This document shows positions 1 to 64,000 of a DNA stretch of 64,000 bases, piece after piece. The notes below the pieces were generated by a model, which saw nothing but the letters and a program-made list of their open reading frames with translations, made no database searches and was not told the DNA's origin. Where the stretch lies: assembly GCA_964495365.1 (NCBI GenBank), contig CAZBXY010000003.1, positions 11,180 to 75,179 of the forward strand, given 5' to 3'. Numbering within the stretch: position 1 is the first letter of the stretch; every line of letters starts with the position of its first letter. The position numbers were made by a program, and so were the translations under genes. The DNA comes from an uncultured Frigoriglobus sp. (GTDB lineage: Bacteria; Planctomycetota; Planctomycetia; Gemmatales; Gemmataceae).

Positions 1-728
1 TCTCCTGGCTCGACAAAGCCCTGAACTCGCCCGAGTTCCTCTCCGTCCGCCGTGACGGCAACCGCCACGGGAATGCCTTCAACCTCGAACACTTCTGCGA
101 CTGCGGTTCGCTCCTCGACATCTACCCTGAGCACCACCCAGTTGGTCAGCTCCTGCTTCACCCGGTCGTCGGGGTACGTCACGGCGTCCATGCGCTTGCA
201 TGGCGGACAGCCAGGCCCGTGGAACGCCAGCAGCAAGGGCTTCCCGGATTGCTTGGCCTTTTGAACTTCCTTCCGCAGGTCTTCGGGCAAGCGGGCCAGC
301 TCCCGACGCACCTTGCCTTCCGTCTTCAGGGCGAAAACAGCGTCCTTGACGACTTGCCCCTTGAATCCTTTCTGGCTCACGGCCTCCAGCATCTGCTCCA
401 GCGTGACCCGCGCCGGGTCGTAGATGATATGGAACTGATCTTTTTTCAGATCGACCTCGATCGATTCAAAGCCGGGAAGCCCTGACAGGGCTTCTTTGAC
501 CCCATTGGGGCAGGACAGTCAGGTGATCCCCTGTACCTTGGTCATGCCCTCGACGTAGAGCGTGACCCGCTGCTTGGCGGGGTTCGACGGTCCGCCCTGG
601 GTGGTCTCGGGCGAGGCCGACGGGTTCTGCGGGGAGTTATCTGCCTGCGGTGGGGTCTTCGTGCTGCACCCGGCCAGTAGCGCCACCAGCACACCGGCAC
701 CCAACACACCCTGAGCTAGTCTGGACAT
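1..728 (-). CDS. Putative selenoprotein: lipoprotein with HMA domain (UxxC) fused to a thioredoxin-like domain (CPPC); 3' end runs off the window
   Basis: ATG at 728 and lipobox LLAGC. The ORF track stops at TGA 521-519, but the same frame continues with no stop to base 3: VTLYVEGMTKVQGIT*LSCPNGVKEALSGLPGFESIEVDL...LLLAFHGPGCPPCKRMD...VEGIPVAV. The TGA falls at the first Cys position of the HMA CxxC. Confidence 0.75.
476..494 (-). promoter_or_regulatory. Candidate bacterial SECIS hairpin
   Basis: mRNA GAAGCCCU-GUC-AGGGCUUC forms an 8-bp stem. Its apical loop starts with GU, 32 nt after the UGA. Confidence 0.55.
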
Positions 729-973
729 GCGGTTTGTTTCTCCTTAGTTTCGTTGACTGGAGGCTTGCACCGGGCGGAAGTCCGCCGTCGGAACCACCAC
801 CATCCGGCCGCCAGAAGCAAGAAGCCGCCGGCCGCGATCAACGGCCAGCCGTGATCGGTCGCGAGGCCGGCCAAGACACCGAGGCCGCCGGATAACAGCA
901 GCAGTTTCACGCCGCAACACAGGGTGAGGGCGAGGCCGAACGTAGCAAGTCGATGACCCTTGTCTCGTGCCAT
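716..973 (-). CDS. Small MerF/MerT-like membrane protein
   Basis: MARDKG...LALTLCCGVKLLLL has vicinal Cys in the first of two hydrophobic segments. It lies in a mer-like operon and overlaps the next start. Confidence 0.6.
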   Translation of the reverse strand: MARDKGHRLATFGLALTLCCGVKLLLLSGGLGVLAGLATDHGWPLIAAGGFLLLAAGWWWFRRRTSARCKPPVNETKEKQTACPD

Positions 974-1107
974 GCCCTGTTCCCTTGTCGCCTCTCCGGG
1001 ATCGGGGAGGCTGTCTCGCTCCCGCTTGCCCACATTCGAGGTGATGCGAGGCCCCGGTTCGACCGCGGCCGTCAACCCCGCGCCTCGCACCGAACACGCA
1101 CTCCGTG

Positions 1108-1392
1108 TCATTTCTTTTCGATCTCGAAGTCCGTCACGATCAGCAGGGGCGGTCCCTTGGTGAAGTTGACCTTCGCCTCGGCGATGCCGTCCACCTTCTC
1201 CAGGGCCTTCTGCACGTGCTTCGCACAGTCCTCGCACGTCATGCCCTGGATGCTCAGGACGTAGCACTTGCCGGCCTTGGAGGGCTCCTGAGCGAAAGAG
1301 TCCGGCGTGGCGAGGATGCAGCAACCGCAGCACCACGCCAAGCCCATTCCCAGAACCACCGTCCCCGTCCGGATCGGCTTCAGCATCTCCAC
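1108..1392 (-). CDS. Exported MerP/HMA-domain protein, C-terminus possibly frameshifted
   Basis: Signal-like N-terminus and IQGMTCEDCAKHVQKAL motif. The domain ends early; an HMA-like tail (VRGAGLTAAVE) lies in another frame. Confidence 0.65.
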   Translation of the reverse strand: MEMLKPIRTGTVVLGMGLAWCCGCCILATPDSFAQEPSKAGKCYVLSIQGMTCEDCAKHVQKALEKVDGIAEAKVNFTKGPPLLIVTDFEIEKK

Positions 1393-1477
1393 GACACACT
1401 CCTTTGAAAGAGGTCATGACCACCCCCACTTGTCGGCCGTTCCATCGGCTAACTCCGGGCGAGGGCAACACCGGGCG

Positions 1478-2962
1478 TTACTTCTTCAGTTCGGCACTGT
1501 AGCCCGCATCCTGGACCGCGCGGAGCAACGCCTCCGGCTGGACGGCGCTTCCGGGCCGAGCCGTCACCACGGCCTCGGCCCTGCGGTAGTTCACTTCCAC
1601 CCGCGCCACGCCGGGCACCTTGCGGAGGGCTTGCTCGACGGTGGCGGCACAGCCCTCGCACGTCATTCCGCCCAGCCCCAGCCGGTAGACGGTCTCGCCC
1701 AGCCCCGTCCCCTCGGCGAACCGGGCCTCGTACCCCGCCTGGCGGACCGCTTCCAGGATGGCGTCCCGCGGCACCTCGCGTCCCGTGGGGACGAGCACAA
1801 CGGCCTGGGACTTCTCGTAACTGACGGTCGCCGCCGAAACCCCCGGCACGCCGCGGAGCGCCTTCTCGATGGTCGCCGCGCACCCTTCGCACGTCATGCC
1901 TTTGAGTTCCAGGATCAGCTGTTGGTGGTCGTCCGCGGTGACGGCCGTGGTCGTGTCGCGGTTGCCTCCCCCGAACAGCAGTCCGCTCCACCTGGGGAAC
2001 AGGGCGAACAACAGGATCACGACCGTCGCCACCCACAGCATGACCTGGTTGAACTGCCGCACGGTGAAGCGGCGGCGAACGGGCTGACTGGCGGCGTCCG
2101 GCTCCGGTTCGGTCGCGCAACAGGAATGAGCCGCAGGTGGTGTGGCTTCGGGGGCGCAGCAGGCTTCACCGGCGGACAGCGGAACCGGCTTGCCCCGCAG
2201 ACGGACCCACGCACTTCGGATGGCAGACCGGTAGGTGAAGTACCAGGCCACACCCAGCAGGGCAAAGGTGGCGGTGAGGAAGTACGGCCGGTAGCTCTCG
2301 AAGAAGCTGCCGACCCCGGCGGCGGAGAACCCGAAGGCGATCAGGAGCAAGGGGAGCCAGCAGCAGGCCGACGCGACGACGGCGGTGAAGGCGGCCCCGG
2401 CGGTCGCCAGGACGCCTCCCTTCTCCTTGCGGGGGCCTCCCCCGGCGGTCGAGGTTGGTACAGTGTCCGGTGTCCCCCGGCCGTTGGAGTGCGGCTGGTC
2501 CACCGCCGCGCCGGACTGCGCCGCGAGCTTGGCTCGAACCTCTTTGACGGCCCTGTTCACGTTGCCGAGGCAGCAGGAGCCCTGCGGGTTCGTCGTCTCG
2601 CACTGGCAGTACCCCTGCTGGACCTTCAGCTTGATGCGGTCGGGAATGGTCGTGGTTCCGGTCAGGCGCAGTTCTCGCTCGATGTCGTCGGTGGTCCAGT
2701 CGAAGCAATAGCAGACCTGGATCGGCAGCTCGGTCTCCTTGATCCCGACCGCGACTTTCAGCTGAGGCTTCGTGAACGTCCGACCGTCCGTGGTGAAGTA
2801 CACCACGTCGCACCCCTTGGCGTCACAGAAATAGTAGTCGGCGTCCTCTGCGATCTGGCCCTGAAACTCGTCACGGACGAGGGCGTGGAGCGTCACCGCC
2901 CCGACCTTCTTGCCCTTGGTCCTGCTGGTCGGGCAGACCGCCGTGCTGGTCGTCGTCGTCAT
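1478..2962 (-). CDS. Fusion: CopZ-N/Csac_0668-type Cys-rich (Zn/2Fe-2S) domain + MerT-like TM domain + two HMA domains
   Basis: YYFCDAKGCDVVYF...VCYCF...CQCETTNPQGSCCLGNV; ASACCWLPLLL...YRPYF (MerT-like); two GMTCEGC motifs. Confidence 0.8.
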   Translation of the reverse strand: MTTTTSTAVCPTSRTKGKKVGAVTLHALVRDEFQGQIAEDADYYFCDAKGCDVVYFTTDGRTFTKPQLKVAVGIKETELPIQVCYCFDWTTDDIERELRLTGTTTIPDRIKLKVQQGYCQCETTNPQGSCCLGNVNRAVKEVRAKLAAQSGAAVDQPHSNGRGTPDTVPTSTAGGGPRKEKGGVLATAGAAFTAVVASACCWLPLLLIAFGFSAAGVGSFFESYRPYFLTATFALLGVAWYFTYRSAIRSAWVRLRGKPVPLSAGEACCAPEATPPAAHSCCATEPEPDAASQPVRRRFTVRQFNQVMLWVATVVILLFALFPRWSGLLFGGGNRDTTTAVTADDHQQLILELKGMTCEGCAATIEKALRGVPGVSAATVSYEKSQAVVLVPTGREVPRDAILEAVRQAGYEARFAEGTGLGETVYRLGLGGMTCEGCAATVEQALRKVPGVARVEVNYRRAEAVVTARPGSAVQPEALLRAVQDAGYSAELKK

Positions 2963-3386
2963 CTACGTTTCTCCTGTCTGCGGTCTTGATCCCGTCGAGA
3001 GCTTCGAGGATCGGACATCGGCTGCTGTCCTCCTGCTTGCCACAGGACGACACCAACCGTCCGAGAACCTGCTTCATGCGGAGGAGCAGGGCGACCTTCT
3101 CCTCGATCTCCGTGATCTTGGCCTCGGCCCGCCACCGCACGTCGTCGCAAGGCTGGTACGAGCAGGACCGCAGCGACAACAAGTCCTTGATCTCGGTGAG
3201 GGTGAACCCGATGTCCTTGGCCCGCTGGATGAACCGGAGGCGGTTTACCGTCTGCTCGTCGTACTCCCGGTAGCCGGACACACGCCGGGACGGTTCTTCG
3301 AGCAGCCCGTTCTTCTCATAGAACCGCACCGTCTCGACACCCACCCCGGCGAGCCGGGCCACTTGTCCCGCCGTCATCGTCTTCAT
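2871..3386 (-). CDS. merR: MerR-family regulator, Hg/divalent type
   Basis: MTAGQVARLAGVGVETVRFYEKNGLL HTH. Three Cys match the C82/C117/C126 pattern (PCDDV; SCGKQEDSSRCPIL). Confidence 0.85.
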   Translation of the reverse strand: MKTMTAGQVARLAGVGVETVRFYEKNGLLEEPSRRVSGYREYDEQTVNRLRFIQRAKDIGFTLTEIKDLLSLRSCSYQPCDDVRWRAEAKITEIEEKVALLLRMKQVLGRLVSSCGKQEDSSRCPILEALDGIKTADRRNVDDDDDQHGGLPDQQDQGQEGRGGDAPRPRP

Positions 3387-3405
3387 AGCTCTTCCCTCAT
3401 GTCCC

Positions 3406-3437
3406 ATCATAAACCTCGTACTATACTACGAGGTCAA
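3406..3437 (-). promoter_or_regulatory. MerR-type promoter/operator
   Basis: TTGACC-20 nt-TATGAT with dyad ACCTCGTA-N6-TACGAGGT, directly upstream of merR. Confidence 0.85.
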
Positions 3438-3576
3438 GGGGAAAATCGGGAAGTGGCCGGAGTTTCTCCTAAATGTGGAAATCGCTTTCTGACCGAAACC
3501 TGGCGGCGTGGGTTTTTGGGGTGGCGATGCGGTTGCGCGAAACCGCCGAAGATGGTGAACTTGGCCCCCTATCTCG

Positions 3577-4368
3577 CTATTCGGTTTGGGTGAAGATCAT
3601 GCAGGTGTCGTGCAGGCCCGGAATGAAGCTGCTGCGGTAGACTTTGTGGCTGCTGCTCGCACCGTGACTGAACCGGACGATGTCGGTGCAGCACTGCCGC
3701 AATCCGACCTCGAAGGCAAGCCGCTTGGTATGCCACGTCAGTGGGACGTATCCTGCGTCGCGGTCGGAGTAGTCCCCCATCAGGACGGCCAGTCGCCCGC
3801 GCGGGCTGAGGGCCTGAGCGCAATTCCGCATCAGAAGTTCGTAGCGTTGCAGGAAGTCGTTCAGCGTCGGCGTCGTGGACAGGTCGCGGGGATCGTGGCT
3901 GTAGACTTTCTGCCGCCAGTAGGGCGGGTGAATCCACACGAAGTCGAACTTCTCGGCGGGGTAGCTTGCGAGATCGCAGGCGTCGAAGCCACTCTTCAGG
4001 TCCGCTGAGAAGTGGGAAATCCGCAGTTCCTTGCAGACGTCTCGGCATGTGCCGGAGCCGGTCATCGGGTCCATGACATTCCGGGGCTGGAAGTACCGGA
4101 GCAAGTCCTTGATGAAGTTTCCGGGACAGTTGCCGGGGTAGCGCCGGCTGCCGTAGTTGCCGGGGTCACTCTTGTGATAAAGGCTCGTGAGTTCCGGCAC
4201 GGGACTCGCGTTCTTTGGCGCTCGCGGGAGTCTGGCATACACCGACGGTTCGCGTCGGTTGCGTCTGTCAGGCTGTATCCTGCGAGCCGCGTTGTGGGTG
4301 TGGTTCCGGCGGACGGTTGCCATGACGGCTCCGCGCTGGATGTCGAGTATTTGCTTTCTGCTGATCAT
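3577..4368 (-). CDS. Orphan DNA amino-methyltransferase-like protein
   Basis: SAM-binding motif DPMTGSGT and catalytic-like motif IHPPY; RBS GGAGG before ATG 4368. Confidence 0.7.
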   Translation of the reverse strand: MISRKQILDIQRGAVMATVRRNHTHNAARRIQPDRRNRREPSVYARLPRAPKNASPVPELTSLYHKSDPGNYGSRRYPGNCPGNFIKDLLRYFQPRNVMDPMTGSGTCRDVCKELRISHFSADLKSGFDACDLASYPAEKFDFVWIHPPYWRQKVYSHDPRDLSTTPTLNDFLQRYELLMRNCAQALSPRGRLAVLMGDYSDRDAGYVPLTWHTKRLAFEVGLRQCCTDIVRFSHGASSSHKVYRSSFIPGLHDTCMIFTQTE

Positions 4369-4415
4369 TTTTTCCTCCAATGAAAGAGGCCGGGCTATGC
4401 CCGGCCCGTGGTTTG

Positions 4416-4670
4416 TTAAGCGGCTGGCGTCGGCTCTTCTTCCGGCTCCGGGAGTTGCTGGTGGAGAACGGAATGGACCTGATCGGCGAGCTTGGCGAGG
4501 GTCAGGAGGTCGTCGCGGCCGAAGCTGTCCGACCGCTTCCAGGTAGTGCCGTCCTTGTAGAGGCGACTGAAGGAGACGTTGTACCGGATGATGCCTCCGT
4601 TCTCGTTGGCCCAAACAGCGGCTTTGATTTTGCCGATCCGGATTTCGGTGGTGGGTTTTGCTTTCGTCAT
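4416..4670 (-). CDS. Small mobile-element protein, putative ssDNA-binding
   Basis: IRIGKIKAAVWANE...YNVSFSRLYKDGTTWKRSDSF..DDLL pattern is typical of plasmid/phage small beta proteins; RBS GGAAAAGGA. Function is inferred. Confidence 0.55.
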   Translation of the reverse strand: MTKAKPTTEIRIGKIKAAVWANENGGIIRYNVSFSRLYKDGTTWKRSDSFGRDDLLTLAKLADQVHSVLHQQLPEPEEEPTPAA

Positions 4671-5565
4671 GGTCTTTTCCTTTTCCTGTTGGCCAGCCTC
4701 TGCCCCCGCAAAGCCGGCGGTTAGTTTTTTCGTTCCGAATGTTTTTCCCGTTCGGAAGGGGCAACGGAGTTCGTTCACCCGCGGCTGACGAACCCCGGAT
4801 GACCCACTCCGAACGGGGTCCGCGGAACGAAAGACCGCCGGCCTGCCCGGGGCGGAGTCAGGCGGAGTGACGGGAGCGCCCGCCTCAAGGGGCATGACGG
4901 CTCTGCTGGCGTGACACTTGAGCAGTGACCGGAGCTCAGTCCGTGCGGCCAACCGGAGGGGAAAAGACGACCGAAGCGAACCGCCGACCGGTTCCAGCGG
5001 CGAACAACGAACCGCGATCCGGCGCAATGAGACCACGTCCGGTAGCCGTTTTCGGACTGCGGCGCAAGTTGGCGATGACTGAGCGTTCGAGGTGTGAGGC
5101 TGCGCGCCCTCCTCCCCTGCCGCTGCCGCCACCGGTGCCATGACCTTCTTGCAACATCCCTGTGGCGGGAAGGAAACGGGGCAGTCGGTTGGAACTTCGG
5201 GCCGGGTGTGCCCGTCATAAAGGGGAGTGGATCGGAGCAGTCGCCAAAGACCTCCACCTTCGGAAGGCAGGGAGGCTGATCGCAACTCGCTCTGGCCACG
5301 GGTGATGCGGCTGGAGCAGAGTCAAAGCCTTGACTTTTCAGCCGACGAGCCGATAAGTAAGTACCGCAAGTCGAGCGGTGGTCGGGAGTCCCCGAGAATC
5401 AGTGGGTGCCCGGCTCAAACTTCGACACTTCCGCGGAACCGCCTCGTGTCCATCTGACGCGGTTCTGCATCGGACAAAACTAGCTTTCAGTAACAAGTCA
5501 ATGAATCCCTCGTGTGGCGGCGTGAGCCTCCACCGTAGAGGCCCGCCGACACCACGAGAGAAAAG

Positions 5566-6345
5566 GTGTCGGAGATGGACAGTCAACGAGGTGATGGTCA
5601 GCGAATTGATTGGTCGGAGGCAGAAGAGAAGTTTCGACAGACTCTCCTCCGGCTGAAACGTGAAAATGCTAGCAGCCAGATGATTGCCGACGAGGTGGCG
5701 CGTAGCCCGTACATCCTCGGACTCGTCTGGTGGGTGACGAAAAAAGACTACCTGGCAAAGAGAAGGAACACCGGCAGGGCCTCGGTGCAGAAAACAACAG
5801 AGTGCCCGAACGAGGCCGGCAGTAAACCACGGTGGACGCCCCACCTCCCGGCCGGCTGGGAAGACCGACTTACCAACAACTGGGACGGTCGGGACGACTG
5901 GCGGAGCGAGACGGTCTGCGAACTGATCAAGTCGTGCCGACGGGGCGGGATGTTCCGCTGTGACCCGGAGCGACCGAAGGTCGGGCCATACTGGCGGCGG
6001 ATCGTCGAGTTCAAAGCGATACGGGCCGCGGACAGGCTCCGGCGGCAAGAACAGAAGTGGAGGCAGCCGAGGAAGGATGTCAAGGTGCTCTCCGATGCCG
6101 AGGCGATCGCAGAGCAACCGGTCGATGAAGACAAGCTGATGGACTTCCGGCTCGACATCGCCATGCTGGTGGACGGGCTGAAAGATCCGAGGCAAAGGGC
6201 GGTCATGCGGCTTTCCGCAGTCGAGGGGTACAACTATCCGGAGATCGCCGCCAAGTTGAGAATCAGTTTTGAACAGGTGAGGTACGCGGTGGAGCAGGCC
6301 CGGAAGGTGCTCACGCCGCAGGTCATGGATCGGAAAGGTCGGTAG
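5566..6345 (+). CDS. ECF-like sigma-70 factor
   Basis: C-terminal region-4 HTH: RQRAVMRLSAVEGYNYPEIAAKLRISFEQVRYAVEQARKVL. Start codon uncertain. Confidence 0.65.
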   Translation: MSEMDSQRGDGQRIDWSEAEEKFRQTLLRLKRENASSQMIADEVARSPYILGLVWWVTKKDYLAKRRNTGRASVQKTTECPNEAGSKPRWTPHLPAGWEDRLTNNWDGRDDWRSETVCELIKSCRRGGMFRCDPERPKVGPYWRRIVEFKAIRAADRLRRQEQKWRQPRKDVKVLSDAEAIAEQPVDEDKLMDFRLDIAMLVDGLKDPRQRAVMRLSAVEGYNYPEIAAKLRISFEQVRYAVEQARKVLTPQVMDRKGR

Positions 6346-6432
6346 GAAGGTCGCGTCTGGATGAGCGCCGATCGTTCGGCGCTCATCCCTCCGAAACTGG
6401 CAAAGCGGGTTCTCCCCGGCGAGGCTCTTCCA

Positions 6433-6813
6433 CTAACCCCGTGGGCTGCCGGTTTCGCTCATCCCATTTCGCAAATCCCCGGCATCGATCTCGGCCAGCG
6501 CTTCGGCCCACGACCGGAAACGGATCGTGAGGCGGTAGAGTTCCCGCCGCTCCGGCTCCGAGAGTCGCTTCTCCACCAGGGCGAGGAGCCGCTCCCGGTC
6601 TACCGGGGGTGCGGTGCGTTCGTCCTCGTACTTCGGCCTCGTCAGGCCGAATTCCTCCCAGACGTTTTGCGGTTCGCCGGCTTGGTGCTGCTGCGTGTGT
6701 GTGTTTGCCATGCGGTTCATGCTGCCAGAAACGCCGTTGCTAATCAACTCGCGGACGACGACTCGGCTCCCCTCCCCCTGCGGCGTGGCGAGGAGGGGAA
6801 ATCGCTTTCCCAC
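6433..6813 (-). CDS. Hypothetical protein
   Basis: Plausible helical C-terminal half (PPVDRERLLALVEKRLS...), convergent with the sigma gene. Start uncertain. Confidence 0.4.
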   Translation of the reverse strand: MGKRFPLLATPQGEGSRVVVRELISNGVSGSMNRMANTHTQQHQAGEPQNVWEEFGLTRPKYEDERTAPPVDRERLLALVEKRLSEPERRELYRLTIRFRSWAEALAEIDAGDLRNGMSETGSPRG

Positions 6814-6934
6814 CCCATCATACCCGCGCCGGGAAGAGATTCAGAGGCACCCACACGGGTCGGGACCGAAGCCGACAGGCTCCCCGGCCGGGCGGGGGCA
6901 GCCCGATGCCATGACAAAACCGAGCGGGGGAACC

Positions 6935-7228
6935 ATGAAGGAAAGCACAACGACGGTGGGGGTCCGGCTGAAGCCGCCCCTTTTGAAACGCCTCGATGAC
7001 GAGGCGAAGACTCGCAGTGTCACCAGAAGCGAATGCCTCCGGCAGATCACCGAAGAAGGGCTCAACGATGAGAAGGTGCGCCTCCTCCTTCAGGAGGTGC
7101 GCGAACTCAGGCAGCTCGTCCTGCTGCTCGACTGCCGGTGGAAGATCGGGCTGGTCGCCATCCTCGCCGACGCCGGAAAGGCGAGTGTCGAGGACGCGGA
7201 AGCGTTCGTGCGCGACAACCTTTCGTGA
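6935..7228 (+). CDS. Ribbon-helix-helix relaxase accessory protein (CopG/TrwA-like)
   Basis: TTVGVRLKPPLLKRLDDEAKTRSVTRSECLRQI RHH pattern, immediately upstream of the relaxase. Confidence 0.7.
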   Translation: MKESTTTVGVRLKPPLLKRLDDEAKTRSVTRSECLRQITEEGLNDEKVRLLLQEVRELRQLVLLLDCRWKIGLVAILADAGKASVEDAEAFVRDNLS

Positions 7229-7269
7229 TTGTGAAGGACACCGAAAATGTTCCAGACGGAGTTACGACC

Positions 7270-9780
7270 ATGTTATCCATCGCGGCACTTTCCGGGGGTC
7301 AGGGCAACTACTACCTGGCTCTCGCCCGTGACGACTATTACCTGAAAGGCGGTGAGCCTCCGGGGCAGTGGCTCGGCAAGGGGGCCGAGCGTCTCGGGCT
7401 TACCGCTCAGATCGGCGGACCAGAACTCAAGCAGCTTCTTCGCGGGTTCTCTTCAGACGGCACCCAGCCGCTGATTCAGGGAGCCGGCGGTCCCAAACAC
7501 CAACCGGGCTGGGACCTCACGTTCAGTTCACCCAAGTCAGTGTCGGCACTCTGGTCGCAGGCCGATCAGGACGTGCGGCGAGTGATCCAGGAGGCGCAAA
7601 CCGCGGCCGTCCGCGAGGCGCTCGACTACCTTCAGGACGCGGCAGCATTGACCCGGCGCGGCCGGGGCGGCCAGACGAGGGAGCCGACGGAACTGGTCGT
7701 CGCGGCGTTCGACCACGGCACGAGTCGGGCACAAGACCCACAGCTTCATACGCACTGCCTCGTCCTGAACGTCGGCGTGCGTGAGGACGGGACCACCGGG
7801 ACGATTCTCAGTCAGCCGCTCTACGCCCACAAGCTCGCCGCCGGGGCCGTGTACCGCGCCGAGCTCGCGAACCAGCTTGAAAAGCGGTTGGGAGTCGTGC
7901 TCGAACGGCGGCAGAGTTGGTTCGAGGTCCAGGGGATCCCGGCCAAACTGATCGATGACTTCTCGAAACGGCGGGAGCAGGTTGAGAAGGCACTCTCGGA
8001 ATGCGGCGCGACCGGAGCCAAAGCGGCGGCGAAGTTGGCCCTCGCCACACGCCAAGCGAAGGAGCATCTGCCGCGCGCCGAACTCCTTCCCGAGTGGCAG
8101 GAAGTCGGCCGGCGGCACGGTTTCACCTCCGAAAACGTCAACACGCTCATGGGGCGGCAACTACCAAGGCAGGATTTGGCCGCGCGAGTCGGGGCCTGCA
8201 TCTGGGCCGCGGCCGAGCGGATCACGCGGCAAGAGAGCCACTTCCCCGAACGCGAACTCGTGCGGCGCGCGGCCGAGGAAGCCCAGACGATGGGTATTCC
8301 CTCTTCGGCGCTCCGCCACATGATCAAGCAGGAACTCAGCCGGTCGCCGGAGTTTGTCTGTCTCGGCCGGTCGGACGGGGAGATCCGCTACACGACGCGG
8401 GAAATGCTCGCGCTGGAGAAGAAGCTGCTCACCCAGGTGGAGTCGCTCAAAAGTCTCCCCTCGACCCCGCTCGCCGAGATAACCATTCGGGCAGTCGAAG
8501 GACAACTCGCGGACGAGCAGAAGCAGGCCCTTCGGCACCTCACGCAGTCGGGTGGCTCGATCCAACTTGTTTCCGGCCTGGCCGGCACCGGCAAAACCTC
8601 CATGCTCAGCGCGGCGCGGGAATCTTTTGAACGCGAAGGGTTCGAGGTCTACGGGGCCTGCCTTTCCGGGAAAGCCGCTCAGGGGCTGGAAGAGGGGGCC
8701 GGGATCAGGAGCAACACGCTGGCGAAACTCCTCGGGATGCCCGAGGTCGGCTTTCGCGGCGAGTTGGACCGGGGGCCGCTCGACACGCTCAAGCATCACG
8801 CCCGTCAGGTGGGAAGGGCCGCGCTGGGCAAGAGCACTTGGCCGGTCGAGCCGATCCGGCTCTCGCCCAAGGCCGTGCTGGTGGTCGATGAGGCGGGCAT
8901 GGTCGGGACCCGCCAGATGGAACGACTGACCGAGAAGGTTCTCGCGGCGGGGGCTCGCCTCGTACTCGTCGGCGACGAGAAGCAACTCCAGGCGATCGAC
9001 GCGGGCGGGCCGTTTGGTTCACTCGGCAATCGACTCGGGCGGGCGACGCTCACCGAGATCCGGCGTCAGCGGGAGCCGTGGGCGCGGGAAGCGGTCAAAC
9101 AGATTGCCGGGGGCGAGGCGCGGGCGGCACTCCGGGAATACGCGAGTCGCGGCTTGATCACCGTGACGGAAGACCGGCACGAGGCGATGCGGGCGCTGGT
9201 CAACAGGTGGAAGCAGGATGGCGCGGTCAACCCGCGTGACCATCTGATCCTCGCGTCCAGCAACGCCGAAGCCTCTCGTCTCAACCGGATGGCGCAGACG
9301 CAGCGGGTGCTGGCCGGCGGGCTCGGCAAGCAGGCCCTCAGTATTGCAGGATCGGACTTCCACCACGGCGACCGGGTGCTGTTCACCCGCAACTCGAAGC
9401 GGTACGGGGTCCAGAACGGCTCGCTCGGCACCGTCACCGAGGTGGACGCGGCGAACGGAATCCTGACCGTCAACCTGGACCGGGGGAAGCTTGTGATGGT
9501 GCCGGTCCGGGACTACGCCCATCTCAAGCTCGGCTACGCCCTGACGACGCACAAAGCCCAGGGCGCGACCACGGAGAACGCCTACGTGCTGCTCGGCGGC
9601 CCGGGCCAGGACCGGGAGTTGTCCTACGTCCAGGCGTCTCGGGCGCGGGGAACCACCCGGTTCTTCCTCGACAAGGTGGAGGCGGGAGACGACCTGCGAG
9701 ACCTCTGCAAACAACTGGAGCACAGCCGGCAGAAGAATCTTTCCCACGACCTCCTGGAGCGACAGGGAAAGGAAAGATGA
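7270..9780 (+). CDS. MOBF relaxase-helicase (TrwC/TraI family)
   Basis: NYY...DDYY catalytic Tyr pairs, WDLTFSSPKSVS, H..SRAQDPQLHTHC (HUH); helicase motifs GLAGTGKT, VVDEAGM, GYALTTHKAQGAT. Confidence 0.95.
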   Translation: MLSIAALSGGQGNYYLALARDDYYLKGGEPPGQWLGKGAERLGLTAQIGGPELKQLLRGFSSDGTQPLIQGAGGPKHQPGWDLTFSSPKSVSALWSQADQDVRRVIQEAQTAAVREALDYLQDAAALTRRGRGGQTREPTELVVAAFDHGTSRAQDPQLHTHCLVLNVGVREDGTTGTILSQPLYAHKLAAGAVYRAELANQLEKRLGVVLERRQSWFEVQGIPAKLIDDFSKRREQVEKALSECGATGAKAAAKLALATRQAKEHLPRAELLPEWQEVGRRHGFTSENVNTLMGRQLPRQDLAARVGACIWAAAERITRQESHFPERELVRRAAEEAQTMGIPSSALRHMIKQELSRSPEFVCLGRSDGEIRYTTREMLALEKKLLTQVESLKSLPSTPLAEITIRAVEGQLADEQKQALRHLTQSGGSIQLVSGLAGTGKTSMLSAARESFEREGFEVYGACLSGKAAQGLEEGAGIRSNTLAKLLGMPEVGFRGELDRGPLDTLKHHARQVGRAALGKSTWPVEPIRLSPKAVLVVDEAGMVGTRQMERLTEKVLAAGARLVLVGDEKQLQAIDAGGPFGSLGNRLGRATLTEIRRQREPWAREAVKQIAGGEARAALREYASRGLITVTEDRHEAMRALVNRWKQDGAVNPRDHLILASSNAEASRLNRMAQTQRVLAGGLGKQALSIAGSDFHHGDRVLFTRNSKRYGVQNGSLGTVTEVDAANGILTVNLDRGKLVMVPVRDYAHLKLGYALTTHKAQGATTENAYVLLGGPGQDRELSYVQASRARGTTRFFLDKVEAGDDLRDLCKQLEHSRQKNLSHDLLERQGKER

Positions 9781-9862
9781 CGTCGCGCACCGTCCTGGTG
9801 CAGCGAGTCGGATGAGCGGCGGGAACCCCGCCGGACGTTTACGAGTGATTCCAGGGGAAAGC

Positions 9863-10339
9863 ATGAAAGCAATGTTCAGGATAAGTGGCGGACGCTGGTC
9901 CGCCGTGGTGAGCAAGGTTGAACCGGGGACGTTCGGGGATCCGGAACTCGACCTCCAAATAAAAATCTTCAGTGGCCGTGTGCAAATCATGTGCGAAGGC
10001 TTTTGCCCCGTGCAAAAGCGAGCGGCCGAGCCGAGCGATCCGCCGACCGTATTCGACTACGTGGGTCTGTTCGATTTTACCCTCTCCGACGCGGACATCT
10101 ACGACCTGCTCCATCTGATGTCGGTCACGGACACCCTGTGCCAGTGCCTTCACGACGGCGGAACGATTCCGCGGTTGTGCGCGCGGCACGGCTTCCGGCC
10201 CTTACGCAAACGGAAGCTGCGGCGTAAGCCGGGGCGGCCCAGCGCCCTCGCGATCGAGGCGGACGGCTTGTGGTTCCGTCTTCCTCCTTCGCTCGCTCAC
10301 GAAGCGAAAGGGGAATTGCGGGGCGGACTCTATCGGTGA
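9863..10339 (+). CDS. Hypothetical protein (paralogue of next gene)
   Basis: ORF downstream of the relaxase; shares S.GRW....S.VEPGT and DF.LS..D motifs with 10406-10855. Confidence 0.5.
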   Translation: MKAMFRISGGRWSAVVSKVEPGTFGDPELDLQIKIFSGRVQIMCEGFCPVQKRAAEPSDPPTVFDYVGLFDFTLSDADIYDLLHLMSVTDTLCQCLHDGGTIPRLCARHGFRPLRKRKLRRKPGRPSALAIEADGLWFRLPPSLAHEAKGELRGGLYR

Positions 10340-10405
10340 TGCGGGGCTGCACAAACTGCCGGGTGTGGCCGCCCGGCAGTCCCTCTTGCTGCCGGAAGGA
10401 AGGAG

Positions 10406-10855
10406 TTGACCGTGGAAGAGCTTTGCACTCTCAGCGCCGGTCGCTGGGGGATCGCCATCAGTCTGGTTGAGCCGGGGACTCTCGAACACCAACAAGGTGC
10501 CCGGCACGCCGTGACAATTCACTGCGATGACAAACCGTTCGCCGGGTACGCCATCACCGCGAAGCGTTGCGGAGATGGGACCTGTCTGGAAGAGCATCCG
10601 GACGATCGCCCGGATTTGGTGGACTTCGTCCTCTCGGAGCGAGACGTGCGGAGCCTCGAATTCCTTCTGGCCCGGGTCCACCAACTTGTTCGTGGATTCG
10701 GCGTGAGTGCTTCCGAGGTGAAGCGAAAGGTTCCCACGACGCCCTCGGACGAAGGGAAAGAGACAGAAGGCCGGTCGCTCCCCGACTCAAGGAGCCGAGC
10801 GACCGGCGAGGTCATCCCGATCGAGTATTCTCAGCGAAACGAGGCATTGCCATGA
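10406..10855 (+). CDS. Hypothetical protein (paralogue of previous gene)
   Basis: AAGGAG RBS, shared motifs with 9863-10339, stop overlaps the next ATG (ATGA). Confidence 0.5.
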   Translation: MTVEELCTLSAGRWGIAISLVEPGTLEHQQGARHAVTIHCDDKPFAGYAITAKRCGDGTCLEEHPDDRPDLVDFVLSERDVRSLEFLLARVHQLVRGFGVSASEVKRKVPTTPSDEGKETEGRSLPDSRSRATGEVIPIEYSQRNEALP

Positions 10856-11064
10856 TCAGTGTGCAGTTTAAGAGCTACGGCCCCGGGGCCTGCTCTTGGT
10901 GCCGGAAACAGCGACCCGAGGTGTTCGCGGTCGTCTTCGGTGACCAGTCTTTCAGCGGCCCGATGTGTTGGAACGATCTGCGGTGTGCGATCCGATTCAA
11001 GGTCACGGGCGACGACCAGACGCCTGCAAGCGGCCCTGTCGTGCCGCCGAGCAAAGACAAGTAA
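10852..11064 (+). CDS. Small Cys-containing hypothetical protein
   Basis: MISVQFKSYGPGACSWC...PMCWNDL; translationally coupled to the previous gene. Confidence 0.5.
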   Translation: MISVQFKSYGPGACSWCRKQRPEVFAVVFGDQSFSGPMCWNDLRCAIRFKVTGDDQTPASGPVVPPSKDK

Positions 11065-11106
11065 ACGAAACCGACGAGCGCATCGTTGGCCGGCCACAAG
11101 TCTTCC

Positions 11107-11265
11107 CGACCCCCGTCTGCAATCCGCAGACGGGGGTCGTTTCGATTTCCGAACCCGCCAACTTTCGGCAGGTCTCCTTGGAAGAAGTCGAACTTTCCCA
11201 CGCGCGTGGATCTTTGTGGGGAAGTGCTGGGCAAGGACCGGTGTCCGAAAAGAATCCGCCGGTCG
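11107..11265 (+). repeat. Intergenic module copy 1 (terminator-like hairpin + conserved boxes)
   Basis: CGACCCCCGTCTGC-AATCC-GCAGACGGGGGTCG-TTTCGATTT, then TTTCCCACG, GGGGAAGTGC, CCGGTGTCCGAA, GCCGGTCG. Confidence 0.8.
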
Positions 11266-11332
11266 CACCCCGGCCGCGATTGCGCGGCGGGGACTAAATG
11301 GCTTAACCTTTACCGAAGCGAAGGAAACGGAA

Positions 11333-12157
11333 ATGGCTACGAACTCGAAGATCGAATGGACCCAGCGCACGTGGAACCCGGTCCTGGGGTGTTCGATCAT
11401 CTCGCCGGGGTGCCACAACTGCTACGCGATGACGATGGCCCGGCGGCTCAAAGCGATGGCCCTGGCCGACTTCGCCGCAGGCCGGTCGCCGGGCCGCAAA
11501 CGCCACTACACCGACGTGATCGGCCCCGACGGGCGATGGAACGGCACGGTGGTACTCGTGCCGGAGGCCCTCGCCGACCCGCTCGACTGGAAGACGCCGC
11601 AAACGGTTTTCGTCAACAGCATGTCGGACCTCTTCCACGACAACCTGCCCGTCGATGACATCCGCCGGGTGTGCGAGGTGATGGCAACAGCCGACCGGCA
11701 CACGTTCCAGGTTCTCACCAAGCGGGCCGACCGGCTGCGGGAACTGCTGTCCGGCCCGCTCCGGGAGTACGCGGAACTCCCGCACGTCTGGTGGGGGACG
11801 AGTGTGGAGAACCGGCGTCACGGCCTGCCGCGGATCGACCACCTGCGACAGGCACCCGCGGCCGTGCGGTTCCTGTCCGTCGAGCCGTTGCTGGAAGACC
11901 TGGGGCCGCTGGACCTGACCGGCATTCATTGGGTCATCGTGGGCGGCGAGAGCGGCCCGCGGGCACGGCCGCTGGAGGCCGACTGGGCGCGGGCAGTCCG
12001 TGACCAGTGCGTCCGGGTCGGCGTGAAGTTCTTCTTCAAGCAGTGGGGCGGGCGAAACGTAAAGGCCGCCGGCCGCGAACTGGACGGCGTCACCTGGGAC
12101 GAGATGCCCGGTGCCCCGGACGAGTTACTGACGTTGTCGGTCCGGTCGCTCGAATAA
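11333..12157 (+). CDS. DUF5131 / phage Gp37-Gp68 family protein
   Basis: SKIEWT..TWNPV.GCS.ISPGCHNCYA, FVNSMSDLFH, FQVLTKR, FLSVEPLL, WVIVGGESG, FFFKQWGG. Confidence 0.9.
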   Translation: MATNSKIEWTQRTWNPVLGCSIISPGCHNCYAMTMARRLKAMALADFAAGRSPGRKRHYTDVIGPDGRWNGTVVLVPEALADPLDWKTPQTVFVNSMSDLFHDNLPVDDIRRVCEVMATADRHTFQVLTKRADRLRELLSGPLREYAELPHVWWGTSVENRRHGLPRIDHLRQAPAAVRFLSVEPLLEDLGPLDLTGIHWVIVGGESGPRARPLEADWARAVRDQCVRVGVKFFFKQWGGRNVKAAGRELDGVTWDEMPGAPDELLTLSVRSLE

Positions 12158-12199
12158 ACCCTGAGCGTGCCGCCAAGCCGCCCGAGCATAAATCCCTTC

Positions 12200-12353
12200 C
12201 GACCCCCGTCTGCAACCCGCAGCCGGGGGTCGTTTCGTTTTCCGAACCCGTCCTCATCCGACTCCATTTTGCTCCCCAGGTTTCCCACGAGTGAACGCCT
12301 TCAAGGGGAAGTGCCAAGTGAGGGTCCGGTGTCCGAAGGGATTGGGCCGGTCG
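12200..12353 (+). repeat. Intergenic module copy 2
   Basis: Same hairpin with few substitutions and the same four boxes at near-identical spacing as 11107-11265. Confidence 0.8.
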
Positions 12354-12417
12354 AAGCCGGTCACTTTCGAGTCACCCAAGGCCCCTCGTTATCCGTGAAT
12401 TGAAAAAGGAACGAACC

Positions 12418-13116
12418 ATGTCAGATGAACTGCGGGTGGTGAAGGGTGCGGCCACGCGGCTCCGCGACGGCAATCCGGAACCCCGTGTCCCGTGCGTGCT
12501 GCTCCTCGACGTGTCGGGTTCGATGAGCGGCGACAAGATTCAGGAACTGAACGCCGGTCTGGAAACGATCCGGACCGAGCTACTCAAAGACGAACAGGCC
12601 GCCCGCCGCGTGGAGCTGAAGGTGTTCACCTTCGGCGGAAGCGTGAAAGACGTGCAGGACTTCGTCCTACCGGCGGAGTTCAACCCGCCAACCCTCTCCG
12701 CGGATGGCGACACACCGATGGGCACGGCCATTCTACTGGGGATCGATTCGGTCCAGAAGCGCAGGGCGCGCTACGAAGCGAGCGACCTGGACAGCTACGA
12801 GCCCTGGATCTTCTTGGTGACCGACGGCGTGTCCACCGATCCGCCGGAGGTGATGGCCAGTGCGATCCAGGCCGTGCGAACGAACGAGAGCCAGCCGCGC
12901 GGGAAGCGGATCGCGTTCTTCGCCGTGGGCGTCGAGGGGGCGGACATGCAGAAGCTCGCCCAGATATCGAGGCGGCCGCCGCTCAAGCTCCGGGGCCTGA
13001 GCTTCGCTCGGATGTTCCGCTGGATCAGCCAGAGCCTGACCCGCGTATCCCGGACGGAGATCGGCGACCGGACGCCCCTCGTGAACCCCATCGCCGACGG
13101 CTGGGCGGAGGCGTAA
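12418..13116 (+). CDS. TerY/YegL-like vWA domain protein
   Basis: PCVLLLDVSGSM (MIDAS), GDTPMG, PWIFLVTDG, FFAVGVEGAD, F.W.S.SL. Confidence 0.88.
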   Translation: MSDELRVVKGAATRLRDGNPEPRVPCVLLLDVSGSMSGDKIQELNAGLETIRTELLKDEQAARRVELKVFTFGGSVKDVQDFVLPAEFNPPTLSADGDTPMGTAILLGIDSVQKRRARYEASDLDSYEPWIFLVTDGVSTDPPEVMASAIQAVRTNESQPRGKRIAFFAVGVEGADMQKLAQISRRPPLKLRGLSFARMFRWISQSLTRVSRTEIGDRTPLVNPIADGWAEA

Positions 13117-13118
13117 GC

Positions 13119-14345
13119 ATGCGGCTTCTCCTCGAACGGAGGGGCACCGAGGTCTCCCTTCTCCCCGCGATCAAGCGCGGCGGAGAAGGGAGCATCCACC
13201 CGGTTGCTGGTGAACCGGGTTTGGTCGCCAAGGTGTTCGCTCAACCGACCCGCGAGCGATCAGAGAAACTCCGGGCCATGCTCGACAACCCACCTATGGT
13301 CGCGGGCAATGCCCCGGTTGTCATCGCGTGGCCGCAAGACCGCCTGCTCGACCGGGCTGGGGAGTGCGTCGGCTACGTCATGCCCTACGTGCGGGACAAG
13401 GAACCCCTCTTCACGGTGTCCCACCCCGGAACGCGGCCCAGTTGGGCGGATCACTTGTGCCTGCTCCGTGCCGCGAAGAACGTCGCCCTCGCCGTGAGCG
13501 CCTTCCACCGGCACGGTTACGTTGTCGGTGATCTCAACGAGTTCAACATCCTCATCGGGCCGGACGCATCCGTGGCGGTGGTCGATACGGATTCGATCCA
13601 GGTGCGAACGCCGCGCGAGCTGTTCCGTTGTCAGGTCGGAAAGCCCGAGTTCACGCCGCCGGAACTCATTCGAAGCGGCATGTCTTTCAGTCAGGTGGAC
13701 CGGAATCTGCACCACGACGCCTTCGGTCTCTCGGTACTGATCTTCCTGCTCCTCATGGACGGCAACCACCCGTTCGCCGCGCGGTACGTGGGAACGGCCG
13801 GGCGGCAAACGCAGACGCAGCGGATCGCCCAAGGCCAGTGGCCCTACACTGCGCGGCGAACCAGTGCATACCTGCCGCGGCGGCAGGCCCCGCCGCTCGA
13901 AAGTCTCTCCCCTCGAATCCAGCAACTCATGCGGGACTGTTTCGAGGCGGGGCACACGAACCCGACCTGTCGCCCGTCGGCCGACGACTGGCACCGGGCG
14001 CTCGACGAAGCGGAAGTCGAGTGGAACGAGATCGGTGCGAGGCTCCGGTACTGCTACTACCGGGTGCTCAGACCACGGGGCTGGGCACGAAACCTCGTCG
14101 TCGTCCCCGAACGGCTTCGGTCGGCGGCGGCTCGCGTGCCGCGAAAGGTGTGGGTGCCGGCCGCGTGTGCCCTCGTCGTCACCTTCCTCGTCGTCGCGGC
14201 CGTCTGCTGGCCGAGAAGCACGGAATCGCCGCGACCGGGGAACGCAGGCAGTCCCACGAATCAGGGAACCCTGCGGGAAGTGGAAGGAGAAGAGACGCCG
14301 TGGCTTTGGAAAGAAGCCCAGCGGCTCAATCGGAAGCAAAGGTAG
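13119..14345 (+). CDS. YegI-like Ser/Thr kinase with C-terminal TM helix
   Basis: RGGEGSIH, VAKVF, IAWPQD, VVGDLNEFNILI, VDTDSIQ, VGKPEFTPPEL, DAFGL, GNHPF; hydrophobic segment near the C-terminus. Confidence 0.85.
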   Translation: MRLLLERRGTEVSLLPAIKRGGEGSIHPVAGEPGLVAKVFAQPTRERSEKLRAMLDNPPMVAGNAPVVIAWPQDRLLDRAGECVGYVMPYVRDKEPLFTVSHPGTRPSWADHLCLLRAAKNVALAVSAFHRHGYVVGDLNEFNILIGPDASVAVVDTDSIQVRTPRELFRCQVGKPEFTPPELIRSGMSFSQVDRNLHHDAFGLSVLIFLLLMDGNHPFAARYVGTAGRQTQTQRIAQGQWPYTARRTSAYLPRRQAPPLESLSPRIQQLMRDCFEAGHTNPTCRPSADDWHRALDEAEVEWNEIGARLRYCYYRVLRPRGWARNLVVVPERLRSAAARVPRKVWVPAACALVVTFLVVAAVCWPRSTESPRPGNAGSPTNQGTLREVEGEETPWLWKEAQRLNRKQR

Positions 14346-14395
14346 CCCGATGGTCGGGCTGCCTGGTTTCAGTTGTTACGAAGAAGGAAATACCC

Positions 14396-15154
14396 ATGAC
14401 AAGTTTTCGGGCCGTTGCGGCCCTCCTGACAGTTGTGATCGGGCTTGGCGGTTCGACGATTCTTGCCGGTGACACCGCTCCCGGAAGACAAGCCGAGCCG
14501 GGCTCCGAGCCGGAACTCGAACTCGCGGCCAGGGCCGCGAAGAAACTCGACCGCGATGAGCAGGCGTGGGCCGACGTGACCCAGAAACTGCAAAAGGCGG
14601 TCGAGCAGTACAACCCCGCCTCCCTGAACGTGCTGCCGGAAGGGCAGTCCCTGGAGGCGTTCCGCGGCTACTGCGGGAAGCTCATGGAGAGCGGCCGAAG
14701 CCTTCTCGCCCTCCACGACAAGTGGGGCCAGGCGAGCGAGGGACTCGACGACACCTTGCGAAAGGCACCGGCGTACTACAGGGCCGCTGGCAAGGCGATG
14801 CGGGAGAAGGCCGACACCATGAAGTTCGCCGTCATCAAGCAGCGCTACCTCCTCAGCGCCGACATCTGGGAGGAACTCGCGCAGAAAGCCGAGCAGCGGT
14901 CCAAGGATCTGGGCCTGGACCAGGGGACCAAGAAGGTGGCCGAACTGCTGCGAGAAGAGCTGACCTTCCTGGAGGACTTTTGCAAGACGCTCGATGCGCT
15001 GCCGGGCCTCTCAGGTGGTGGCGGCGACCGCTACGGGGAGTTGATGACGGTGCTTCGCAAGCACACGGAACGGTCGGACGAACTGGAGCGACAACTCAAG
15101 CTCTTCCGGGACAAACTCAAGACCGGTTCCCAGGCCGGAGACGGTTCCAAGTAA
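14396..15154 (+). CDS. Secreted alpha-helical/coiled-coil hypothetical protein
   Basis: Signal peptide (MTSFRAVAALLTVVIGL), AAGGA RBS, charged helical body. Confidence 0.65.
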   Translation: MTSFRAVAALLTVVIGLGGSTILAGDTAPGRQAEPGSEPELELAARAAKKLDRDEQAWADVTQKLQKAVEQYNPASLNVLPEGQSLEAFRGYCGKLMESGRSLLALHDKWGQASEGLDDTLRKAPAYYRAAGKAMREKADTMKFAVIKQRYLLSADIWEELAQKAEQRSKDLGLDQGTKKVAELLREELTFLEDFCKTLDALPGLSGGGGDRYGELMTVLRKHTERSDELERQLKLFRDKLKTGSQAGDGSK

Positions 15155-15239
15155 AGAGTGGAATAAGCCGGTGTGCCCTTCCTCGGCCAAGAGGGAGGGC
15201 ATTTCGATGCGCCACCATCCGGTGGCAAGGAGTAACCAC

Positions 15240-16313
15240 ATGCGACGAGCGATTGCGGCGGCTTTGGCCGCTGTCAGCATACTGGCCTTGGGTGGGCGGA
15301 ACCTCTTCGCGGGAGATGACACCTCCGGCGACAAGCTCCCGGAACCGGCCCTCCAGTTTGCGAAAGAGGCGACCCGCCACCTCACCGAGGCCGAGCGGGA
15401 ATGGGTAAAAATGGCGGAGCGCCTGGCAAAGAGTCAGGCGGATTTTACGGTCGCGGACCGAACCGACTCGGACGGTTTGCTCCGCGACGAGGCGAGCCGG
15501 CTTCTCGCGTCCGCGAAGAAGCTACTCGCTGACCGAAAGCAGATGAGTACCAACCTGGACCGATTCAAGGACGCGCTGAAGAAGGCAGCCGTCAATTACC
15601 GCGAGGTGGCGGCCCTCTACAAGTCCCACGCCGGGAAGACGCGGTCGGAAGAGGTCAAGGAAGACTACCTGCAACTGGCGAAGGCTTACGAGCGAAAAGC
15701 CACGGCCGCAGCCGAGCGGGGCCAGAAGGTCGTGATGCCTTCCGGGACCGACGCCAAGGCCGAAGTCATCGAGGAAGGAAACCTCTTCCTCGAACGCCTT
15801 CAGGAGGCGCTGTCGGTTGGCCCGATGAACGAAACGGAACGCAGTGCCGTTGCCGCGCGGCTGAAGAAGCACGGGGTGCGCTGCAAGGCGCTGGCCGAGG
15901 AACTTCGCCGGGCAGTCGAAACGCTCCTTCAGAGTTCCGACTCGCCAGAAATCAGGCAGCAAGCTGGTGGTGCCGTGAAGACGGACGGATCGCTCGATGG
16001 GGCATCGTGGTCAGCCCCGGTCACGGTCGCCGGTGTGAAGTGCGTGACGGTCATCCGCTTCGAGAAGGCCGGCACCTGCTCGCAGTCCACCTATGTTCTG
16101 GGTCCAAACGGGAAAGGACGCCTCGTGGGGGGCGGCAACGGATCGTTCCGCCTCGATGCGGGCGGCACCCTCTCCTTCTACCAGGCCGGGATGCGAGTCG
16201 AGACGGGTACGATCTCGTTCCTTGGAAAGGATCAGTGGTCGTACCGGATTTTGGAAAACATCCTGGAATCGAAATTGGCGGGAACCCGGCTTACCTTCAC
16301 CCGCGAGCCGTGA
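15240..16313 (+). CDS. Secreted coiled-coil protein with C-terminal beta domain
   Basis: AAGGAG RBS, signal peptide MRRAIAAALAAV, helical region similar in pattern to the previous gene. Confidence 0.65.
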   Translation: MRRAIAAALAAVSILALGGRNLFAGDDTSGDKLPEPALQFAKEATRHLTEAEREWVKMAERLAKSQADFTVADRTDSDGLLRDEASRLLASAKKLLADRKQMSTNLDRFKDALKKAAVNYREVAALYKSHAGKTRSEEVKEDYLQLAKAYERKATAAAERGQKVVMPSGTDAKAEVIEEGNLFLERLQEALSVGPMNETERSAVAARLKKHGVRCKALAEELRRAVETLLQSSDSPEIRQQAGGAVKTDGSLDGASWSAPVTVAGVKCVTVIRFEKAGTCSQSTYVLGPNGKGRLVGGGNGSFRLDAGGTLSFYQAGMRVETGTISFLGKDQWSYRILENILESKLAGTRLTFTREP

Positions 16314-16388
16314 AGTTCAACGAGCGGAGCGGTCGCCTGCGACTCGCTCCGCAGTATCACTCGAATCACGAAAGGAACTGGTGGGAAT

Positions 16389-18341
16389 ATGCTTCAGTTA
16401 CTCAAGGCCATCGTCGCCGCCGTCGGGAGGTTCGTTCTCCCCTGGCTCTTCGCGGGGTGGCTCTTTTGGATGATGACCGTTCTGCCGCTTTCCTGGCCCT
16501 TGTGGGTGTCGGTGGGAGTGGCGATCGTGGTCGGCTACCTCCTCCAGAAGGACGCGAAGTCGCTCCTGGAGAAGTTCTGTCGGTTCGACGAAGCCGTCGT
16601 GACGCCGGGCGGCAAAGTTAGCCGGCCGGAGATAAAACTCCGCGGCCACGACCGGCTGTTGGAGCTGCACCTCATTCTGGCGGCGGGGTTGTCCGCCGGG
16701 TTCCTCGCCGCAACCCGCTTCTTCGACGCCCACTTCGTGCCGATCGGGTCCGGGGAGACGGGCGCCGCACGCATGATCGCGGCCGTGGTGGTTTCTTCCG
16801 TGCTCGGGTATCTCGCCTACCTGTGCGGGCGTCACCTCCTCTTCCGGCAAACCAGTTCGGTCCTCCGGGGACGGCGGGTGAAGGACCAGAAGGACGCCCG
16901 CAAGGAACTCTCCCGCCATCGGGAGCCGGGGGAACCGGAGATCGCCTGGGGAGGTGTCGGACTGCCATGGTCGTCGGGGCCTCGCCACTTCCTTGCGGCG
17001 GGGATGACCGGCAGCGGGAAAACGAACCTCCTCCTCCAGTTCATGGCGAGCGTACTCGTCTGGATCGGGCGAAAGCCGGACCAGCGGGCCCTCGTCTACG
17101 ACCCGAAGACCGAACTGCTCAGTTTCCTTCACGGCCTCGGTCTCGGCCCGAAAGTGCGGGTGCTCCACCCGCTCGACATTCGCGGGTGCGCCTGGAATCT
17201 GGCCGCTGACATCACCAGCGCAACGGCGGCCCAGCAAGTCGCCGCGGTGCTCATCCCCGAAGAGAAGGAAAGCAAAAACCCGTACTTCTCAATCGCAGCC
17301 CAGCAACTCCTGGCCGGTGTCTTCACCTTCCTCACGAAGGCCGCACCCGGGAAGTGGGATTTGCGGGACGCGATCTTCATCATGGAGCGGATGGAACTGC
17401 TCCGGCAGGCCCTGGAGCGCTATCCGGAGACCGCGGGACTGGTCGAGGAGTATTTCCAGCCCGAGGACACGTTCGCCAACGTGCGAAGCACCGTGGCCAA
17501 CTGGATGCGTCGCTACCGGCCGATCGCGGCGTGCTGGCACCGGGCCGCCGAGAAGGTGAGTCTGGAGGACTGGATTCGGGGCGAGTACGTCTTGCTGCTC
17601 GGGCAGGACGACTCGATCCGGGTGCAGATGGACGCGATCAACCGCGCCCTCTTTTCGCGGGCCACCCAACTGATCCTCCGTGCTGGCGACAGTCCGACGC
17701 GGCGCACCTGGCTGATCGTCGATGAGGTTCGGGAGTTGGGCCACCTGGACGGGTTGTCCCGGTTCCTCAATACGGCCCGGTCGAAGGGAGCGTGTTTCTG
17801 CGGCGGCTACCAGACGCCCTCCGGGATGAAGGCCGCGGTCGGCGACCACATCGCGGACGAGATCAACGACAACATCTGGAACTGGGCGCTCTGCCGGATG
17901 GGGGGCGACGTGAGCGCGGAGTGGGCGTCGAAACTGGTGGGTGAAGTGGAGTTGGAAGAGACGGTCGGTCCGGGCGGGGCGAGTGCCTCAACGAGCATTG
18001 TGAAACGGCGGGCGCTCCTGCCCGAATACTTCATGGAACTGCCACCGCCATCGCCCCGAACAGGGGTGGGCGGGGTCTTCATCACCCCGTACACGGGGGC
18101 TTACACCTACTCGGTTCCGGGTTCCGAGATCGCCAAGTCACGCCGCCTCGCCCGAGCGGATGTGCCGAACTTCGTGCCGCGGCCGAAGGACCACCAGGAA
18201 CTCATGCCCTGGACAGAGGACGATTACCGACGCCTTGGGCTCACCTTGGAGCAACGGCATGGCGGTCGAGAAACCACATCGAACGAGGCGAACAGACCGC
18301 GCGTTGTCGGAAGGAGAAACCGTGACGAAGTGAGCCGCTGA
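16389..18341 (+). CDS. Type IV coupling protein (TraD/TrwB family)
   Basis: N-terminal TM helices; HFLAAGMTGSGKT, ALVYDPK, PLDIRGCAWN, WLIVDEV, ARSKG. Confidence 0.88.
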   Translation: MLQLLKAIVAAVGRFVLPWLFAGWLFWMMTVLPLSWPLWVSVGVAIVVGYLLQKDAKSLLEKFCRFDEAVVTPGGKVSRPEIKLRGHDRLLELHLILAAGLSAGFLAATRFFDAHFVPIGSGETGAARMIAAVVVSSVLGYLAYLCGRHLLFRQTSSVLRGRRVKDQKDARKELSRHREPGEPEIAWGGVGLPWSSGPRHFLAAGMTGSGKTNLLLQFMASVLVWIGRKPDQRALVYDPKTELLSFLHGLGLGPKVRVLHPLDIRGCAWNLAADITSATAAQQVAAVLIPEEKESKNPYFSIAAQQLLAGVFTFLTKAAPGKWDLRDAIFIMERMELLRQALERYPETAGLVEEYFQPEDTFANVRSTVANWMRRYRPIAACWHRAAEKVSLEDWIRGEYVLLLGQDDSIRVQMDAINRALFSRATQLILRAGDSPTRRTWLIVDEVRELGHLDGLSRFLNTARSKGACFCGGYQTPSGMKAAVGDHIADEINDNIWNWALCRMGGDVSAEWASKLVGEVELEETVGPGGASASTSIVKRRALLPEYFMELPPPSPRTGVGGVFITPYTGAYTYSVPGSEIAKSRRLARADVPNFVPRPKDHQELMPWTEDDYRRLGLTLEQRHGGRETTSNEANRPRVVGRRNRDEVSR

Positions 18342-18447
18342 CTGCCATCAGATGTGCTACCTCTGGGCCGGGAAAAGCGATAGGTCTCGGCCCAGGACGT
18401 TTCGGCATGTTCGACTTCGGGGTTGGTCGTTGATGGGGCTGAACCGA

Positions 18448-19233
18448 CTACGCCTCAACCCACCACTTTCTCAACAGATCGCGGCTGGCGAACAGATACT
18501 CCTTCTGTGGCGAGAAGACTTCCAGCGTGATGGTTCTGTCATAGCCGGTCGCCTTGAGCTTCCGAATGTGCTCCGGCCAGTTGGTCGTGCTGCGCGGTGC
18601 CGATCCAATCGGCAGGTGCTGATCGGCCGTGCCGTCGTTTTCCGACAGGTGAACGTGCAGGAGCTTTCCGCCCAGGACCGACAGGTACTCGTCCCACCGG
18701 TCGTAACCACGCTCCAGTTTGGCGTGCCCGCTGTCCAGGTGGAACCGCAGGAGGGGAACCCGTTCCATCACCGCGACGATGTGCTCAAGCTGCTCGCTTC
18801 CAGCGAACGGTACGTGTTCCAGCACGATGGTCACGCCCACGGCCGCGGCCTCGTCGCAGAGGCGAGACAAGACCTCGACGTGCCAACCAATGACCTGCTC
18901 GCCGGGAAAGAAACTGGGCGGCTTGGCATAGTGGACGTTCAGGACCGTTGCCCCGATCTCGCGGGCCGCTGGCAACACCCGCAGGAACTCGGCAAGGCAC
19001 GCTTCCCGGACGCCGCCGAAGGGCGTGCCGTAAGGGAGATACCAGGCCGTGTGCGCCACGACACCGAGGTTGTGGCGTGTGAGAGCCGCGCGAATGGCAC
19101 TTGCGTCAACCTGACTCGCGTCGGCGGCGGGCGGCTCGAAGGTGAAATCCACGAAATCGAAGGCGTTCTTGGCGATCCACTCGATCTCGTCCAGCGGGTT
19201 TTGCGCCGGGTGGTTCATCGCACCGATCTTCAT
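18448..19233 (-). CDS. Sugar phosphate isomerase/epimerase (xylose isomerase-like TIM barrel)
   Basis: TIVLEH, FHLDSGHA, LHVHLSENDG..DQHLPIG, ITLEVF. Confidence 0.85.
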   Translation of the reverse strand: MKIGAMNHPAQNPLDEIEWIAKNAFDFVDFTFEPPAADASQVDASAIRAALTRHNLGVVAHTAWYLPYGTPFGGVREACLAEFLRVLPAAREIGATVLNVHYAKPPSFFPGEQVIGWHVEVLSRLCDEAAAVGVTIVLEHVPFAGSEQLEHIVAVMERVPLLRFHLDSGHAKLERGYDRWDEYLSVLGGKLLHVHLSENDGTADQHLPIGSAPRSTTNWPEHIRKLKATGYDRTITLEVFSPQKEYLFASRDLLRKWWVEA

Positions 19234-19562
19234 AAAGCCCTCCTTCCTGGCGCGGCGATGGGATGCTCCGAACACGACTCGGGGAAGCCTTTCTCGCCAC
19301 GCTCAATCTTACCGGATCATCGGCGTGGTCGCCCCCTCGGCGACCACAAGCCTCGTAAACCTCTTTCCCACTCAGGCGGGCGTTCCAGGGGAAATGGAGG
19401 GAGATGGGGTGGCAATCCCCACGATGGTTGAGGCAAAGCCGCGAGGCAGAGGTTGACAATGGGACGGCAGGGTGCGATTGGCCAAACGCAAAGGCCAGGA
19501 ACACGCTCAGCACGAATTTGCTCCACCGCCACGATGGGCGGATGGGGTGTCGAGGTGCTGCG

Positions 19563-19844
19563 ATGAGCGTCGAAGAACGGCTGGAGCGTATTGAGCAGAT
19601 GCTGGCCACGCTGGTTCGGCAGCAAACAATCAAGGAATGGTACACGACCGCTGAAGTCGGTGGACTCCTCGGGCGTGCAGAGTACACAGTCAGAGAGTGG
19701 TGCAGACAAGGGCGCATCCGGGCGAAAAAGAAGCCGTGCGGTCGGGGAAAAGGCGGCGAGTGGCTCATTTCTCATGAAGAATTGACTCGCCTCAAGAACG
19801 AAGGACTTCTCCCCTTCCGACCCGTGGTTTCATCAATGTGTTAA
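19563..19844 (+). CDS. HTH DNA-binding protein, excisionase-like
   Basis: EWYTTAEVGGLLGRAEYTVREWCRQGRIRAKK...WLI. Confidence 0.75.
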   Translation: MSVEERLERIEQMLATLVRQQTIKEWYTTAEVGGLLGRAEYTVREWCRQGRIRAKKKPCGRGKGGEWLISHEELTRLKNEGLLPFRPVVSSMC

Positions 19845-19919
19845 ATCGAGCGGCCCTTGAGTTGGTGAAACAGTGTGCCACCCGACGTACCAGCGAAAAG
19901 CGGGTTTCCGCGCTGGCAC

Positions 19920-20185
19920 TGACAGTATGGTGGGAATCCGGGGCAGCCAGGAGCAGTTCCGGGCCTTCCGTCGCTCGCTCAAGAGCCTAACAAGGGACGA
20001 CCCGCCCGATAGCCCCTTGGGCCTGCCCGAAGTGCCTGGTTGATCCACTTCTCGGACGGGATGCCCGGGGTGCGACCCTTCTTCCCGGCCGGCGACAGGT
20101 CGGTCCGGTCATGATACTCGTCGGCCCAGGCCAGGACTTGGTCGGTCGTGAGTGGGGGCTTACGAGGCCGAAGGCCGTTTTCGCT
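19920..20185 (-). pseudogene. Remnant of a planctomycete repeat-type hypothetical protein
   Basis: Fragments LTTDQVLAWADEYHDRT and GLSGGSSLVRLLSERR, with no intact ORF joining them. Confidence 0.4.
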
Positions 20186-20303
20186 TCTTCTGCTTCACGG
20201 CCGAACCGCGGTGGTCCGCCCTCGGTTGTGTCAGAGAGGTCGAGTTGTTGAACAGAGGAGGTCGCCCGGCGATTAGATCAGCTACATGACTTTTCGCGGC
20301 GGG

Positions 20304-21125
<822 letters not shown>

Positions 21126-21282
21126 GCGAGACTCCTGAACGGGTTTTGTGCCGTCTTCGTCGGGGGCGACCCAACTACTCGCGTTATACCATCGGACTGT
21201 GAAGAAACTGAGAAGGCAGTGTGAAGTCCCGGAGCGACTTCGGTCGCCGGTCCGGAGGCCCGTTGGACCCGGGCCAGGTCGT

Positions 21283-23193
21283 TCACCCGGCGAATGCGAC
21301 CTTCTTCCCCGAGAGCAGGCGGACCCCGAAGTTCAGCAGGGTCACCACGATCAGCAGGACCAGCGCGGCCGCCCACGCCTGCCGGTGCCAGTCCGGGTAA
21401 GGGCTGATCGCGTAGTTGAAGATGTACACCGGCAGTGACGGCGTGAAGTCGTTCGGCGAGGTCGCCCAGAACTGGTTGCTCGATGCCGTCAGCAGGAGCG
21501 GTGCCGTCTCCCCGGCGATCCGGGCGATCGACAGGAACACGGCGGTAATGACGGCCGGCAGCGCGGCCGGAAGGACGAGGTGGATGATCGTCTGCCACTG
21601 ATTCGCGCCCAGGGCGTAGCTCCCCTCCCGGAGCGACTGGGGGACGAGGCGGAGTGCCTCCTCCGAGGCCCGCATCACGACCGGGAGCATCATCACCCCA
21701 AGGGCGAATGCGCCGGCCCACCCGGAGAAGTGGCCCATCGACCGGACTACGGCAGTGTACGCGAAGATGCCGATCACGATGGACGGCACCCCGGCCAGGA
21801 GTTCGCCCACGAACCGGGCAGTCGGGGCGAGCCGGCGGCTCTTGTACTCGGCCAAGTAGACGGCGGCCAAGACGCCGAGCGGCACAGCGAACAGGGCGGC
21901 CAGGCCGACCAGCATGAAGCTGCCGAAGATGGCGTTCGCCATCCCCCCGCCGGGCCGGCCGACCGGGGCCGGCGAGTTTACAAAGAACGCCCAGTTGAGC
22001 GCCCCGGCCCCTCGCCAGACAACGTACCCGAGAATCATCAGCAAGAATCCGGCTGTAACCGCCAGGCACAGGCTGAGAACCCACGTCATCACCCGATCCA
22101 CGCGCCGGGCGGCACGGTGCCCGGTGGACGGGAGGGCCGCCCGGCGCGGCGGGGTCGGCTCCTCCTCGTCGTCCGCAGGGCCCGTCGCCAGGGCCGCCTG
22201 CGCGGTGCCCCGGCACAGCCGCCGGAAGCGGGTGAGCAACCCCGCCGAGGGCTGTGCCCGGCCGATGCGGGCCACCATCATGCGGGCGATGGAGTTGACG
22301 ACGACGCTCACGAGCAGGAGGACCAGGCCCAGTTCAACCAGCGCCGACAGGTACAGGTCGTAGGTCGCCTCGGTGAACTCGTTGGCGATCACGCTGGCGA
22401 TCGAGTTCCCGGTCCCCAGCGGGTTGAGGCTGATGTTGGTCCGGTTCCCGATTAACATGGTCACTGCCATCGTCTCCCCGAGCGCCCGCCCCAGTGCCAG
22501 GAAGCACCCGGCCACGACGCCCGGCCGGGCGAAGGGCAGGACGTTGTGCCAGATCACCTGCCACCGGGTCGCGCCGAGCGCGTAGGCTCCCTCGCGCTGG
22601 TGCCGGGGGACGGCCCGGCACGAGTCGAACGAGACGGCGGTGACGTAGGGGACGATCATCACCGCCAGGATCAGCCCGGCGGGGAGAATCCCCAGGCCGC
22701 CGGTGTTCGGGCCGCTCAGCGCGGTGATGACGGACTGGATGGCCGGGGCCATGACGAACAGCCCCCAGAACCCGTACACCACGCTCGGTATGGCCGCGAG
22801 CATCTCGACCAGGAACCCGCCGACCCGCCGCACCCGTGGGCCGGCGATCTCGGACAGGTAGGCGGCCGTTCCGACGCCCAGGGGGACGGCGATGAGCATG
22901 GCGATGGCCGAGGTCGCGACCGTGCCCCAGATGAACGCGAGTGCCCCGAACTTCCGGTGGCTCGGCTCCGGGTCCCAGGTGGCGGTGGTCAGGAACCGCC
23001 CGCCGACCGTGGTGACCGCCAGCCACGACTCCCACGCCAGGACGGCGACCAGGGCGACGAACAGTAGGACGACCGCGACGGTGGCCGCCCTGCACAGGGC
23101 CTTGAAGAGGCGGTCGCCCAACTGAGCGACGGCTGCGGGGCGTGGTCCGCCCGGCGGGGGAACGGGCAGGTGTGCTTGGGCTGATGTCGGCAT
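21283..23193 (-). CDS. pstCA: Fused phosphate permease PstC-PstA
   Basis: One 636-aa ORF holds PstC ([24 protein letters not shown]) and PstA ([25 protein letters not shown]) halves. Confidence 0.9.
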
Positions 23194-23217
23194 GACGGCA
23201 TCCTCCGTGTTCGGGGT

Positions 23218-24249
23218 TCACTCGGACGTGCGGATCAGGTTGAGCTTTCCTTCCGCCCGTTTGACGAGACCCTCCGGCAGCCGGGCGTAGTCCATCTCCT
23301 CGCAGAACGGCTGGCCGTCGTGGATCACCCACCACAGGAAGTCGCGAATCTGCCGCCCCTTCGCCGGCGGCAGGTTGACGTACACCACCGCCCAGACGGT
23401 GCCACTGATCGGGTAGGAGTCCTTGCCGGGCGCATCGGTGATCGAGTACCGGAGGTCGTCGGGGATGTTCGTGAGAGCGGCGTCGGCGGCCGCCGTCACA
23501 GATCCCAGGCTGGCCCTCACGAATACCCCCTCCTTGTTTCGCACCAATCCGAACGGGATGTCGTTGTGCAGGGCGTAGGTCAGTTCGATGTAGCCGAGGC
23601 TCCCGGGCGACCGGCGGACCTGGCCGGCCACGCCCTCACCACCCTTCTGCCCGATACCGACCGGCCAGTTGACCGACGTGCCGACGCCCACCTTTTGCTT
23701 CCATTCCGGGCTGACCTTCGCGAGGTAGTCCACCCAGACGTAGGTGGTCCCGCTGCCGTCGGACCGGCGGACGACGATGATCTCCTGCTCCGGCAGGTTG
23801 GCACCGGGATTGAGGTCGCGGAGGGCCGGGTCGTTCCACTTGGTGATCTTGCCGAGGTAGATGTCGGCCAGGACCGGGCCGGTGAACTGGAGCGGCTCGC
23901 TGACGCCGGGCAGGTTGTAGGCCGGGACGACCGCGCCCATGCAGAGCGGGACGTGGATCACGTCGCCGTTGACCGAGTGGGCCTTCTTCAGGTTCTCCGC
24001 GTTCATCGGCCCGTCGGTGCAGCCGAAGTCGAACGTCCGCGCGGTCATCTGCCGGATGCCGCCCCCGGACCCGATCGACTGGTAGTTCACCTGGATTGTG
24101 GTGGCCTTCTCGTACTCGAAGGTCCACAGGCTCATCATCGGGTACACGAATGTGGACCCACCGGCGTTGAGCCGCCGCCCCTCGTGGCTGGTACACCCCG
24201 CGCCGAGCAGGGCGGCACAGGCCAGGACGGTCGACGCGACGCGGTACAT
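23218..24249 (-). CDS. pstS: Phosphate-binding lipoprotein
   Basis: Lipobox LGAGC, AGGSTFVYP, NYQSIGSGGGI, RRSDGSGTT. Confidence 0.95.
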   Translation of the reverse strand: MYRVASTVLACAALLGAGCTSHEGRRLNAGGSTFVYPMMSLWTFEYEKATTIQVNYQSIGSGGGIRQMTARTFDFGCTDGPMNAENLKKAHSVNGDVIHVPLCMGAVVPAYNLPGVSEPLQFTGPVLADIYLGKITKWNDPALRDLNPGANLPEQEIIVVRRSDGSGTTYVWVDYLAKVSPEWKQKVGVGTSVNWPVGIGQKGGEGVAGQVRRSPGSLGYIELTYALHNDIPFGLVRNKEGVFVRASLGSVTAAADAALTNIPDDLRYSITDAPGKDSYPISGTVWAVVYVNLPPAKGRQIRDFLWWVIHDGQPFCEEMDYARLPEGLVKRAEGKLNLIRTSE

Positions 24250-24282
24250 GAAAGCCCTCCGTTGTGAACCCGGTCCCATCGC

Positions 24283-26046
24283 TCAGTTCGCCTCGAACAG
24301 ATCGGCCGGCAGCGGCGCATCCGCGTCGGCCGGCGGCCCAATCCCGGCGGCGCGGGCGAAGATCGCGGCCACGGACGCCGGCGACACCATCTCCTTCCTC
24401 ACGCCCGGCCGGACGCCGGGGCCGTAGACCATGAGCGGGACGTGGGTGTCGTAGGAATGCGGGGAACCGTGCGTGGTGCCGGTCGCGAACTCGGAGCCGG
24501 GCAGGTAGTACGGCTTGGTGACCACGGCCACGTCCCCGCAACGGTCGGGGTAGAACGAGCGCAGCACCCGCTGACCGATGACATCGTCCTTCGGCAGGCC
24601 CGCGACCAAGCGGCTGCAGGGGTAGGTCGTGAGGATGCCCGGCTGCGTCTTGAGCCAATCGGCCAGGGCCTGCTCCACTTTCGCCGGCTCCAGGCTCCGA
24701 TCGCGCAGCAGCTTCTGGTTCAGGAACACCCACCCGTTGGACACAACATCGACCCACCGACGCTTCGTCCCGCTGCCGTCGCCGAACGTCTTCTCCAGGA
24801 ACGCCTCGGTGTCCCGGCCGAGCAGCGTCGGCGGGATGCGCCCCGCGTCCTTGCCCTGGGCGCGGGCCACCTCCGGCAGCGGGCAGACGCCGTGGTCCGC
24901 CGTCAGAGCGAGCAGGTAGCGGTCCTTGCCGACCGTCACGTCCAGGTGGTCGAGCAGGCCCTTCAAGGTGAGGTCGCTCCGCAGGGTGGTGTCGAGTACC
25001 TCCTGCGAGTCCGGCCCCCAGACGTGGCCGACCGGGTCGTTGCTGGTGAAACTCACGCAGAGGAGGTCGGTCGCCTCGCCCCGGCCCAACCCTTCGGCGT
25101 CAATGGCCTCCTTCGCCAGGTCGAGGAGCAGTTCGTTCCCGAACGGCGAGGTGTAGAGCGCCTGGTAGTACGCGGCCCCCGGTGCCTTCAGGCCGCCGTC
25201 CATCGGGTGCGGGAACGTCCGCCCCTGCTTGACCCCGGTCCCCTCGCCCGCGACATCATCCCGGCCGCTCAACTTTTCGTAGTCCAGGTCGCTGCGGAGC
25301 CGGGTCCAGTCCTTGCCGAACCAGCGGTCGGCCGGCCGCCGGCGGTTGAACGCCTCGACCCACGGGTGGGGCGACTCGCGGTAGTAGGTGGAGGTGATGA
25401 ACTCGCCAGTGTCGGTGTCGAGCCAGTAGCAGGCGTCCGGCTTCCGGCCGCCCGGCAGGATGGCGGAGCGGTCCTTGAAGGACAGGGCCACGACCCGCGC
25501 CTTGCCGCCCGTGGCGTCTTTGAGGGCATCCGCGAACGGCTGGGCCTTCAGCGTGTCGGGCGAGACCCGGCTGACTGCCAGTTTCTTCTCCTTGTCCTTG
25601 CCCTCGTAGGGCGGGGCCGGGGGCACCCGCGTGTGGCGAGGGGAGGCGACGCAATAGACCGGGCCGCCGGCAGCCCGGTCGTACCAGTCGTTCCCGACGA
25701 TCCCGTGCTTGTCCGGCGAACAGCCGGTCAGGACCGCGGCGTGCCCGGCCGCCGTCAGGGTGCCGGCGAACGGGTAGTGGCACTCGGTGTACCACGCCCC
25801 CTCGTTCTGGAGGCGGCGGAACCCGCCCTCTCCGAACTCGTTCTGCCACCGGGCCGGGTAGTCGCCCCGCAACTGGTCGAAGACGACGAGGACGAGCAGG
25901 CGGGGGCGGCCGTCGGTGGCGGGCGGCGGGTTCCCGCCTTTGGGCGTAGAGAACCAGCCGAGGGCGAATGCCACTACCAAGCCTAGGGCAGTGACCGCCA
26001 CGAGGCCCAGCCCAATCCGGGTGAATCTTCGTCGCGAGTCCGACAT
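24283..26046 (-). CDS. Alkaline phosphatase family protein (PafA-like)
   Basis: VVFDQLRGDY, TLTAAGHA, SFKDRSAILPGG, D.VGH.WGPDS, LTADHG, GTTHGSPHSYDTHVP. Confidence 0.9.
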   Translation of the reverse strand: MSDSRRRFTRIGLGLVAVTALGLVVAFALGWFSTPKGGNPPPATDGRPRLLVLVVFDQLRGDYPARWQNEFGEGGFRRLQNEGAWYTECHYPFAGTLTAAGHAAVLTGCSPDKHGIVGNDWYDRAAGGPVYCVASPRHTRVPPAPPYEGKDKEKKLAVSRVSPDTLKAQPFADALKDATGGKARVVALSFKDRSAILPGGRKPDACYWLDTDTGEFITSTYYRESPHPWVEAFNRRRPADRWFGKDWTRLRSDLDYEKLSGRDDVAGEGTGVKQGRTFPHPMDGGLKAPGAAYYQALYTSPFGNELLLDLAKEAIDAEGLGRGEATDLLCVSFTSNDPVGHVWGPDSQEVLDTTLRSDLTLKGLLDHLDVTVGKDRYLLALTADHGVCPLPEVARAQGKDAGRIPPTLLGRDTEAFLEKTFGDGSGTKRRWVDVVSNGWVFLNQKLLRDRSLEPAKVEQALADWLKTQPGILTTYPCSRLVAGLPKDDVIGQRVLRSFYPDRCGDVAVVTKPYYLPGSEFATGTTHGSPHSYDTHVPLMVYGPGVRPGVRKEMVSPASVAAIFARAAGIGPPADADAPLPADLFEAN

Positions 26047-26096
26047 TGCGGGACCTCTGGTTGTGGTTGCGGTTCAGAACGATCGAAGCGGACGGC

Positions 26097-26366
26097 TCAT
26101 GTGCTGTCGGGGTCACCGGGAGGCTTGTGACCGGCGGTCCCGACCATGTCCGCCGCCCGCCGCCCCTTGAACACGAGGCGGCTGACCAGGGTGCAGACCC
26201 CGGCGACCGCACAGACGGCCAGGGTCTGTTCGCTCACCCCGGTCGTGATGAGCAGGTACAGGCCCGCCACCGCACCGATCATCTGGGCCTGCCCGAGAAC
26301 GAGTTGGAGGATCGCCCATCGGATTTGCTTCCGCCTCACGTCAGGTGGTACGGGCGCGTCTGCCAT
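26097..26366 (-). CDS. Small membrane protein
   Basis: Two hydrophobic segments, GGAG RBS, in line with the operon. Confidence 0.5.
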   Translation of the reverse strand: MADAPVPPDVRRKQIRWAILQLVLGQAQMIGAVAGLYLLITTGVSEQTLAVCAVAGVCTLVSRLVFKGRRAADMVGTAGHKPPGDPDST

Positions 26367-26413
26367 CACGTTACTCCGGCTCCATGCCACTCAAAGGCAA
26401 TGCTCGGCTACGC

Positions 26414-26839
26414 TCACACCGGATTGTCACTCCCGTCCAGCGACGCCAGAAGCGCCTTTACTTTTTCTTCAATCAGATCCCGGACGCGGCGGAACTCGTC
26501 GTCGGGAAGTTCCTTCGGATCGGGAATCTGCCACTCCTCCCGACGTACGGCCCTCACCAGGGGGCAGGCGTCGCCGCAGCCCATCGTGACGGCCACGTCG
26601 ATTTCCCGGCCGTTGAACTCGCCAAGCGACTTCGAGGCGTGAGTCGAGAGGTCGTAGCCCTTCTCCCTCATGAACTGAACCGCCCGCGGGTTCACCCGCC
26701 CCGACGGGCTGCTTCCCGCCGACGCGGCCTCGACCCGGTCGCCCCCTTGCATCCGGGCGAAGGCTTCCGCCATCTGGCTCCGGTTGCTGTTCTCGACGCA
26801 CACAAAAAGAACACGCTTCTTGGCAACTTCGCCGCTCAT
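26414..26839 (-). CDS. arsC: Arsenate reductase, LMW-PTP type
   Basis: VLFVCVENSNRSQMAEAF, TMGCGDACP, W.IPDP. Confidence 0.88.
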   Translation of the reverse strand: MSGEVAKKRVLFVCVENSNRSQMAEAFARMQGGDRVEAASAGSSPSGRVNPRAVQFMREKGYDLSTHASKSLGEFNGREIDVAVTMGCGDACPLVRAVRREEWQIPDPKELPDDEFRRVRDLIEEKVKALLASLDGSDNPV

Positions 26840-27513
26840 GACACCTTCTCCGTGTTGACGCTGCTTGCTTCAGGCTCCCGAACCACGTGGGCGATGAGGA
26901 CAGCCACGAGAGCCCCGACGGTCGGGGCTACGAGGTAGGCCCAGAGGTGTTCCATTCTCCCGCTCACGACCGCAGGTGCGAGCGACCGGGCCGGGTTCAT
27001 CGAGGCCCCGCACACGGGGCCAGCGAACATGGCTTCGAGGCCGATCACCGCCCCGACCGCGATCCCCGCGGTGATGCCCTTCTCCTTCGCACCGGTGGAG
27101 ACGCGGAGGATGACGAACATCAGGATGAGCGTGAGGAACAGCTCGAACGTGAACGACTGCCAGACGCCGCCAGCGGGGAGTGTGGCCCCGAGCGTCGGGT
27201 GAGACGGAAAGAGCGCCCGGAGGAGAGCGCTCGCCGAGAAGGCGCCGACCAGTTGGCTCCCGAGGTACGGACCGACGGCCCGGGCGGGAAAGCGGCCCGC
27301 GGCGGCAAACGCGACGGTGACGGCGGGGTTCAGATGAGCCCCCGAGACATCACCTACCGCGTAGACCATCGCGAGCACGACGAGCCCGAAGGTGGCGGCG
27401 ATTCCGACGTGCGTGACGGCCCCGCCGTGAACATCGTTCACGACGATGGCTCCGGTCCCTGCAAACACGAGGGCAAAGGTCCCGAAGAACTCTGCTACCA
27501 TCTTTCGGACCAT
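26836..27513 (-). CDS. MIP family aquaporin (AqpS-like arsenite channel)
   Basis: AEFFGTF, SGAHLNPAVT and ASMNPARS NPA motifs; sits between two arsC genes. Confidence 0.9.
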   Translation of the reverse strand: MVRKMVAEFFGTFALVFAGTGAIVVNDVHGGAVTHVGIAATFGLVVLAMVYAVGDVSGAHLNPAVTVAFAAAGRFPARAVGPYLGSQLVGAFSASALLRALFPSHPTLGATLPAGGVWQSFTFELFLTLILMFVILRVSTGAKEKGITAGIAVGAVIGLEAMFAGPVCGASMNPARSLAPAVVSGRMEHLWAYLVAPTVGALVAVLIAHVVREPEASSVNTEKVS

Positions 27514-27953
27514 CACCCCTCCCGGTCCTTGTTGAGTTGCTCGACCCAGGCCGTCACCCGCGCCTCGATCTGGCCCCGGACTTCCCGAAACCGGGCGAGC
27601 CGTTCTTCGTCCGCGCCGTCCGGGGACGCCGGGTCCGGAAACGGCCAGGAGAGTTGGGCGAGCGCGAACGGCCACAGTTTCGGGCAGGACGCCTCGGCCG
27701 CCTGACACACGATGACCACGAATCGGGGCGATTCCTTCCCGAGGTACTCCTTCAGCCCGTGCGGCTCGCGGCCTGCGAGGTCAATGCCGACCTCCCGCAT
27801 CACCCGCACCGTCAGCGGGTGGATTGGCTTCGCCTCAAGCCCCGCACTCATCACCTCGAACCAGTCGCCGGCCGCGCGCCGGAAAAAGGCTTCGGCCATC
27901 ACGCTCCGCGCTGAGTTCGCCGTACACAGGAACAAGACCCCCGGCTTCCTCAT
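27513..27953 (-). CDS. arsC: Arsenate reductase, thioredoxin-dependent type
   Basis: VLFLCTANSARS.MAEAF, IVC..AEASCP, WPFPDPA. Confidence 0.88.
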   Translation of the reverse strand: MRKPGVLFLCTANSARSVMAEAFFRRAAGDWFEVMSAGLEAKPIHPLTVRVMREVGIDLAGREPHGLKEYLGKESPRFVVIVCQAAEASCPKLWPFALAQLSWPFPDPASPDGADEERLARFREVRGQIEARVTAWVEQLNKDREG

Positions 27954-27960
27954 AACCCTC

Positions 27961-28824
27961 CTACGGTTTCACCGCGTACACCTGGACGCTTGCCGCGAAC
28001 TCGTTCATGTCGTACCTCCGGAGCAACTCCACGAGCCCGCCGTGGACCGCGCTCGTCGCGGGCGAGCAACACCCTCCGGCATCAATGACGTCAAGACCTG
28101 ACGCCGGCGGAGAGCAGCAGCCTGCTTGCCCCTCGACCTTCGAGTAGGCGTTCAGATCCTTCTTCGTGTCCACGACCTCGACCGCGTTGAAGCCGGCCGC
28201 TTTCAGGGTCGCGACGTACTCGGCGATCAGGATGGCACCGGCGATGCAGCCGACGTGGGCCATGAGGTCGTTCCCGACTTCAGGAGGAAGCTCTTTCTTG
28301 AGGGCGATGTCGGAGACCGCGACCCGGCCGCCGGGCTTCAGCACCCGGAAGACCTCCCGAAGCACGGCCGCCTTGTCGGGGGCAAGGTTGATGACGCAGT
28401 TCGAGATGACGCAATCGACGGACGAGTTGGGGAGGGGCAGCCGGTCGATGGTGGAGAGGTGGAACTGGACATTGCCGAGGCCCTGCTTCGTCGCGTTTGA
28501 CCGCGCCCGCTCCACCATCTCGGGGGTCATGTCGATGCCGATGGCCTTCCCGGTCGAGCCGACCTTCCTCGCGGCTAGGAACACGTCGAGGCCACCACCC
28601 GAGCCGAGGTCCACCACCACCTCGCCCGGGCGGAGGTGCGCGGTCGCTGTCGGATTCCCGCACGAAAGGCCCATGTTCGCCCCGGCCGGGATGCTCGAAA
28701 GCTCCTCGGCCGAGTAGCCGAACGCCTCAGCCACGGCCTTCACCCCCGCGTTCTCGGTCGAGAGATCGCTTAGGGCGACCGCCGCGTATTTCTCACGGAC
28801 CACTTCTTCGATCGACTTACTCAT
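27961..28824 (-). CDS. arsM: Arsenite methyltransferase
   Basis: [45 protein letters not shown]. Confidence 0.92.
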
Positions 28825-28836
28825 CTCGTCCTCCGG

Positions 28837-29232
28837 TCAGTCGCATTTTGTGCCCTCGTTCTCCATGAGGCAGAGGGCCAGGTCGAGGAGCGGCGCGACG
28901 CACCCGTTGACGACCTGGTAGTACACGTTGTTCCCGTCGCGCCGGGAAGCGAGCATCCCGGTGTCCGAAAGCCGCACCAGTTGGTTCGACACCGCCTGCG
29001 GCTTCATGCCGAGCGTCTTCGCCATGTCCGTGACGGTCGCCTCACCGCTCCGCACCAAGTGATGCAGGAGCCGGATGCGGGTGTCGTTGGCGAGGATCTT
29101 GAACAGGGCCATCACCTTGACCGCCTGGACGAACGACAAGAGCGGTCGGTCCTTCAGAGCGAGCCGGTCTAAACAGCGCTCGGTGGCCGGCTCGCGGCGG
29201 CCCTTGACCGCAGTCGCGGGTTGTTTCGCCAT
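28837..29232 (-). CDS. ArsR/SmtB family repressor
   Basis: FKILANDTRIRLL, PQAVSNQLVRL, SRRDGNNVYY; GAGGGAGG RBS; first gene of the ars operon. Confidence 0.85.
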   Translation of the reverse strand: MAKQPATAVKGRREPATERCLDRLALKDRPLLSFVQAVKVMALFKILANDTRIRLLHHLVRSGEATVTDMAKTLGMKPQAVSNQLVRLSDTGMLASRRDGNNVYYQVVNGCVAPLLDLALCLMENEGTKCD

Positions 29233-29251
29233 GATCGGGTACCCTCCCTCA

Positions 29252-29288
29252 GAATCCAGTATTACACGAAATCGTGGATTCGTGTCAA
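29252..29288 (-). promoter_or_regulatory. ars promoter with dyad operator
   Basis: Perfect -35 TTGACA (29288-29283), a TAATAC/AATACT-like -10, and inverted repeat GAATCCA...TGGATTC overlapping it. Confidence 0.6.
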
Positions 29289-29559
29289 GTAGGTCTTTCG
29301 CTGCCCGTCCCGACGGAGGAGCCACTAGCCCCTCGACCTCTCCGAGGTCCGGGCACACCAGGACGGCGTGTGGTGGTCGATCGTTGTACATCTTGTTTCG
29401 TCGGCCGCCATCGTCCCAGCGGCACGGGTCCGCATCCTGTCGCTTCCATCGATCGGCCACGACCATGCGGATCACGCCATCCGCCGAATCCCGGTCGAGG
29501 TGCCCGCCGTGTGTCTACTGCGTTCCGAAGATGTCTTCTGGTCATTCTCCGGACTGGAC

Positions 29560-29765
29560 CATGTTGACCCCGATGCGGATCCTCACTTCGTGCTGACTCC
29601 CGAGCCGGTCCCGTACACCCTCGCCGAGCCGCGCCCGGCACCGACCTTCGGGCCGTTCCGCGCCATCGTCGATGACATCCTCGTCACCGACCGGACCGCG
29701 CCACCCAAGCAGCGCCACACCGCCACCCAGATCTTCCGAAGGCTCGTCGCCGAGCACCAAACTTG
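29560..29765 (+). mobile_element. IS21-family transposase (IstA) fragment
   Basis: PEPVPYT...P.FGPF.AIVDDIL..DRTAPPKQRHTATQIFRRLVAEH matches the IstA N-terminal signature; the rest is missing. Confidence 0.65.
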
Positions 29766-30094
29766 CGGTCGTCTCGGACGCCCGACGCGACGACATACCA
29801 GAGGCCGACCGCGACCACTGGCACAGAGCAGTTGGGTGATTGAAGCTGGCCAGTCGGTGGCCGGGCGAAAGACGTGACGGCCCGGCTACCGATCGGCAAT
29901 AGTCACGACTGCGGCTTCTTCGTGAACGTGCCGCTCGGCCCGGTGAGCTTGGTCGGCTCCTGGTCCGCTTGCTCGACCGCCTCCCACACCGCCTTCGGTG
30001 GGCGCGACCACTCCGAACGCCACGAAAAACAGAGTGCGTCCAGGTTTCCCAGACGCCACGTGTCATATGCCCCAGTTACTGGCGGTTCGGCGGT

Positions 30095-30392
30095 TTACTT
30101 CTTGGCCTTGTTTACCGGGCAGCAGTTCCGGCACACGAGCTGCTCGCCCGTGAGCGGGCAGGTGTAATCGCCCTCGCCCGTCGCCTTCGGCTCCTCGGCC
30201 TTCGCGGCGCTCGCCGCCCGCCCCGTCTCGCCGTTTAGGGGGGCAGCACCTCTCGCAGGGCAGTTCCTCCCCGGTGACGGGGCAGGTGGAGCCCGTCGTC
30301 TTCTCCTTCTACGTATTCGCGTAGGCGAGACCACCGCCCACGGCCCCCGTTACGGCCACCAGCGCCGCGGGCAGCCGCTTCCTTCGGTTCAT
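30095..30392 (-). pseudogene. Small exported Cys-rich two-repeat peptide, interrupted
   Basis: Signal-like MNRRKRLPAALVAV, in-frame TAG at 30311-30309, repeat 1 TCPVTGEELPCERCCP, +1 shift in C6 run (30238-30243), repeat 2 YTCPLTGEQLVCRNCCPVN. Confidence 0.65.
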
Positions 30393-30569
30393 CACACACC
30401 TCCTCGACGAGAAGGGGCCGCGAGGTCTCCCCCGGTAGCCCCCGATCTGTCAGGCCGCTCCAAAATGGAAGGGCGTTTCGGATTTGCTTCGTTGCTTTGG
30501 TAAGGTGGCAACGGTTCAAACAGCCTGCCACTCGCCCGTATGCGGACTGGTGCAGGTCGGCGGCCGGCT

Positions 30570-31784
30570 CTATTTCCCCTCAACCCCTACCACACGAGAG
30601 AACCGAGAGAGGAGGAATGGCTCGACGGGAAACGACGGCCGTTCGTCGGCAATCATCTCCGCCGTCAAAAGGCCCGTGAGGGGAGAGGTCAAGATGCCCG
30701 TCCGGAAGTGGCCGCAGGCGTTGGTGTACCCTTCTAGCCCGTCCGCCGGACCGAGGATCGGAAGCTCGTCGGGCGTCCCCGGACGAAGCCCGGACCAGAC
30801 CCGTTTGACCCGAACGTCCTTCAGGAACGGCACGGCCCGGACCGCCCCGGCGGAGAGCGCCTTCATCGCCTCCGGGGTCACCCCCGCCTCGTAACCCGCT
30901 TCCTCGGTCGTGCTCCCGATGATGACCTCGCCGTGTCCCTTCTGCGCGAGGTAACAGTCGGACGTGGACAGGCAGGCGGAGAGGACTTTCGGCAGGGTCT
31001 CGGTCCCGACAATTTGGCCGCGGACCGGCCGGACCGGGATGTCGAGGCCCGCCATCCGCCCGACCTCCGGTGCCCACGCCCCGGCCGCGTTCACCACGTG
31101 CCCGCACGGGATGACCCCCGCCTCGGTCTCGACGCCCGTCACCCGGCCGGAGGCGACCCGAAGCCCGGTCACCTCGGTGTGCGTCAGGACCGTGGCCCCA
31201 AGCGCCCGCGCCGCCGAGCGGAAGGCGTCGGCGAGCCGGTACGGATTCACTTGGTTGTCGCCGTGGAACCGGAGTGCTCCCCGGACCTCGCGGGTCACCG
31301 CCGGCTCCGCCTTGGCCAGCTCTTCCGGAGTCAGCCACTCGGTCAGTTCGCGGCCGCACGGGCAGCGCTCCCAGAGGGGCTTGGCGAACGCCACGTCCCC
31401 CTCGTCGTACATCAGAAACAAGAGCGAGGTCCGCTCGAACTCCACGTCGAGCCCGCCGCCGTCCCGCAGTTCCTGGGCGAGGGCCGGGAACATCTCGTTC
31501 GACCGGAGCGCGAAGTCGAGAAAACTCGCGGGGAGTTGACCCGGGCCGTGGACTCCGGGCGGGAGAGCCCCCATGCCGGCGAGGGCCTTGTAGAAGATGA
31601 CCCCGCAACCGAGACCCACCGACTCGCCGAGCGGCCAGAGGCCACCCGCCGAGGCAGAACTCGCCCGGCCCCGCTTCGGCCGGTCGATGAGCGTGACCTT
31701 AAGTCCCTTCCGCGCGGCGTAGTAGGCGACCGCGCAGCCGATGACACCGCCCCCGACCACCGCAACGTCCGTCGAACCCGTCAC
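30570..31784 (-). CDS. hcnC: Hydrogen cyanide synthase subunit C-like FAD oxidoreductase
   Basis: GGGVIG FAD motif plus ASAGGLW..GESVGLGCGVIF, FLDFAL.SN, CL.TSDCY.AQK, NACGHFRTGILTS, which I recall from Pseudomonas HcnC. GTG start overlaps the hcnB stop. Confidence 0.82.
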   Translation of the reverse strand: MTGSTDVAVVGGGVIGCAVAYYAARKGLKVTLIDRPKRGRASSASAGGLWPLGESVGLGCGVIFYKALAGMGALPPGVHGPGQLPASFLDFALRSNEMFPALAQELRDGGGLDVEFERTSLLFLMYDEGDVAFAKPLWERCPCGRELTEWLTPEELAKAEPAVTREVRGALRFHGDNQVNPYRLADAFRSAARALGATVLTHTEVTGLRVASGRVTGVETEAGVIPCGHVVNAAGAWAPEVGRMAGLDIPVRPVRGQIVGTETLPKVLSACLSTSDCYLAQKGHGEVIIGSTTEEAGYEAGVTPEAMKALSAGAVRAVPFLKDVRVKRVWSGLRPGTPDELPILGPADGLEGYTNACGHFRTGILTSPLTGLLTAEMIADERPSFPVEPFLLSRFSRVVGVEGK

Positions 31785-33244
31785 GAGGCACCTCCCCCGA
31801 CCGCGTCGAGCGGGTCGGCCACCGGTCCCTCGGTCAGCCCTTCGGCTCCAGCCAGAACCCCGAGGGTGACGGGCCGGACCGGCGGCCGCGGGTTGATGCG
31901 GCCCACCCCTGCCGGCGTCCGGCCGGTTTCGCGGCAGAGGTACGCGCCGGCGGAAGGCCCGCAGTTTCGCCCCTGGCAAGAGCCCATCCCGAGCCGGGTG
32001 AAGAGTTTTACCGCCTGGAGGTCCCGGGCACCCTCGTCGAGCGCGGACCGCACTTCGGCAAGGGTCACTTCTTCACATCGGCAGAGAATAGTCTCCGGGG
32101 TGAGAAGGCCCACAAGCCCCGGCTTCACGCGATAGCGCGAGTCGAGCAAGCGCCAGGCGTCCGCCAGGAAACGGAGCCGGGCCAAGGGCTCGTGCCGACG
32201 GCCCTCGGCGTCCTCTTCGGTGAGAAGCCCGGCCAGCCGGGCGGCGGTGACGCCGGCGACTCGGCCTTCATCTTCGGCCGCCGCAGCACCCCCAATCCCG
32301 GCCCCGTCACCGACGGCAAAGACGTTCGGGACGGTGGTCTCGAAGAACGGTCCCCGCTCCGGAACCCAGCCGCCCAGCCCCGGGGCGTAGCGGTGCCCGC
32401 AACCGGCGAGCGTCGTCAGCTCCGTGTTCGGGACGAACCCGAATCCGACGACCACGAGGTCCACCTCCGCGGTAAGGGCATCGCCCCGGCGGGGGCTCCA
32501 GTCGTCCGCGTCGAGGGGTCCGTATGATGCGCCCTCGACCTGCTCCCGGCCGCTCGCGGCAAAAATGGTGTGGTTCGAGAGGAAGGGAACGCCCGCGGTA
32601 CTTAGTGCCCGCCAGTGGTCAATCGCGTCGGCGATGAACTCCCACTCGCTCCACTCCGCCGGGAGCGGCTCGGGCGGCCACCAGGGAAGACCAGCTTCAA
32701 GGACGGCGACAACCTCCGCGCCGGCCCCGCGGAGGCGGTTCGCCACTCCGGCCAGGAGGGGACCGGTTCCAGTTACCAGAACCTTTCGACCGGGACGAAC
32801 GAGATTCCCTTTAAGGAACGCCTGGACGCCGCCCGCAGTCATGACGCCCGGCAGGGTCCAGCCGGGAAATGGGACCGGGCGGTCGTAAGCGCCGGCGGCA
32901 ATGACCAGCCGCTCGGCCCGCATGAGGCCCGAAGCCCGGTCCGAGGACCAGAAGACATCGCGACCGCCGAAGACGCCCAGGACCGCGGTCCCCGAGAGCA
33001 CCTCGACCCGGCCGGCGACGCCGGCGAACTCCGTTCTGAGCCGCTCGCCTTTGGCGAAATCCTTGCCGAGTGCGCTCCCGTCGGTCACCCGGAAGCCACT
33101 CGCCGGCGGGCGGTAAATCTGGCCGCCCAAGTAACCGGCCTCGTCGATGAGGGTACAGGGGAGGCCGGCCTGGGCCGCCTCGATAGCCGCCCCGAGGCCG
33201 GCCGGACCTGCCCCGATGACGACGAGTGGTTTTGAAGGGGTCAT
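31781..33244 (-). CDS. hcnB: Hydrogen cyanide synthase subunit B-like oxidoreductase
   Basis: VIGAGPAG, GGQIYR, AGAYDRPVPFPGWTLPGVM, CRCEEV, TRLGMGSCQGRNC, PRPPVRPV; ATGA coupling to hcnA. Confidence 0.75.
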   Translation of the reverse strand: MTPSKPLVVIGAGPAGLGAAIEAAQAGLPCTLIDEAGYLGGQIYRPPASGFRVTDGSALGKDFAKGERLRTEFAGVAGRVEVLSGTAVLGVFGGRDVFWSSDRASGLMRAERLVIAAGAYDRPVPFPGWTLPGVMTAGGVQAFLKGNLVRPGRKVLVTGTGPLLAGVANRLRGAGAEVVAVLEAGLPWWPPEPLPAEWSEWEFIADAIDHWRALSTAGVPFLSNHTIFAASGREQVEGASYGPLDADDWSPRRGDALTAEVDLVVVGFGFVPNTELTTLAGCGHRYAPGLGGWVPERGPFFETTVPNVFAVGDGAGIGGAAAAEDEGRVAGVTAARLAGLLTEEDAEGRRHEPLARLRFLADAWRLLDSRYRVKPGLVGLLTPETILCRCEEVTLAEVRSALDEGARDLQAVKLFTRLGMGSCQGRNCGPSAGAYLCRETGRTPAGVGRINPRPPVRPVTLGVLAGAEGLTEGPVADPLDAVGGGAS

Positions 33245-33561
33245 GCCTCGACCCTCCAGACCCCGGTCCCGAGCTGGGTATCGACCCGCATCCCGGCCCG
33301 TACCGGTGTCTGGCACGTCCGCACGCCCGGTTGCCCATCGATTGTCATCACGCAGTCGAAACAGACCCCGAGGCCGCAGTAGAGGCCGCGGGCCTCGCCC
33401 CGGCGCGGGGTGGTTCTTAACGCACGCCGGCCCGCGGCGAGGAGCGCCGCGGCGACCGTCTCGCCCTCGTAGGCCCGGACCGGGTGCCCGTCGACGATGA
33501 TCTCAATTTCGGACCCGCGGGTTACCGCACCTGGGGCTACTCTCGTCTGGTCGTCCATCAT
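33241..33561 (-). CDS. hcnA: Hydrogen cyanide synthase subunit A-like 2Fe-2S protein
   Basis: GETVAAALL, GLYCGLGVCFDC...RTCQT. Confidence 0.75.
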   Translation of the reverse strand: MMDDQTRVAPGAVTRGSEIEIIVDGHPVRAYEGETVAAALLAAGRRALRTTPRRGEARGLYCGLGVCFDCVMTIDGQPGVRTCQTPVRAGMRVDTQLGTGVWRVEA

Positions 33562-33679
33562 TCGACCTCAGTCATGAAAAAAGCTCCGAAGAGTCCACCA
33601 TCCCGAGCTGCCGAGCTGCACTGCACCAAAATACGGGACGAGAACTTCTTCGTTGGGTTTGATGTCTTCACGGAGCCAC

Positions 33680-34039
33680 TCAACCTTTGGTTTTCGGAAC
33701 AAGAGTGTAGTGAATCGTCTGCGCGCGGATGTACCCGTCTCGAATGACGTAAGAGTCAACGCCGTCCGTGACGGTGTGGGTGTCGGAGTCGGCCGACCAC
33801 TCAAGAATGCCGACGTCCTGTTCGACGATGATGACCTTGTAGGTGTAGCGGGCGTTCGGCAGATCCTGATTCAGTTGGCGGTAGCAGCCGCGGATCGCCT
33901 CAAGCCCGCGGCGCACTCCGCTCGACATGACGAGAAAAGAGTCCTCGCGATAGCACCCCAAGAAATCTTCCTCGGAATGCGACCGGGAGAGATCCAGGTG
34001 CCTGTTAAGCACATCTTGAGGAGTAGGGGCGTCTTTCAT
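33680..34039 (-). CDS. SnoaL/NTF2-like protein
   Basis: VLNRHL...Y.EDS....RGLEAIR...LEWSA...DGVDSYVIRDG.I.AQT; ATGA-coupled to the upstream gene. Confidence 0.7.
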   Translation of the reverse strand: MKDAPTPQDVLNRHLDLSRSHSEEDFLGCYREDSFLVMSSGVRRGLEAIRGCYRQLNQDLPNARYTYKVIIVEQDVGILEWSADSDTHTVTDGVDSYVIRDGYIRAQTIHYTLVPKTKG

Positions 34040-34530
34040 GATGCCTCCATCGGCGTTGAGAATCGTTTAGTCCACCGAGCGGCGATCCAGAAAGCTGCGG
34101 GCACGAGTAGCGTAAGTTGCAAGAAGGGCCACAACCCTACGACGAGCACCGGAACGACGGGCATCGACTCGGTGTACGACCAGCGCCCGAAGGCGAGTGC
34201 CCGCCATTCGATGGCCGTTGCGGATGCTCCGCCCAAGAGCGCGGCAGTCGCATAGACGTTCCACCCGCCCCCGATTCCCCACCGGAGTCGTCTCGCTGCC
34301 AGGGCACCCATGGCGTAGATCCCGAGGGTGATGACCGCGTCGCCCGCAGTCGCAACCGTGCAGCCCAACACGGTCTCGCGCCACGGCCGCCCGGCCATCT
34401 CGGCATAGGCCGGCCTCTGCGCCATCTCCCACACCCAGTTGAGACCGAAGGCGGCGAGGATGACCCTCGCTACAAACGGCCAGAGTGACCGGGTGCGGTC
34501 GGCAATCGGCCGCAGCACCCCTCCGGTCAT
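34036..34530 (-). CDS. Membrane hypothetical protein
   Basis: Several TM segments (LNWVWEMAQ.P.Y; GLWPFLQL), coupled on both sides. Confidence 0.7.
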   Translation of the reverse strand: MTGGVLRPIADRTRSLWPFVARVILAAFGLNWVWEMAQRPAYAEMAGRPWRETVLGCTVATAGDAVITLGIYAMGALAARRLRWGIGGGWNVYATAALLGGASATAIEWRALAFGRWSYTESMPVVPVLVVGLWPFLQLTLLVPAAFWIAARWTKRFSTPMEAS

Positions 34531-34784
34531 GACGCGTCCCCAGTCGTCGAACTCCGGACCTTGGTCTGGTAACCGGCCTTACCGATGCGCTGCGCGATTG
34601 CGTCGGGGTCAAGCACTGCCGAGTCAAACAGCACCTCGATCGTCTGAGCGGGGGCTTTTGCGCGGACCTGCCGCACGCCCGGCAGAGTCTTCAACAGTCG
34701 CTCGACGCGCTGCTCGCAGCCCGCACAGGCCAGCCGCTGGTCGCCGGTGATTTCAAGAGTGATTGACTTGACCATACATGACAT
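34527..34784 (-). CDS. HMA-domain metallochaperone (CopZ-like)
   Basis: LACAGCEQRVERLL...PGV..V...KAGY; AAGGAG RBS. Confidence 0.85.
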   Translation of the reverse strand: MSCMVKSITLEITGDQRLACAGCEQRVERLLKTLPGVRQVRAKAPAQTIEVLFDSAVLDPDAIAQRIGKAGYQTKVRSSTTGDAS

Positions 34785-34790
34785 CTCCTT

Positions 34791-37244
34791 CTATGCCTGC
34801 GCACCGGACGGCGTTTGCGGCGTCTCGCCCACCGTCTTTATGGCCTGGAAGAAATACGAGCCCCGGCCCCACAGGGAGTTAATGAAGATCGTCGTCACGC
34901 TGGCTGCCATCGCGACCATACCCCAGATCGGGTAAACCAGCCCCGTCGCGGCCGCTGGGATCCCGACACCGTTGAAGAGGAAGGCGAGTGAAACATTTTG
35001 AACGATCTTCCGGTAGCTGGAGCGACTGACCTCGTAGGCATCGAGCACGGCACCGAGCCGCTGGTTCAAGATGATCACGTCGGCGGATTCGATCGCGATG
35101 TCGGCCCCGCTCCCGAAGGCGATGCCGACGTTCGCCTGCATCAGGGCCGGCGCGTCGTTGATCCCGTCCCCGACCATGGCCACGCGGGCTGTCTCCTGGA
35201 GCTTGCGAACCATGTTGGCCTTCTCGGCCGGTAGGACGCGTGCGTGGACGTCTTCGATACCGGCGGCGCGGGCGAAGTGGCGGGCCGCCTGCTCGTTGTC
35301 GCCGGTGATGAGGCTCGTGCGGATGCCGAGGGCGTGGAGGCGGCGTACGGTCTCCGCCGCGTCGGGCCTGAGCGCGTCGCCGAGCGCCAGGAGTCCGAGA
35401 AGCACCCCGTCCCGTGCGACGCCGACGACGGTCTGACCCTGCGATTCCAGTTCGTGGATACGTGGCCTCTCGGCCCCGATGTCAACGCCTTCGGAATCGA
35501 GAAACGCCGGGCTGCCGACCAACAGGGCAGTAGCGCCCAGGCGGGCTCTGACGCCTTTACCGGGGACGGCCTCGAATCCCTCCACCTCGGCGAGGGTGAG
35601 GCCACGGTTGAAGGCCTCTTCCACAACCGAACGAGCAAGCGGGTGCTCGGAACCCGTCTCCACGGCCGCCGCGAGCGCGAGGAGTTCCTGTTCCGAGGAC
35701 GCGATGGGAACGACTTGGCGAACCGCCGGCCGGCCCTCGGTCAGGGTTCCGGTCTTGTCGAAGACCACGCGCTGCACCCGGCGCAAGGCCTGAAACGCCT
35801 CGCCGGTACGCATCAGCACTCCGCGCTCGGCCGCCTCGCCCGCCCCGCGCACGATGGAGAGCGGGGCCGAGATCCCCACCGCGCAGGGGTACCCCATGAC
35901 GAGCACGCTCAAGCCCGCGAACATCGCCCGCTGCACGTCGGGGGAGCCGCCGACGAGAAGCGGGGCGAGGAGCCAGAAGAGGGTCGCGCCGGCCGCGGTG
36001 AGCAGCACGAGCGGCGTGTACACCTTCAGCACCCGGTCCACAAGGTGCAGGAGGCCGGGCTTCAGGGCTCGCGCGTCCTCCACGCTGCGTATCACTTTCC
36101 TGAGAAAACTTTCTTCGCCGACGACACTGACGCGGACGAGGAGCGTGCCGTGGCCGTTTAGAGAACCGCTGATGGTCTGGTCTCCAGGGCGCTTCTCGAT
36201 CAGTTTTGGCTCGCCGGTGACGAGCGACTCGTCCACGTCCGACCCCCCCGATTCGACGACACCGTCCACCGACATCCGCTCACCCGGGCGGACGCGCACC
36301 ACGTCGCCGACGCGCACCTCTTCGAGCGGCACGTCCACGTCCCGTCCGTCCCGCACCACGTGCGCGAGGTCGGGTTCGAGGTCCAGGAGCTTCTTGACCG
36401 CCTGCGAACTCCGGGTCTTCACGATGAGGGACAGCCACTCGGAAAAGATGTGATACGTGAGCACCATGACCGCGACCGAGAAGAACGCGACCGTGGGAAA
36501 ATCCGGCAGGTCGAATGCGAGGCCGGCGGCCCCGCCGATAAGCCCGGCGAATGCACCGAATTCGACGAGTACGTGCTGGTTAAGGATACGGCGCTTGAGC
36601 GCGCTCGCGGCCATCCACACGATGTGCCCCCCTACTCCGAAAATGAGGAGTACGGCGAGCGCTCCGGCAAGCCACGGTGTGGCCGCACCGAACGTGCCGC
36701 GCAACTGGAGGGCGTAAACGCCGGCACCAAACACGGCGAGACCGGCCGAACCGGCAACCGCCTGGTGCAGGCCGTAGCCGCGCAAGACCACGAAGGCGAA
36801 CGCGACGAGACTGGCGATGGAAAACACGCAGAGCGCGAACCACACGCTATCGACCGGGTATCCGGCCAGCCCCATCGCGGCGATACTCGCCGAGAGCGCG
36901 ACCAGGAACCGCCCGCGCTCGCGCACCAGCTCGCGCTCTTCCTCGTCAAACGGGCGCAACTTGCGCGGATCGGACACGGTGTAGCCGATATCCTTGAGGA
37001 TCTGGAGCAGCTCCTCGGGGCGCGCTACGGTCGGGTCGTACTCGATGAGGGCCTGTTCGTGGGTCAAGCTGACCGCGACCTTGAAGACGCCGGGTTGCCG
37101 GCCCAGCGCCTTTTCGATCGTGCCGGTGCAGAGCGAACAGTGGAGGCCCCCGATGCGCGCGCGGATCCGTCGGTGCTCCGGCAGTTCAGAAGGCTCTTCG
37201 CTCCAGAAACGCTGACCAGTCTCGTCCATCGTTGCGGTACTCAT
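34791..37244 (-). CDS. Heavy-metal P1B-type ATPase with YPC motif
   Basis: N-terminal GLHCSLC HMA, VTGEP, GYPCAVG, DKTGT, SEHPL, VGDGINDAP. Confidence 0.93.
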   Translation of the reverse strand: MSTATMDETGQRFWSEEPSELPEHRRIRARIGGLHCSLCTGTIEKALGRQPGVFKVAVSLTHEQALIEYDPTVARPEELLQILKDIGYTVSDPRKLRPFDEEERELVRERGRFLVALSASIAAMGLAGYPVDSVWFALCVFSIASLVAFAFVVLRGYGLHQAVAGSAGLAVFGAGVYALQLRGTFGAATPWLAGALAVLLIFGVGGHIVWMAASALKRRILNQHVLVEFGAFAGLIGGAAGLAFDLPDFPTVAFFSVAVMVLTYHIFSEWLSLIVKTRSSQAVKKLLDLEPDLAHVVRDGRDVDVPLEEVRVGDVVRVRPGERMSVDGVVESGGSDVDESLVTGEPKLIEKRPGDQTISGSLNGHGTLLVRVSVVGEESFLRKVIRSVEDARALKPGLLHLVDRVLKVYTPLVLLTAAGATLFWLLAPLLVGGSPDVQRAMFAGLSVLVMGYPCAVGISAPLSIVRGAGEAAERGVLMRTGEAFQALRRVQRVVFDKTGTLTEGRPAVRQVVPIASSEQELLALAAAVETGSEHPLARSVVEEAFNRGLTLAEVEGFEAVPGKGVRARLGATALLVGSPAFLDSEGVDIGAERPRIHELESQGQTVVGVARDGVLLGLLALGDALRPDAAETVRRLHALGIRTSLITGDNEQAARHFARAAGIEDVHARVLPAEKANMVRKLQETARVAMVGDGINDAPALMQANVGIAFGSGADIAIESADVIILNQRLGAVLDAYEVSRSSYRKIVQNVSLAFLFNGVGIPAAATGLVYPIWGMVAMAASVTTIFINSLWGRGSYFFQAIKTVGETPQTPSGAQA

Positions 37245-37299
37245 ATTTCCATCCTTTGCAGTTCTTCTTTTCGGGCACTTTGTCTCCGGAGATTGCAGA

Positions 37300-38322
37300 T
37301 CACATGAACCCCAACTCCTCGACCCGTTGACGCAAGCCGCCCTCGGTCGCCATCAGCGGGTTGTAGAACACACGCACCCGCTTCCGTTTCACGTCGGTCA
37401 GTACCTTGTGGACCGCCTGGAGCGCGAGGAGAGAGCGGCTGAGAGTCTCGGCGCACCCCTCGCAGACCATTCCGGGTGTGCTGATCTCCGCCTCGACCAG
37501 GGCAGCGGCTTCGTCCTTTGGACCACCGGCTTCGCCGCCAACTCCTCGGGCCCTGAGGGCGATTACGACCAACCAGACGACAACGGACAGCACGGTGATA
37601 CCTGTCGCGACCGCGGCGGCGACGGCCCCGAACCGTTGAGCCACGAAGGCGACCCCGAGTACGATCAAAAGCAGACCGGACGCCTTCTCCAGCCGCGGCT
37701 GCCAACGGGCGACGGCCTTGAAGTCCTTGAGCAGCCCCGTGAAAGTTCCGGCCAGGATGAGCGGCAAGCCCCGGACCAAGGCGAAGACGAAGAGGAGGAG
37801 CGCCCCGTACCACGCACTGCCCGTGACCCCGGCGTAGAGGAGCATCGTGAGAACCACCGGGATGGAGCACGGGCAGGCCGACCCCACTAGCCCGAACGGA
37901 AGCCCTAGAAGGAAGGCCCCGCCGAGACTCTCGACCCGCCGCTCGGGCGCGGTGACGGACGGGACTCGGAACCGAAACGCCCCGAGCATTGCGAGCCCGA
38001 GGAGGACCATGATGACGCCGGCGATGAGGTAGCCGTTCGCCCCGAAGAAGGCGGCGAACTTCGAACCGGCCCACCCGAAGACGAGCCCGTAGGCCCCAAA
38101 GGTCGTGGCCGTCCCGACCACGAACGCGAGGCTCCTGGTGAAGGCCTTCCACCGCCTGAGCCCCGGCTCGCCGGCCACGTACCCCATGACTACCGGCACC
38201 GTCGCGAGGACCGTGGGCGTCAGGGCCAGGAGCAGCCCGGCCGCGGCGGCCAGGAGCAAGGCCCAGGGCGACGCCGTTTGCAGGCCCACCAGAGTTTCTT
38301 CGATCGTCTCCAGGTTCAGCAC
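37300..38322 (-). CDS. CcdA/DsbD-beta-like membrane protein fused to C-terminal HMA domain
   Basis: LTPTVL..VPVVMGYV, AFLLG.PFGLVGSACPCSIPV, LEKASG; HMA GMVCEGC. Confidence 0.8.
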   Translation of the reverse strand: MLNLETIEETLVGLQTASPWALLLAAAAGLLLALTPTVLATVPVVMGYVAGEPGLRRWKAFTRSLAFVVGTATTFGAYGLVFGWAGSKFAAFFGANGYLIAGVIMVLLGLAMLGAFRFRVPSVTAPERRVESLGGAFLLGLPFGLVGSACPCSIPVVLTMLLYAGVTGSAWYGALLLFVFALVRGLPLILAGTFTGLLKDFKAVARWQPRLEKASGLLLIVLGVAFVAQRFGAVAAAVATGITVLSVVVWLVVIALRARGVGGEAGGPKDEAAALVEAEISTPGMVCEGCAETLSRSLLALQAVHKVLTDVKRKRVRVFYNPLMATEGGLRQRVEELGFM

Positions 38323-38334
38323 GACGCACCCCCT

Positions 38335-38805
38335 TTACTTCTTCTCGGCGGGGGTTGGGTCCTTCTTCTCGGCCGGGTTGAAGTCGATCTTCTCGGCCTC
38401 AAGCCAGATCCTCCCGCCCTTCTTCACCACCTTGCCCGTGACCTTGGCCCGCTGCCCAACCCGCTGCTCGGTCAGTATGAGTTTGCCGGGTGCCAGATCG
38501 ACCATAACCTCCCCGCCGTCGTCCTTCAGACGCAGCCAGCACCCGCTGGCCGGACACTGCTGGGACACCCCGGCTTCGACCGCGACTCTCTGCCCGAGCC
38601 GTTCCTCGGTCACGCAGCCGGTACACACCGTGGGAACCTTCTCCGTGTCCGGTTCGGCCGGAGCCGCCCGGCCGGTTGCGGCTGTCGCCGGTGATTCGGC
38701 CGTGGTCTTCGCGGGGTCGCACCCCGTGACGGCCAGGGCCGCGGTGACGAGAAGGCCCGCGGCGACGGCGCTCAGGGCAACTGTTCTCGCGTGTCGTGTC
38801 CTCAT
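38335..38805 (-). CDS. Lipoprotein with Cys motifs, OB-fold-like (DUF4920-like)
   Basis: Lipobox AVTGC, VCTGC, V.QQCPASGCWLRL, KVTGKV; AAGGAG RBS. Confidence 0.65.
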   Translation of the reverse strand: MRTRHARTVALSAVAAGLLVTAALAVTGCDPAKTTAESPATAATGRAAPAEPDTEKVPTVCTGCVTEERLGQRVAVEAGVSQQCPASGCWLRLKDDGGEVMVDLAPGKLILTEQRVGQRAKVTGKVVKKGGRIWLEAEKIDFNPAEKKDPTPAEKK

Positions 38806-38866
38806 ATGGTCTTTCTCCTTGCGGGTCCGGTGGGTCGGCTTGGACCTTCCATGCCAGTCTGACGCC

Positions 38867-38898
38867 ATTCTAAGCTCCGTACCGCGGTACGGAGTCAA
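38867..38898 (-). promoter_or_regulatory. MerR-type promoter/operator
   Basis: TTGACT-20 nt-TAGAAT with perfect palindrome CTCCGTACCGCGGTACGGAG. Confidence 0.9.
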
Positions 38899-38983
38899 GG
38901 GGAGATTCGGGTTGTTTGAGAAAAAGAACCCAGGGATTCCCTAACTAAGGTTCGGCTTACGCACCGCCTTGATCCTGATATCA

Positions 38984-39727
38984 TCAGCCCCCAACTCGTG
39001 GCATGATCCCGGTCGCTCGGCTCGGGCCTCGTGCCGAAAAATCCCCGTCCGGGTCGCTTACTACCCCGTCCACCAGCCGGATGACGCCGGTCACCTCCCC
39101 GAGCATCCGGGTGTCGTGGGTGACGACGAGCACGGCGGTCCCGTGCTCGTCGGCGAGCCGCCGCAGGAGCCGCATGACGGAGAGGCCCCGCTCGGCGTCG
39201 AGGCTCGCCGTCGGCTCGTCGGCGAGGATGAGCTTTGGGTCGTTGGCGAGCGCGCGGGCGATGGCCACCCGCTGCCGCTCGCCGCCCGAGAGCTTCTCGG
39301 GAAGGAGGTGCGCCCGCTCCGCCACCCCGAGAGACCCGAGGAGTTCGTCCGCCCGCTCTGACGCACGCCGGCCGCGGAGCCCGAGGATGTCGAGCGAAAG
39401 GAGCACGTTCTCCCGGGCCGTGAGGAACGGGATGAGGTTCGCGAACTGGAAAATGAAGCCGAGCTTTTCGCGCCGCAGCCGTTGGAGGTTGGGCCGAAAC
39501 CTTCCGCCGTAGATGTCCTGGCCGCCGAGGACCAGCCGTCCCGCGGTCGGCTCGGTGACGAGGCCCAGGATGTTGAGGAGGGTCGTCTTCCCCGACCCGC
39601 TCGGCCCCATCACCGCGAACACCTCGCCCGGCCGCACGGCGAGGTCCACGCCCTTCAAGACCTCGACCCTGGCGCGCCCCTCGCCGTAGGTCATCCAGAG
39701 TCCTTCGGCCTCGACTGCGAACTCCAT
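38984..39727 (-). CDS. ABC transporter ATP-binding protein (MacB/LolD-like)
   Basis: GPSGSGKTT, LSGGERQRVAIARAL, ADEPTASLD, VVTHD. Confidence 0.92.
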   Translation of the reverse strand: MEFAVEAEGLWMTYGEGRARVEVLKGVDLAVRPGEVFAVMGPSGSGKTTLLNILGLVTEPTAGRLVLGGQDIYGGRFRPNLQRLRREKLGFIFQFANLIPFLTARENVLLSLDILGLRGRRASERADELLGSLGVAERAHLLPEKLSGGERQRVAIARALANDPKLILADEPTASLDAERGLSVMRLLRRLADEHGTAVLVVTHDTRMLGEVTGVIRLVDGVVSDPDGDFSARGPSRATGIMPRVGG

Positions 39728-39730
39728 GCT

Positions 39731-41020
39731 TTAACTCCCGAGGACGCTCCGGGCGTCCACCGTCATGGCCCGCCGCACGGCGAGCAGACTCGACAAGGCC
39801 GCGATGACCGTCATGGCGGCGAGCATCTGCCAAACGTCCCCGTAGGTCGCCTCGACCCGCCGCGGAAAGAAAGGCTCGATGGCGAACTCCAGCGCACCGC
39901 CGAGCAGCGTCCCCAGCACCCCCATGAGAACCGCCTGCTGGAGGATCATCCCGTAGATGCGCAGCCCCGGCGTGCCGAGGAGTTTGAGCACCGCGATGTC
40001 CTTCACCTTGTCGAGGGTGAAGGTGTAGATGATGAGCCCGATGACGATGCCGGCGATGACGACCAGGATGACGCGAAAGAGGGAGAGCTGGAGGACCAGC
40101 AGCCGGTTCGACCCCATGAGCTGAAGGTTGACCTGCCGGGGGCCGGTGTAGACTTCGAGGCGCTTGCCCTTGGAAATATCCCGGGCGACCGCCTCCGGCG
40201 ACGCCCCGGGTTCGAGTCGCACCGCGATGGCGCTGATGACGTGCGTGTCGTGAGACACCGCTTCAGCCGTTCGGGCGATGGGTCCGGCGAGCCGGGGAGC
40301 GGCCGTCCCCTCTTGCGCGAACGGCTCCCGCATCCGCCGCCGGCGGTCCCCGAGGAGGTCCGGGTCCGGCCGGAAGAGGATGGCTTGGGCCTCCTTCAGG
40401 GTGGTGTAAATTACGGGGTCGGCGGTGAACCCGACCATGTTCTTCGTGAGGCCCACCACCGTGTAATCGTGGTAGCCGACCCGCACCCGCTCCCCGACCT
40501 GAAAACCCGTCTTCACATCGGCGACGAGTTCATAGTCGTCGGCCTCGATGCCGCGACCGGCGACGAGCGCGGGCGGTCCGCCCATCCGGCCCGGCTTGTA
40601 GCCGATGACGACGAACCGCTCTTCGGTCGGCACGTCCATCCAGCCGGGTTCCACCATCGTCTGCGTCCCGGCCACCGCGTTCTGGTACATGAACTTCGCA
40701 AGCGGCGTCGGCCGCGGCGGGCGGACAACGTGTTCCATGCCGATGACCAAAGGGCTCGCCTCGGCCACCCCGGGGATGACCTCGACGGCGTGGTAATAGT
40801 CCTCGGGCAACCGCGACACCTCGACGAAGGGGCCGAGGGTGTCCTTCTCGACGACCCACAAATCGGCCCCGGTCTCGGTGACGATGGTCGCCGAGTCGTA
40901 AATCACCCCGCGGATAATCCCCCCGATGGCCAGGACCACCATGAGTAGGAGCCCGACCCCGAAGACAGAGATGAAGAACTTGAAGCGGTGGTAGCGGATG
41001 TCCTTAATTGCGAGATTCAC
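39731..41020 (-). CDS. ABC permease (MacB/FtsX family)
   Basis: N-terminal TM, periplasmic domain (GADLWV), three C-terminal TMs, DIAVLKLLG. Confidence 0.88.
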   Translation of the reverse strand: MNLAIKDIRYHRFKFFISVFGVGLLLMVVLAIGGIIRGVIYDSATIVTETGADLWVVEKDTLGPFVEVSRLPEDYYHAVEVIPGVAEASPLVIGMEHVVRPPRPTPLAKFMYQNAVAGTQTMVEPGWMDVPTEERFVVIGYKPGRMGGPPALVAGRGIEADDYELVADVKTGFQVGERVRVGYHDYTVVGLTKNMVGFTADPVIYTTLKEAQAILFRPDPDLLGDRRRRMREPFAQEGTAAPRLAGPIARTAEAVSHDTHVISAIAVRLEPGASPEAVARDISKGKRLEVYTGPRQVNLQLMGSNRLLVLQLSLFRVILVVIAGIVIGLIIYTFTLDKVKDIAVLKLLGTPGLRIYGMILQQAVLMGVLGTLLGGALEFAIEPFFPRRVEATYGDVWQMLAAMTVIAALSSLLAVRRAMTVDARSVLGS

Positions 41021-41032
41021 GCTGATGCCCCT

Positions 41033-42145
41033 TTACGGCGGCCCGGCCGAAGTCGAGGCGACCTTGACCGTCTCGCCGCCCTTTAGGCCGATGGGTTTTA
41101 GGATGACCTGGTCCCCGGCCTTCAAGTCGCCCGTCACGGCGACGACGGGGAGTCGGGGGCTCGTGGCCCCGGGCTCAACTTTGACCTTCCGGACTCCGCC
41201 GTCTTGCCCGGCCACGAAGACGAACCGCTCGTTCCCGAACGGCATGACGGCCACCTTCGGGACGACGAGAGCGTTGGGGGAGGAGCCCACTTCGATGTAG
41301 ACTTCGGCCCACTGCCCGACCTGGAGTTCACCGGTCGGGAGCGGGAACGCGACCTGGACGAGCATTTCTTCCGTCACCGGGTCGGCCTCGGGGTAGACCC
41401 GGTACACCCGGCCCTTAAGCGGCTTGTCGGCCCGGCCGCGGAGGACCACCGTCGCCGGCTGGTCCTTCTTCACCTTGCCCGAGAAGCGCTGGTCTACGTG
41501 GGCATCGACCCAGATGACGGACGTGTCGGCCACCGACACCATCGGCTGCCCGGCAACGACGGTGTCCCCGGCTTCAACCCAGCGCCGCGTGACGAGCCCG
41601 CCCGCAGCAGCTTTGACCTTCGTCTCGGTGAGCTTGAACTCGTGGAAGCGGAGGTCCGCCTCCTCAACCCCGATAGCGCTCTCCGCGACGCGGTACTTCT
41701 CTTGGGCAATGTCGTGTTCCTCGCGGCCGATCGCCCCCGAGCGGATGAGCGCTTGGGCCCGCTCCCAGGAGAGTTTTGTCTGGTAGGCCGTGGCCTTCGC
41801 GGCTTCGAGTCGTGCCTTCGCGCGGGCCACTTGGTGCCGGAGGTCGGTGTCCTCAAGGATCACGACGAGTTGGCCTTCCTCGACAAAATCACCTTCATCG
41901 ACGAGCACCTTTTCGACCCGGCCATTGAGCTTCGAGCCCACCTTGGCAAGCACCTTTGTCGTCACGGTGCCGGTGCCCTGCACCTCGGCAACGACCGATT
42001 GCTCCAGCACGGGGGCGACACTGACCTCGCGGGGGGAAAGGAAGAACACTTTCGCCACGGCCGCGGCGGCAAGCAGCAGGACGGCATACGTGACAAGCGT
42101 TCGGAGAAAGCGCCACGCCCGGCCGGATCGGCTCACATGGCCCAT
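41033..42145 (-). CDS. Efflux membrane-fusion (periplasmic adaptor) protein
   Basis: GRVEKVLVDEGDFVEEGQL, coiled coil, VEAGDTVVAGQP, ALVVP. Start uncertain. Confidence 0.88.
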   Translation of the reverse strand: MGHVSRSGRAWRFLRTLVTYAVLLLAAAAVAKVFFLSPREVSVAPVLEQSVVAEVQGTGTVTTKVLAKVGSKLNGRVEKVLVDEGDFVEEGQLVVILEDTDLRHQVARAKARLEAAKATAYQTKLSWERAQALIRSGAIGREEHDIAQEKYRVAESAIGVEEADLRFHEFKLTETKVKAAAGGLVTRRWVEAGDTVVAGQPMVSVADTSVIWVDAHVDQRFSGKVKKDQPATVVLRGRADKPLKGRVYRVYPEADPVTEEMLVQVAFPLPTGELQVGQWAEVYIEVGSSPNALVVPKVAVMPFGNERFVFVAGQDGGVRKVKVEPGATSPRLPVVAVTGDLKAGDQVILKPIGLKGGETVKVASTSAGPP

Positions 42146-42203
42146 GTGACGGCATTCCACGCGAGGCGACCCCGTGTCCACCCGCACGGGTAGCGGTAGC
42201 TTC

Positions 42204-42235
42204 ATTATCGACTCCGTACCGTAGTCCGGAGTCAA
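42204..42235 (-). promoter_or_regulatory. MerR-type promoter/operator
   Basis: TTGACT-20 nt-GATAAT with dyad GACTCCGGAC-N4-GTACGGAGTC. Confidence 0.85.
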
Positions 42236-42262
42236 GCCGAATGGGCGGCGTGAGGATGGGAA

Positions 42263-43483
42263 TTATCCCGCGCCGGGGGTGGGACGGGGCGGCCGCTCCG
42301 AGTGGAAGAGCCTGATTGCGAGAGCTGCGCCCGCGAACTGAACGACGGTGAACACGCCGAGCGCCGGACCGAAGCCCATGCGGAGCGATTCGCCGAAGAG
42401 GACGCTCCCGACGCCCATTCCGGTAAAGAGCATAAAGACGTTCAACCCCATCGCTTGGCCGGGGCGCTTCCCGCCGAGGTCGGTGACAATCCCGGCCAGG
42501 AGCGGCTGGGTCATGTCGTACCCGAGCGAGAGGACGGTCACGGCCGCGGCGGCGGCAAGGAGCGGGAGGTCCAGGATGAGCCCGGCCGCCCCGGCGGCCC
42601 CGGCCACGAGGCCCGCCGGGATAAGCCACCGTCTTCCCCACCGGTCGGCCGCCCGGCCGATCACGGGTCCGAGGAGAAAGCCGGGGACGCCGTACCCGAG
42701 GAGCGCGAGCCCGATGCCCACCTCGCCCAGGCCGTGCCGCTCGGAGAAGTAGAGGCCGAGCCAGGTGAAGACCCCGGCGTGGAAGACCGAGTTCACGAAC
42801 ACGTAGCCGTACGTCGTACGCCCGCGGGGCGAGCCGAGGAGGGTCGCGTAGCCGGTGAGCACCTGGCGGAGCGGCGGGGCTGTTTCGCGGGTCGGCTCCC
42901 CGAGGAGACCCCGGTACGGGAGGAGTAGCGCGAGCACCAAAAGCCCGAGGCCGCCGACGCCGAGGAAGATGGCCCGCCACCCGACGAGCGGCTCAAGGAG
43001 TGCCCCGAGGGAGGAGCCGAACGCCATGCCGCCCGCCATCGCCCCGAAGAGCCACCCGAGCGGCCGGCCGCGCCGATCAAAGGGGTAGTGCTGTCCCACG
43101 AGGGCCAGGGCCAGGGGGACCACACCACTCGCCCCGAGGCCGGTCAAAAGCCTCCAGAGGACGAGTTCGCCACCCGATTGGGCCGAGGCGGTGAGTGCCG
43201 TCAGGACGCTAAAGGCGAGGAGCGACCCGAGCACGATGCGCCGTCGCCCGAGGCGGTCCGAGACGAGGCCGTAAAACAGGGTCGAGATCCCGTAGGGGAT
43301 CATGTACGCCGGGACGGCCAGGGCCACCGCTTGGGGGGACGCGCCGAACGCCCGGGAGAGGAGCGGGAGGAGCGGTGCGATCATGAACGCCTGGAAGAAA
43401 ACGAGGAACGTCGCTGCGCACAGGACCCCGAGGAGGCGCTCGTGCCGCGGACCCCCCGACTCTGGTGGGTGCGCCGCCGTCAT
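42263..43483 (-). CDS. MFS transporter
   Basis: GLVSDRLGRR and GRAADRWGRR motif A, ~12 TM segments, ATGA-coupled to the regulator. Confidence 0.9.
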   Translation of the reverse strand: MTAAHPPESGGPRHERLLGVLCAATFLVFFQAFMIAPLLPLLSRAFGASPQAVALAVPAYMIPYGISTLFYGLVSDRLGRRRIVLGSLLAFSVLTALTASAQSGGELVLWRLLTGLGASGVVPLALALVGQHYPFDRRGRPLGWLFGAMAGGMAFGSSLGALLEPLVGWRAIFLGVGGLGLLVLALLLPYRGLLGEPTRETAPPLRQVLTGYATLLGSPRGRTTYGYVFVNSVFHAGVFTWLGLYFSERHGLGEVGIGLALLGYGVPGFLLGPVIGRAADRWGRRWLIPAGLVAGAAGAAGLILDLPLLAAAAAVTVLSLGYDMTQPLLAGIVTDLGGKRPGQAMGLNVFMLFTGMGVGSVLFGESLRMGFGPALGVFTVVQFAGAALAIRLFHSERPPRPTPGAG

Positions 43484-43944
43484 GGTGCCTTCCGTGGAAC
43501 ATCCCGGCCCGGCTGCTCCGCATGGTCGGTTTCCCGGCAGCGGGGGCAGCCGCTCAGCGATTCGATGATGGGGCAGGAGGCGACGGACGACTTTCCGTCG
43601 CAGGTCGAGAGGAGTTCGGTCAGGCTTTTCCTCATCGCCTCCAGGTCGCGGATTTTGTGGTCGATCTCTTCCAGCTTCGCTTCCGCCACCTTCCGGACCC
43701 GGCCTGCCTTCGCCCGCGCCGTCTCCCGAAGCTCCAGGAGATCCTGGACTTCCTTAAGCGAGAACCCGAGTTCCTGGGCGCGCTTGATGAACCGCACCCG
43801 CTCGACCGTCTCGGGTGGGTACTCCCGGTAGCCTGAGGGCCGGCGGGGCGGCTCGGGGAGAATGCCCTTCCGCTCGTAGAACCGGAGCGTCTCGATGTTG
43901 ACCCCGGCCTGCTCCGCCACTTCTGCCGTTCGTAGTGTCGCCAT
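43480..43944 (-). CDS. MerR-family regulator lacking the Cys82 equivalent
   Basis: AEQAGVNIETLRFYERKG HTH; AKAGRV where the first regulator has QPCDDV; TCDGKSSVASCPII loop; extra CPRC. Confidence 0.88.
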   Translation of the reverse strand: MATLRTAEVAEQAGVNIETLRFYERKGILPEPPRRPSGYREYPPETVERVRFIKRAQELGFSLKEVQDLLELRETARAKAGRVRKVAEAKLEEIDHKIRDLEAMRKSLTELLSTCDGKSSVASCPIIESLSGCPRCRETDHAEQPGRDVPRKAP

Positions 43945-43969
43945 GACTTCCCCCCCGTTCACAGAACCC

Positions 43970-44001
43970 ATTATAAACCCTGGACTGTAGTACGGAGTCA
44001 A
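43970..44001 (-). promoter_or_regulatory. MerR-type promoter/operator
   Basis: TTGACT-20 nt-TATAAT with imperfect dyad CCGTAC-N4-GTCCAG. Confidence 0.85.
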
Positions 44002-44063
44002 GTGCGGAGATCTCGCGGGGGGAAGATGATCGGTTCTTTACGACAGCCGCTCGCTGCTGGAAC

Positions 44064-44564
44064 CTATCCGAGCAGGCGCAGGACGGCGAGCTCACGCAGG
44101 TCCGGTTCGAGTTGGCTGAGAAGTTCCTCGCAGTGTAGGTCGAAGTCCGCAAGTGGCAGAATCGCCGCCTCGTTCAGCGGGAGCGGCGAGCCGTCAGGCC
44201 GGGCGAGAGCATCCTCGCCGACGACTCGCCCGCCGCCGCGCTTCGTCGCGGCCTCACGTCGGGCTTGCATGCGGGCCTTGTTGGCCGCGATCACGCCCAG
44301 CAGGTTCAAGAGGTCAGTGCGATTGCCGATGTCGTACTCCCCGGCTCGCACACGCAGGCAGAACGAAGCGAACGCACTCTGGGCGGCATCGTCGGCGTCA
44401 GCGGCACGCTGCGGCCGGCGGGTGAGGGTCTTGCGAGCCAAGGCCACTAACCGGGGGAAAGACCGCTCCCTGAGGGCCACGGCGGCGGTGGGGCTGCCAG
44501 TGCGAAGCTGACCGAAGAATTGAGTCACGGAACCGCCGTCCGAGAGCACTTTTTCGACTCCCAT
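44064..44564 (-). pseudogene. Planctomycete ECF-type sigma factor truncated before the region-4 HTH
   Basis: GSVT..F.QLR.G...A, F.RLVALAR..L, DADDAAQSAFASF, KRGGG; ends at LRLLG* and I see no HTH continuation after the stop. Confidence 0.65.
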
Positions 44565-44818
44565 CGAATGCCGTCTTTCAAAAATAAATGAGAATCACTC
44601 CCTCGTTTATCTAGGCTCATTAGCCCAATCAGCCGCTTTGATTTTGCCGGAAAAGAGGAACACAAACTTCGTTGGTGGAAAGAAGACATGATAGAAATCG
44701 CCCCGGCGAGAACATGCGCTTTGGGGGGGGTGTTCTTTCCGCCAGGTTTCCGCCAAGGCTGGCCCTGCGAATGCCCTCTGCCTACAATGTGGTTGCCGCG
44801 TGAAAACGGCGGAAATCC

Positions 44819-45214
44819 CTATTCCCCAAGAGGTTCCCGCGAAACGTCCCTGATAGTACCCTGTAAGTCCAATGGGCCGGAATTAGGTGCAGCGCCTGGA
44901 TCGGCCGGTTTGGGGCCAAGCCACACCTGCCCGGTCGGGAGGATGTACATGTCCGCCCAGGTATCCGCGGGGTCGATCCCGACGGCCTCCGGGGTGTACA
45001 CCCGGACGGCCGAGTGTGGCCCGTCGAGACCCACATACAGCCGCCCGCACTCCGGGCACAGCCAGCACTCCCGATGCCCGACGGTTTCTGATACGTCCCG
45101 ATCCGCCGCGCCCCACAACTGCTCGACGCCGTACTCGGTCAGCAGGTGGTGGACGACGTGGCCGGGGCTGGCGACGTTGTTCATCGTGTGGCCACACCGG
45201 CAACGTAAGCGCAT
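44819..45214 (-). CDS. Integron cassette 2: Cys/His-rich hypothetical protein
   Basis: Starts 15 nt after the attC R' site; CRCGH and CWLCPECGRL; C-terminus reads through an attC left arm (ADPGAAP). Confidence 0.7.
   Translation of the reverse strand: MRLRCRCGHTMNNVASPGHVVHHLLTEYGVEQLWGAADRDVSETVGHRECWLCPECGRLYVGLDGPHSAVRVYTPEAVGIDPADTWADMYILPTGQVWLGPKPADPGAAPNSGPLDLQGTIRDVSREPLGE
44874..44905 (-). other. Truncated attC (left arm only)
   Basis: GCCGATC-CAGGC-GCTGCACC closely matches the left arm of the intact attC (GCCGAAC-CAGGC-GCTGCAGC). No complementary right arm follows. Confidence 0.7.
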
Positions 45215-45229
45215 CGCGGGGCCTCTCTT

Positions 45230-45326
45230 GCCGAACGACCAAGCTCAGCAGCCGGGGCCGCTCGGTGAGCTACAAATCTGGGAAAGCCTACATGCGGCCC
45301 CGGTCTGCTGCAGCGCCTGGTTCGGC
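45230..45326 (-). other. Integron attC site (97 bp)
   Basis: R'' GCCGAAC, 5-nt spacer, L'' GCTGCAGC, inner stem ..CCGGGGCCGC/GCGGCCCCGG.., L' GCTGAGC, 6-nt spacer, R' GTTCGGC; two extrahelical bases. Confidence 0.92.
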
Positions 45327-45926
45327 CTCTGCGTACTCGGGGATGGCGTCCTTGAGCGCCGCCCGCCACGTCTTGAACGGGCGGAGCGACCAACCCTTGC
45401 CTGCCTTGAGCTTGGACGCCATCTGCGACTCCAACCCCGCAGCCTCGGCAGCGGCCAGTTTGACCGCCTCCTCGCCGGTGTTGAACTCGCTCGTCTGCGG
45501 CGAGTAGAACAAGCCGCCGGTGACCTGAGCGAGCGTGGCCGCCGCGAACACCTGGAACCGCCAGGCGTCCGGGGACCGGCCCATCGAGGTTGTGAAGAAG
45601 AACTTCTGGGTGGCCTTCGCCAGCTTCGCCCGCAGCGGCTTCGGGCACCGATCGGTCAGGTCGTCCCGCTCGTCGTCGAACTCCGGTGCGTGCCACAGGT
45701 CCATTCCGCAGCCGGTGATGAACGGGACCGAGCCGTATCGTTCGGCCCCGTCGAACGCGCCGGGGGTGACGAGCATCTTGGCGACAAGATCGCTCCCGCC
45801 CCACGTCACCGGGTCGAAGTCCGGGCGGAACTCGCAGACCATGCCCTGCGCCGCCAAAGCATCCTGCCAACGACCGCGGAGGTTCTTCGGCCCTCGCACC
45901 ACGAACACGTCGAGGTCAATGCTCAT
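45288..45926 (-). CDS. Integron cassette 1: hypothetical protein
   Basis: Single ORF between GTTCGGC (45954-45948) and attC; its stop codon lies inside attC (AEPGAAADRGRM*). Confidence 0.78.
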   Translation of the reverse strand: MSIDLDVFVVRGPKNLRGRWQDALAAQGMVCEFRPDFDPVTWGGSDLVAKMLVTPGAFDGAERYGSVPFITGCGMDLWHAPEFDDERDDLTDRCPKPLRAKLAKATQKFFFTTSMGRSPDAWRFQVFAAATLAQVTGGLFYSPQTSEFNTGEEAVKLAAAEAAGLESQMASKLKAGKGWSLRPFKTWRAALKDAIPEYAEAEPGAAADRGRM

Positions 45927-45947
45927 CCGTGCGCCTCGCCTTCTGCG

Positions 45948-46010
45948 GCCGAACTTGTGATTAGCTTGACCGACCTATCATCCCCAAACATTGCGGGTTT
46001 TGCAAGTTAT
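45948..46010 (-). other. Putative attI site
   Basis: AT-richer stretch ending GTCAAGCTAATCACAA-GTTCGGC right before cassette 1. Core is complementary to cassette 1 R''; no attC stem precedes it. Confidence 0.65.
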
Positions 46011-47109
46011 TACTTTCGGTCGGTCGGTGCCACCGGCAACGCAAGTGGTGTTGGGAGCGTCGTTTGTGTCGTGAGTGCGGCGCCCGCGACTCCCGTGATA
46101 GGTTGCGGGCGCCCGCAACCTATCACGGGAGAACCGCGCAAAGAGTGGTCGAGGGGGCTGGTCACCCCACGGCCGCCTTTGTTCAGCACGTGCGTATAGA
46201 TCATCGTGGTTTCCACGCTCTTATGCCCAGCAGTTCCTGAACCGTGCGGATGTCGGAGCCGCTCTCGATCAGGTGCGTTGCGAACGAGTGCCGCAGGCTG
46301 TGCGTCGTGGCCCGCTTATTGATACCGGATCGCCGCACGGCCTCGGAAAAGGCCCGCGCAACGGCGCTCTCGTGCAGGTGCCAGCGGACCCACTGTCCGG
46401 TGCGACGGTCCCAGCAGCGTCGTGACGCCGGAAAGACGAACTGCCAGCAGAAGTCCCGGCTGGCGCCTGGCGATTTCCGCTGGAATGCCTCGGGCAGCGG
46501 CGCCGCGCCGAATCCGCGGGCCAGGTCGCGCAGGTGTTGGGCGTACACGGCGCGGGCGTGTGTGCGGAGTTCCGGCTTCACCACTTCGGGGAACACCGTG
46601 CGGCGGTCATGGCCCCCCTTACCGTGGCGGACGACGATGACGTTGTTTCCACCGTCGAGATCCTTTACCCGCAGTTGCAAGCACTCCAGTAAGCGGAGAC
46701 CGGCCCCGTACTGTAACATCGCGATGAGCCGATACATCCCGTCCAGTTGGTCGATGACGCGGTGAACCTCTTCGGGGCTGAGAACCGTCGGCAACCGCTT
46801 GTGCCGGTTCGCCCGGACCACGTTCAGTTCATCGAGCGGCGTACCCAGCACCGCGTCATAGAGGAACAACAGCGCCGCCATCGCCTGGTTCTGCGTGCTG
46901 GCCGCGACGGTACGGTCTACCGCCAGATGGGTGAGGAACTCGTTCACCTCCGGTTCGGCCATCGTGTTGGGATGGCGAATCTTGTGGAACAGGATGAACC
47001 GACGACACCAGTCGTGGTATGCGTCCTCGGTGCGGATACTGAAGTGTCGCACGCGACAGGCCATCCGAACACGGTCGAGCAACTTCGGCTGTTGTGCGGG
47101 AGCGTTCAT
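46010..47109 (-). pseudogene. intI: Integron integrase with a 1-nt frameshift
   Basis: KLLDRVR..CRVRHFSIRTEDAY..W..RFILFH, VAASTQNQA..ALLFLY, YGAGLRL.E, GKGG.DR, IntI insertion LP.A..RK.P.A....[24 protein letters not shown]. The frame breaks at LG(H) and [20 protein letters not shown] continues in another frame. Confidence 0.9.
46090..46131. repeat. Perfect 42-bp palindrome
   Basis: CTCCCGTGATAGGTTGCGGGC|GCCCGCAACCTATCACGGGAG, no spacer. Confidence 0.95.
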
Positions 47110-47258
47110 GGCGTCATCCCCGGAAGTGACGGTCCGTTCACTCCGCACAGATTGACACGAATCTGACCCGCAGTCAACGGGCCGCCTGACATTACCCTAT
47201 TAGTGATACTAGGTATACTAAGTGACAAAAGTCAAGTATAATTCGGCGGCCGGTGTGA

Positions 47259-48917
47259 TCACGGCTCCAGCAGGCCCGTCAGCGTGTCCCAGACGGCGGA
47301 GGTGTAGATCTGGTAGCCCCACAAGCTGGGGTGCGCGCCGTCGAACATCACGTCCGGGGAGATCGAGCCGTCCGGCGCCAGGAACCCGGCGCCGATGTCG
47401 AGGTACGTGACGCGACCACCGTCGTCCAGGTCGGCGATCCGGCGGTTCAGTTCGGCGATCTGCGGGCGGAACCGGTCGGTCGCGCGCCACCCGCGGGGCA
47501 GGACGCCGAGCAAGAGCACCTTCGTCTCGGGGAGCTGGGCGCCGAGTTCGCGCACGATCTTCTCGACGCCCGCGGCCACGTCCTTCGGTTGCTGGCCCCC
47601 GCCCAGGTTGTTCGAGCCGATCAGCACCACCACGACCTTCGGCGCGGCCATTGCCACCTGGCCGGTTTCGATCTGCCAGAGGACTTCCGAGGTGGTGATC
47701 CCGGCGACGGCGAAATCGAGCGCGCCGAGCGGGACGAACTTCTCGTCCCAGATGGGCTTGCCCGATGCGTTGTGGAGGAAGTCGGTGATCGAGTCGCCGA
47801 GGAACAGCACGTTGGGCCGCTCGCCGGTGAGGAGCGCCAACTGGTTCTCGATGTCGCGCCGGACCCAGTAGTCGTTGCCGGTGAGCGGCAGCGGGAGCGT
47901 GGCCCGCGGCGCCGCAGAAGTGGCCTTCGGAGGTGCGGGCGCCGGTTGGGCAGCGGGCGCCGGCGCCGGCGCGGCCTTCGTGAGCGCGGGTTTGGCCGGC
48001 GCGGGTGCGAGCGAAGCCACCATCCCGCGAACCGCCGGCGATCCGGCCGCGACCGCCGTGTAATGCGCGAGCAGTCCGTCGGCGCGGGTCGCCGGCGGCT
48101 TCGGCGCGCTCGCGGGGGCTTTGGTGGCGCGCTCTGGTTCGCTCACACCGGAAGCGGTCGCTGCGGCCGGTTTTCCGCTGCCGATCGCACTCCCGGATGC
48201 GTTGCTCGCGACGGCCGGGGACGCCGACGCCGGCGGAGCCGATCGGGCGAGGTACGACCGCACTTCGCGGGGCGTCAGGAACCCGTCGCCGTCGGCGTCG
48301 ATGAGCTGAAACTCCTCTCCGGTGCGGCCGGACGCGCGCCACCGGTCCGCCGACACGCGCCCGGTTCCTTGCGGGTCGAGGTCCGCGAACCACGCGGGCA
48401 ACGGCGCTGTTGCGCCCTGTTCGGAACGTAACTGGTCAACATTCGCCCGAAAGAGTTTGGAGAACGTGTCGGCGCCGAGGTGCCCGCGCTCATTGACCGC
48501 CGTGCGGAACTCGGTGGGGATTTCGCTTCCGGTCAGCACGCCGTCGCGGTTGGCGTCCAGTTGGCGGAACAGGGCGTCGGAGAGGAACTCGGTCGGCGTC
48601 CCGGTCGTGCGCGGCGGCCGGGGCGCCCCGCCACGCGGCTCGCTCGCGGTCGGCGGTTCCGGTGCGTCCTCAAAGTTGTCGGTGGGTCGCGGGGCGGTCG
48701 TGGTGCGAGTCGCGGTCGGGCGCGTCTGGAGCGGGCGCCCGGAGTTCGTCCCGGTCCAGCCGCCCGGGTCAAAGGCGGCGGCGTAACCGCTCGCTTCCGG
48801 TTCGCTCTGGGCGGGCGAAACGCGGGCGAGTGGTGGTTCGGTCGGTCCTGAGAGTATCGCGGTTCCGAGGGCCGTCAACAGTACGGCGCCGGTCAGAGCG
48901 ATGACGGAGGGACGCAC
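47259..48917 (-). CDS. Exported GDSL/SGNH hydrolase with EF-hand-like motifs
   Basis: LFLGDSIT, IGSNN, DGAHP; DANRDG and DADGDG loops; probable GTG start with signal peptide. Confidence 0.82.
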   Translation of the reverse strand: MRPSVIALTGAVLLTALGTAILSGPTEPPLARVSPAQSEPEASGYAAAFDPGGWTGTNSGRPLQTRPTATRTTTAPRPTDNFEDAPEPPTASEPRGGAPRPPRTTGTPTEFLSDALFRQLDANRDGVLTGSEIPTEFRTAVNERGHLGADTFSKLFRANVDQLRSEQGATAPLPAWFADLDPQGTGRVSADRWRASGRTGEEFQLIDADGDGFLTPREVRSYLARSAPPASASPAVASNASGSAIGSGKPAAATASGVSEPERATKAPASAPKPPATRADGLLAHYTAVAAGSPAVRGMVASLAPAPAKPALTKAAPAPAPAAQPAPAPPKATSAAPRATLPLPLTGNDYWVRRDIENQLALLTGERPNVLFLGDSITDFLHNASGKPIWDEKFVPLGALDFAVAGITTSEVLWQIETGQVAMAAPKVVVVLIGSNNLGGGQQPKDVAAGVEKIVRELGAQLPETKVLLLGVLPRGWRATDRFRPQIAELNRRIADLDDGGRVTYLDIGAGFLAPDGSISPDVMFDGAHPSLWGYQIYTSAVWDTLTGLLEP

Positions 48918-49092
48918 GGAAGTACCACGCGGGCTGGAGTTCGGGCCGACACTCTGGCTGTTGCGTCCGTGTTGCGCCAGTTGGAAAGGTGGGGAAATTG
49001 CACCAGACGGGCCAATGATGAGCAAGGCAATTTCGCCCGACTTCCGAGCGTTTTCATTCGCGGCGGGCGTTCGGATCGATACACCGCCGGAT

Positions 49093-50859
49093 ATGGCCGA
49101 AGTCGCCACACCGCCGGAACCCGCCGACGCGCCGAACGGAACCCGCTGGCTGTTCCGCCGCGTGCCCGCGCTCGACTCGCTCCGCGCGTACTCGTTCGGA
49201 GCATTCGGGCGCGACCTCACCGCCGGGTTGACGGTCGCCACCGTCGCAGTGCCGCAGGCGATGGCCTACGCGATGCTCGCCGGGCTGCCCCCGCAGTACG
49301 GCCTCTACACCGCGATCGTCATGACCGCCGTCGGGGCGCTGCTCGACTCGTCGAAACAGCTCATCAACGGCCCGACGAACGCGATTTCCATCGCGCTTCT
49401 GAGTGCGCTGGTGCTGGTGCCCGAGGGCGAGCGGGTGCCGGCGGCCATCGCCCTCGCGGGCCTCGTCGGGCTGATTCAACTGGGGATCGCGCTCCTGCGG
49501 CTTGGCGACCTGACGCGGTTCGTCTCGCACAGCGTCATCGTCGGGTTCACGCTCGGCGCCTCGGTCCTGCTCGTCCTCGATCAGGCGAAACACCTGTTCG
49601 GGCTGCGCCCGGTCGGCCACGCGACCGAACACTTCCTCACGCGATTCTGGCTAACGGTCAGTGCCGGGACGATCCACTGGCCGACCGTGCTGGTCGGGAC
49701 GACGACGATTCTGATCGTGGTCAGCGTGCGCAGGCTGAACGGGGTGATGAAGCGGCGCGGGTTCCGGTTCCCGATCCCGCAACACCTCGTCGCGGTGGTA
49801 CTGATGGCGACGCTCGTTTGGGCCTTTGGGTTGCACGAGCGGGGCGTTCAGATCGTCGGGGCGGTGCCAGCATCGCTGCCGGCGTTTCAGCTTCCCGAGG
49901 TGAAGTGGGAGCAGACGCGGCTCCTGGCCGGTAGTGCGTTCGCGATCGCGGTGCTGGGGTTGCTCGAAGCGCTGGCGATGGCGAAGGCGATCGCGGCGCG
50001 CACCGGGCAGCGGCTCGACGTGAACCAGCAGTGCCTCAGCGAAGGGGCCGCGAACCTTGCAGGAAGTTTCTTCCAGTGCTTTCCCGGCTCCGGGTCGCTC
50101 ACGCGGTCGGCCGTGAACCAGCAGGCCGGGGCCGTCAGCCAGTGGTCGGGCGTGTTCGCCGCGATCGCGGTCGCCGCCACGGTGCTGCTGTTCGCCCCGC
50201 TGGCGAGCTACATCCCGCGGGCGTCGCTGGCCGGGTTGCTCATCCTCGCCGCGTACCGGATGATCGACGGACACCAGCTTCTGTTCCACCTCCGTGCAAC
50301 GCGGTTCGACGCCGGCGTGGTGTTGGCGACGGCCCTCGCGGCGCTTCTGATCTCGATCGAGTTCTGCATCGTGATCGGCGTGTTCCTGTCGTTCGCGCTG
50401 TACGTTCCGAAGGCCGCTCAGGTGCAACTGAACGCGCTCGACGTGCCGGCCGAAGGCGAACCGGGCGCGCGGGTTCTCGCGTTCGAGCTGGAAGGCGAAC
50501 TGTTCTTCGGTGCGGAAGTCGAACTGGCGAAACACTTCGCGACGATTTCTGATGCGGCGCGCGGGGAAGTGGGCGCGGTCGTTCTGGTGCTCGATCGCGG
50601 GCGCAACCCCGACGCGACGTTCCTCCACTTGCTCCGCGACTGCGCCGAGAGTCTGCGCGCGCGGGGGGTTGTGTTGCTGTTGAGCGGCGTTCAACCGCAA
50701 CTGCTGGCGTGTCTCGCAAGCACCGGACTGGCCGAAGCGATCGGCGCCGACCGGATCTTCCCGCTGGCGGCCGATCGGCCCGCGGGCAGCGACGCGATCG
50801 CGTGCGCCCGCGGCATCCTCGCCGCGCCCCGGAGTGACACCGCGCCCGCGGTCGGGTAG
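49093..50859 (+). CDS. SulP family anion transporter with STAS domain
   Basis: DLTAGLTVA.VAVPQAMAYA, PQYGLY, NGPT, GSLTRSAVN, GELFFG. Confidence 0.92.
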   Translation: MAEVATPPEPADAPNGTRWLFRRVPALDSLRAYSFGAFGRDLTAGLTVATVAVPQAMAYAMLAGLPPQYGLYTAIVMTAVGALLDSSKQLINGPTNAISIALLSALVLVPEGERVPAAIALAGLVGLIQLGIALLRLGDLTRFVSHSVIVGFTLGASVLLVLDQAKHLFGLRPVGHATEHFLTRFWLTVSAGTIHWPTVLVGTTTILIVVSVRRLNGVMKRRGFRFPIPQHLVAVVLMATLVWAFGLHERGVQIVGAVPASLPAFQLPEVKWEQTRLLAGSAFAIAVLGLLEALAMAKAIAARTGQRLDVNQQCLSEGAANLAGSFFQCFPGSGSLTRSAVNQQAGAVSQWSGVFAAIAVAATVLLFAPLASYIPRASLAGLLILAAYRMIDGHQLLFHLRATRFDAGVVLATALAALLISIEFCIVIGVFLSFALYVPKAAQVQLNALDVPAEGEPGARVLAFELEGELFFGAEVELAKHFATISDAARGEVGAVVLVLDRGRNPDATFLHLLRDCAESLRARGVVLLLSGVQPQLLACLASTGLAEAIGADRIFPLAADRPAGSDAIACARGILAAPRSDTAPAVG

Positions 50860-50902
50860 GCTATTTGCGGTATTCCAATCACGCGGTGGTTTCCGGTATC
50901 AC

Positions 50903-52828
50903 ATGACACGCACGCGACTGCTCCCGGTTGGTGTGTTGTGCGCTCTCGCGGGCGCGGTCGCGGTCGGTGCGTGGTTCGGGCTGTTCCGCCCCGCGCCGCC
51001 GGCGTCAACCCCTGAACCGCCATCGGAGCGCACCGACGATGTTGCCGATCCGCCCCCGCCCGACCCGCGGTTGACCTTCCCGACCGTCTTCCGAAACGTC
51101 AAGCCCGATGTGAGTTACGTCGGCGACGCGAGCTGCGCCGACTGCCACGGTAAAATTTGCACCTCGTATCACGCGCACCCGATGGGCCGGTCCGCGGAAC
51201 TCATCACCCGGGCACCGGTCATCGAGAAGTACGACGCGGGCGCGGTGACGATCGGCCCGTACCAACTGAGCGTCGGGAAGGACGCGACTGGCGTGACGCA
51301 CCGCGTCACGGCGAAGGACGCTGGCGGCGCGGCGCTCCCGGCGTACACCGTTTCCGCCGATGTCGCGATCGGCTCGGGCATCCGCGGGCGGTCGTATTTG
51401 TCGGTCGAAAGCGGCACCGTGTGGCAGACGCCGATCAGTTGGTTTTCGGCCGAAGCGCGGTGGGACGTGTCGCCGGGTTTCGACCTCGGCACCGGGGGCC
51501 GGCGCGCGATCATCCCGGCGTGCCTGTTCTGCCACGTCGATCGCGTCGAACCGGTGCCGCACACGATCAACCGCTACCGCGAGCCGCTATTCCCCAGGCA
51601 AGCCGCGATCGGCTGCGAGCGGTGCCACGGCCCCGGTGCGCTGCACGTCGCCGAGCGGACCGAACGGAAGCCTGCCGAGAAGGTCGATACCTCGATCGTC
51701 AACCCGAAGCACCTGTCGCCGGCGCTCCAGACATCGATCTGCGAACAGTGTCACCTTCAGGGGCAGGAGCGGGTGACGCTCCGCGGGCGGAGCGAGTTCG
51801 AGTTCCGCCCGGGATTGCCGTTCAGCTCGTTCGTGACCGTGTTCGTCCGGCACCCGGACCTGGTGGAGGCGAACCGGTCGGTCGGCCAGTTCGAGCAGTT
51901 GGAGGAGAGCCGCTGCACGACCGCGACCGGCGGCCGGCTGCTCTGCACGAGTTGCCACGACCCGCACACGATTCCGGCCGCGGCCGAGCGTGACCGGTTC
52001 TACCGCGACCGCTGCAATGTTTGTCATAACTCGAAGGGCTGCACGGCTCCGCCGGCGGATCGGACGGCCAAGAACGATAGTTGCACCGCGTGCCACATGC
52101 CGCGGGCGGGCAGCTCGAACATCGCGCACGCGAGCATCACCGATCACCGGATCTTGCGGCGCCCAGTCGCGCCGGTTCCGCCACGCGGGCTGGCGCCGGG
52201 CGACTCGCCACTGGTCGTTTACCGCGCGGCGACCCCCCCGGAGCGCGATCGCGCGCTGGGGATCGCACTGGCGCGCGTGGCCGGGCGGCTCCCGGCGGGG
52301 GGCGCGCAATCGACCGTCGGCCGGCTCGCACGGGATGAACTCCGTACGTCTCTCGGTCTCTGGCGCGGCGACGCGGAGGCGTGGGCGGCGATGAGTGCGG
52401 CCCGCGGCGCGACCGGGGAACCCGACGAACGCATCACCGCGGCCGAACGTGCCCTCCGCCTGGCGCCAGGGTCGGAGCCGGCGCTGGTGGAGGTCGCGGC
52501 GGCGGCGCTCGTACTCGGCCGGTTCGATCGGGCCGAAGAGGCCGCGACCGCGCTCGTCGCCCTAACGCCCCGTTCGGTCGAACACCGGATGACCCGCGCG
52601 ACGGTGCTCGTCGCGCAAAAGAAGTGGGAAGCAGCCGAGGCCGAGTGCCGGGCGGCCCTACAATTGCACCCGTTACACCCGCAGGCGCGGCTCGTACTCG
52701 GGGTGTGTCTGCACCACCGCGGCGCCCCGGCCGCGGGGCGCCAGGAGGCCGATACCGCCGCCGCTCTGGCCACTCATCCGCGCCAGCGCAAGGCCATTCA
52801 GGAGTGGTACGACCGCGAGACGCGCTGA
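50903..52828 (+). CDS. Multiheme cytochrome c (7 CxxCH) + TPR
   Basis: CADCH, CLFCH, CERCH, CEQCH, CTSCH, CNVCH, CTACH; N-terminal anchor; C-terminal TPRs. Confidence 0.88.
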   Translation: MTRTRLLPVGVLCALAGAVAVGAWFGLFRPAPPASTPEPPSERTDDVADPPPPDPRLTFPTVFRNVKPDVSYVGDASCADCHGKICTSYHAHPMGRSAELITRAPVIEKYDAGAVTIGPYQLSVGKDATGVTHRVTAKDAGGAALPAYTVSADVAIGSGIRGRSYLSVESGTVWQTPISWFSAEARWDVSPGFDLGTGGRRAIIPACLFCHVDRVEPVPHTINRYREPLFPRQAAIGCERCHGPGALHVAERTERKPAEKVDTSIVNPKHLSPALQTSICEQCHLQGQERVTLRGRSEFEFRPGLPFSSFVTVFVRHPDLVEANRSVGQFEQLEESRCTTATGGRLLCTSCHDPHTIPAAAERDRFYRDRCNVCHNSKGCTAPPADRTAKNDSCTACHMPRAGSSNIAHASITDHRILRRPVAPVPPRGLAPGDSPLVVYRAATPPERDRALGIALARVAGRLPAGGAQSTVGRLARDELRTSLGLWRGDAEAWAAMSAARGATGEPDERITAAERALRLAPGSEPALVEVAAAALVLGRFDRAEEAATALVALTPRSVEHRMTRATVLVAQKKWEAAEAECRAALQLHPLHPQARLVLGVCLHHRGAPAAGRQEADTAAALATHPRQRKAIQEWYDRETR

Positions 52829-52852
52829 TCGCCTGATGTGGGACAGACCTCC

Positions 52853-52911
52853 CGTAGCCCGACTCGGAGAGTCGGGTGTGAAGTGGACCCGACTCGGAGA
52901 GTCGGGCTACG
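52853..52911. repeat. GTAG-type REP doublet between convergent genes
   Basis: GTAG-CCCGACTC-GGA-GAGTCGGG-N11-CCCGACTC-GGA-GAGTCGGG-CTAC. Confidence 0.8.
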
Positions 52912-52914
52912 TGG

Positions 52915-54135
52915 CTACCGCGGGGTTTCGCGGCAGGCGGCGGCGGCCTTGCGCCACATCGCGGCCAGTTGGGGCTTGCCCAGCCGGTCGCACAACTCGG
53001 CCAGTTCCAATCGCACCACCGGGTCCCACGGCTTCTGCATCGCCTCGCGCGACAGCGCGCTGATCCGGTCGAGATCTTTTCGCAACTCCTCGGCCCGCGC
53101 GAAGGCCCGCGCGGCGTCGCCGGCGTGCCCCGACCCCGCGAGTACCTGTCCGAGCAGGAAGTGCGCCTGCCGGTCGGTCGGGGCCAGCTCGATCGCCCGC
53201 TCGTAGCACCGGCGCGCGTCGGCGGGGCGCGCCTGGTCCTCATAAACCTGCCCGCGCAGCCGGTACAGCGCCGCGGTCGGCTGCCTGGCGAGCGCCGCGT
53301 CCAGCACGTCGGCCGCTTGGGGCTGCCGCCCCAGCCCGCGGAGGCACTCGGCCCGCGCCACACCTGCGGCCGGGTCGTCGGAGGGCGGCCCGCCGTCGAG
53401 AACCGCCAGCCCCTCGGCAAACTTGGCCTGCCGGGCACACACCTCCGCGACCTCGACCCGTACCGCGCGCTCGACCTCCGGGGGCAGCCCGCGGCGGAGC
53501 GCCTCGCGGTACGCCTCTTCCGCGAGCGGGTCTTGCGCCATGTCCTTGTAAATGAGGCCGATGAGCCGGTGCGGGCGCGAGTCGGCGGGGTCCAGTTCGG
53601 CGACCCGGCGCAGGAACTCGATGGCCTCGATCATCTGCCCGAGGTCGTAGGCGATCGCGGCCAGCCCGCGCAGCCCGTCGAGGTGGTCCGCCTGCTCGGC
53701 GACCACGAACCGGAACACCCGGTGGGCCTCCTTGAGGTCGCCGAGTGCCAGGAGGCACCGCCCGGAGAGCGCGGCGGCACGTACGCGGAGCGGCCCCTCG
53801 GCGCGCACCTGATTGAGCTGCGCGAGGGCGCGGTCCGGGGCGCCGAACGTCAGGAGCGCTTCGCCCCGCAGGAGGTGCGCGTGATCGGGCGCGCCGGCCG
53901 CTTCGAGCCGGTCGGCGTAGGCGCGAACGCCCTCGGTGTCACCGGCGCGGAGCGCGTCTTCGCCGCGGGCGAACCGGTACTCGGTGCGCGTGACGCGGTA
54001 CCGCCACGCGCCGCCCGCGAGCGCGCCGAGAACGAGGACGAGCAGGGTGACCCGCCGGCGCACCCGCCCGGCGGAAGCAGACCCTCCCGCGCCCGGCGCG
54101 GGAGGGGGGGCGGACAGCGGAGGAGGGGAGGTCAT
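52915..54135 (-). CDS. TPR repeat protein with N-terminal TM anchor
   Basis: Hydrophobic anchor followed by repeated A...A..L.P TPR patterns. Confidence 0.85.
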   Translation of the reverse strand: MTSPPPLSAPPPAPGAGGSASAGRVRRRVTLLVLVLGALAGGAWRYRVTRTEYRFARGEDALRAGDTEGVRAYADRLEAAGAPDHAHLLRGEALLTFGAPDRALAQLNQVRAEGPLRVRAAALSGRCLLALGDLKEAHRVFRFVVAEQADHLDGLRGLAAIAYDLGQMIEAIEFLRRVAELDPADSRPHRLIGLIYKDMAQDPLAEEAYREALRRGLPPEVERAVRVEVAEVCARQAKFAEGLAVLDGGPPSDDPAAGVARAECLRGLGRQPQAADVLDAALARQPTAALYRLRGQVYEDQARPADARRCYERAIELAPTDRQAHFLLGQVLAGSGHAGDAARAFARAEELRKDLDRISALSREAMQKPWDPVVRLELAELCDRLGKPQLAAMWRKAAAACRETPR

Positions 54136-54142
54136 ACCCGCA

Positions 54143-54721
54143 TCACGGCTTCGACTTCAGATCGATCGCGACCGGCTGGTTCTCGGGCGGAACCTTGACA
54201 CTCAGCGGGGTGGTGCTGGTCGCCGCATAGATCGGGGGCAGGTCCGACTTCACGCCCCCCACCTCCTTGCCCGGCATCCCGGGGCCGGGCATCCCCGGCA
54301 TTCCGGGCATTCCGGGCATCGCGGGCTTCCCGCCGGCCCCGGGCATCGGGGTCGGGGCGGTGATGCCCTTGGTCGATTTGTCCTGTTCCTTCTGTTCGGC
54401 CTTCATGTGCTTGATGTAATCGGCGCTCTCGGGGGTCATGCCCTCGGCCCCCTTCACCACCTTGGATTTCGTCACGGTGACCTTGTAGGTTCCGGGCGTG
54501 GCGCCGGGCTTCTCCCCGCCGCCGAGCGTGAATTCGCCGGCGGCGTTGGTGAAGCCGGAGAACGTTCGGCTCCCGTCCTCGCTGGTGAAGACGACGGTCG
54601 CGCCCTCGACCGGTTTGCCGTCCAACTTCACGACCCCGGCGACCGGGACGTATTTGGTCCCGCACCCGGTCAGCGCCAGAACGGCGCACAGGCACGCGAC
54701 GCGGCTCAGTGTTCGGATCAT
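54143..54721 (-). CDS. Lipoprotein, carboxypeptidase-regulatory-like domain (DUF1559 partner)
   Basis: Lipobox LTGC, V.GVVKLDGKPVEGATVVF, G.TNAAGEFTL, PGTYKVTV; PGM repeats. Confidence 0.82.
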   Translation of the reverse strand: MIRTLSRVACLCAVLALTGCGTKYVPVAGVVKLDGKPVEGATVVFTSEDGSRTFSGFTNAAGEFTLGGGEKPGATPGTYKVTVTKSKVVKGAEGMTPESADYIKHMKAEQKEQDKSTKGITAPTPMPGAGGKPAMPGMPGMPGMPGPGMPGKEVGGVKSDLPPIYAATSTTPLSVKVPPENQPVAIDLKSKP

Positions 54722-54864
54722 GGCAGCTCGTCTCCTGGAGAGTGTGTACACAAGAGCGGAGTTACGCAGATGAGCCGCTTGGGGTTTCGCGAGTGTCGGC
54801 CCGCGAAGCCCCAAGCGGCTTGATCGAAGTCCTCAGCGGCCGTCGGACGTCCGCCCGCCGGCAA

Positions 54865-55884
54865 TCACGGGAGATTGACCGCCAGACCGTCGTCGCGCGC
54901 GCCGAGGAGCTGGTAGGTGCGGTGCTCGATCGACTGGCTCACGAACCGGACGCTCCCGTCGCCGAACAGGAAGTTGGCCCCGCCGGAGTGGTTCGACTTG
55001 AACCCAAACGAGATGTTCCAGTTGCTCGGGCACGACTGCTGCGCGGTGCCGGGGCAGCTCGGGCCGTCGGACCGCTGGTTGATCGGCACGATCGTCGAGC
55101 AGTGGGCTGCGCCGCTGCTGTTAAAGTGCCACCACGCGCCGCCCGCCAGGTGGTCGTGGTGCTTCGGGAGCGACTCGCCGATCAGGATCGTGTTCGACAG
55201 CCCGTCTTTGGCCATCGCCATGTTGATGATCGCGCCCAGGCGGTTGAACATCCCGCGGATCCCGTTGCTGCTCCAGTCGTTGCCGTGGTCCGGGCTGGTC
55301 GCGTAGCCCCAGCCCATCGCCGTCGTACAGTATTGTTGGTTCGGGTCAAAGCCGTACGGCCCGATGGAGCACTGCGGGCCCATGCTGCCGACGTAGTTGG
55401 TGACCTTCGCGTTCGGGTCGAAGTCGTCGCTGGGGCACCGGATGTACTTCGGGGCTGGCTGGAGGGCCGGGTTGGCGCTGACGGTGGCGTGGACCGAGTT
55501 GTACACGTTGGCCCGCGGGTTGATCCCCTTGTACAGGTTGTCCTGTTCCAGGTACGGCAGCGAGTAGACGATCCAGTTGCCCTGGTCGCTGTTCCAGTCG
55601 CCGTTGTTGTCGTTGCCCGGCCAGGGCTGGTAGTCCTGCCCGGTGCCGGTGCCCATCGCCCCGCCCGGCGGGAACTTGCTCCGCACGTCGTGGTAGCTGT
55701 GCATCGCGATACCGATTTGCTTGAGGTTGTTCTGGCACCTCATGCGCGCGGCGGCCTCGCGCACCTTCTGGACGGCGGGAAGGAGGAGACCGATGAGGAT
55801 CGCGATGATCGCGATGACCACCAAGAGCTCGATCAGTGTGAAGGCGGCGGGGCGCCGTCTTCGGAGGGAGAAGAGTTGGGTCAT
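54865..55884 (-). CDS. DUF1559 prepilin-type protein
   Basis: AFTLIELLVVIAIIAILIGLLLPAVQKVREAAAR.RCQNNLKQIG; HSGGANFLFGDGSVRF (H-X9-DG). Confidence 0.95.
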   Translation of the reverse strand: MTQLFSLRRRRPAAFTLIELLVVIAIIAILIGLLLPAVQKVREAAARMRCQNNLKQIGIAMHSYHDVRSKFPPGGAMGTGTGQDYQPWPGNDNNGDWNSDQGNWIVYSLPYLEQDNLYKGINPRANVYNSVHATVSANPALQPAPKYIRCPSDDFDPNAKVTNYVGSMGPQCSIGPYGFDPNQQYCTTAMGWGYATSPDHGNDWSSNGIRGMFNRLGAIINMAMAKDGLSNTILIGESLPKHHDHLAGGAWWHFNSSGAAHCSTIVPINQRSDGPSCPGTAQQSCPSNWNISFGFKSNHSGGANFLFGDGSVRFVSQSIEHRTYQLLGARDDGLAVNLP

Positions 55885-56016
55885 GATCTGGACGCCTGTA
55901 AAGAGATAAGGGATCGGTCCCTGCGCAACAATCGATACTTCTCCAGAATCACCAGATCGTCAAGTGCAGTCAAGTGAGAGTTGATGAAAATATTCTGTGA
56001 GGCCGAAAAGTCAGGA

Positions 56017-57315
56017 TCACGGAACTTTTGGGGCCGCCGGGGCGGCGTGTTCGCGGGCCAGGTCCGGGCGCCCGGTGCGCTCGTAGTAGGCGGCCAGCGC
56101 CCGGTGCGTCGGGGCGTGGTCCGGGCGCACCCGCAGGGCCGATTCGAGCCACCGCACGCCGTCGGTGTCGCGCCCGTAGCGCAGGAACAACTCGCCCATC
56201 TCGTGTCGCAGATCCGGGTTTTGCGGGGCCTTGCTGATGGCCTTCGCCAGTTCCGCGACCCGCTTCGAGTCCGCGTCGCTCCGCCGCCACCGCTCCTCCG
56301 CCGCCTGCGCTTCCGCCGGCGTACCCGCCTGCTTGGTGCAGAGGAAGATCGTGTACAGCAGATCGACTTCCGCCTGCGGCCGGTCGGCGGCGCGGCGGAG
56401 GAACGGCAGCGCCTCGGCGGGCCGGCCGCGGTTCATCTCGAGTCGCCCCCGGTAGTGCAGCGCCTGGAAGTAGTGGAGCGCCTGCGGGTCGCGCGAGCCG
56501 GCGATGACGCGGTCGAGGATCGCAACGGCTTCGTCCAGGCGGCCCTGGGCCTCGCGGCACGCGCCCAGTTGGACCTGGGCGGCGGGGTCGGCGGGGTCGG
56601 TCGTGGTCAGCCACTCCGCGTGCCCGGCCGCCTCGTCCGGGGCCAGCCGGGTTTCGTACAGCATCCGGACGAGCGAGGTCCGGGCGCGGCGGTCGTTCGG
56701 GGCCAGTTCGACCAGCCGGCGCAGCGCGGTGACCGCGTCCTCTTTCCGCCGCAGGCGCTCCAGGACGTCGGCCCGGTACGTCCACGCGGGCACCGAGTCG
56801 GGGACCAGTTCCACCCACTTGGCGGCCAGCGTGCCGGCGTCGCCGATCCGAAACTCGGCCATGTACGCGGGGACGAGCAGGGCGATCATCTCGGCCGATT
56901 GGGGGTGTCCCTCGGTGACGTACCACCGCAGCGCCGGTTCGACATCGGGCAGATACGCGAACTGGGCCTGAATGAGAATCTCTTCCACCTCGATTTCGTC
57001 CGGGGCGCGGCCGAGCTGGGCGGCCGTTCGGAGGTGCGTTTTCGCCGCGTTGTGGTCCCCGCACCGCCGGGCCGCGCGGGCCGCCAGAAAGTGTGCCTCG
57101 GCGCTATTGGGCCACGATTCCAGGCACCGGTCGAGGAGCGGCCGGGCGCCGGCCGGGTCGCCGCGCTCCAGGGCGTCGCGACCGGCCTTCAGGTTGTTCC
57201 ACGCGGTCGTGTGGACCCACGCCTGCCAGCCCGCGAGGACCACCACGAGCGCGAGCACGATCCGGGCGCGCCGGCGCCATCGGGAGCGGGTCGGAGGTGG
57301 GGTTGGAGTGGACAT
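56017..57315 (-). CDS. TPR repeat protein with N-terminal anchor
   Basis: TM anchor and TPR patterns to the C-terminus. Confidence 0.85.
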   Translation of the reverse strand: MSTPTPPPTRSRWRRRARIVLALVVVLAGWQAWVHTTAWNNLKAGRDALERGDPAGARPLLDRCLESWPNSAEAHFLAARAARRCGDHNAAKTHLRTAAQLGRAPDEIEVEEILIQAQFAYLPDVEPALRWYVTEGHPQSAEMIALLVPAYMAEFRIGDAGTLAAKWVELVPDSVPAWTYRADVLERLRRKEDAVTALRRLVELAPNDRRARTSLVRMLYETRLAPDEAAGHAEWLTTTDPADPAAQVQLGACREAQGRLDEAVAILDRVIAGSRDPQALHYFQALHYRGRLEMNRGRPAEALPFLRRAADRPQAEVDLLYTIFLCTKQAGTPAEAQAAEERWRRSDADSKRVAELAKAISKAPQNPDLRHEMGELFLRYGRDTDGVRWLESALRVRPDHAPTHRALAAYYERTGRPDLAREHAAPAAPKVP

Positions 57316-57324
57316 CGAGAGCGG

Positions 57325-57948
57325 TCACTCGCGGAGCGCGTCGGCGATTGCGTCGTCCAGGATGCGCTCCCAGTCCTTCGGATCCTGGTGCCGGTCGCGC
57401 CCGCGGGAGTCGGTCCACCGGACGCGCCCGTCCGGGCCGACGAGGTAGAGGGTCGGGGCGACCTCGTACGGGGAGGGGCCGGACATGCCCGACCCGGCGC
57501 CCAGCGCCGCGATCATCTGCTCCGTCGCGCCGTAGCCGTTGGGCCACGGCAGGGCGTGAGTTTTGACGAAGTTCTCCACGATCTTCTTGTTCGTGTTCGT
57601 GATGCCGACGAAGGCGACGCCCTGCGGGGAGTACTTCTCGTAGGCGCGGGTCAGCCCGGGCGCGGACATCGCGCAGTACGGGCACCAGAGCGCCCACACG
57701 TCTACCACCATGAGGCGCACGCCCGGCGCCCCGGGCGCCGGCGGGGTGCCGTTGAGCCAGCCCTCGGCCCGGAGCGGCGGAAAGACCGCGCCGACCCGCA
57801 GCGGCGGCGACGCGACGCCCGACGCCCGGCCGAGGTCGTCGGATTCCGCCGGCGGCGGGGGCGGGGCGCTGTCCAGCCCGCAACCGAGCGCGCTTGCCAG
57901 GACGAGCGCGAGGCCGACGCAACGTGACGTGTTCAAGTTCGTCTCCAA
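57325..57948 (-). CDS. TlpA/redoxin-family lipoprotein
   Basis: Lipobox ALGC, VVDVWALWCPYC, PTLYLVGPDGRVRW. Confidence 0.85.
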   Translation of the reverse strand: METNLNTSRCVGLALVLASALGCGLDSAPPPPPAESDDLGRASGVASPPLRVGAVFPPLRAEGWLNGTPPAPGAPGVRLMVVDVWALWCPYCAMSAPGLTRAYEKYSPQGVAFVGITNTNKKIVENFVKTHALPWPNGYGATEQMIAALGAGSGMSGPSPYEVAPTLYLVGPDGRVRWTDSRGRDRHQDPKDWERILDDAIADALRE

Positions 57949-57964
57949 AGTGGGGGCAGCGCCG

Positions 57965-59737
57965 TTACTTCTTCACCTCGGCCTTCTTCGGCTTGTCGGC
58001 GCCCTCGGTCAGTTCCCAGTAGGCGTCCGCTTCCAGCCCCGTGACCTCCTGCACCTTACCTGATGGCCAGTATACCGTCACGCGCGTGAGCTTGGTTTCG
58101 GTATTCAGGCCGAAGTGCAACCGCGGGTCGTTGGTCGAGGCGTAGCTCGCCCCGCCCTTGACGAACCGCGTCTGCTTGCCGGCGGCGGTTTCGAGCACCA
58201 CCCGCGCGCCGACCACGTCCGCCCCCTTCTCGCCCAGGAGCCGCAGCCCGACCCAGTGGCGCCCCTCGGCCGGGGCGACGTTCCGCAGCAGCACCACCGG
58301 TTCGTTCAGGTGGCTGACGACGAGGTCGATCTTGCCGTCGTTGTCAAGGTCGCCGAACGCGGCCCCGCGGGCGTTGTGGACGTCGCCGAGGTACGGCCAC
58401 CCCTTGCTCGGCAGGTGCTTGAACTTCCCGTTCTCGTTGCGGAGCAAGACCGGGCGCTGTCGGCGGTCGATCTTGGTCGGGAACCGGATCGCGTGGCCGC
58501 TGACAATGAGGACGTCTTCCCAGCCCTTGTTGTCGTGGTCGAAGAACCCGGTACCCCAACTGACGTAGCTGCCGCCGATGACCCCGACGCCGGCCTGGAG
58601 CGTGTCGTAGGTGAACCGCGTCTGCCCCTTCTCGGTCCGGTTGCGGTACAGGGCCGGCAGCTCGTTCTCGTAGTTGGTGACGAAGATCGAGGGCCGGCCG
58701 GTGCGGTCGAAGTCGCCGGCGTCGAGGCCCATGCTCCCGTTGGCGATCCCGCGATCGTCGCGGGCCACGCCGGCGAACAGTCCGACCTCCTCGAACACCA
58801 CTTCGCCCTTCTTGCCGCGGTTCAGGTACAGGAAGTTGTCGTCGGTGTCGTTGGCGGAGTACACGTCCGGGCGCCCGTCGCCGTCCACGTCCACGAAGAT
58901 GACGCCGATCCCGCGCCCGTCCTTGCGGAGCTTGAGCTTGTCGGAGATGTCGGTGAAGGTGCCGTTGCCGTTGTTCTTGTAGACGGTGTGCGGGAGCGGC
59001 TGGAACTTGCGCGGCGGGCACACGTCGCGGGTCTTGCCGTCGTAAGTGCAATCGGTGGGATGGTTCGTGTCGAATCCCCAGTCGCCGTAGTGGCACACGT
59101 AGAGGTCCGGGTAGCCGTCGCCGTCGAGGTCGCCCCACGCGGAGGAGGTGGACCACAGGTTGTCGTTCAGCCCGGCCTTTTTGGTCACGTCCACGAACTT
59201 CCGCCCGCCCTCGTCGTCGCCTTCATTGCGGAGCAGCACGAGTCGGTTGTACCCGGTGACGAGCAGGTCGAGGTGGCCGTCGCGGTCGAAGTCGAACGCC
59301 GCGGCGCCGTGGTTGTACTGGAAGCCGATCTTGTCGAGGCCGACTTTGGCCGACACGTCTTCAAACTTGAAGTTGCCGAGGTTGCGGAACAGCTTGCACG
59401 GGTGGCCGAGCACCTTCTTGCCGTCGTAGGTGCCGCCGCCGGGCAGGAACACATCGAGCAGCCCGTCGCCGTCGTAATCGAACAGGGCGATCCCGCCGCC
59501 GAGCGATTCGATGATCGCGAAGTGCCCGGCCTCTTCGCCGTTGCGGTAGGTGAAGTTGATCCCGCTGGCGCCGGTTTGGTCGATGAACGGGGCGGCGCCG
59601 GCGGGTTCCTCTTCGGGTTGCCCCGCAGGGGCCGGCGCGGTGGACGGGGTGTTGGGCGTACAGGCGACGACCAGCGCGGCGATGCCCGCGACGGTTGCGG
59701 ATAACAGCGCGAGCCAGCGGACGTGTCGAGATCGCAT
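57965..59737 (-). CDS. CRTAC1 / FG-GAP repeat + ASPIC-UnbV protein
   Basis: Repeated D.DGDG..D loops; C-terminal GGASYASTNDPRLHFGL and V.WPSG. Confidence 0.92.
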   Translation of the reverse strand: MRSRHVRWLALLSATVAGIAALVVACTPNTPSTAPAPAGQPEEEPAGAAPFIDQTGASGINFTYRNGEEAGHFAIIESLGGGIALFDYDGDGLLDVFLPGGGTYDGKKVLGHPCKLFRNLGNFKFEDVSAKVGLDKIGFQYNHGAAAFDFDRDGHLDLLVTGYNRLVLLRNEGDDEGGRKFVDVTKKAGLNDNLWSTSSAWGDLDGDGYPDLYVCHYGDWGFDTNHPTDCTYDGKTRDVCPPRKFQPLPHTVYKNNGNGTFTDISDKLKLRKDGRGIGVIFVDVDGDGRPDVYSANDTDDNFLYLNRGKKGEVVFEEVGLFAGVARDDRGIANGSMGLDAGDFDRTGRPSIFVTNYENELPALYRNRTEKGQTRFTYDTLQAGVGVIGGSYVSWGTGFFDHDNKGWEDVLIVSGHAIRFPTKIDRRQRPVLLRNENGKFKHLPSKGWPYLGDVHNARGAAFGDLDNDGKIDLVVSHLNEPVVLLRNVAPAEGRHWVGLRLLGEKGADVVGARVVLETAAGKQTRFVKGGASYASTNDPRLHFGLNTETKLTRVTVYWPSGKVQEVTGLEADAYWELTEGADKPKKAEVKK

Positions 59738-59808
59738 GGCGGCACCACGATAAGGAGAGATGAGACCTCGCGACATCTCATTATCTACGATCCGCGGTTC
59801 CCCGCAGT

Positions 59809-61941
59809 TCAATTCTTGCGCGCACGCAGTTCTTCCAGCCGGCGCTGGATCTTCGGCACCAGTCCCGGCGCGCTGGTCCTGGCCGCGTCGAGCGCTTTCT
59901 GGGCCGTCTCGATCGCTTCCTCAAAGCGGTTTGCGGCGGCGAGGGCATCCACCAGCGTGAGCAACACATCGGCGTTGCGGAAATCGGTCAGCTGCGCCGC
60001 CCGGCGCGCGTGTCGGAGTGCCTCTGCGGTCTGGCCCTGCTGCCGCAGCGCGTGACTCAAACCCTGGTAGGCGCCGGCCTGGTTCGGGTCGATCGTGACC
60101 GCCTGGCGGAACCGCGTCGCGGCGTCCGGCCAGCGTTCCAGCGCGAGTTGCGTCAAACCCCAGCGGTAGTTGATCTCCGACGCGAACGGCTGCAACTCGT
60201 CCGCCTTGCGGAACAGGTCCGCGGCTTCTGTGTGTTTACCGTCGAGGTAGGCCAGCCAGCCGAGCATGTTGTAGCCGTAAGCGTCGTCGGGGTCGTACTT
60301 TGCGACGGCAAGTAGGTGTTCGGCCGCTCGCGTGCGGTCGCCGGTCACGGCGAACATCGTACCCAGCTTTCCGTGCGCCTGCGCCCAGTCCGGTTTCAGC
60401 TTCAAAAGCCCTTCAAGCTGTTGGATCGCCTCCGGGAATCGGCGGGCGCCGAAGTGGCGTTCCGCGCCGAGGAACCCGTCTTCCAGGCCGCTTTGAAGAG
60501 CGATGACCTTGCTTAGCCGCTCGCGGGCGGCCGGAGTGGGGTTCGCGCGGATGGCTTCGCGGATCGCGCCGATTTCCTCGATGAACTTGTACTCGCGGTG
60601 GAGTCGGTCGGCCTCGCGGAGCCAGTGGGCTGCGAGTTCGCCCCTCAGTTCGTCGGCCTTCGGCTTCGCATTCGGTTGCGCCGCGTGCCACGCCGCGAGG
60701 ACTTCCAGTCTGGCCGCGGGGTAGACCGCGATGCGGTGTTCGTGCGGGCGCACCGGGAAGACGTAGCGGTCGTTGGCGGTGTGGAAGTTCACGCCGACGC
60801 GCGTGTACCGCGGCATGTGACAGCCGACGCAATCGTTGCCCGCGCCGGCCGGGAGGCGCGGTTGTTCGCGGCAATCGGCCTGTTTGTGACAGTGGCTGCA
60901 AGCCGCGGCGACCTGGGCGGGGTCGGACGGCTGGTGCGGGTCGTGGCAGGTGACGCACGTCAGCGAATTGCTCTTTTGGTAACACTTGCTCTGCTTCAAA
61001 TACCGCGTCTGATCGGCGACGTGGTCGTTTTCGCGCCCGGTGGCGGTGAGGGTGCGGAAGTGCTTATCGAGCGGCTCACCGGGACGGTAACTGAACGCCG
61101 GCCCGCGGGCGCGCATGGCGTTACTGTGGCACTGGGCACACACGTCCATGAGGCGATCGCGCTCGCGGCGCCCCGGATGGACGATCGCACGTGGGGCGCC
61201 GCGAGCGTGCGCGCGGTGGTGGGCGACGTGATCGCGCCCCGGACCGTGGCAACTCTCGCACGTCACCCCGAAAACGGCGTCGTTTCGTCGGTACTCGTTC
61301 TCGGTTCCGCGAACGTGGCCGAGCCACGTGTTGTGGCACTCGACGCAACGAGTTGTGACACTGCGGGTTAGATCGGGACTGGCGTTGTGTCGCTGTTCGC
61401 CCCACTCGGCGGTAGGGTGCAGCCACGCGGCCGGGAGTTCGCAGAGCTGGTCGCCTTTCCAGGTGAAGTACACCTCGTCGGCCCCGCCGGCGGAGCCGTA
61501 AATCAGGTCGATTTGCAGCGGCGCGTTTGCCCCTTGCGGGTTGGAGACGGTCTGAAGGAAGTCGCGGCCCGCGCGGTCGAACTGGTATTGCGCTCCCGGT
61601 ATCCGCGGCGATTTCAACGACGTTCGGTTAAACGCATTGGGCATCGGTCCGCGTTCGGGACTCCAGGTCGCCCGGAAGTGCCGCGTCTTCTGGAACTCGG
61701 CGGTTCGCGGGCCGTGGCACTCGGCGCACGCCGCCGGGCCGACGTATCCGGGATTGCTGAGAACGAGCGGTTCGTCGATATCGGGTTCGTCGGCGGGGGG
61801 AAGTTGGGCAACCGGAGTCGGCGTGGGCGTTTGTCGGAGCCACACCCACCACGTCACCCCGCCTGCGAGCGCGACCAGCACCGCGAGCGCGACCCACCGG
61901 CGCGTCTGGTTCGCCGACGGCGGGGGAGGGCTGTCGCTCAT
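59809..61941 (-). CDS. Multiheme cytochrome c (7 CxxCH) + TPR
   Basis: CAECH, CVECH, CESCH, CAQCH, CVTCH, CSHCH, CVGCH; C-terminal TPRs. Confidence 0.88.
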   Translation of the reverse strand: MSDSPPPPSANQTRRWVALAVLVALAGGVTWWVWLRQTPTPTPVAQLPPADEPDIDEPLVLSNPGYVGPAACAECHGPRTAEFQKTRHFRATWSPERGPMPNAFNRTSLKSPRIPGAQYQFDRAGRDFLQTVSNPQGANAPLQIDLIYGSAGGADEVYFTWKGDQLCELPAAWLHPTAEWGEQRHNASPDLTRSVTTRCVECHNTWLGHVRGTENEYRRNDAVFGVTCESCHGPGRDHVAHHRAHARGAPRAIVHPGRRERDRLMDVCAQCHSNAMRARGPAFSYRPGEPLDKHFRTLTATGRENDHVADQTRYLKQSKCYQKSNSLTCVTCHDPHQPSDPAQVAAACSHCHKQADCREQPRLPAGAGNDCVGCHMPRYTRVGVNFHTANDRYVFPVRPHEHRIAVYPAARLEVLAAWHAAQPNAKPKADELRGELAAHWLREADRLHREYKFIEEIGAIREAIRANPTPAARERLSKVIALQSGLEDGFLGAERHFGARRFPEAIQQLEGLLKLKPDWAQAHGKLGTMFAVTGDRTRAAEHLLAVAKYDPDDAYGYNMLGWLAYLDGKHTEAADLFRKADELQPFASEINYRWGLTQLALERWPDAATRFRQAVTIDPNQAGAYQGLSHALRQQGQTAEALRHARRAAQLTDFRNADVLLTLVDALAAANRFEEAIETAQKALDAARTSAPGLVPKIQRRLEELRARKN

Positions 61942-62060
61942 GCACCGGTTCCTCGCGGGGGTGAGTTCATCGTACCGCGAGTCGTGCGGTTGATCGACCT
62001 CTTGGAGTCGGTTCCTTCTCCGATTTCGGCCCGACCGCGGGGAAACAAGCGATTCGCTCA

Positions 62061-62176
62061 AAGAGCGCCTAAGAGCGCCTAAGAGCGCCTAAGGACGCCA
62101 AAGAGCGCCACCTGGCGTTCTTAGACCAAACCCTGGAAATCCTGGGCTTTCGTCCCAAGTGCGCCCAAGAGCGCCA
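62061..62176 (+). repeat. 10-bp tandem repeat AAGAGCGCCN
   Basis: Five units at 62061-62110 (one degenerate) and two more at 62157-62176. Confidence 0.85.
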
Positions 62177-62273
62177 ACTTATGTACCTCCGTCTACTTAA
62201 CTAGACATTTGCGCACATTTACTCTCGGGATAACTACCCATTTGCGACACTCCCGTCATCAATCCAACCGGAC

Positions 62274-62942
62274 CTATTCCTTGCCCAGAACCAGATCGAC
62301 CACCCAGCACCCGCGAACGTGCGTCAGTGACGTATCGCGACAGTGGTTGAGGATGTCGTCGTTGTCGCACCCCGCGTCTTGCAGCGAGTCCGCCAGAATC
62401 GGCATCGCGCTGAACTCACGCGATTCGTACATCTGCCGCGCGAGGGTGACGGCAGTATCGGTGCGCCAGTCGGAGGAGAAGGCGACGGGGCGGAAGGGAT
62501 TGCCAAAAATGTCGCGCACGAGAGCGACATAAAACGCTCGTCGCCGTTTCTGTTTCTCCCAAGCCCAGAACCGCAACGATCGCTCGGACGCTTCGAGGTC
62601 CACACAGGCAGCGAGAGTTCTCAAGCCGGCGTCAAAAGAATGAGGTTCCGAGAGGTAGTGAATGGGTGGAAATGACTCGTGCGGGTTCCGCCAACCGTTT
62701 CGATAAAGTGTTTGCCACACCACATTGGCGGCCTCGATCAACGCCTCGCGGATGACCCATCCATCCGCGTACGCTTCGGCGACATCGATCTTGTGTTGGC
62801 TCTCACGATCCGCGACCGGAGAGCGAAGGGACCGGCAACCGGCACACCCAAGAAGGCGAAACTTTCGGTCGCTTCCCTTATCTTCGAGCGCTTCCACCAT
62901 CTGGACCGGGTTCGCACACGTCAGCCATTCCGATTCCGTCAT
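62274..62942 (-). CDS. Gemmata-expanded hypothetical family (often annotated SMI1/KNR4-like)
   Basis: MTESEWL.C.NP..M...RKFRL; RDIFGNPFRPV.FS.DWRT...FSAMPILAD.LQDAGC...HVRGCWVVDLVLGKE. Confidence 0.8.
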   Translation of the reverse strand: MTESEWLTCANPVQMVEALEDKGSDRKFRLLGCAGCRSLRSPVADRESQHKIDVAEAYADGWVIREALIEAANVVWQTLYRNGWRNPHESFPPIHYLSEPHSFDAGLRTLAACVDLEASERSLRFWAWEKQKRRRAFYVALVRDIFGNPFRPVAFSSDWRTDTAVTLARQMYESREFSAMPILADSLQDAGCDNDDILNHCRDTSLTHVRGCWVVDLVLGKE

Positions 62943-63802
62943 GGCGTGTCCTTCAGTTCGGTGAGGCGGTCGCGGGCTTCGCCCTCCACAAACTGGCGCA
63001 CGCGAGCGTCTTCTGCGGTCGCCAGGCCTTCCGGCGGGCCGTCGTAGAGGATTTGCTTCTCGTCCGCACCCAGGCGCGAGCGCGGGTAGAGCATCACCAC
63101 GCGACTCGCGCACTTCTGCACCGTTCGCATCTCGTGCGTGACGATCACCGATGTCACCGGGCGACGCGATCGCGTTTGCAGGATTAACTCGTTAATCACA
63201 TCGGTCATGATTGGATCGAGACCGGTCGTCGGTTCGTCGTAGAGCATCACGTCGGGGTCGAGCGCCAGCGCCCGGGCCAGACCGACGCGCTTCCGCATCC
63301 CGCCGGACAACTCCGCGGGCATTTTTGATTCCGCCGCGACCGGCATACCTACTTCCTGCAACCGTTCGCGCACTTTCGCTGCGGTGTCGGTTTCGCTGAG
63401 TACACCCTTCGCCCGCAGGCCGAACGCGACGTTGTCGAACACCGTCAGGCTGTCGAACAGGGCCGCTTGCTGGAACAGGAACCCGACGCGGAGCCGCAGG
63501 CGTGTGAGTTCGGTTTCGGAGAGCGTGTGGAGCGGCTTGCCCTCGAACAGCACCTCGCCGGCGGTGGGCTTCAGCAACCCGACGATGAGCTTCAGCAGCA
63601 CCGTTTTGCCGCACCCGCTCTCGCCGATCACGCAAAGTGTGTCTTGCGGGAGGATATCGAGGTCGATGCCCGCGAGGACCGTTTGCGCCCCGAAGCGCAT
63701 ACTCACGCCGCGAAGCGAGACGATCGGCGAGGCTTCGGGTGGGCGACTCTCTCCGAGAGTCGGGGTCGTACCCGCGGAGTTGCTGTCCGGTTCTTGGTTC
63801 AC
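62939..63802 (-). CDS. ABC ATP-binding protein, MlaF/Mkl-like
   Basis: GESGCGKT, FLFQ.AALFDSLTVFDNVAF, PAELSGGMRKRVGLARAL, YDEPTTGLDP. Confidence 0.9.
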   Translation of the reverse strand: MNQEPDSNSAGTTPTLGESRPPEASPIVSLRGVSMRFGAQTVLAGIDLDILPQDTLCVIGESGCGKTVLLKLIVGLLKPTAGEVLFEGKPLHTLSETELTRLRLRVGFLFQQAALFDSLTVFDNVAFGLRAKGVLSETDTAAKVRERLQEVGMPVAAESKMPAELSGGMRKRVGLARALALDPDVMLYDEPTTGLDPIMTDVINELILQTRSRRPVTSVIVTHEMRTVQKCASRVVMLYPRSRLGADEKQILYDGPPEGLATAEDARVRQFVEGEARDRLTELKDTP

Positions 63803-63853
63803 GCTCCTGCACTCCGTCGCAGTCGCTCTCGGAGAGCGACCCACCCGAAAGAA

Positions 63854-64000
63854 TCACCCACCAAAATACGCCTTGTCCCGCTCCTCGTAGCCGGTGTAGC
63901 CGAGCGTGTCGTACAACTCCTGGCGCGTTTGCATGTTCGCGACGCTCGCCGCTTGCGTCCCGGTGGCGTGCAGGTCGCGGAGCGTGTTCTCGGCGGCCTT
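63854..64000 (-). CDS. prpB: Methylisocitrate lyase C-terminus (partial)
   Basis: KAAENTL...GTQ....NMQTRQELYDTLGYTGYEERD, then TGA. Confidence 0.7.
   Translation of the reverse strand, partial: KAAENTLRDLHATGTQAASVANMQTRQELYDTLGYTGYEERDKAYFGG

Follow-up and report, generated by a model that had tools for sequence, protein, structure and literature searches.

The question raised by this locus is whether a reading frame of 69 codons that ends in TGA is a stub, or the front part of a longer gene in which TGA is read as selenocysteine (Sec), and, if the latter, what such a protein does in a mer-like operon. The window (the whole stretch of DNA analysed, 64,000 nucleotides from an uncultured Frigoriglobus sp.; host genome G000, 8.66 Mb, 85.6% complete) has on its minus strand an ATG at position 728 that opens the frame and a single in-frame TGA at 519-521, directly after GIT, which truncates the annotated ORF (519..728) to 69 codons; LSC are the next residues in the same frame. 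The original prediction held that this TGA stands where the first Cys of an HMA CxxC motif belongs, and that the frame runs on for more than 170 codons through the rest of the HMA fold and a CPPC thioredoxin domain. Both statements hold: alignments that include solved HMA domains place the TGA column at the first Cys (U70-x-x-C73), and 172 open codons follow within the window, the frame closing with a TAG that lies 46 nt past window base 1, at G000:C3:11134. The whole gene (1..728, minus strand, its last 46 nt lying beyond the window; G000:C3:11134-11907) has 257 codons, and the read-through product, taken from the G000 contig, has 257 residues with one TGA-encoded position.

A Shine-Dalgarno-like AAGGAG (740..745, minus strand, as are all features of the operon) lies 11 nt ahead of the ATG. 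The segment 666..728 has the sequence pattern of a signal peptide with a terminal lipobox (LAG-C21), making the product a predicted lipoprotein, in line with the export proposed earlier; a loose lipobox pattern matches in 38 of 49 family rows. The HMA domain of MerP/CopZ fold (348..569; Pfam PF00403 at residues 64-123, 48.4 bits against a cut-off of 24.8) has an extended metal loop and contains the predicted Sec70 (TGA, 519..521) and Cys73 (TGC, 510..512). It is followed by a DsbD-gamma-like domain (1..281; Pfam Thioredoxin_7 at residues 150-225, 47.5 bits against 27) with C174-P-P-C177 at 198-209, which has the fold and the helix-starting CxxC of thioredoxin-fold oxidoreductases and a predicted role as a disulfide reductase. 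The AlphaFold2 model, built from 20 rows (pLDDT 77, pTM 0.58), consists of a floppy N-terminus, the HMA domain and the thioredoxin domain; the metal loop, residues 65-71, has pLDDT <50, and the packing of the domains is uncertain at this pTM. DsbD-gamma (0.69-0.74) and MerP (PDB 1osd and 1afi; TM(target) 0.82-0.89) took the top Foldseek ranks. A repeat had been pointed out in the metal loop, VEGMT-K-VQGIT, and it is present (11 of 18 bases alike). However, a recent duplication was rejected as unproven, since an insertion of 6-7 residues of variable sequence occurs at this place family-wide (GFVESAGIT, GMMKSKSGAT and GMQRGEGGKT in relatives).

Judging from the host genome, the relatives and a downstream hairpin, the in-frame TGA very probably encodes Sec. 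The host carries the full Sec route: selA (557 bits), selB (332 bits, 378 with its neighbour) and selD (386 bits), all above cut-off, and selC, a 95-nt tRNA-Sec with anticodon UCA (72 bits). TGA occurs at the redox motif in three of 29 host AhpC-like matches, namely a TxxU peroxiredoxin, a UxxC protein and a third protein that is presumably deiodinase-like; the SelD and Fdh-like genes of the host encode Cys forms. A second TGA-flagged HMA match (G000:C3:48470-48664) was examined and is an ordinary stop. The genome also has a 72-nt tRNA with anticodon CUA at G000:C8:42692-42763 (ARAGORN: Pyl), a possible amber suppressor. A DUF1559 gene makes Planctomycetota, with which this family is associated, the probable phylum. 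Sequencing runs, which might have shown TGC or TGT, were examined over the TGA site in four of the 20 listed cases: contigs of X1, X3 and X8, from three studies (X1 or X3 being possibly the origin of this DNA), have no other letter there, and X16 yielded one short contig of a relative, in which the TGA is kept and the second motif position is a Cys codon.

When 401 genomes of the phylum were searched with a profile, 39 matched; without G000 and four thioredoxin-only genomes, this leaves 36 loci in 34 genomes, or 34 of 400 sampled (about 8%). A metagenome scan added 17 loci of the Sec-HMA/thioredoxin family (L060-L076) out of 79, the other 62, all thioredoxin-only, being set aside. These whole-genome searches were needed: a single-protein GTDB scan gave only seven distant thioredoxin or spurious matches, and 60 near relatives only ordinary HMA matches plus one different TGA-bearing HMA lipoprotein. 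The column that the original prediction had singled out for comparison is TGA in all 48 relatives covering the HMA motif with upstream context. TGA stands at the codon equivalent to Cys73 in 47 of these (UxxU), and L178 alone is UxxC, like the window copy. Of 53 relatives, 34 carry TGA in place of the first thioredoxin Cys, and 19 have a Cys codon there. Each match at the 36 genome loci holds 2-4 TGA, and the family ranges from two to five TGA codons. A full-length Cys form (CxxC) is also present, P0164, whose thioredoxin CxxC is missing; it came from a 50%-representative search in which multi-HMA ATPases were dominant and 12 of 150 matches were inspected. Carriers have selA in 32 of 34 genomes and selB in the other two, against selA in 290 of 401 for the whole sample, the carriers being kin and not independent.

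A 51-row tree, which omits nine loci lacking a matched motif and is midpoint-rooted for display only, places the gene in a 100/100 clade of 12. The DNA-read members of this clade all have UxxU/UxxC, and the enclosing 96/95 group of 32 has TGA in the thioredoxin motif of every other DNA-read row. On the simplest reading, the ancestor had three Sec (UxxU, UxxC) and the window copy is a one-Sec descendant in which two Sec became Cys. That three Sec would be the norm of the family, two of them changed to Cys here, goes beyond the original prediction.

Other TGA-bearing genes were met in the same searches. A different HMA lipoprotein, with U-P-V-G-U and neither loop insertion nor thioredoxin domain, lies at L047 1390-1737 (G034). 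Many thioredoxin-like genes (L077-L138) share MD(A/T)VTYP and a stop at the first Cys, some continuing into TPR-like repeats; TGA was confirmed in seven that were checked, and two that were tested reached no NCBIfam cut-off. A PDZ/thioredoxin-like protein with two adjacent TGA codons (SGAET-U-U-P) stands beside or is fused to the family in L065, L066, L067, L070, L071, L075, L170-L172, L187, L200 and L203, giving five TGA in one frame in L066, L070 and L071; the L075 protein matched no NCBIfam family at E <1e-15, and a motif search of the host genome found none of this type.

A GU-loop hairpin had been noted 32 nt downstream of the TGA, and a SECIS-like hairpin is indeed intact at 476..494 (GAAGCCCU-GUC-AGGGCUUC), its loop G 32 nt 3' of the TGA. 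The bSECIS rule, as worded in the accessible part of PMC13188914, asks for a loop of 3-9 nt, a stem of 4-16 bp, G in the first two loop positions, a distance of 16-37 nt from the UGA and an MFE of at most -7.5. By our own script, not bSECISearch, this hairpin passes (8 bp, loop GUC, 32 nt, -11.6 kcal/mol), as do 39 of 48 relatives and also 387 of 3000 random TGA sites of G000 (13%). A hairpin alone is therefore a weak sign, and this one carries weight because it is conserved across relatives. The 7-pair stem is paired in 98.9% of cells over 13 aligned rows, with two-sided changes in three of the seven pairs, and shuffles equalled it in 0-1 of 500 cases on four of five measures and in 27 of 500 on "further pair types." The loop start UG is invariant in all 48 relatives (third base of a CTG or GTG codon), and the five inner stem pairs are 91.7% paired across the 48, versus 24-67% when slid. 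In relatives, the single hairpin appears to serve both UxxU codons, from which it lies 32 and 23 nt away. At window 497-512 (minus strand), a small helix in relatives pairs the second UxxU UGA with invariant bases just 3' (UGACC/GGUCA); the window copy, with UGC at that codon, has lost one of these pairs.

The relic of a second SECIS hairpin, which in relatives sits 3' of the thioredoxin TGA, is found at 172..189. Its stem is disrupted by changes at two synonymous positions, both of which are the same in all 17 TGA-bearing metagenome relatives. GAT, GTG, ACG and TAT are invariant at synonymous positions in these 17, which the metagenome scan had selected for peptide and not for second-hairpin bases. 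The window copy alone has GAC and TAC, with which two central pairs are lost and four remain. An in-register stem of 5-6 pairs is present in 23 of 34 TGA relatives versus none of 19 Cys relatives, and under a looser, shift-tolerant rule in 28 of 34 versus two of 19. The second stem is without covariation (every one of 500 shuffles scored as high), and its support comes from the synonymous-site invariance and the absence from Cys forms. Two Sec have thus apparently become Cys, and of the two hairpins only the one still in use has been preserved, the other having decayed. Of the indirect evidence, this speaks most strongly for continued recoding of the remaining TGA.

The mer-like setting proposed at the outset was found as well. 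The order on one strand is a MerR-type operator, merR, a zf_CopZ-MerT-2xHMA gene, a small HMA protein, a small CC membrane protein, the Sec-HMA/thioredoxin gene, a Cys-rich lipoprotein and merA, the last two just outside the window. The promoter/operator at 3406..3437 (TTGACC, dyad ACCTCGTA/TACGAGGT, TATGAT) is taken as MerR-type from its likeness to mer operators; a generic promoter scan of L001 8300-13000, the region outside the merR promoter, found nothing. The regulator (2871..3386; domain scans and alignment) has TIGR02051 as its best match, at 132.1 against a cut-off of 150.85, together with the three-Cys set and the dyad operator. Domain scans identify a zf_CopZ/Fe-S-MerT-2xHMA fusion of 494 aa (1478..2962), and Pfam finds a partial HMA domain (GMTCEDC) in a small exported protein (1108..1392). 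The 85-aa membrane ORF with a CC pair (716..973) has no family match, and we take it to be MerF/MerE-like by resemblance. The merA gene itself (G000:C3:8541-9965) scores 492.8 with TIGR02053, above the cut-off of 454.45. The next gene downstream, the Cys-rich lipoprotein (L001 10142-11086, minus strand), has an HMA-like segment and a wide Cys pair (TCPAVKGIGC); it has no family match and also follows the family gene in L061.

A mobile island, as first suggested, is likely because the contig carries a TrwC-type relaxase (7138..9780, plus strand; domain scan), a coupling protein and an integrase, and the gene is absent from the 28 other genomes of the genus (0 of 28). The contig further holds an AbiE pair and As-type and Cu-type clusters. 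About 4.5 kb beyond merA, in the same island as mer, L001 2134-4013 (G000:C3) encodes an HgcAB-like fusion protein (NF043039, 356 over 285) and a CpaM methyltransferase (NF043040, 263 over 180), with an ArsR regulator ahead. Window 20307-29475 and 34530-44001 form a multi-metal island with a phosphate ABC transporter, arsenate reductase, aquaglyceroporin, arsenite methyltransferase and ArsR, then an HMA protein, a P-type ATPase, an ABC exporter and a second MerR. A CcdA/DsbD-membrane domain fused to HMA (37303-38322, minus strand) adjoins a heavy-metal P-type ATPase and might supply exported thioredoxin domains with electrons.

The frame, its domains, the conserved TGA, the covarying hairpin, the host Sec genes and the gene order are observed, and from them we arrive at a proposal to which we give a probability of roughly 60%: the recoded lipoprotein is a MerP-like Hg(II) receptor that hands the metal to MerT and is kept reduced by its own thioredoxin domain. 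MerR would switch the operon on, SelB would read the 476-494 hairpin and Sec would be placed at codon 70. The 257-residue predicted lipoprotein, presumably lipid-anchored and facing the periplasm, would bind Hg(II) with its Se/S pair U70-x-x-C73, as MerP does with its Cys pair, and pass it to the MerT of the same operon and then to cytoplasmic MerA. The fused thioredoxin domain would re-reduce the U70/C73 pair intramolecularly, possibly drawing electrons from a membrane protein of CcdA/DsbD type, for instance the CcdA-HMA fusion encoded at window 37303-38322. Control by MerR and the choice of Hg as the metal are likewise putative. Several points speak against this proposal. A further receptor is not obviously needed, because three Cys HMA domains are already encoded in the operon; Se might bind Hg too tightly for the metal to be handed over; in the Cys relative P0164, the thioredoxin CxxC is missing; the metal loop of the model has low confidence, and the window MerR lies below the TIGR02051 cut-off.

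The neighbourhoods of relatives bear on the choice of metal. At the 36 genome loci, which span roughly 10 kb apiece or less where cut short (MerR sought with two MerR queries other than that of the window), neighbours are MerR-type in 12, zf_CopZ in eight, MerT in six, MerB in one and MerA in none; the same queries find five MerR-type loci and one MerT-type locus in the whole host genome. A metal or metalloid gene lies in at least 18 of the 36 loci (Pfam on 180 of 242 candidate ORFs, SBF transporters counted as likely Acr3), and the other 18 have no metal gene nearby among the ORFs scanned. The neighbours at the 17 metagenome loci are at least those given here, 106 of 178 listed ORFs having been scanned: L061 has merR-merT-merA ahead of the gene and keeps all three TGA, L070 has a MerR-MerB fusion nearby, and L064, L065 and L075 have merR or merT. 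In L191, the HMA-thioredoxin domain pair is fused directly to zf_CopZ-MerT-HMA. The three-Cys set, which we take to be the Hg-binding set of MerR, is kept in 14 of 16 neighbouring MerR proteins, and one neighbouring MerR without the first Cys adjoins a heavy-metal P-type ATPase. With three candidates scored per genome, merA exceeds its cut-off in none of the 34 carriers and in three of 401 genomes overall. Because merA is rarely next door family-wide, Hg is our best guess for the window copy and no more than a candidate for the whole family.

The scarcity of merA (adjoining in none of the 36 genome loci) counts against the Hg receptor and in favour of its strongest competitor, which we consider distinctly less likely: that the same selenoprotein is a general soft-metal/metalloid or redox-repair lipoprotein for Cu, Ag, Cd or As stress, keeping exported Cys-rich metal proteins reduced and recruited into a mer operon, with Hg incidental. 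Seven loci do have Cu-type (P-type ATPase, CsoR) or As-type neighbours and 18 have none, among the ORFs scanned; the thioredoxin domain is closest to DsbD-gamma, the Cys-rich lipoprotein follows the gene here and in L061, and the PDZ/thioredoxin-like UU protein is a frequent companion. However, the commonest neighbours are three-Cys MerR regulators and MerT, with MerB twice, and the direct MerT fusion in L191 and the presence of both merA-linked copies in the closest clade of the window gene also tell against it.

An improbable reading is that of a terminal trap, in which the Se pair would hold Hg(II) outside the inner membrane with next to no release and protect cells that lack MerA, the step from three Sec to one here reflecting a shift to hand-over after gain of MerA. 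Most carriers indeed have no detectable merA among the three candidates scored per genome, 47 of 48 relatives retain UxxU and the merA-linked window copy has lost two Sec. Yet L061 keeps all three TGA beside an adjoining merA, L178 is UxxC without merA, and the adjoining MerT implies import.

The remaining explanations concern the decoding itself. Recoding of UGA to another residue, either Cys by a SECIS-dependent tRNA-ReC or Trp, is very improbable. In favour of it, genomes bearing UXXU hydrogenases are enriched for tRNA-ReC, according to the accessible part of PMC13582414, and the protein records P0002 and P0004 have W at the three TGA-equivalent sites. However, the sole UCA-anticodon tRNA found in G000 (85.6% complete) is the 95-nt tRNA-Sec, the two next-best host selB matches are EF-Tu-like, and ordinary host genes do terminate in TGA; the W of the two records looks like a code mis-call, because the DNA of close relatives, as opposed to that of the records themselves, has TGA at the same sites. 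A true stop, arising from a nonsense mutation or from misassembly, would leave a 69-aa stub and a thioredoxin piece with a start of its own. Such pieces are what gene callers report, the foreseen splitting being seen in P0003 (145 aa) and in 37 family fragments of 60-77 aa that end in ...FHGPG or start after it, but a true stop is hardly credible given an identical TGA in all 48 relatives, many at <45% identity, the same contig sequence in three studies, and a covarying hairpin that is intact at the kept TGA while the unused one decayed.

The Sec-HMA/thioredoxin protein exhibits similarities to several known families, but it lies below the cut-off of every NCBIfam family, as do its relatives. 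The best NCBIfam match of the window protein, of four full family members and of two PDZ fusions tested is NF041115 (UxxU_metal_bind), with which it shares an HMA fold with Sec in the metal motif, the family itself being UxxU in 47 of 48 relatives. The window protein scores 66.5 bits and its relatives 43-64 against a cut-off of 95; the NF041115 model, a stand-alone HMA selenoprotein of 74 positions, covers only residues 64-128, whereas the window protein adds the lipobox, a 6-residue loop insertion and the thioredoxin domain, and is UxxC rather than UxxU. The accessible family table of PMC13188914 describes NF041115 as a metal-binding (seleno)protein, "putative mercuric reductase," with two Sec. 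MerP (TIGR02052; PDB 1osd, 1afi), a periplasmic Hg(II) scavenging protein according to the accessible text of PMC3466566, shares the HMA fold, predicted export and an operon with merR, merT and merA. However, the window protein reaches 32 bits against 92.55 and differs in having Sec for the first Cys, a predicted lipid anchor and a fused thioredoxin domain. Sec in an Hg-transport-type protein is shared with the MerT/CopZ fusion-like family NF045683 (18.2 bits against 375) and with MerT-family selenoproteins, mentioned in the accessible text of 10.1101/2022.07.06.499078, but the window protein has no MerT membrane domain (no PF02411 match). The thioredoxin fold with CxxC, or UxxC in relatives, recurs in DsbD gamma and the UxxC thiol:disulfide interchange selenoproteins (PF13098), in NF041199 (Trx7/PDZ) and in TsoB (NF045694), all far below cut-off (54/330, 24/300 and 38.8/805); for these types, the accessible table of PMC13188914 names no HMA fusion.

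That 2026 inventory of 119 prokaryotic selenoprotein families lists, in its accessible part, a maximum of 2-3 Sec and includes NF041115, MerT-like and P-type ATPase selenoproteins; an HMA-thioredoxin fusion is not named in the part of its family table that could be consulted. A literature search found no paper on an HMA-thioredoxin selenoprotein fusion, a description in Haft and Tolstoy 2025 or in supplements being possible; the families of Haft and Tolstoy 2025 that the accessible part of PMC13188914 gives as NCBIfam models were scanned, and no cut-off was reached.

Overall, the locus very likely holds a recoded selenoprotein gene encoding a predicted Sec-HMA metal binder with a new domain pairing, with a multi-Sec family behind it that stayed hidden because gene callers cut its frame into pieces of 60-77 aa. 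This would add a multi-Sec family that lies below all tested NCBIfam cut-offs and is not named among the 119 families in the accessible table of PMC13188914. A wider and more doubtful suggestion, which we would put well below even odds, is that about 8% of the sampled genomes of the phylum have an undescribed selenium-based arm of mercury handling, in which a three-Sec lipoprotein acts with MerR, MerT and sometimes MerB, mostly without MerA; if true, this arm would often include the PDZ/thioredoxin-like UU partner, whose fusion to the lipoprotein yields frames with up to five TGA. The window copy also offers a natural SECIS control, one hairpin having been kept with its TGA and the other having decayed after its TGA changed to Cys. 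Because a probable selenoprotein stands inside a merR-merT-merA operon, the use of Sec in bacterial Hg handling may be tested with natural UxxU, UxxC and CxxC variants of a single scaffold.

Follow-up and report, generated by a model that had tools for sequence, protein, structure and literature searches.

A putative metal-adapted HcnABC cyanide synthase in a predicted MerR-type metal operon of a planctomycete

Why should genes resembling those for hydrogen cyanide synthase stand at the end of what looks like a heavy-metal operon? Cyanide made by bacteria is generally seen as a weapon under quorum and oxygen control, its binding of metals being incidental and exploited in bioleaching, and our search of the literature found no paper describing a metal-linked cyanide synthase of this kind. 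The arrangement lies in a 64,000-nucleotide stretch of DNA (the window) from an uncultured Frigoriglobus sp., where nine open reading frames, all co-directional on the minus strand, fall within 30570..38898.

The nine-gene unit is headed by a MerR-type promoter/operator, P3 (38867..38898, minus strand), in which TTGACT and TAGAAT stand 20 bp apart and the spacer holds a perfect 7-4-7 dyad, TCCGTAC-N4-GTACGGA. A 7-4-7 Hg-MerR consensus dyad in a 20-bp spacer has been called “mixed type”, and the window operon, with its dyad inside a promoter spacer of 19-20 bp, falls under the published definition of a MerR-regulated operon (PMC1526738). The operator pattern matched the genome four times, against 0.0016 matches expected from base composition, two of the four being the window sites to which the pattern was fitted; a P3-like site is also found co-oriented and upstream in other loci (L003, L004, L005, L006, L019, L047, L070, L071, L072, L086, L121). 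Behind P3 follow, on the same strand, a predicted Cys-rich lipoprotein (38335..38805; CxxC and CxxxxC, weakly DUF4920/OB-fold-like, the DUF4920 match at E=0.0015 being below cut-off), a CcdA/DsbD-type membrane thiol protein with a fused C-terminal HMA domain (37300..38322; PF02683 and PF00403), a non-canonical P1B heavy-metal ATPase (34791..37244; TIGR01525 above cut-off, YPC at 35883-35891), a stand-alone CopZ-like HMA metal chaperone (34527..34784; PF00403), a small membrane protein of no family (34036..34530), a SnoaL-like protein (33680..34039; PF12680) and the three subunits of interest: an HcnA-like 2Fe-2S gamma subunit (33241..33561; PF13510), an HcnB-like FAD/2Fe-2S alpha subunit (31781..33244; PF07992, PF04324, PF17806) and an HcnC-family FAD beta, or catalytic, subunit (30570..31784; 48-50% identity with the HcnC proteins of Pseudomonas and Chromobacterium). 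The SnoaL-like and small membrane proteins are variable accessory genes, the latter present in L047 and L121 and absent from L006 and L019.

From the lipoprotein to hcnC the intergenic gaps are 12, 55, 6, -4, -4, 118, -4 and -4 bp, so that four junctions are stop/start coupled. The terminator scan, which returned 14 sites over 29200-44300 against 9.1 +/- 3.1 in shuffles, placed none of them in the 118-bp SnoaL-hcnA gap, and alignment of this gap from five loci gave partial similarity with no recognisable promoter or dyad; a sigma-70 scan, blind to spacers of 19-20 bp, found no promoter. Co-transcription through hcnABC is very likely, and the 1-26 bp gaps before hcnA in related loci give indirect support to a transcript that reaches hcnC. 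The first-pass annotation of the region had already proposed a single MerR-type promoter before nine co-directional genes, stop/start coupling of several of them, a largest gap of about 118 bp with no obvious terminator, and the domain assignments of all nine, and it is borne out on each of these points by the coordinates, the P3 dyad, the scan and the profile matches. It had missed two further promoters of the same type, at 42235 and 44001, as well as the pump's YPC and the CPC of HcnC.

The likely controller is a MerR-family regulator further upstream (43480..43944, minus strand), whose TIGR02051 score of 145.5 bits lies under the cut-off of 150.85. It keeps both loop cysteines and, in the alignment, has alanine at the Hg-MerR Cys82 position, which places it outside the Hg(II)-MerR proteins as defined by three cysteines, 82, 117 and 126 (PMC5027573). 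Another MerR is encoded at 2871-3386. The MerRs that head related operons are mixed, some with and some without a Cys82 equivalent, and because of this variation we rejected any reading of the metal's identity from the regulator. Two further MerR-type promoters lie on the minus strand, P1 (43970..44001) before merR-MFS and P2 (42204..42235) before the HlyD adaptor, FtsX permease and ABC ATPase; the MFS transporter, HlyD adaptor, MacB/FtsX permease and ABC ATPase (38984..43483, minus strand) would form the upstream part of a likely regulon, and the same MFS occurs near hcnC in L001, L002, L005, L009 and L069-L071. The contig also encodes a MerA homologue, some 32 kb away. The region is patchily distributed within the genus and has mobile genes close by, in keeping with the earlier suggestion of a mobile island. 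The arrangement is no peculiarity of planctomycetes, being present in records of Bacteroidota and Pseudomonadota as well.

How far do the three subunits resemble a cyanide synthase? They are encoded contiguously as hcnA-hcnB-hcnC, with 2Fe-2S, FAD/BFD and DAO domains, and it is the beta subunit that is catalytic in the heterooligomeric flavin amino-acid dehydrogenase class (PMC4575208). The block GESVGLGCGVIF, which the first-pass annotation had likened to Pseudomonas HcnC, is indeed common to the HcnC proteins of the window, P. aeruginosa and Chromobacterium. In a 72-row tree, whose long outgroup branches are flagged and whose outgroups are uncharacterised plasmid proteins, not biochemically tested enzymes, the window protein joins an HcnC-family clade of 60 rows (support 100/99, stem 2.7) that excludes ThiO and opine-type subunits; the phylogeny called for earlier thus sets it in the HcnC family and apart from ThiO and opine/hydroxyproline-type oxidases. 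The metal clade and canonical HcnC have 123 near-invariant positions in common, including GESxGLGCGV, C277-Y278, R334, C357, R361 and T362, and the family-specific blocks are absent from ThiO-like outgroups. Glycine oxidases are the best fold matches of a fused HcnC homologue, and HcnC scores 253 with TIGR02352, above the cut-off of 250.8; despite this pass, we rejected its identification as ThiO on the strength of its tree placement and its A/B partners. A separate ThiO-like gene is present in the genome, on contig C38.

Within the family, the window HcnC belongs to a sister lineage and is excluded from a 23-row canonical clade (100/99), home of the tested cyanogenic species. The canonical clade has a long stem of its own, 1.6, and cyanogenesis could therefore be an innovation of that lineage. 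The partner subunits keep their Fe-S cysteines, Cys62/67/70/83 of HcnA being invariant in 40 scored rows and Cys388/390/423/428 of HcnB in 38, and they appear no nearer to the canonical subunits than to those of other oxidases: HcnA is 33-40% identical to canonical-type HcnA versus 36-51% to other oxidase subunits, HcnB is 32-33% identical to its canonical-type counterparts versus 34-37% to other alpha subunits, and the HcnB tree does not join window-type and canonical proteins (root support 26). The window hcnABC is likely a member of a metal-adapted HcnABC subfamily, for which cyanogenesis is predicted.

The case for metal adaptation comes from the relatives. Metal-gene neighbours were found for 29 of 48 scorable HcnC rows (dereplicated, the window row included), and the motif C141-P-C143-G (31353..31364, minus strand), which in this sample sets the metal-linked form apart, supplies a Cys141-Pro-Cys143 pair present in 29/29 linked rows versus 0/19 unlinked ones, a correlation that comprises only 2 independent contrasts (p=0.5). 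All 29 linked rows fall in one 44-row clade (SH-aLRT 89), outside which 0/17 scorable rows are metal-linked, 8 of the 17 being canonical-type; CPC is absent from both rows inside the clade that are without metal neighbours. In the 72-row tree, L008 and L020, neither of them metal-linked, are placed within the metal-type rows. The pair occurs in 115/120 near homologues versus 0/120 in a canonical-side search. An HMA domain is fused to HcnC in 7/120 close homologues and, in addition, in one Bacteroidetes protein (L009), and such fusions stand at four places in the HcnC tree; the fused HMA has a confident predicted fold and a flexible linker to HcnC. Prediction of a complex between HcnC and the stand-alone HMA scored 0.02, which speaks neither for nor against docking.

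The first-pass annotation had also proposed a search for recurring synteny, and hcnABC with P1B and MerR/HMA does recur in at least three phyla, Bacteroidota and Pseudomonadota included, hcnA starting 1-26 bp past the upstream metal (pump) gene in 13/25 loci. The linked loci differ in gene order, draw on pumps of two subfamilies and on regulators of two types, MerR and, in L009, CsoR-type, and are neighboured by the resistance genes mer (5/28), ars and CusA-like RND; CcdA and thioredoxin-type partners recur. One carrier of metal-linked hcnABC, Tautonia sociabilis GM2012 (L005), is in culture. A carbon-nitrogen hydrolase downstream of hcnC in L008 was considered as a cyanide clue and set aside, since it passed no NCBIfam cut-off and its catalytic positions look degenerate.

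In Cu(I)/Ag(I) P1B-1 ATPases (CopA) the membrane ligands are CPC, YN and MxxSS; the window ATPase, with YPC, FN and MAASV (MxxSV), falls outside that class. YPC is found in the pump at 30/30 linked loci whose sequence covers the motif, and it spans two deep pump subfamilies. An efflux role for the pump is only putative, because CopAL6, a YPC pump with an HMA at each end (as in the pumps of L003, L005 and L009), made E. coli less resistant to Cu and increased its Cu uptake (PMC11082258). The idea that YPC pumps need hcnABC was rejected, six pump-found YPC-type loci (L130-L135) showing no hcn genes, by tblastn for L130-L133 and by annotation only for L134 and L135. The YPC/HMA/CcdA/MerR module also occurs on plasmids that lack hcnABC, and a plasmid search with HcnC gave no match above 48%. 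The module is widespread, and hcnABC is a cassette that it may or may not carry.

Our preferred reading, to which we give about an even chance, is that a metal-adapted HcnABC, likely co-transcribed with the YPC pump under a MerR-type sensor, makes local cyanide from glycine, and that this cyanide caps a soft metal ion at the predicted Cys141/Cys143 or HMA site. Metal binding to MerR would induce transcription from P3 through hcnC; glycine would yield HCN and CO2, as the shared HcnC active-site blocks suggest, its electrons leaving via HcnB and HcnA. Made in small amounts beside the bound metal, cyanide might form a metal-cyanide unit needing a single protein thiol, a good match for a pump whose membrane part has only one cysteine; the complex might alternatively leave through the MFS or ABC transporters. 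That cyanide serves to bind toxic metal is likely, given an operon position kept in at least three phyla, the extra cysteine pair and the sometimes fused metal-binding domain. More tentative, and on balance doubtful, is the full sequence in which a soft toxic metal is sensed, cyanide is made on an enzyme surface that holds the ion on the cysteine pair and an HMA arm, and the cyanide-capped metal is handed to a YPC ATPase acting as a pump for a metal-ligand complex, not for the bare ion. Au, Ag or Cu(I) would be about as likely a target as Hg(II) or organomercury. At neutral pH, by stability constants, thiols beat cyanide for Hg(II), and with mer genes as frequent neighbours this counts against the preferred reading. 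In its favour, biogenic cyanide is known to form complexes with metals and to leach them (PMC3715747, PMC5114478).

Cytochrome bd was found in 1/6 host genomes and cyanase in 0/5, in incomplete genomes, which fits poorly with the release of free cyanide (an alternative-oxidase search matched no control genome and is uninformative on the hosts). This scarcity of tolerance genes would suit the main rival, an enzyme that works like MerA. It would oxidise glycine, or some other small amino acid, with no cyanide set free, and pass electrons via FAD and Fe-S either to CcdA or to a metal ion docked on the HMA and the CPC pair, bringing it to a less toxic state. A flavoprotein with a tethered HMA and an additional pair of cysteines is reminiscent of MerA, partners of the CcdA and thioredoxin type are met repeatedly, and the activity of the sister lineage is only predicted, with HcnA/B identities no higher to canonical subunits; yet HcnC has the blocks specific to its family, which are missing from ThiO-like outgroups, and a MerA homologue is already at hand on the contig. 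We consider such a reductase unlikely.

Distinctly unlikely, in our estimate, is that cyanide acts as an uptake solvent or that external metal-cyanide is handled, metal being mobilised or imported via the YPC pump, or incoming complexes bound and degraded, with no export. In its favour, CopAL6, with its YPC motif and HMA at both ends, increased Cu accumulation (PMC11082258), the titles of 3/20 genome records (L001, L009, L017) contain “SCN”, which we take to denote thiocyanate-fed reactors, and the mer system likewise pairs uptake with an enzyme. Against it, MerR activators respond to excess metal, the neighbours are resistance genes, and one nitrilase-like query found no match in metal-linked loci. 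Finally, a mobile metal module may on one occasion have picked up an ordinary cyanide synthase, which would be metal-switched without acting on metal, serving antagonism or redox balance, with CPC as an inherited marker. Under parsimony a single gain and a single loss are enough for this, and the module works on plasmids without hcnABC, but the link survives numerous changes of gene order and is kept with pumps of two subfamilies and regulators of two types, HMA fusions appear at four places in the tree and CPC is missing from rows without metal neighbours. We consider this explanation improbable.

If the preferred reading of metal-capping cyanide is right, cyanide would be a purpose-made metal ligand, and the system would be an undescribed way of metal handling in which the purpose of cyanide in bacteria could be tested directly. 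It would suggest what the YPC pumps, so far little studied, may carry, and would matter for the cycling of Au, Ag, Cu and Hg and for recovering metals from waste. If the fuller sequence that ends at the pump also holds, it would be a new metal-resistance chemistry and a natural metal-inducible cyanide-leaching cassette. Should the reductase reading hold instead, the enzyme would still be an undescribed metal-handling flavoenzyme.

Among known systems, canonical HcnABC (the cyanide-forming glycine dehydrogenase, EC 1.4.99.5, of Pseudomonas aeruginosa, P. fluorescens/protegens CHA0 and Chromobacterium violaceum) has the same A-B-C order, domain set and Fe-S cysteines, and its HcnC shares family-specific blocks and a 100/99 clade with the window protein at 48-50% identity; it differs in that the window HcnC is of a sister lineage with the CPC pair and, among window-type relatives, HMA fusions, and in its quorum/ANR control (PMC3715747; the title of Laville 1998), as against the predicted MerR-type control here. 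The opine dehydrogenases OdhABC/OoxAB/NoxAB, D-hydroxyproline dehydrogenase and archaeal L-proline dehydrogenase follow the same three-subunit plan (PMC4575208); window HcnA/B are 34-51% identical to plasmid proteins of this general type, whose beta subunits, uncharacterised plasmid proteins that served as outgroups, are only 27-29% identical to window HcnC and lie outside its clade. ThiO glycine oxidases are the best solved relatives of HcnC by sequence and fold (4ysh, 1ng3, 3if9), but are without the GESxGLGCGVIF insert and the A/B partners, both of which the window HcnC has. With the mer operon (Tn21/Tn501: MerR, MerT/P, MerA) and CueR/CopA/CopZ the window operon shares the 7-4-7 operator, HMA chaperones and the placing of transporter and flavoenzyme on one metal switch, whereas its MerR is without Cys82, its pump is YPC-type and its enzyme is a DAO/HcnC-family protein instead of a disulfide reductase.

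The first-pass annotation is confirmed for the nine genes of the unit (30570-38805, minus strand; lipoprotein, CcdA-HMA, P1B ATPase, HMA protein, membrane protein, SnoaL, HcnA, HcnB and HcnC): gene order, the four stop/start overlaps and the 118-bp gap all agree with it, and its domain calls match our domain and family scans. The MerR-type promoter that it placed ahead of the unit (38898-38867) carries, in a 20-bp spacer, a 7-4-7 dyad, which is of the Hg-MerR type (as defined in the available part of PMC1526738), and a terminator scan likewise found no terminator-like site in the SnoaL-hcnA gap. Since two further MerR-type promoters lie at 42235, ahead of an ABC exporter set, and at 44001, ahead of merR-MFS, the nine-gene unit probably forms the final third of a small regulon, with the MerR gene at 43480-43944. 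This MerR has a close paralogue elsewhere in the genome (L127, G000:C250:5362-5950), which comes with two operators of that type and shares its contig with an RND gene.

A protein search returned planctomycete records as the closest named relatives of HcnC; across 24 other genomes of the genus, a close HcnC was found in one. The window also contains an ars cluster, a mer-like cluster and genes for a relaxase and an integrase. The unit had been assigned to a mobile island; a mobile origin of the region is likely, but no island borders were found. The relaxase is a TrwC relaxase/helicase (7138-9780, plus strand) and the integrase a tyrosine integrase (46201-47148, minus strand), which to our eye looks integron-like. 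Directly downstream of the unit, an arsenic cluster (26414-29235, minus strand) comprises ArsR, an ArsM-like methyltransferase, two ArsC-like reductases and an aquaporin, and the ORFs at 20304-26046 (minus strand) look, by eye, like phosphate ABC transporter genes accompanied by one of alkaline phosphatase type. At 1478-3437 (minus strand), a zf-CopZ/MerT/HMA fusion is led by a further MerR, which retains the Cys82 equivalent and has a different dyad of its own.

Over about 400 residues, the window's HcnC is 48-50% identical to the named HcnC proteins of P. aeruginosa, P. chlororaphis and Chromobacterium. Its assignment holds in a 72-row tree, with uncharacterised proteins on long branches as outgroups, where it and the named HcnC proteins form one clade (100/99, stem 2.7) that excludes ThiO and opine-type subunits. 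Species tested as cyanogenic form their own subclade (23 rows, 100/99, stem 1.6), and the window's HcnC is outside it. The metal-linked and canonical (Pseudomonas/Chromobacterium-type) clades have 123 near-invariant positions in common, many of which ThiO-like outgroups lack, while 19 positions are fixed differently in the two; Y278, R334 and R361 line up with glycine oxidase residues that we take to be substrate ligands. HcnA and HcnB lend the assignment no support: neither is closer to its canonical-type counterpart than to other oxidases, and the tree of HcnB does not resolve that subunit's placement. In this enzyme class the beta subunit is catalytic and subunit exchange occurs (PMC4575208, available part). 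The complex thus belongs to the HcnC family and probably takes glycine as its substrate, and HCN, judging from sequence, would be its fairly likely product. HcnC (30570-31784) exceeds the NCBIfam ThiO cut-off and the genome's more ThiO-like gene on contig C38 falls short (225 bits), so that automatic annotation may swap the two. Deeper lineages of the family lie outside both clades (proteins P0241, of 547 aa with a C-terminal extension, and P0245-P0247, and locus L126).

The association with metal genes recurs. A genome scan seeded with the window's HcnC gave 25 loci, 5 of which were distant (26-29%) and excluded from the synteny count; in 10 of the other 20 a P1B, HMA, MerR, MerA or CsoR-type gene lies at most 8 kb away, and L001, with a MerR at 9 kb, was additionally counted as linked by hand. 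Planctomycetota, Bacteroidota and Pseudomonadota are all represented among the linked genome loci. "SCN" appears in the titles of three of the 20 genome records (L001, L009, L017), presumably a series from thiocyanate-fed reactors. A metagenome scan contributed its best 80 of 184 loci, biased toward metal-linked ones because the seed was an HMA-fused homologue. Removal of partial matches and of 29 rows at least 95% identical left 85 rows: 29 linked (including the window), 19 unlinked with sufficient flank, 19 whose flanks could not be scored for lack of length, and 18 context-free proteins. All 29 linked rows, five short ones scored solely by an HMA fused to or adjoining HcnC, fall in one 44-row clade (SH-aLRT 89), whose only unlinked rows are L013 and L087; outside it, none of 17 scorable rows is linked, 8 of these being canonical-type loci. 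A careful tree is less tidy: there L008 and L020, both unlinked, nest within the metal-type rows. Of 400 genomes drawn evenly across the phylum, three had an HcnC-family gene (two unlinked, one on a 5.4-kb contig), and the metal-linked system is rare and patchy. In five loci (L015:8883-10004, L017:8871-9995, L014, L054, L055) an ArsP-family permease gene separates hcnB from hcnC, with stop and start codons that overlap, and in the unlinked actinomycete locus L008 hcnC is followed by a carbon-nitrogen hydrolase gene (11736-12557) whose catalytic residues seem to be altered.

The enzyme's own link to metal shows in three features. C141 and C143 (CPCG) are present in 29/29 linked and 0/19 unlinked rows, being absent also from the unlinked rows inside the clade, a correlation that amounts to no more than two independent contrasts and falls short of significance (p=0.5). 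A C-terminal HMA domain with MxCxxC is fused to HcnC in 7 of the best 120 homologues and in L009, at four places in a tree whose backbone there is unresolved; for the fusion P0045, a model (mean pLDDT 91.8) predicts a folded HMA attached by a flexible linker and puts the CPC pair in the loop that leads from helix 128-139 to strand 148-151, and the model's top fold matches are glycine oxidases. Lastly, in 13 of the 25 loci inspected, which were not dereplicated, hcnA begins 1-26 bp past the metal gene that precedes it, too close for a promoter of its own in between. An upstream MerR-type site was found in 11 of 39 flagged loci, many being too short to reach one.

For the mechanism, we put metal-induced local cyanide capping, as read from the genes, at about an even chance. 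Judged by stability constants, cyanide can draw Au(I), Ag(I) and Cu(I) away from thiols, whereas Hg(II) is hard for it to remove. The MerR at 43480-43944 lacks Cys82, one of the three Hg ligands of MerR (PMC5027573, available part), an absence that would fit linear Cu(I), Ag(I) or Au(I); of the MerRs at the head of related operons, some have this cysteine and others do not. The unit's operator is Hg-MerR-like, mer genes occur in the available flank of 5/28 linked versus 0/19 unlinked loci, and a MerA homologue lies about 32 kb off on the same contig (G000:C3:8541-9968, just beyond the window's edge); that the enzyme is itself a MerA-like reductase we regard as unlikely. Cytochrome bd was found in one of six host genomes and cyanase in none of five searched, the window's genome being 86% complete. 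In Chromobacterium, cioA and cynTSX are the protective side of cyanogenesis (PMC3715747, available part), and the scarcity of such genes in the hosts therefore favours local metal-bound cyanide, or no cyanide, over bulk leaching.

The pump's membrane motif is YPC in all 30 loci having that segment, and the YPC pumps of hcn loci form two deep subfamilies, 35-46% identical. "Efflux" in the first-pass annotation is an assumption, because CopAL6, the one tested YPC pump found, made E. coli less resistant to copper and increased its copper uptake (PMC11082258, available part). Uptake, or the handling of metal-cyanide from outside, is an improbable account of the whole. A YPC pump does not in turn imply hcnABC: YPC/HMA/CcdA/MerR modules without hcn genes occur on plasmids, beside mer and ars genes, and one Bacteroidota module exists in two states, without hcnABC (L134) and with it behind the pump (L009); that hcnABC is a passenger seems slightly more improbable still.

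By title and abstract start, we found no paper describing hcnABC in a metal operon or HcnC-HMA fusions. In their available parts, PMC11082258, PMC13635244, PMC5114478, PMC3715747, PMC4575208, PMC5027573, PMC1526738 and PMC12467314 do not link hcnABC to a metal regulon; they do make hcn-like clusters in many taxa, and the complexing of metals by biogenic cyanide, already known ideas. Against this background, the metal-linked variant of a known enzyme family, with cyanide as its putative product, is real and conserved, and apparently undescribed so far.
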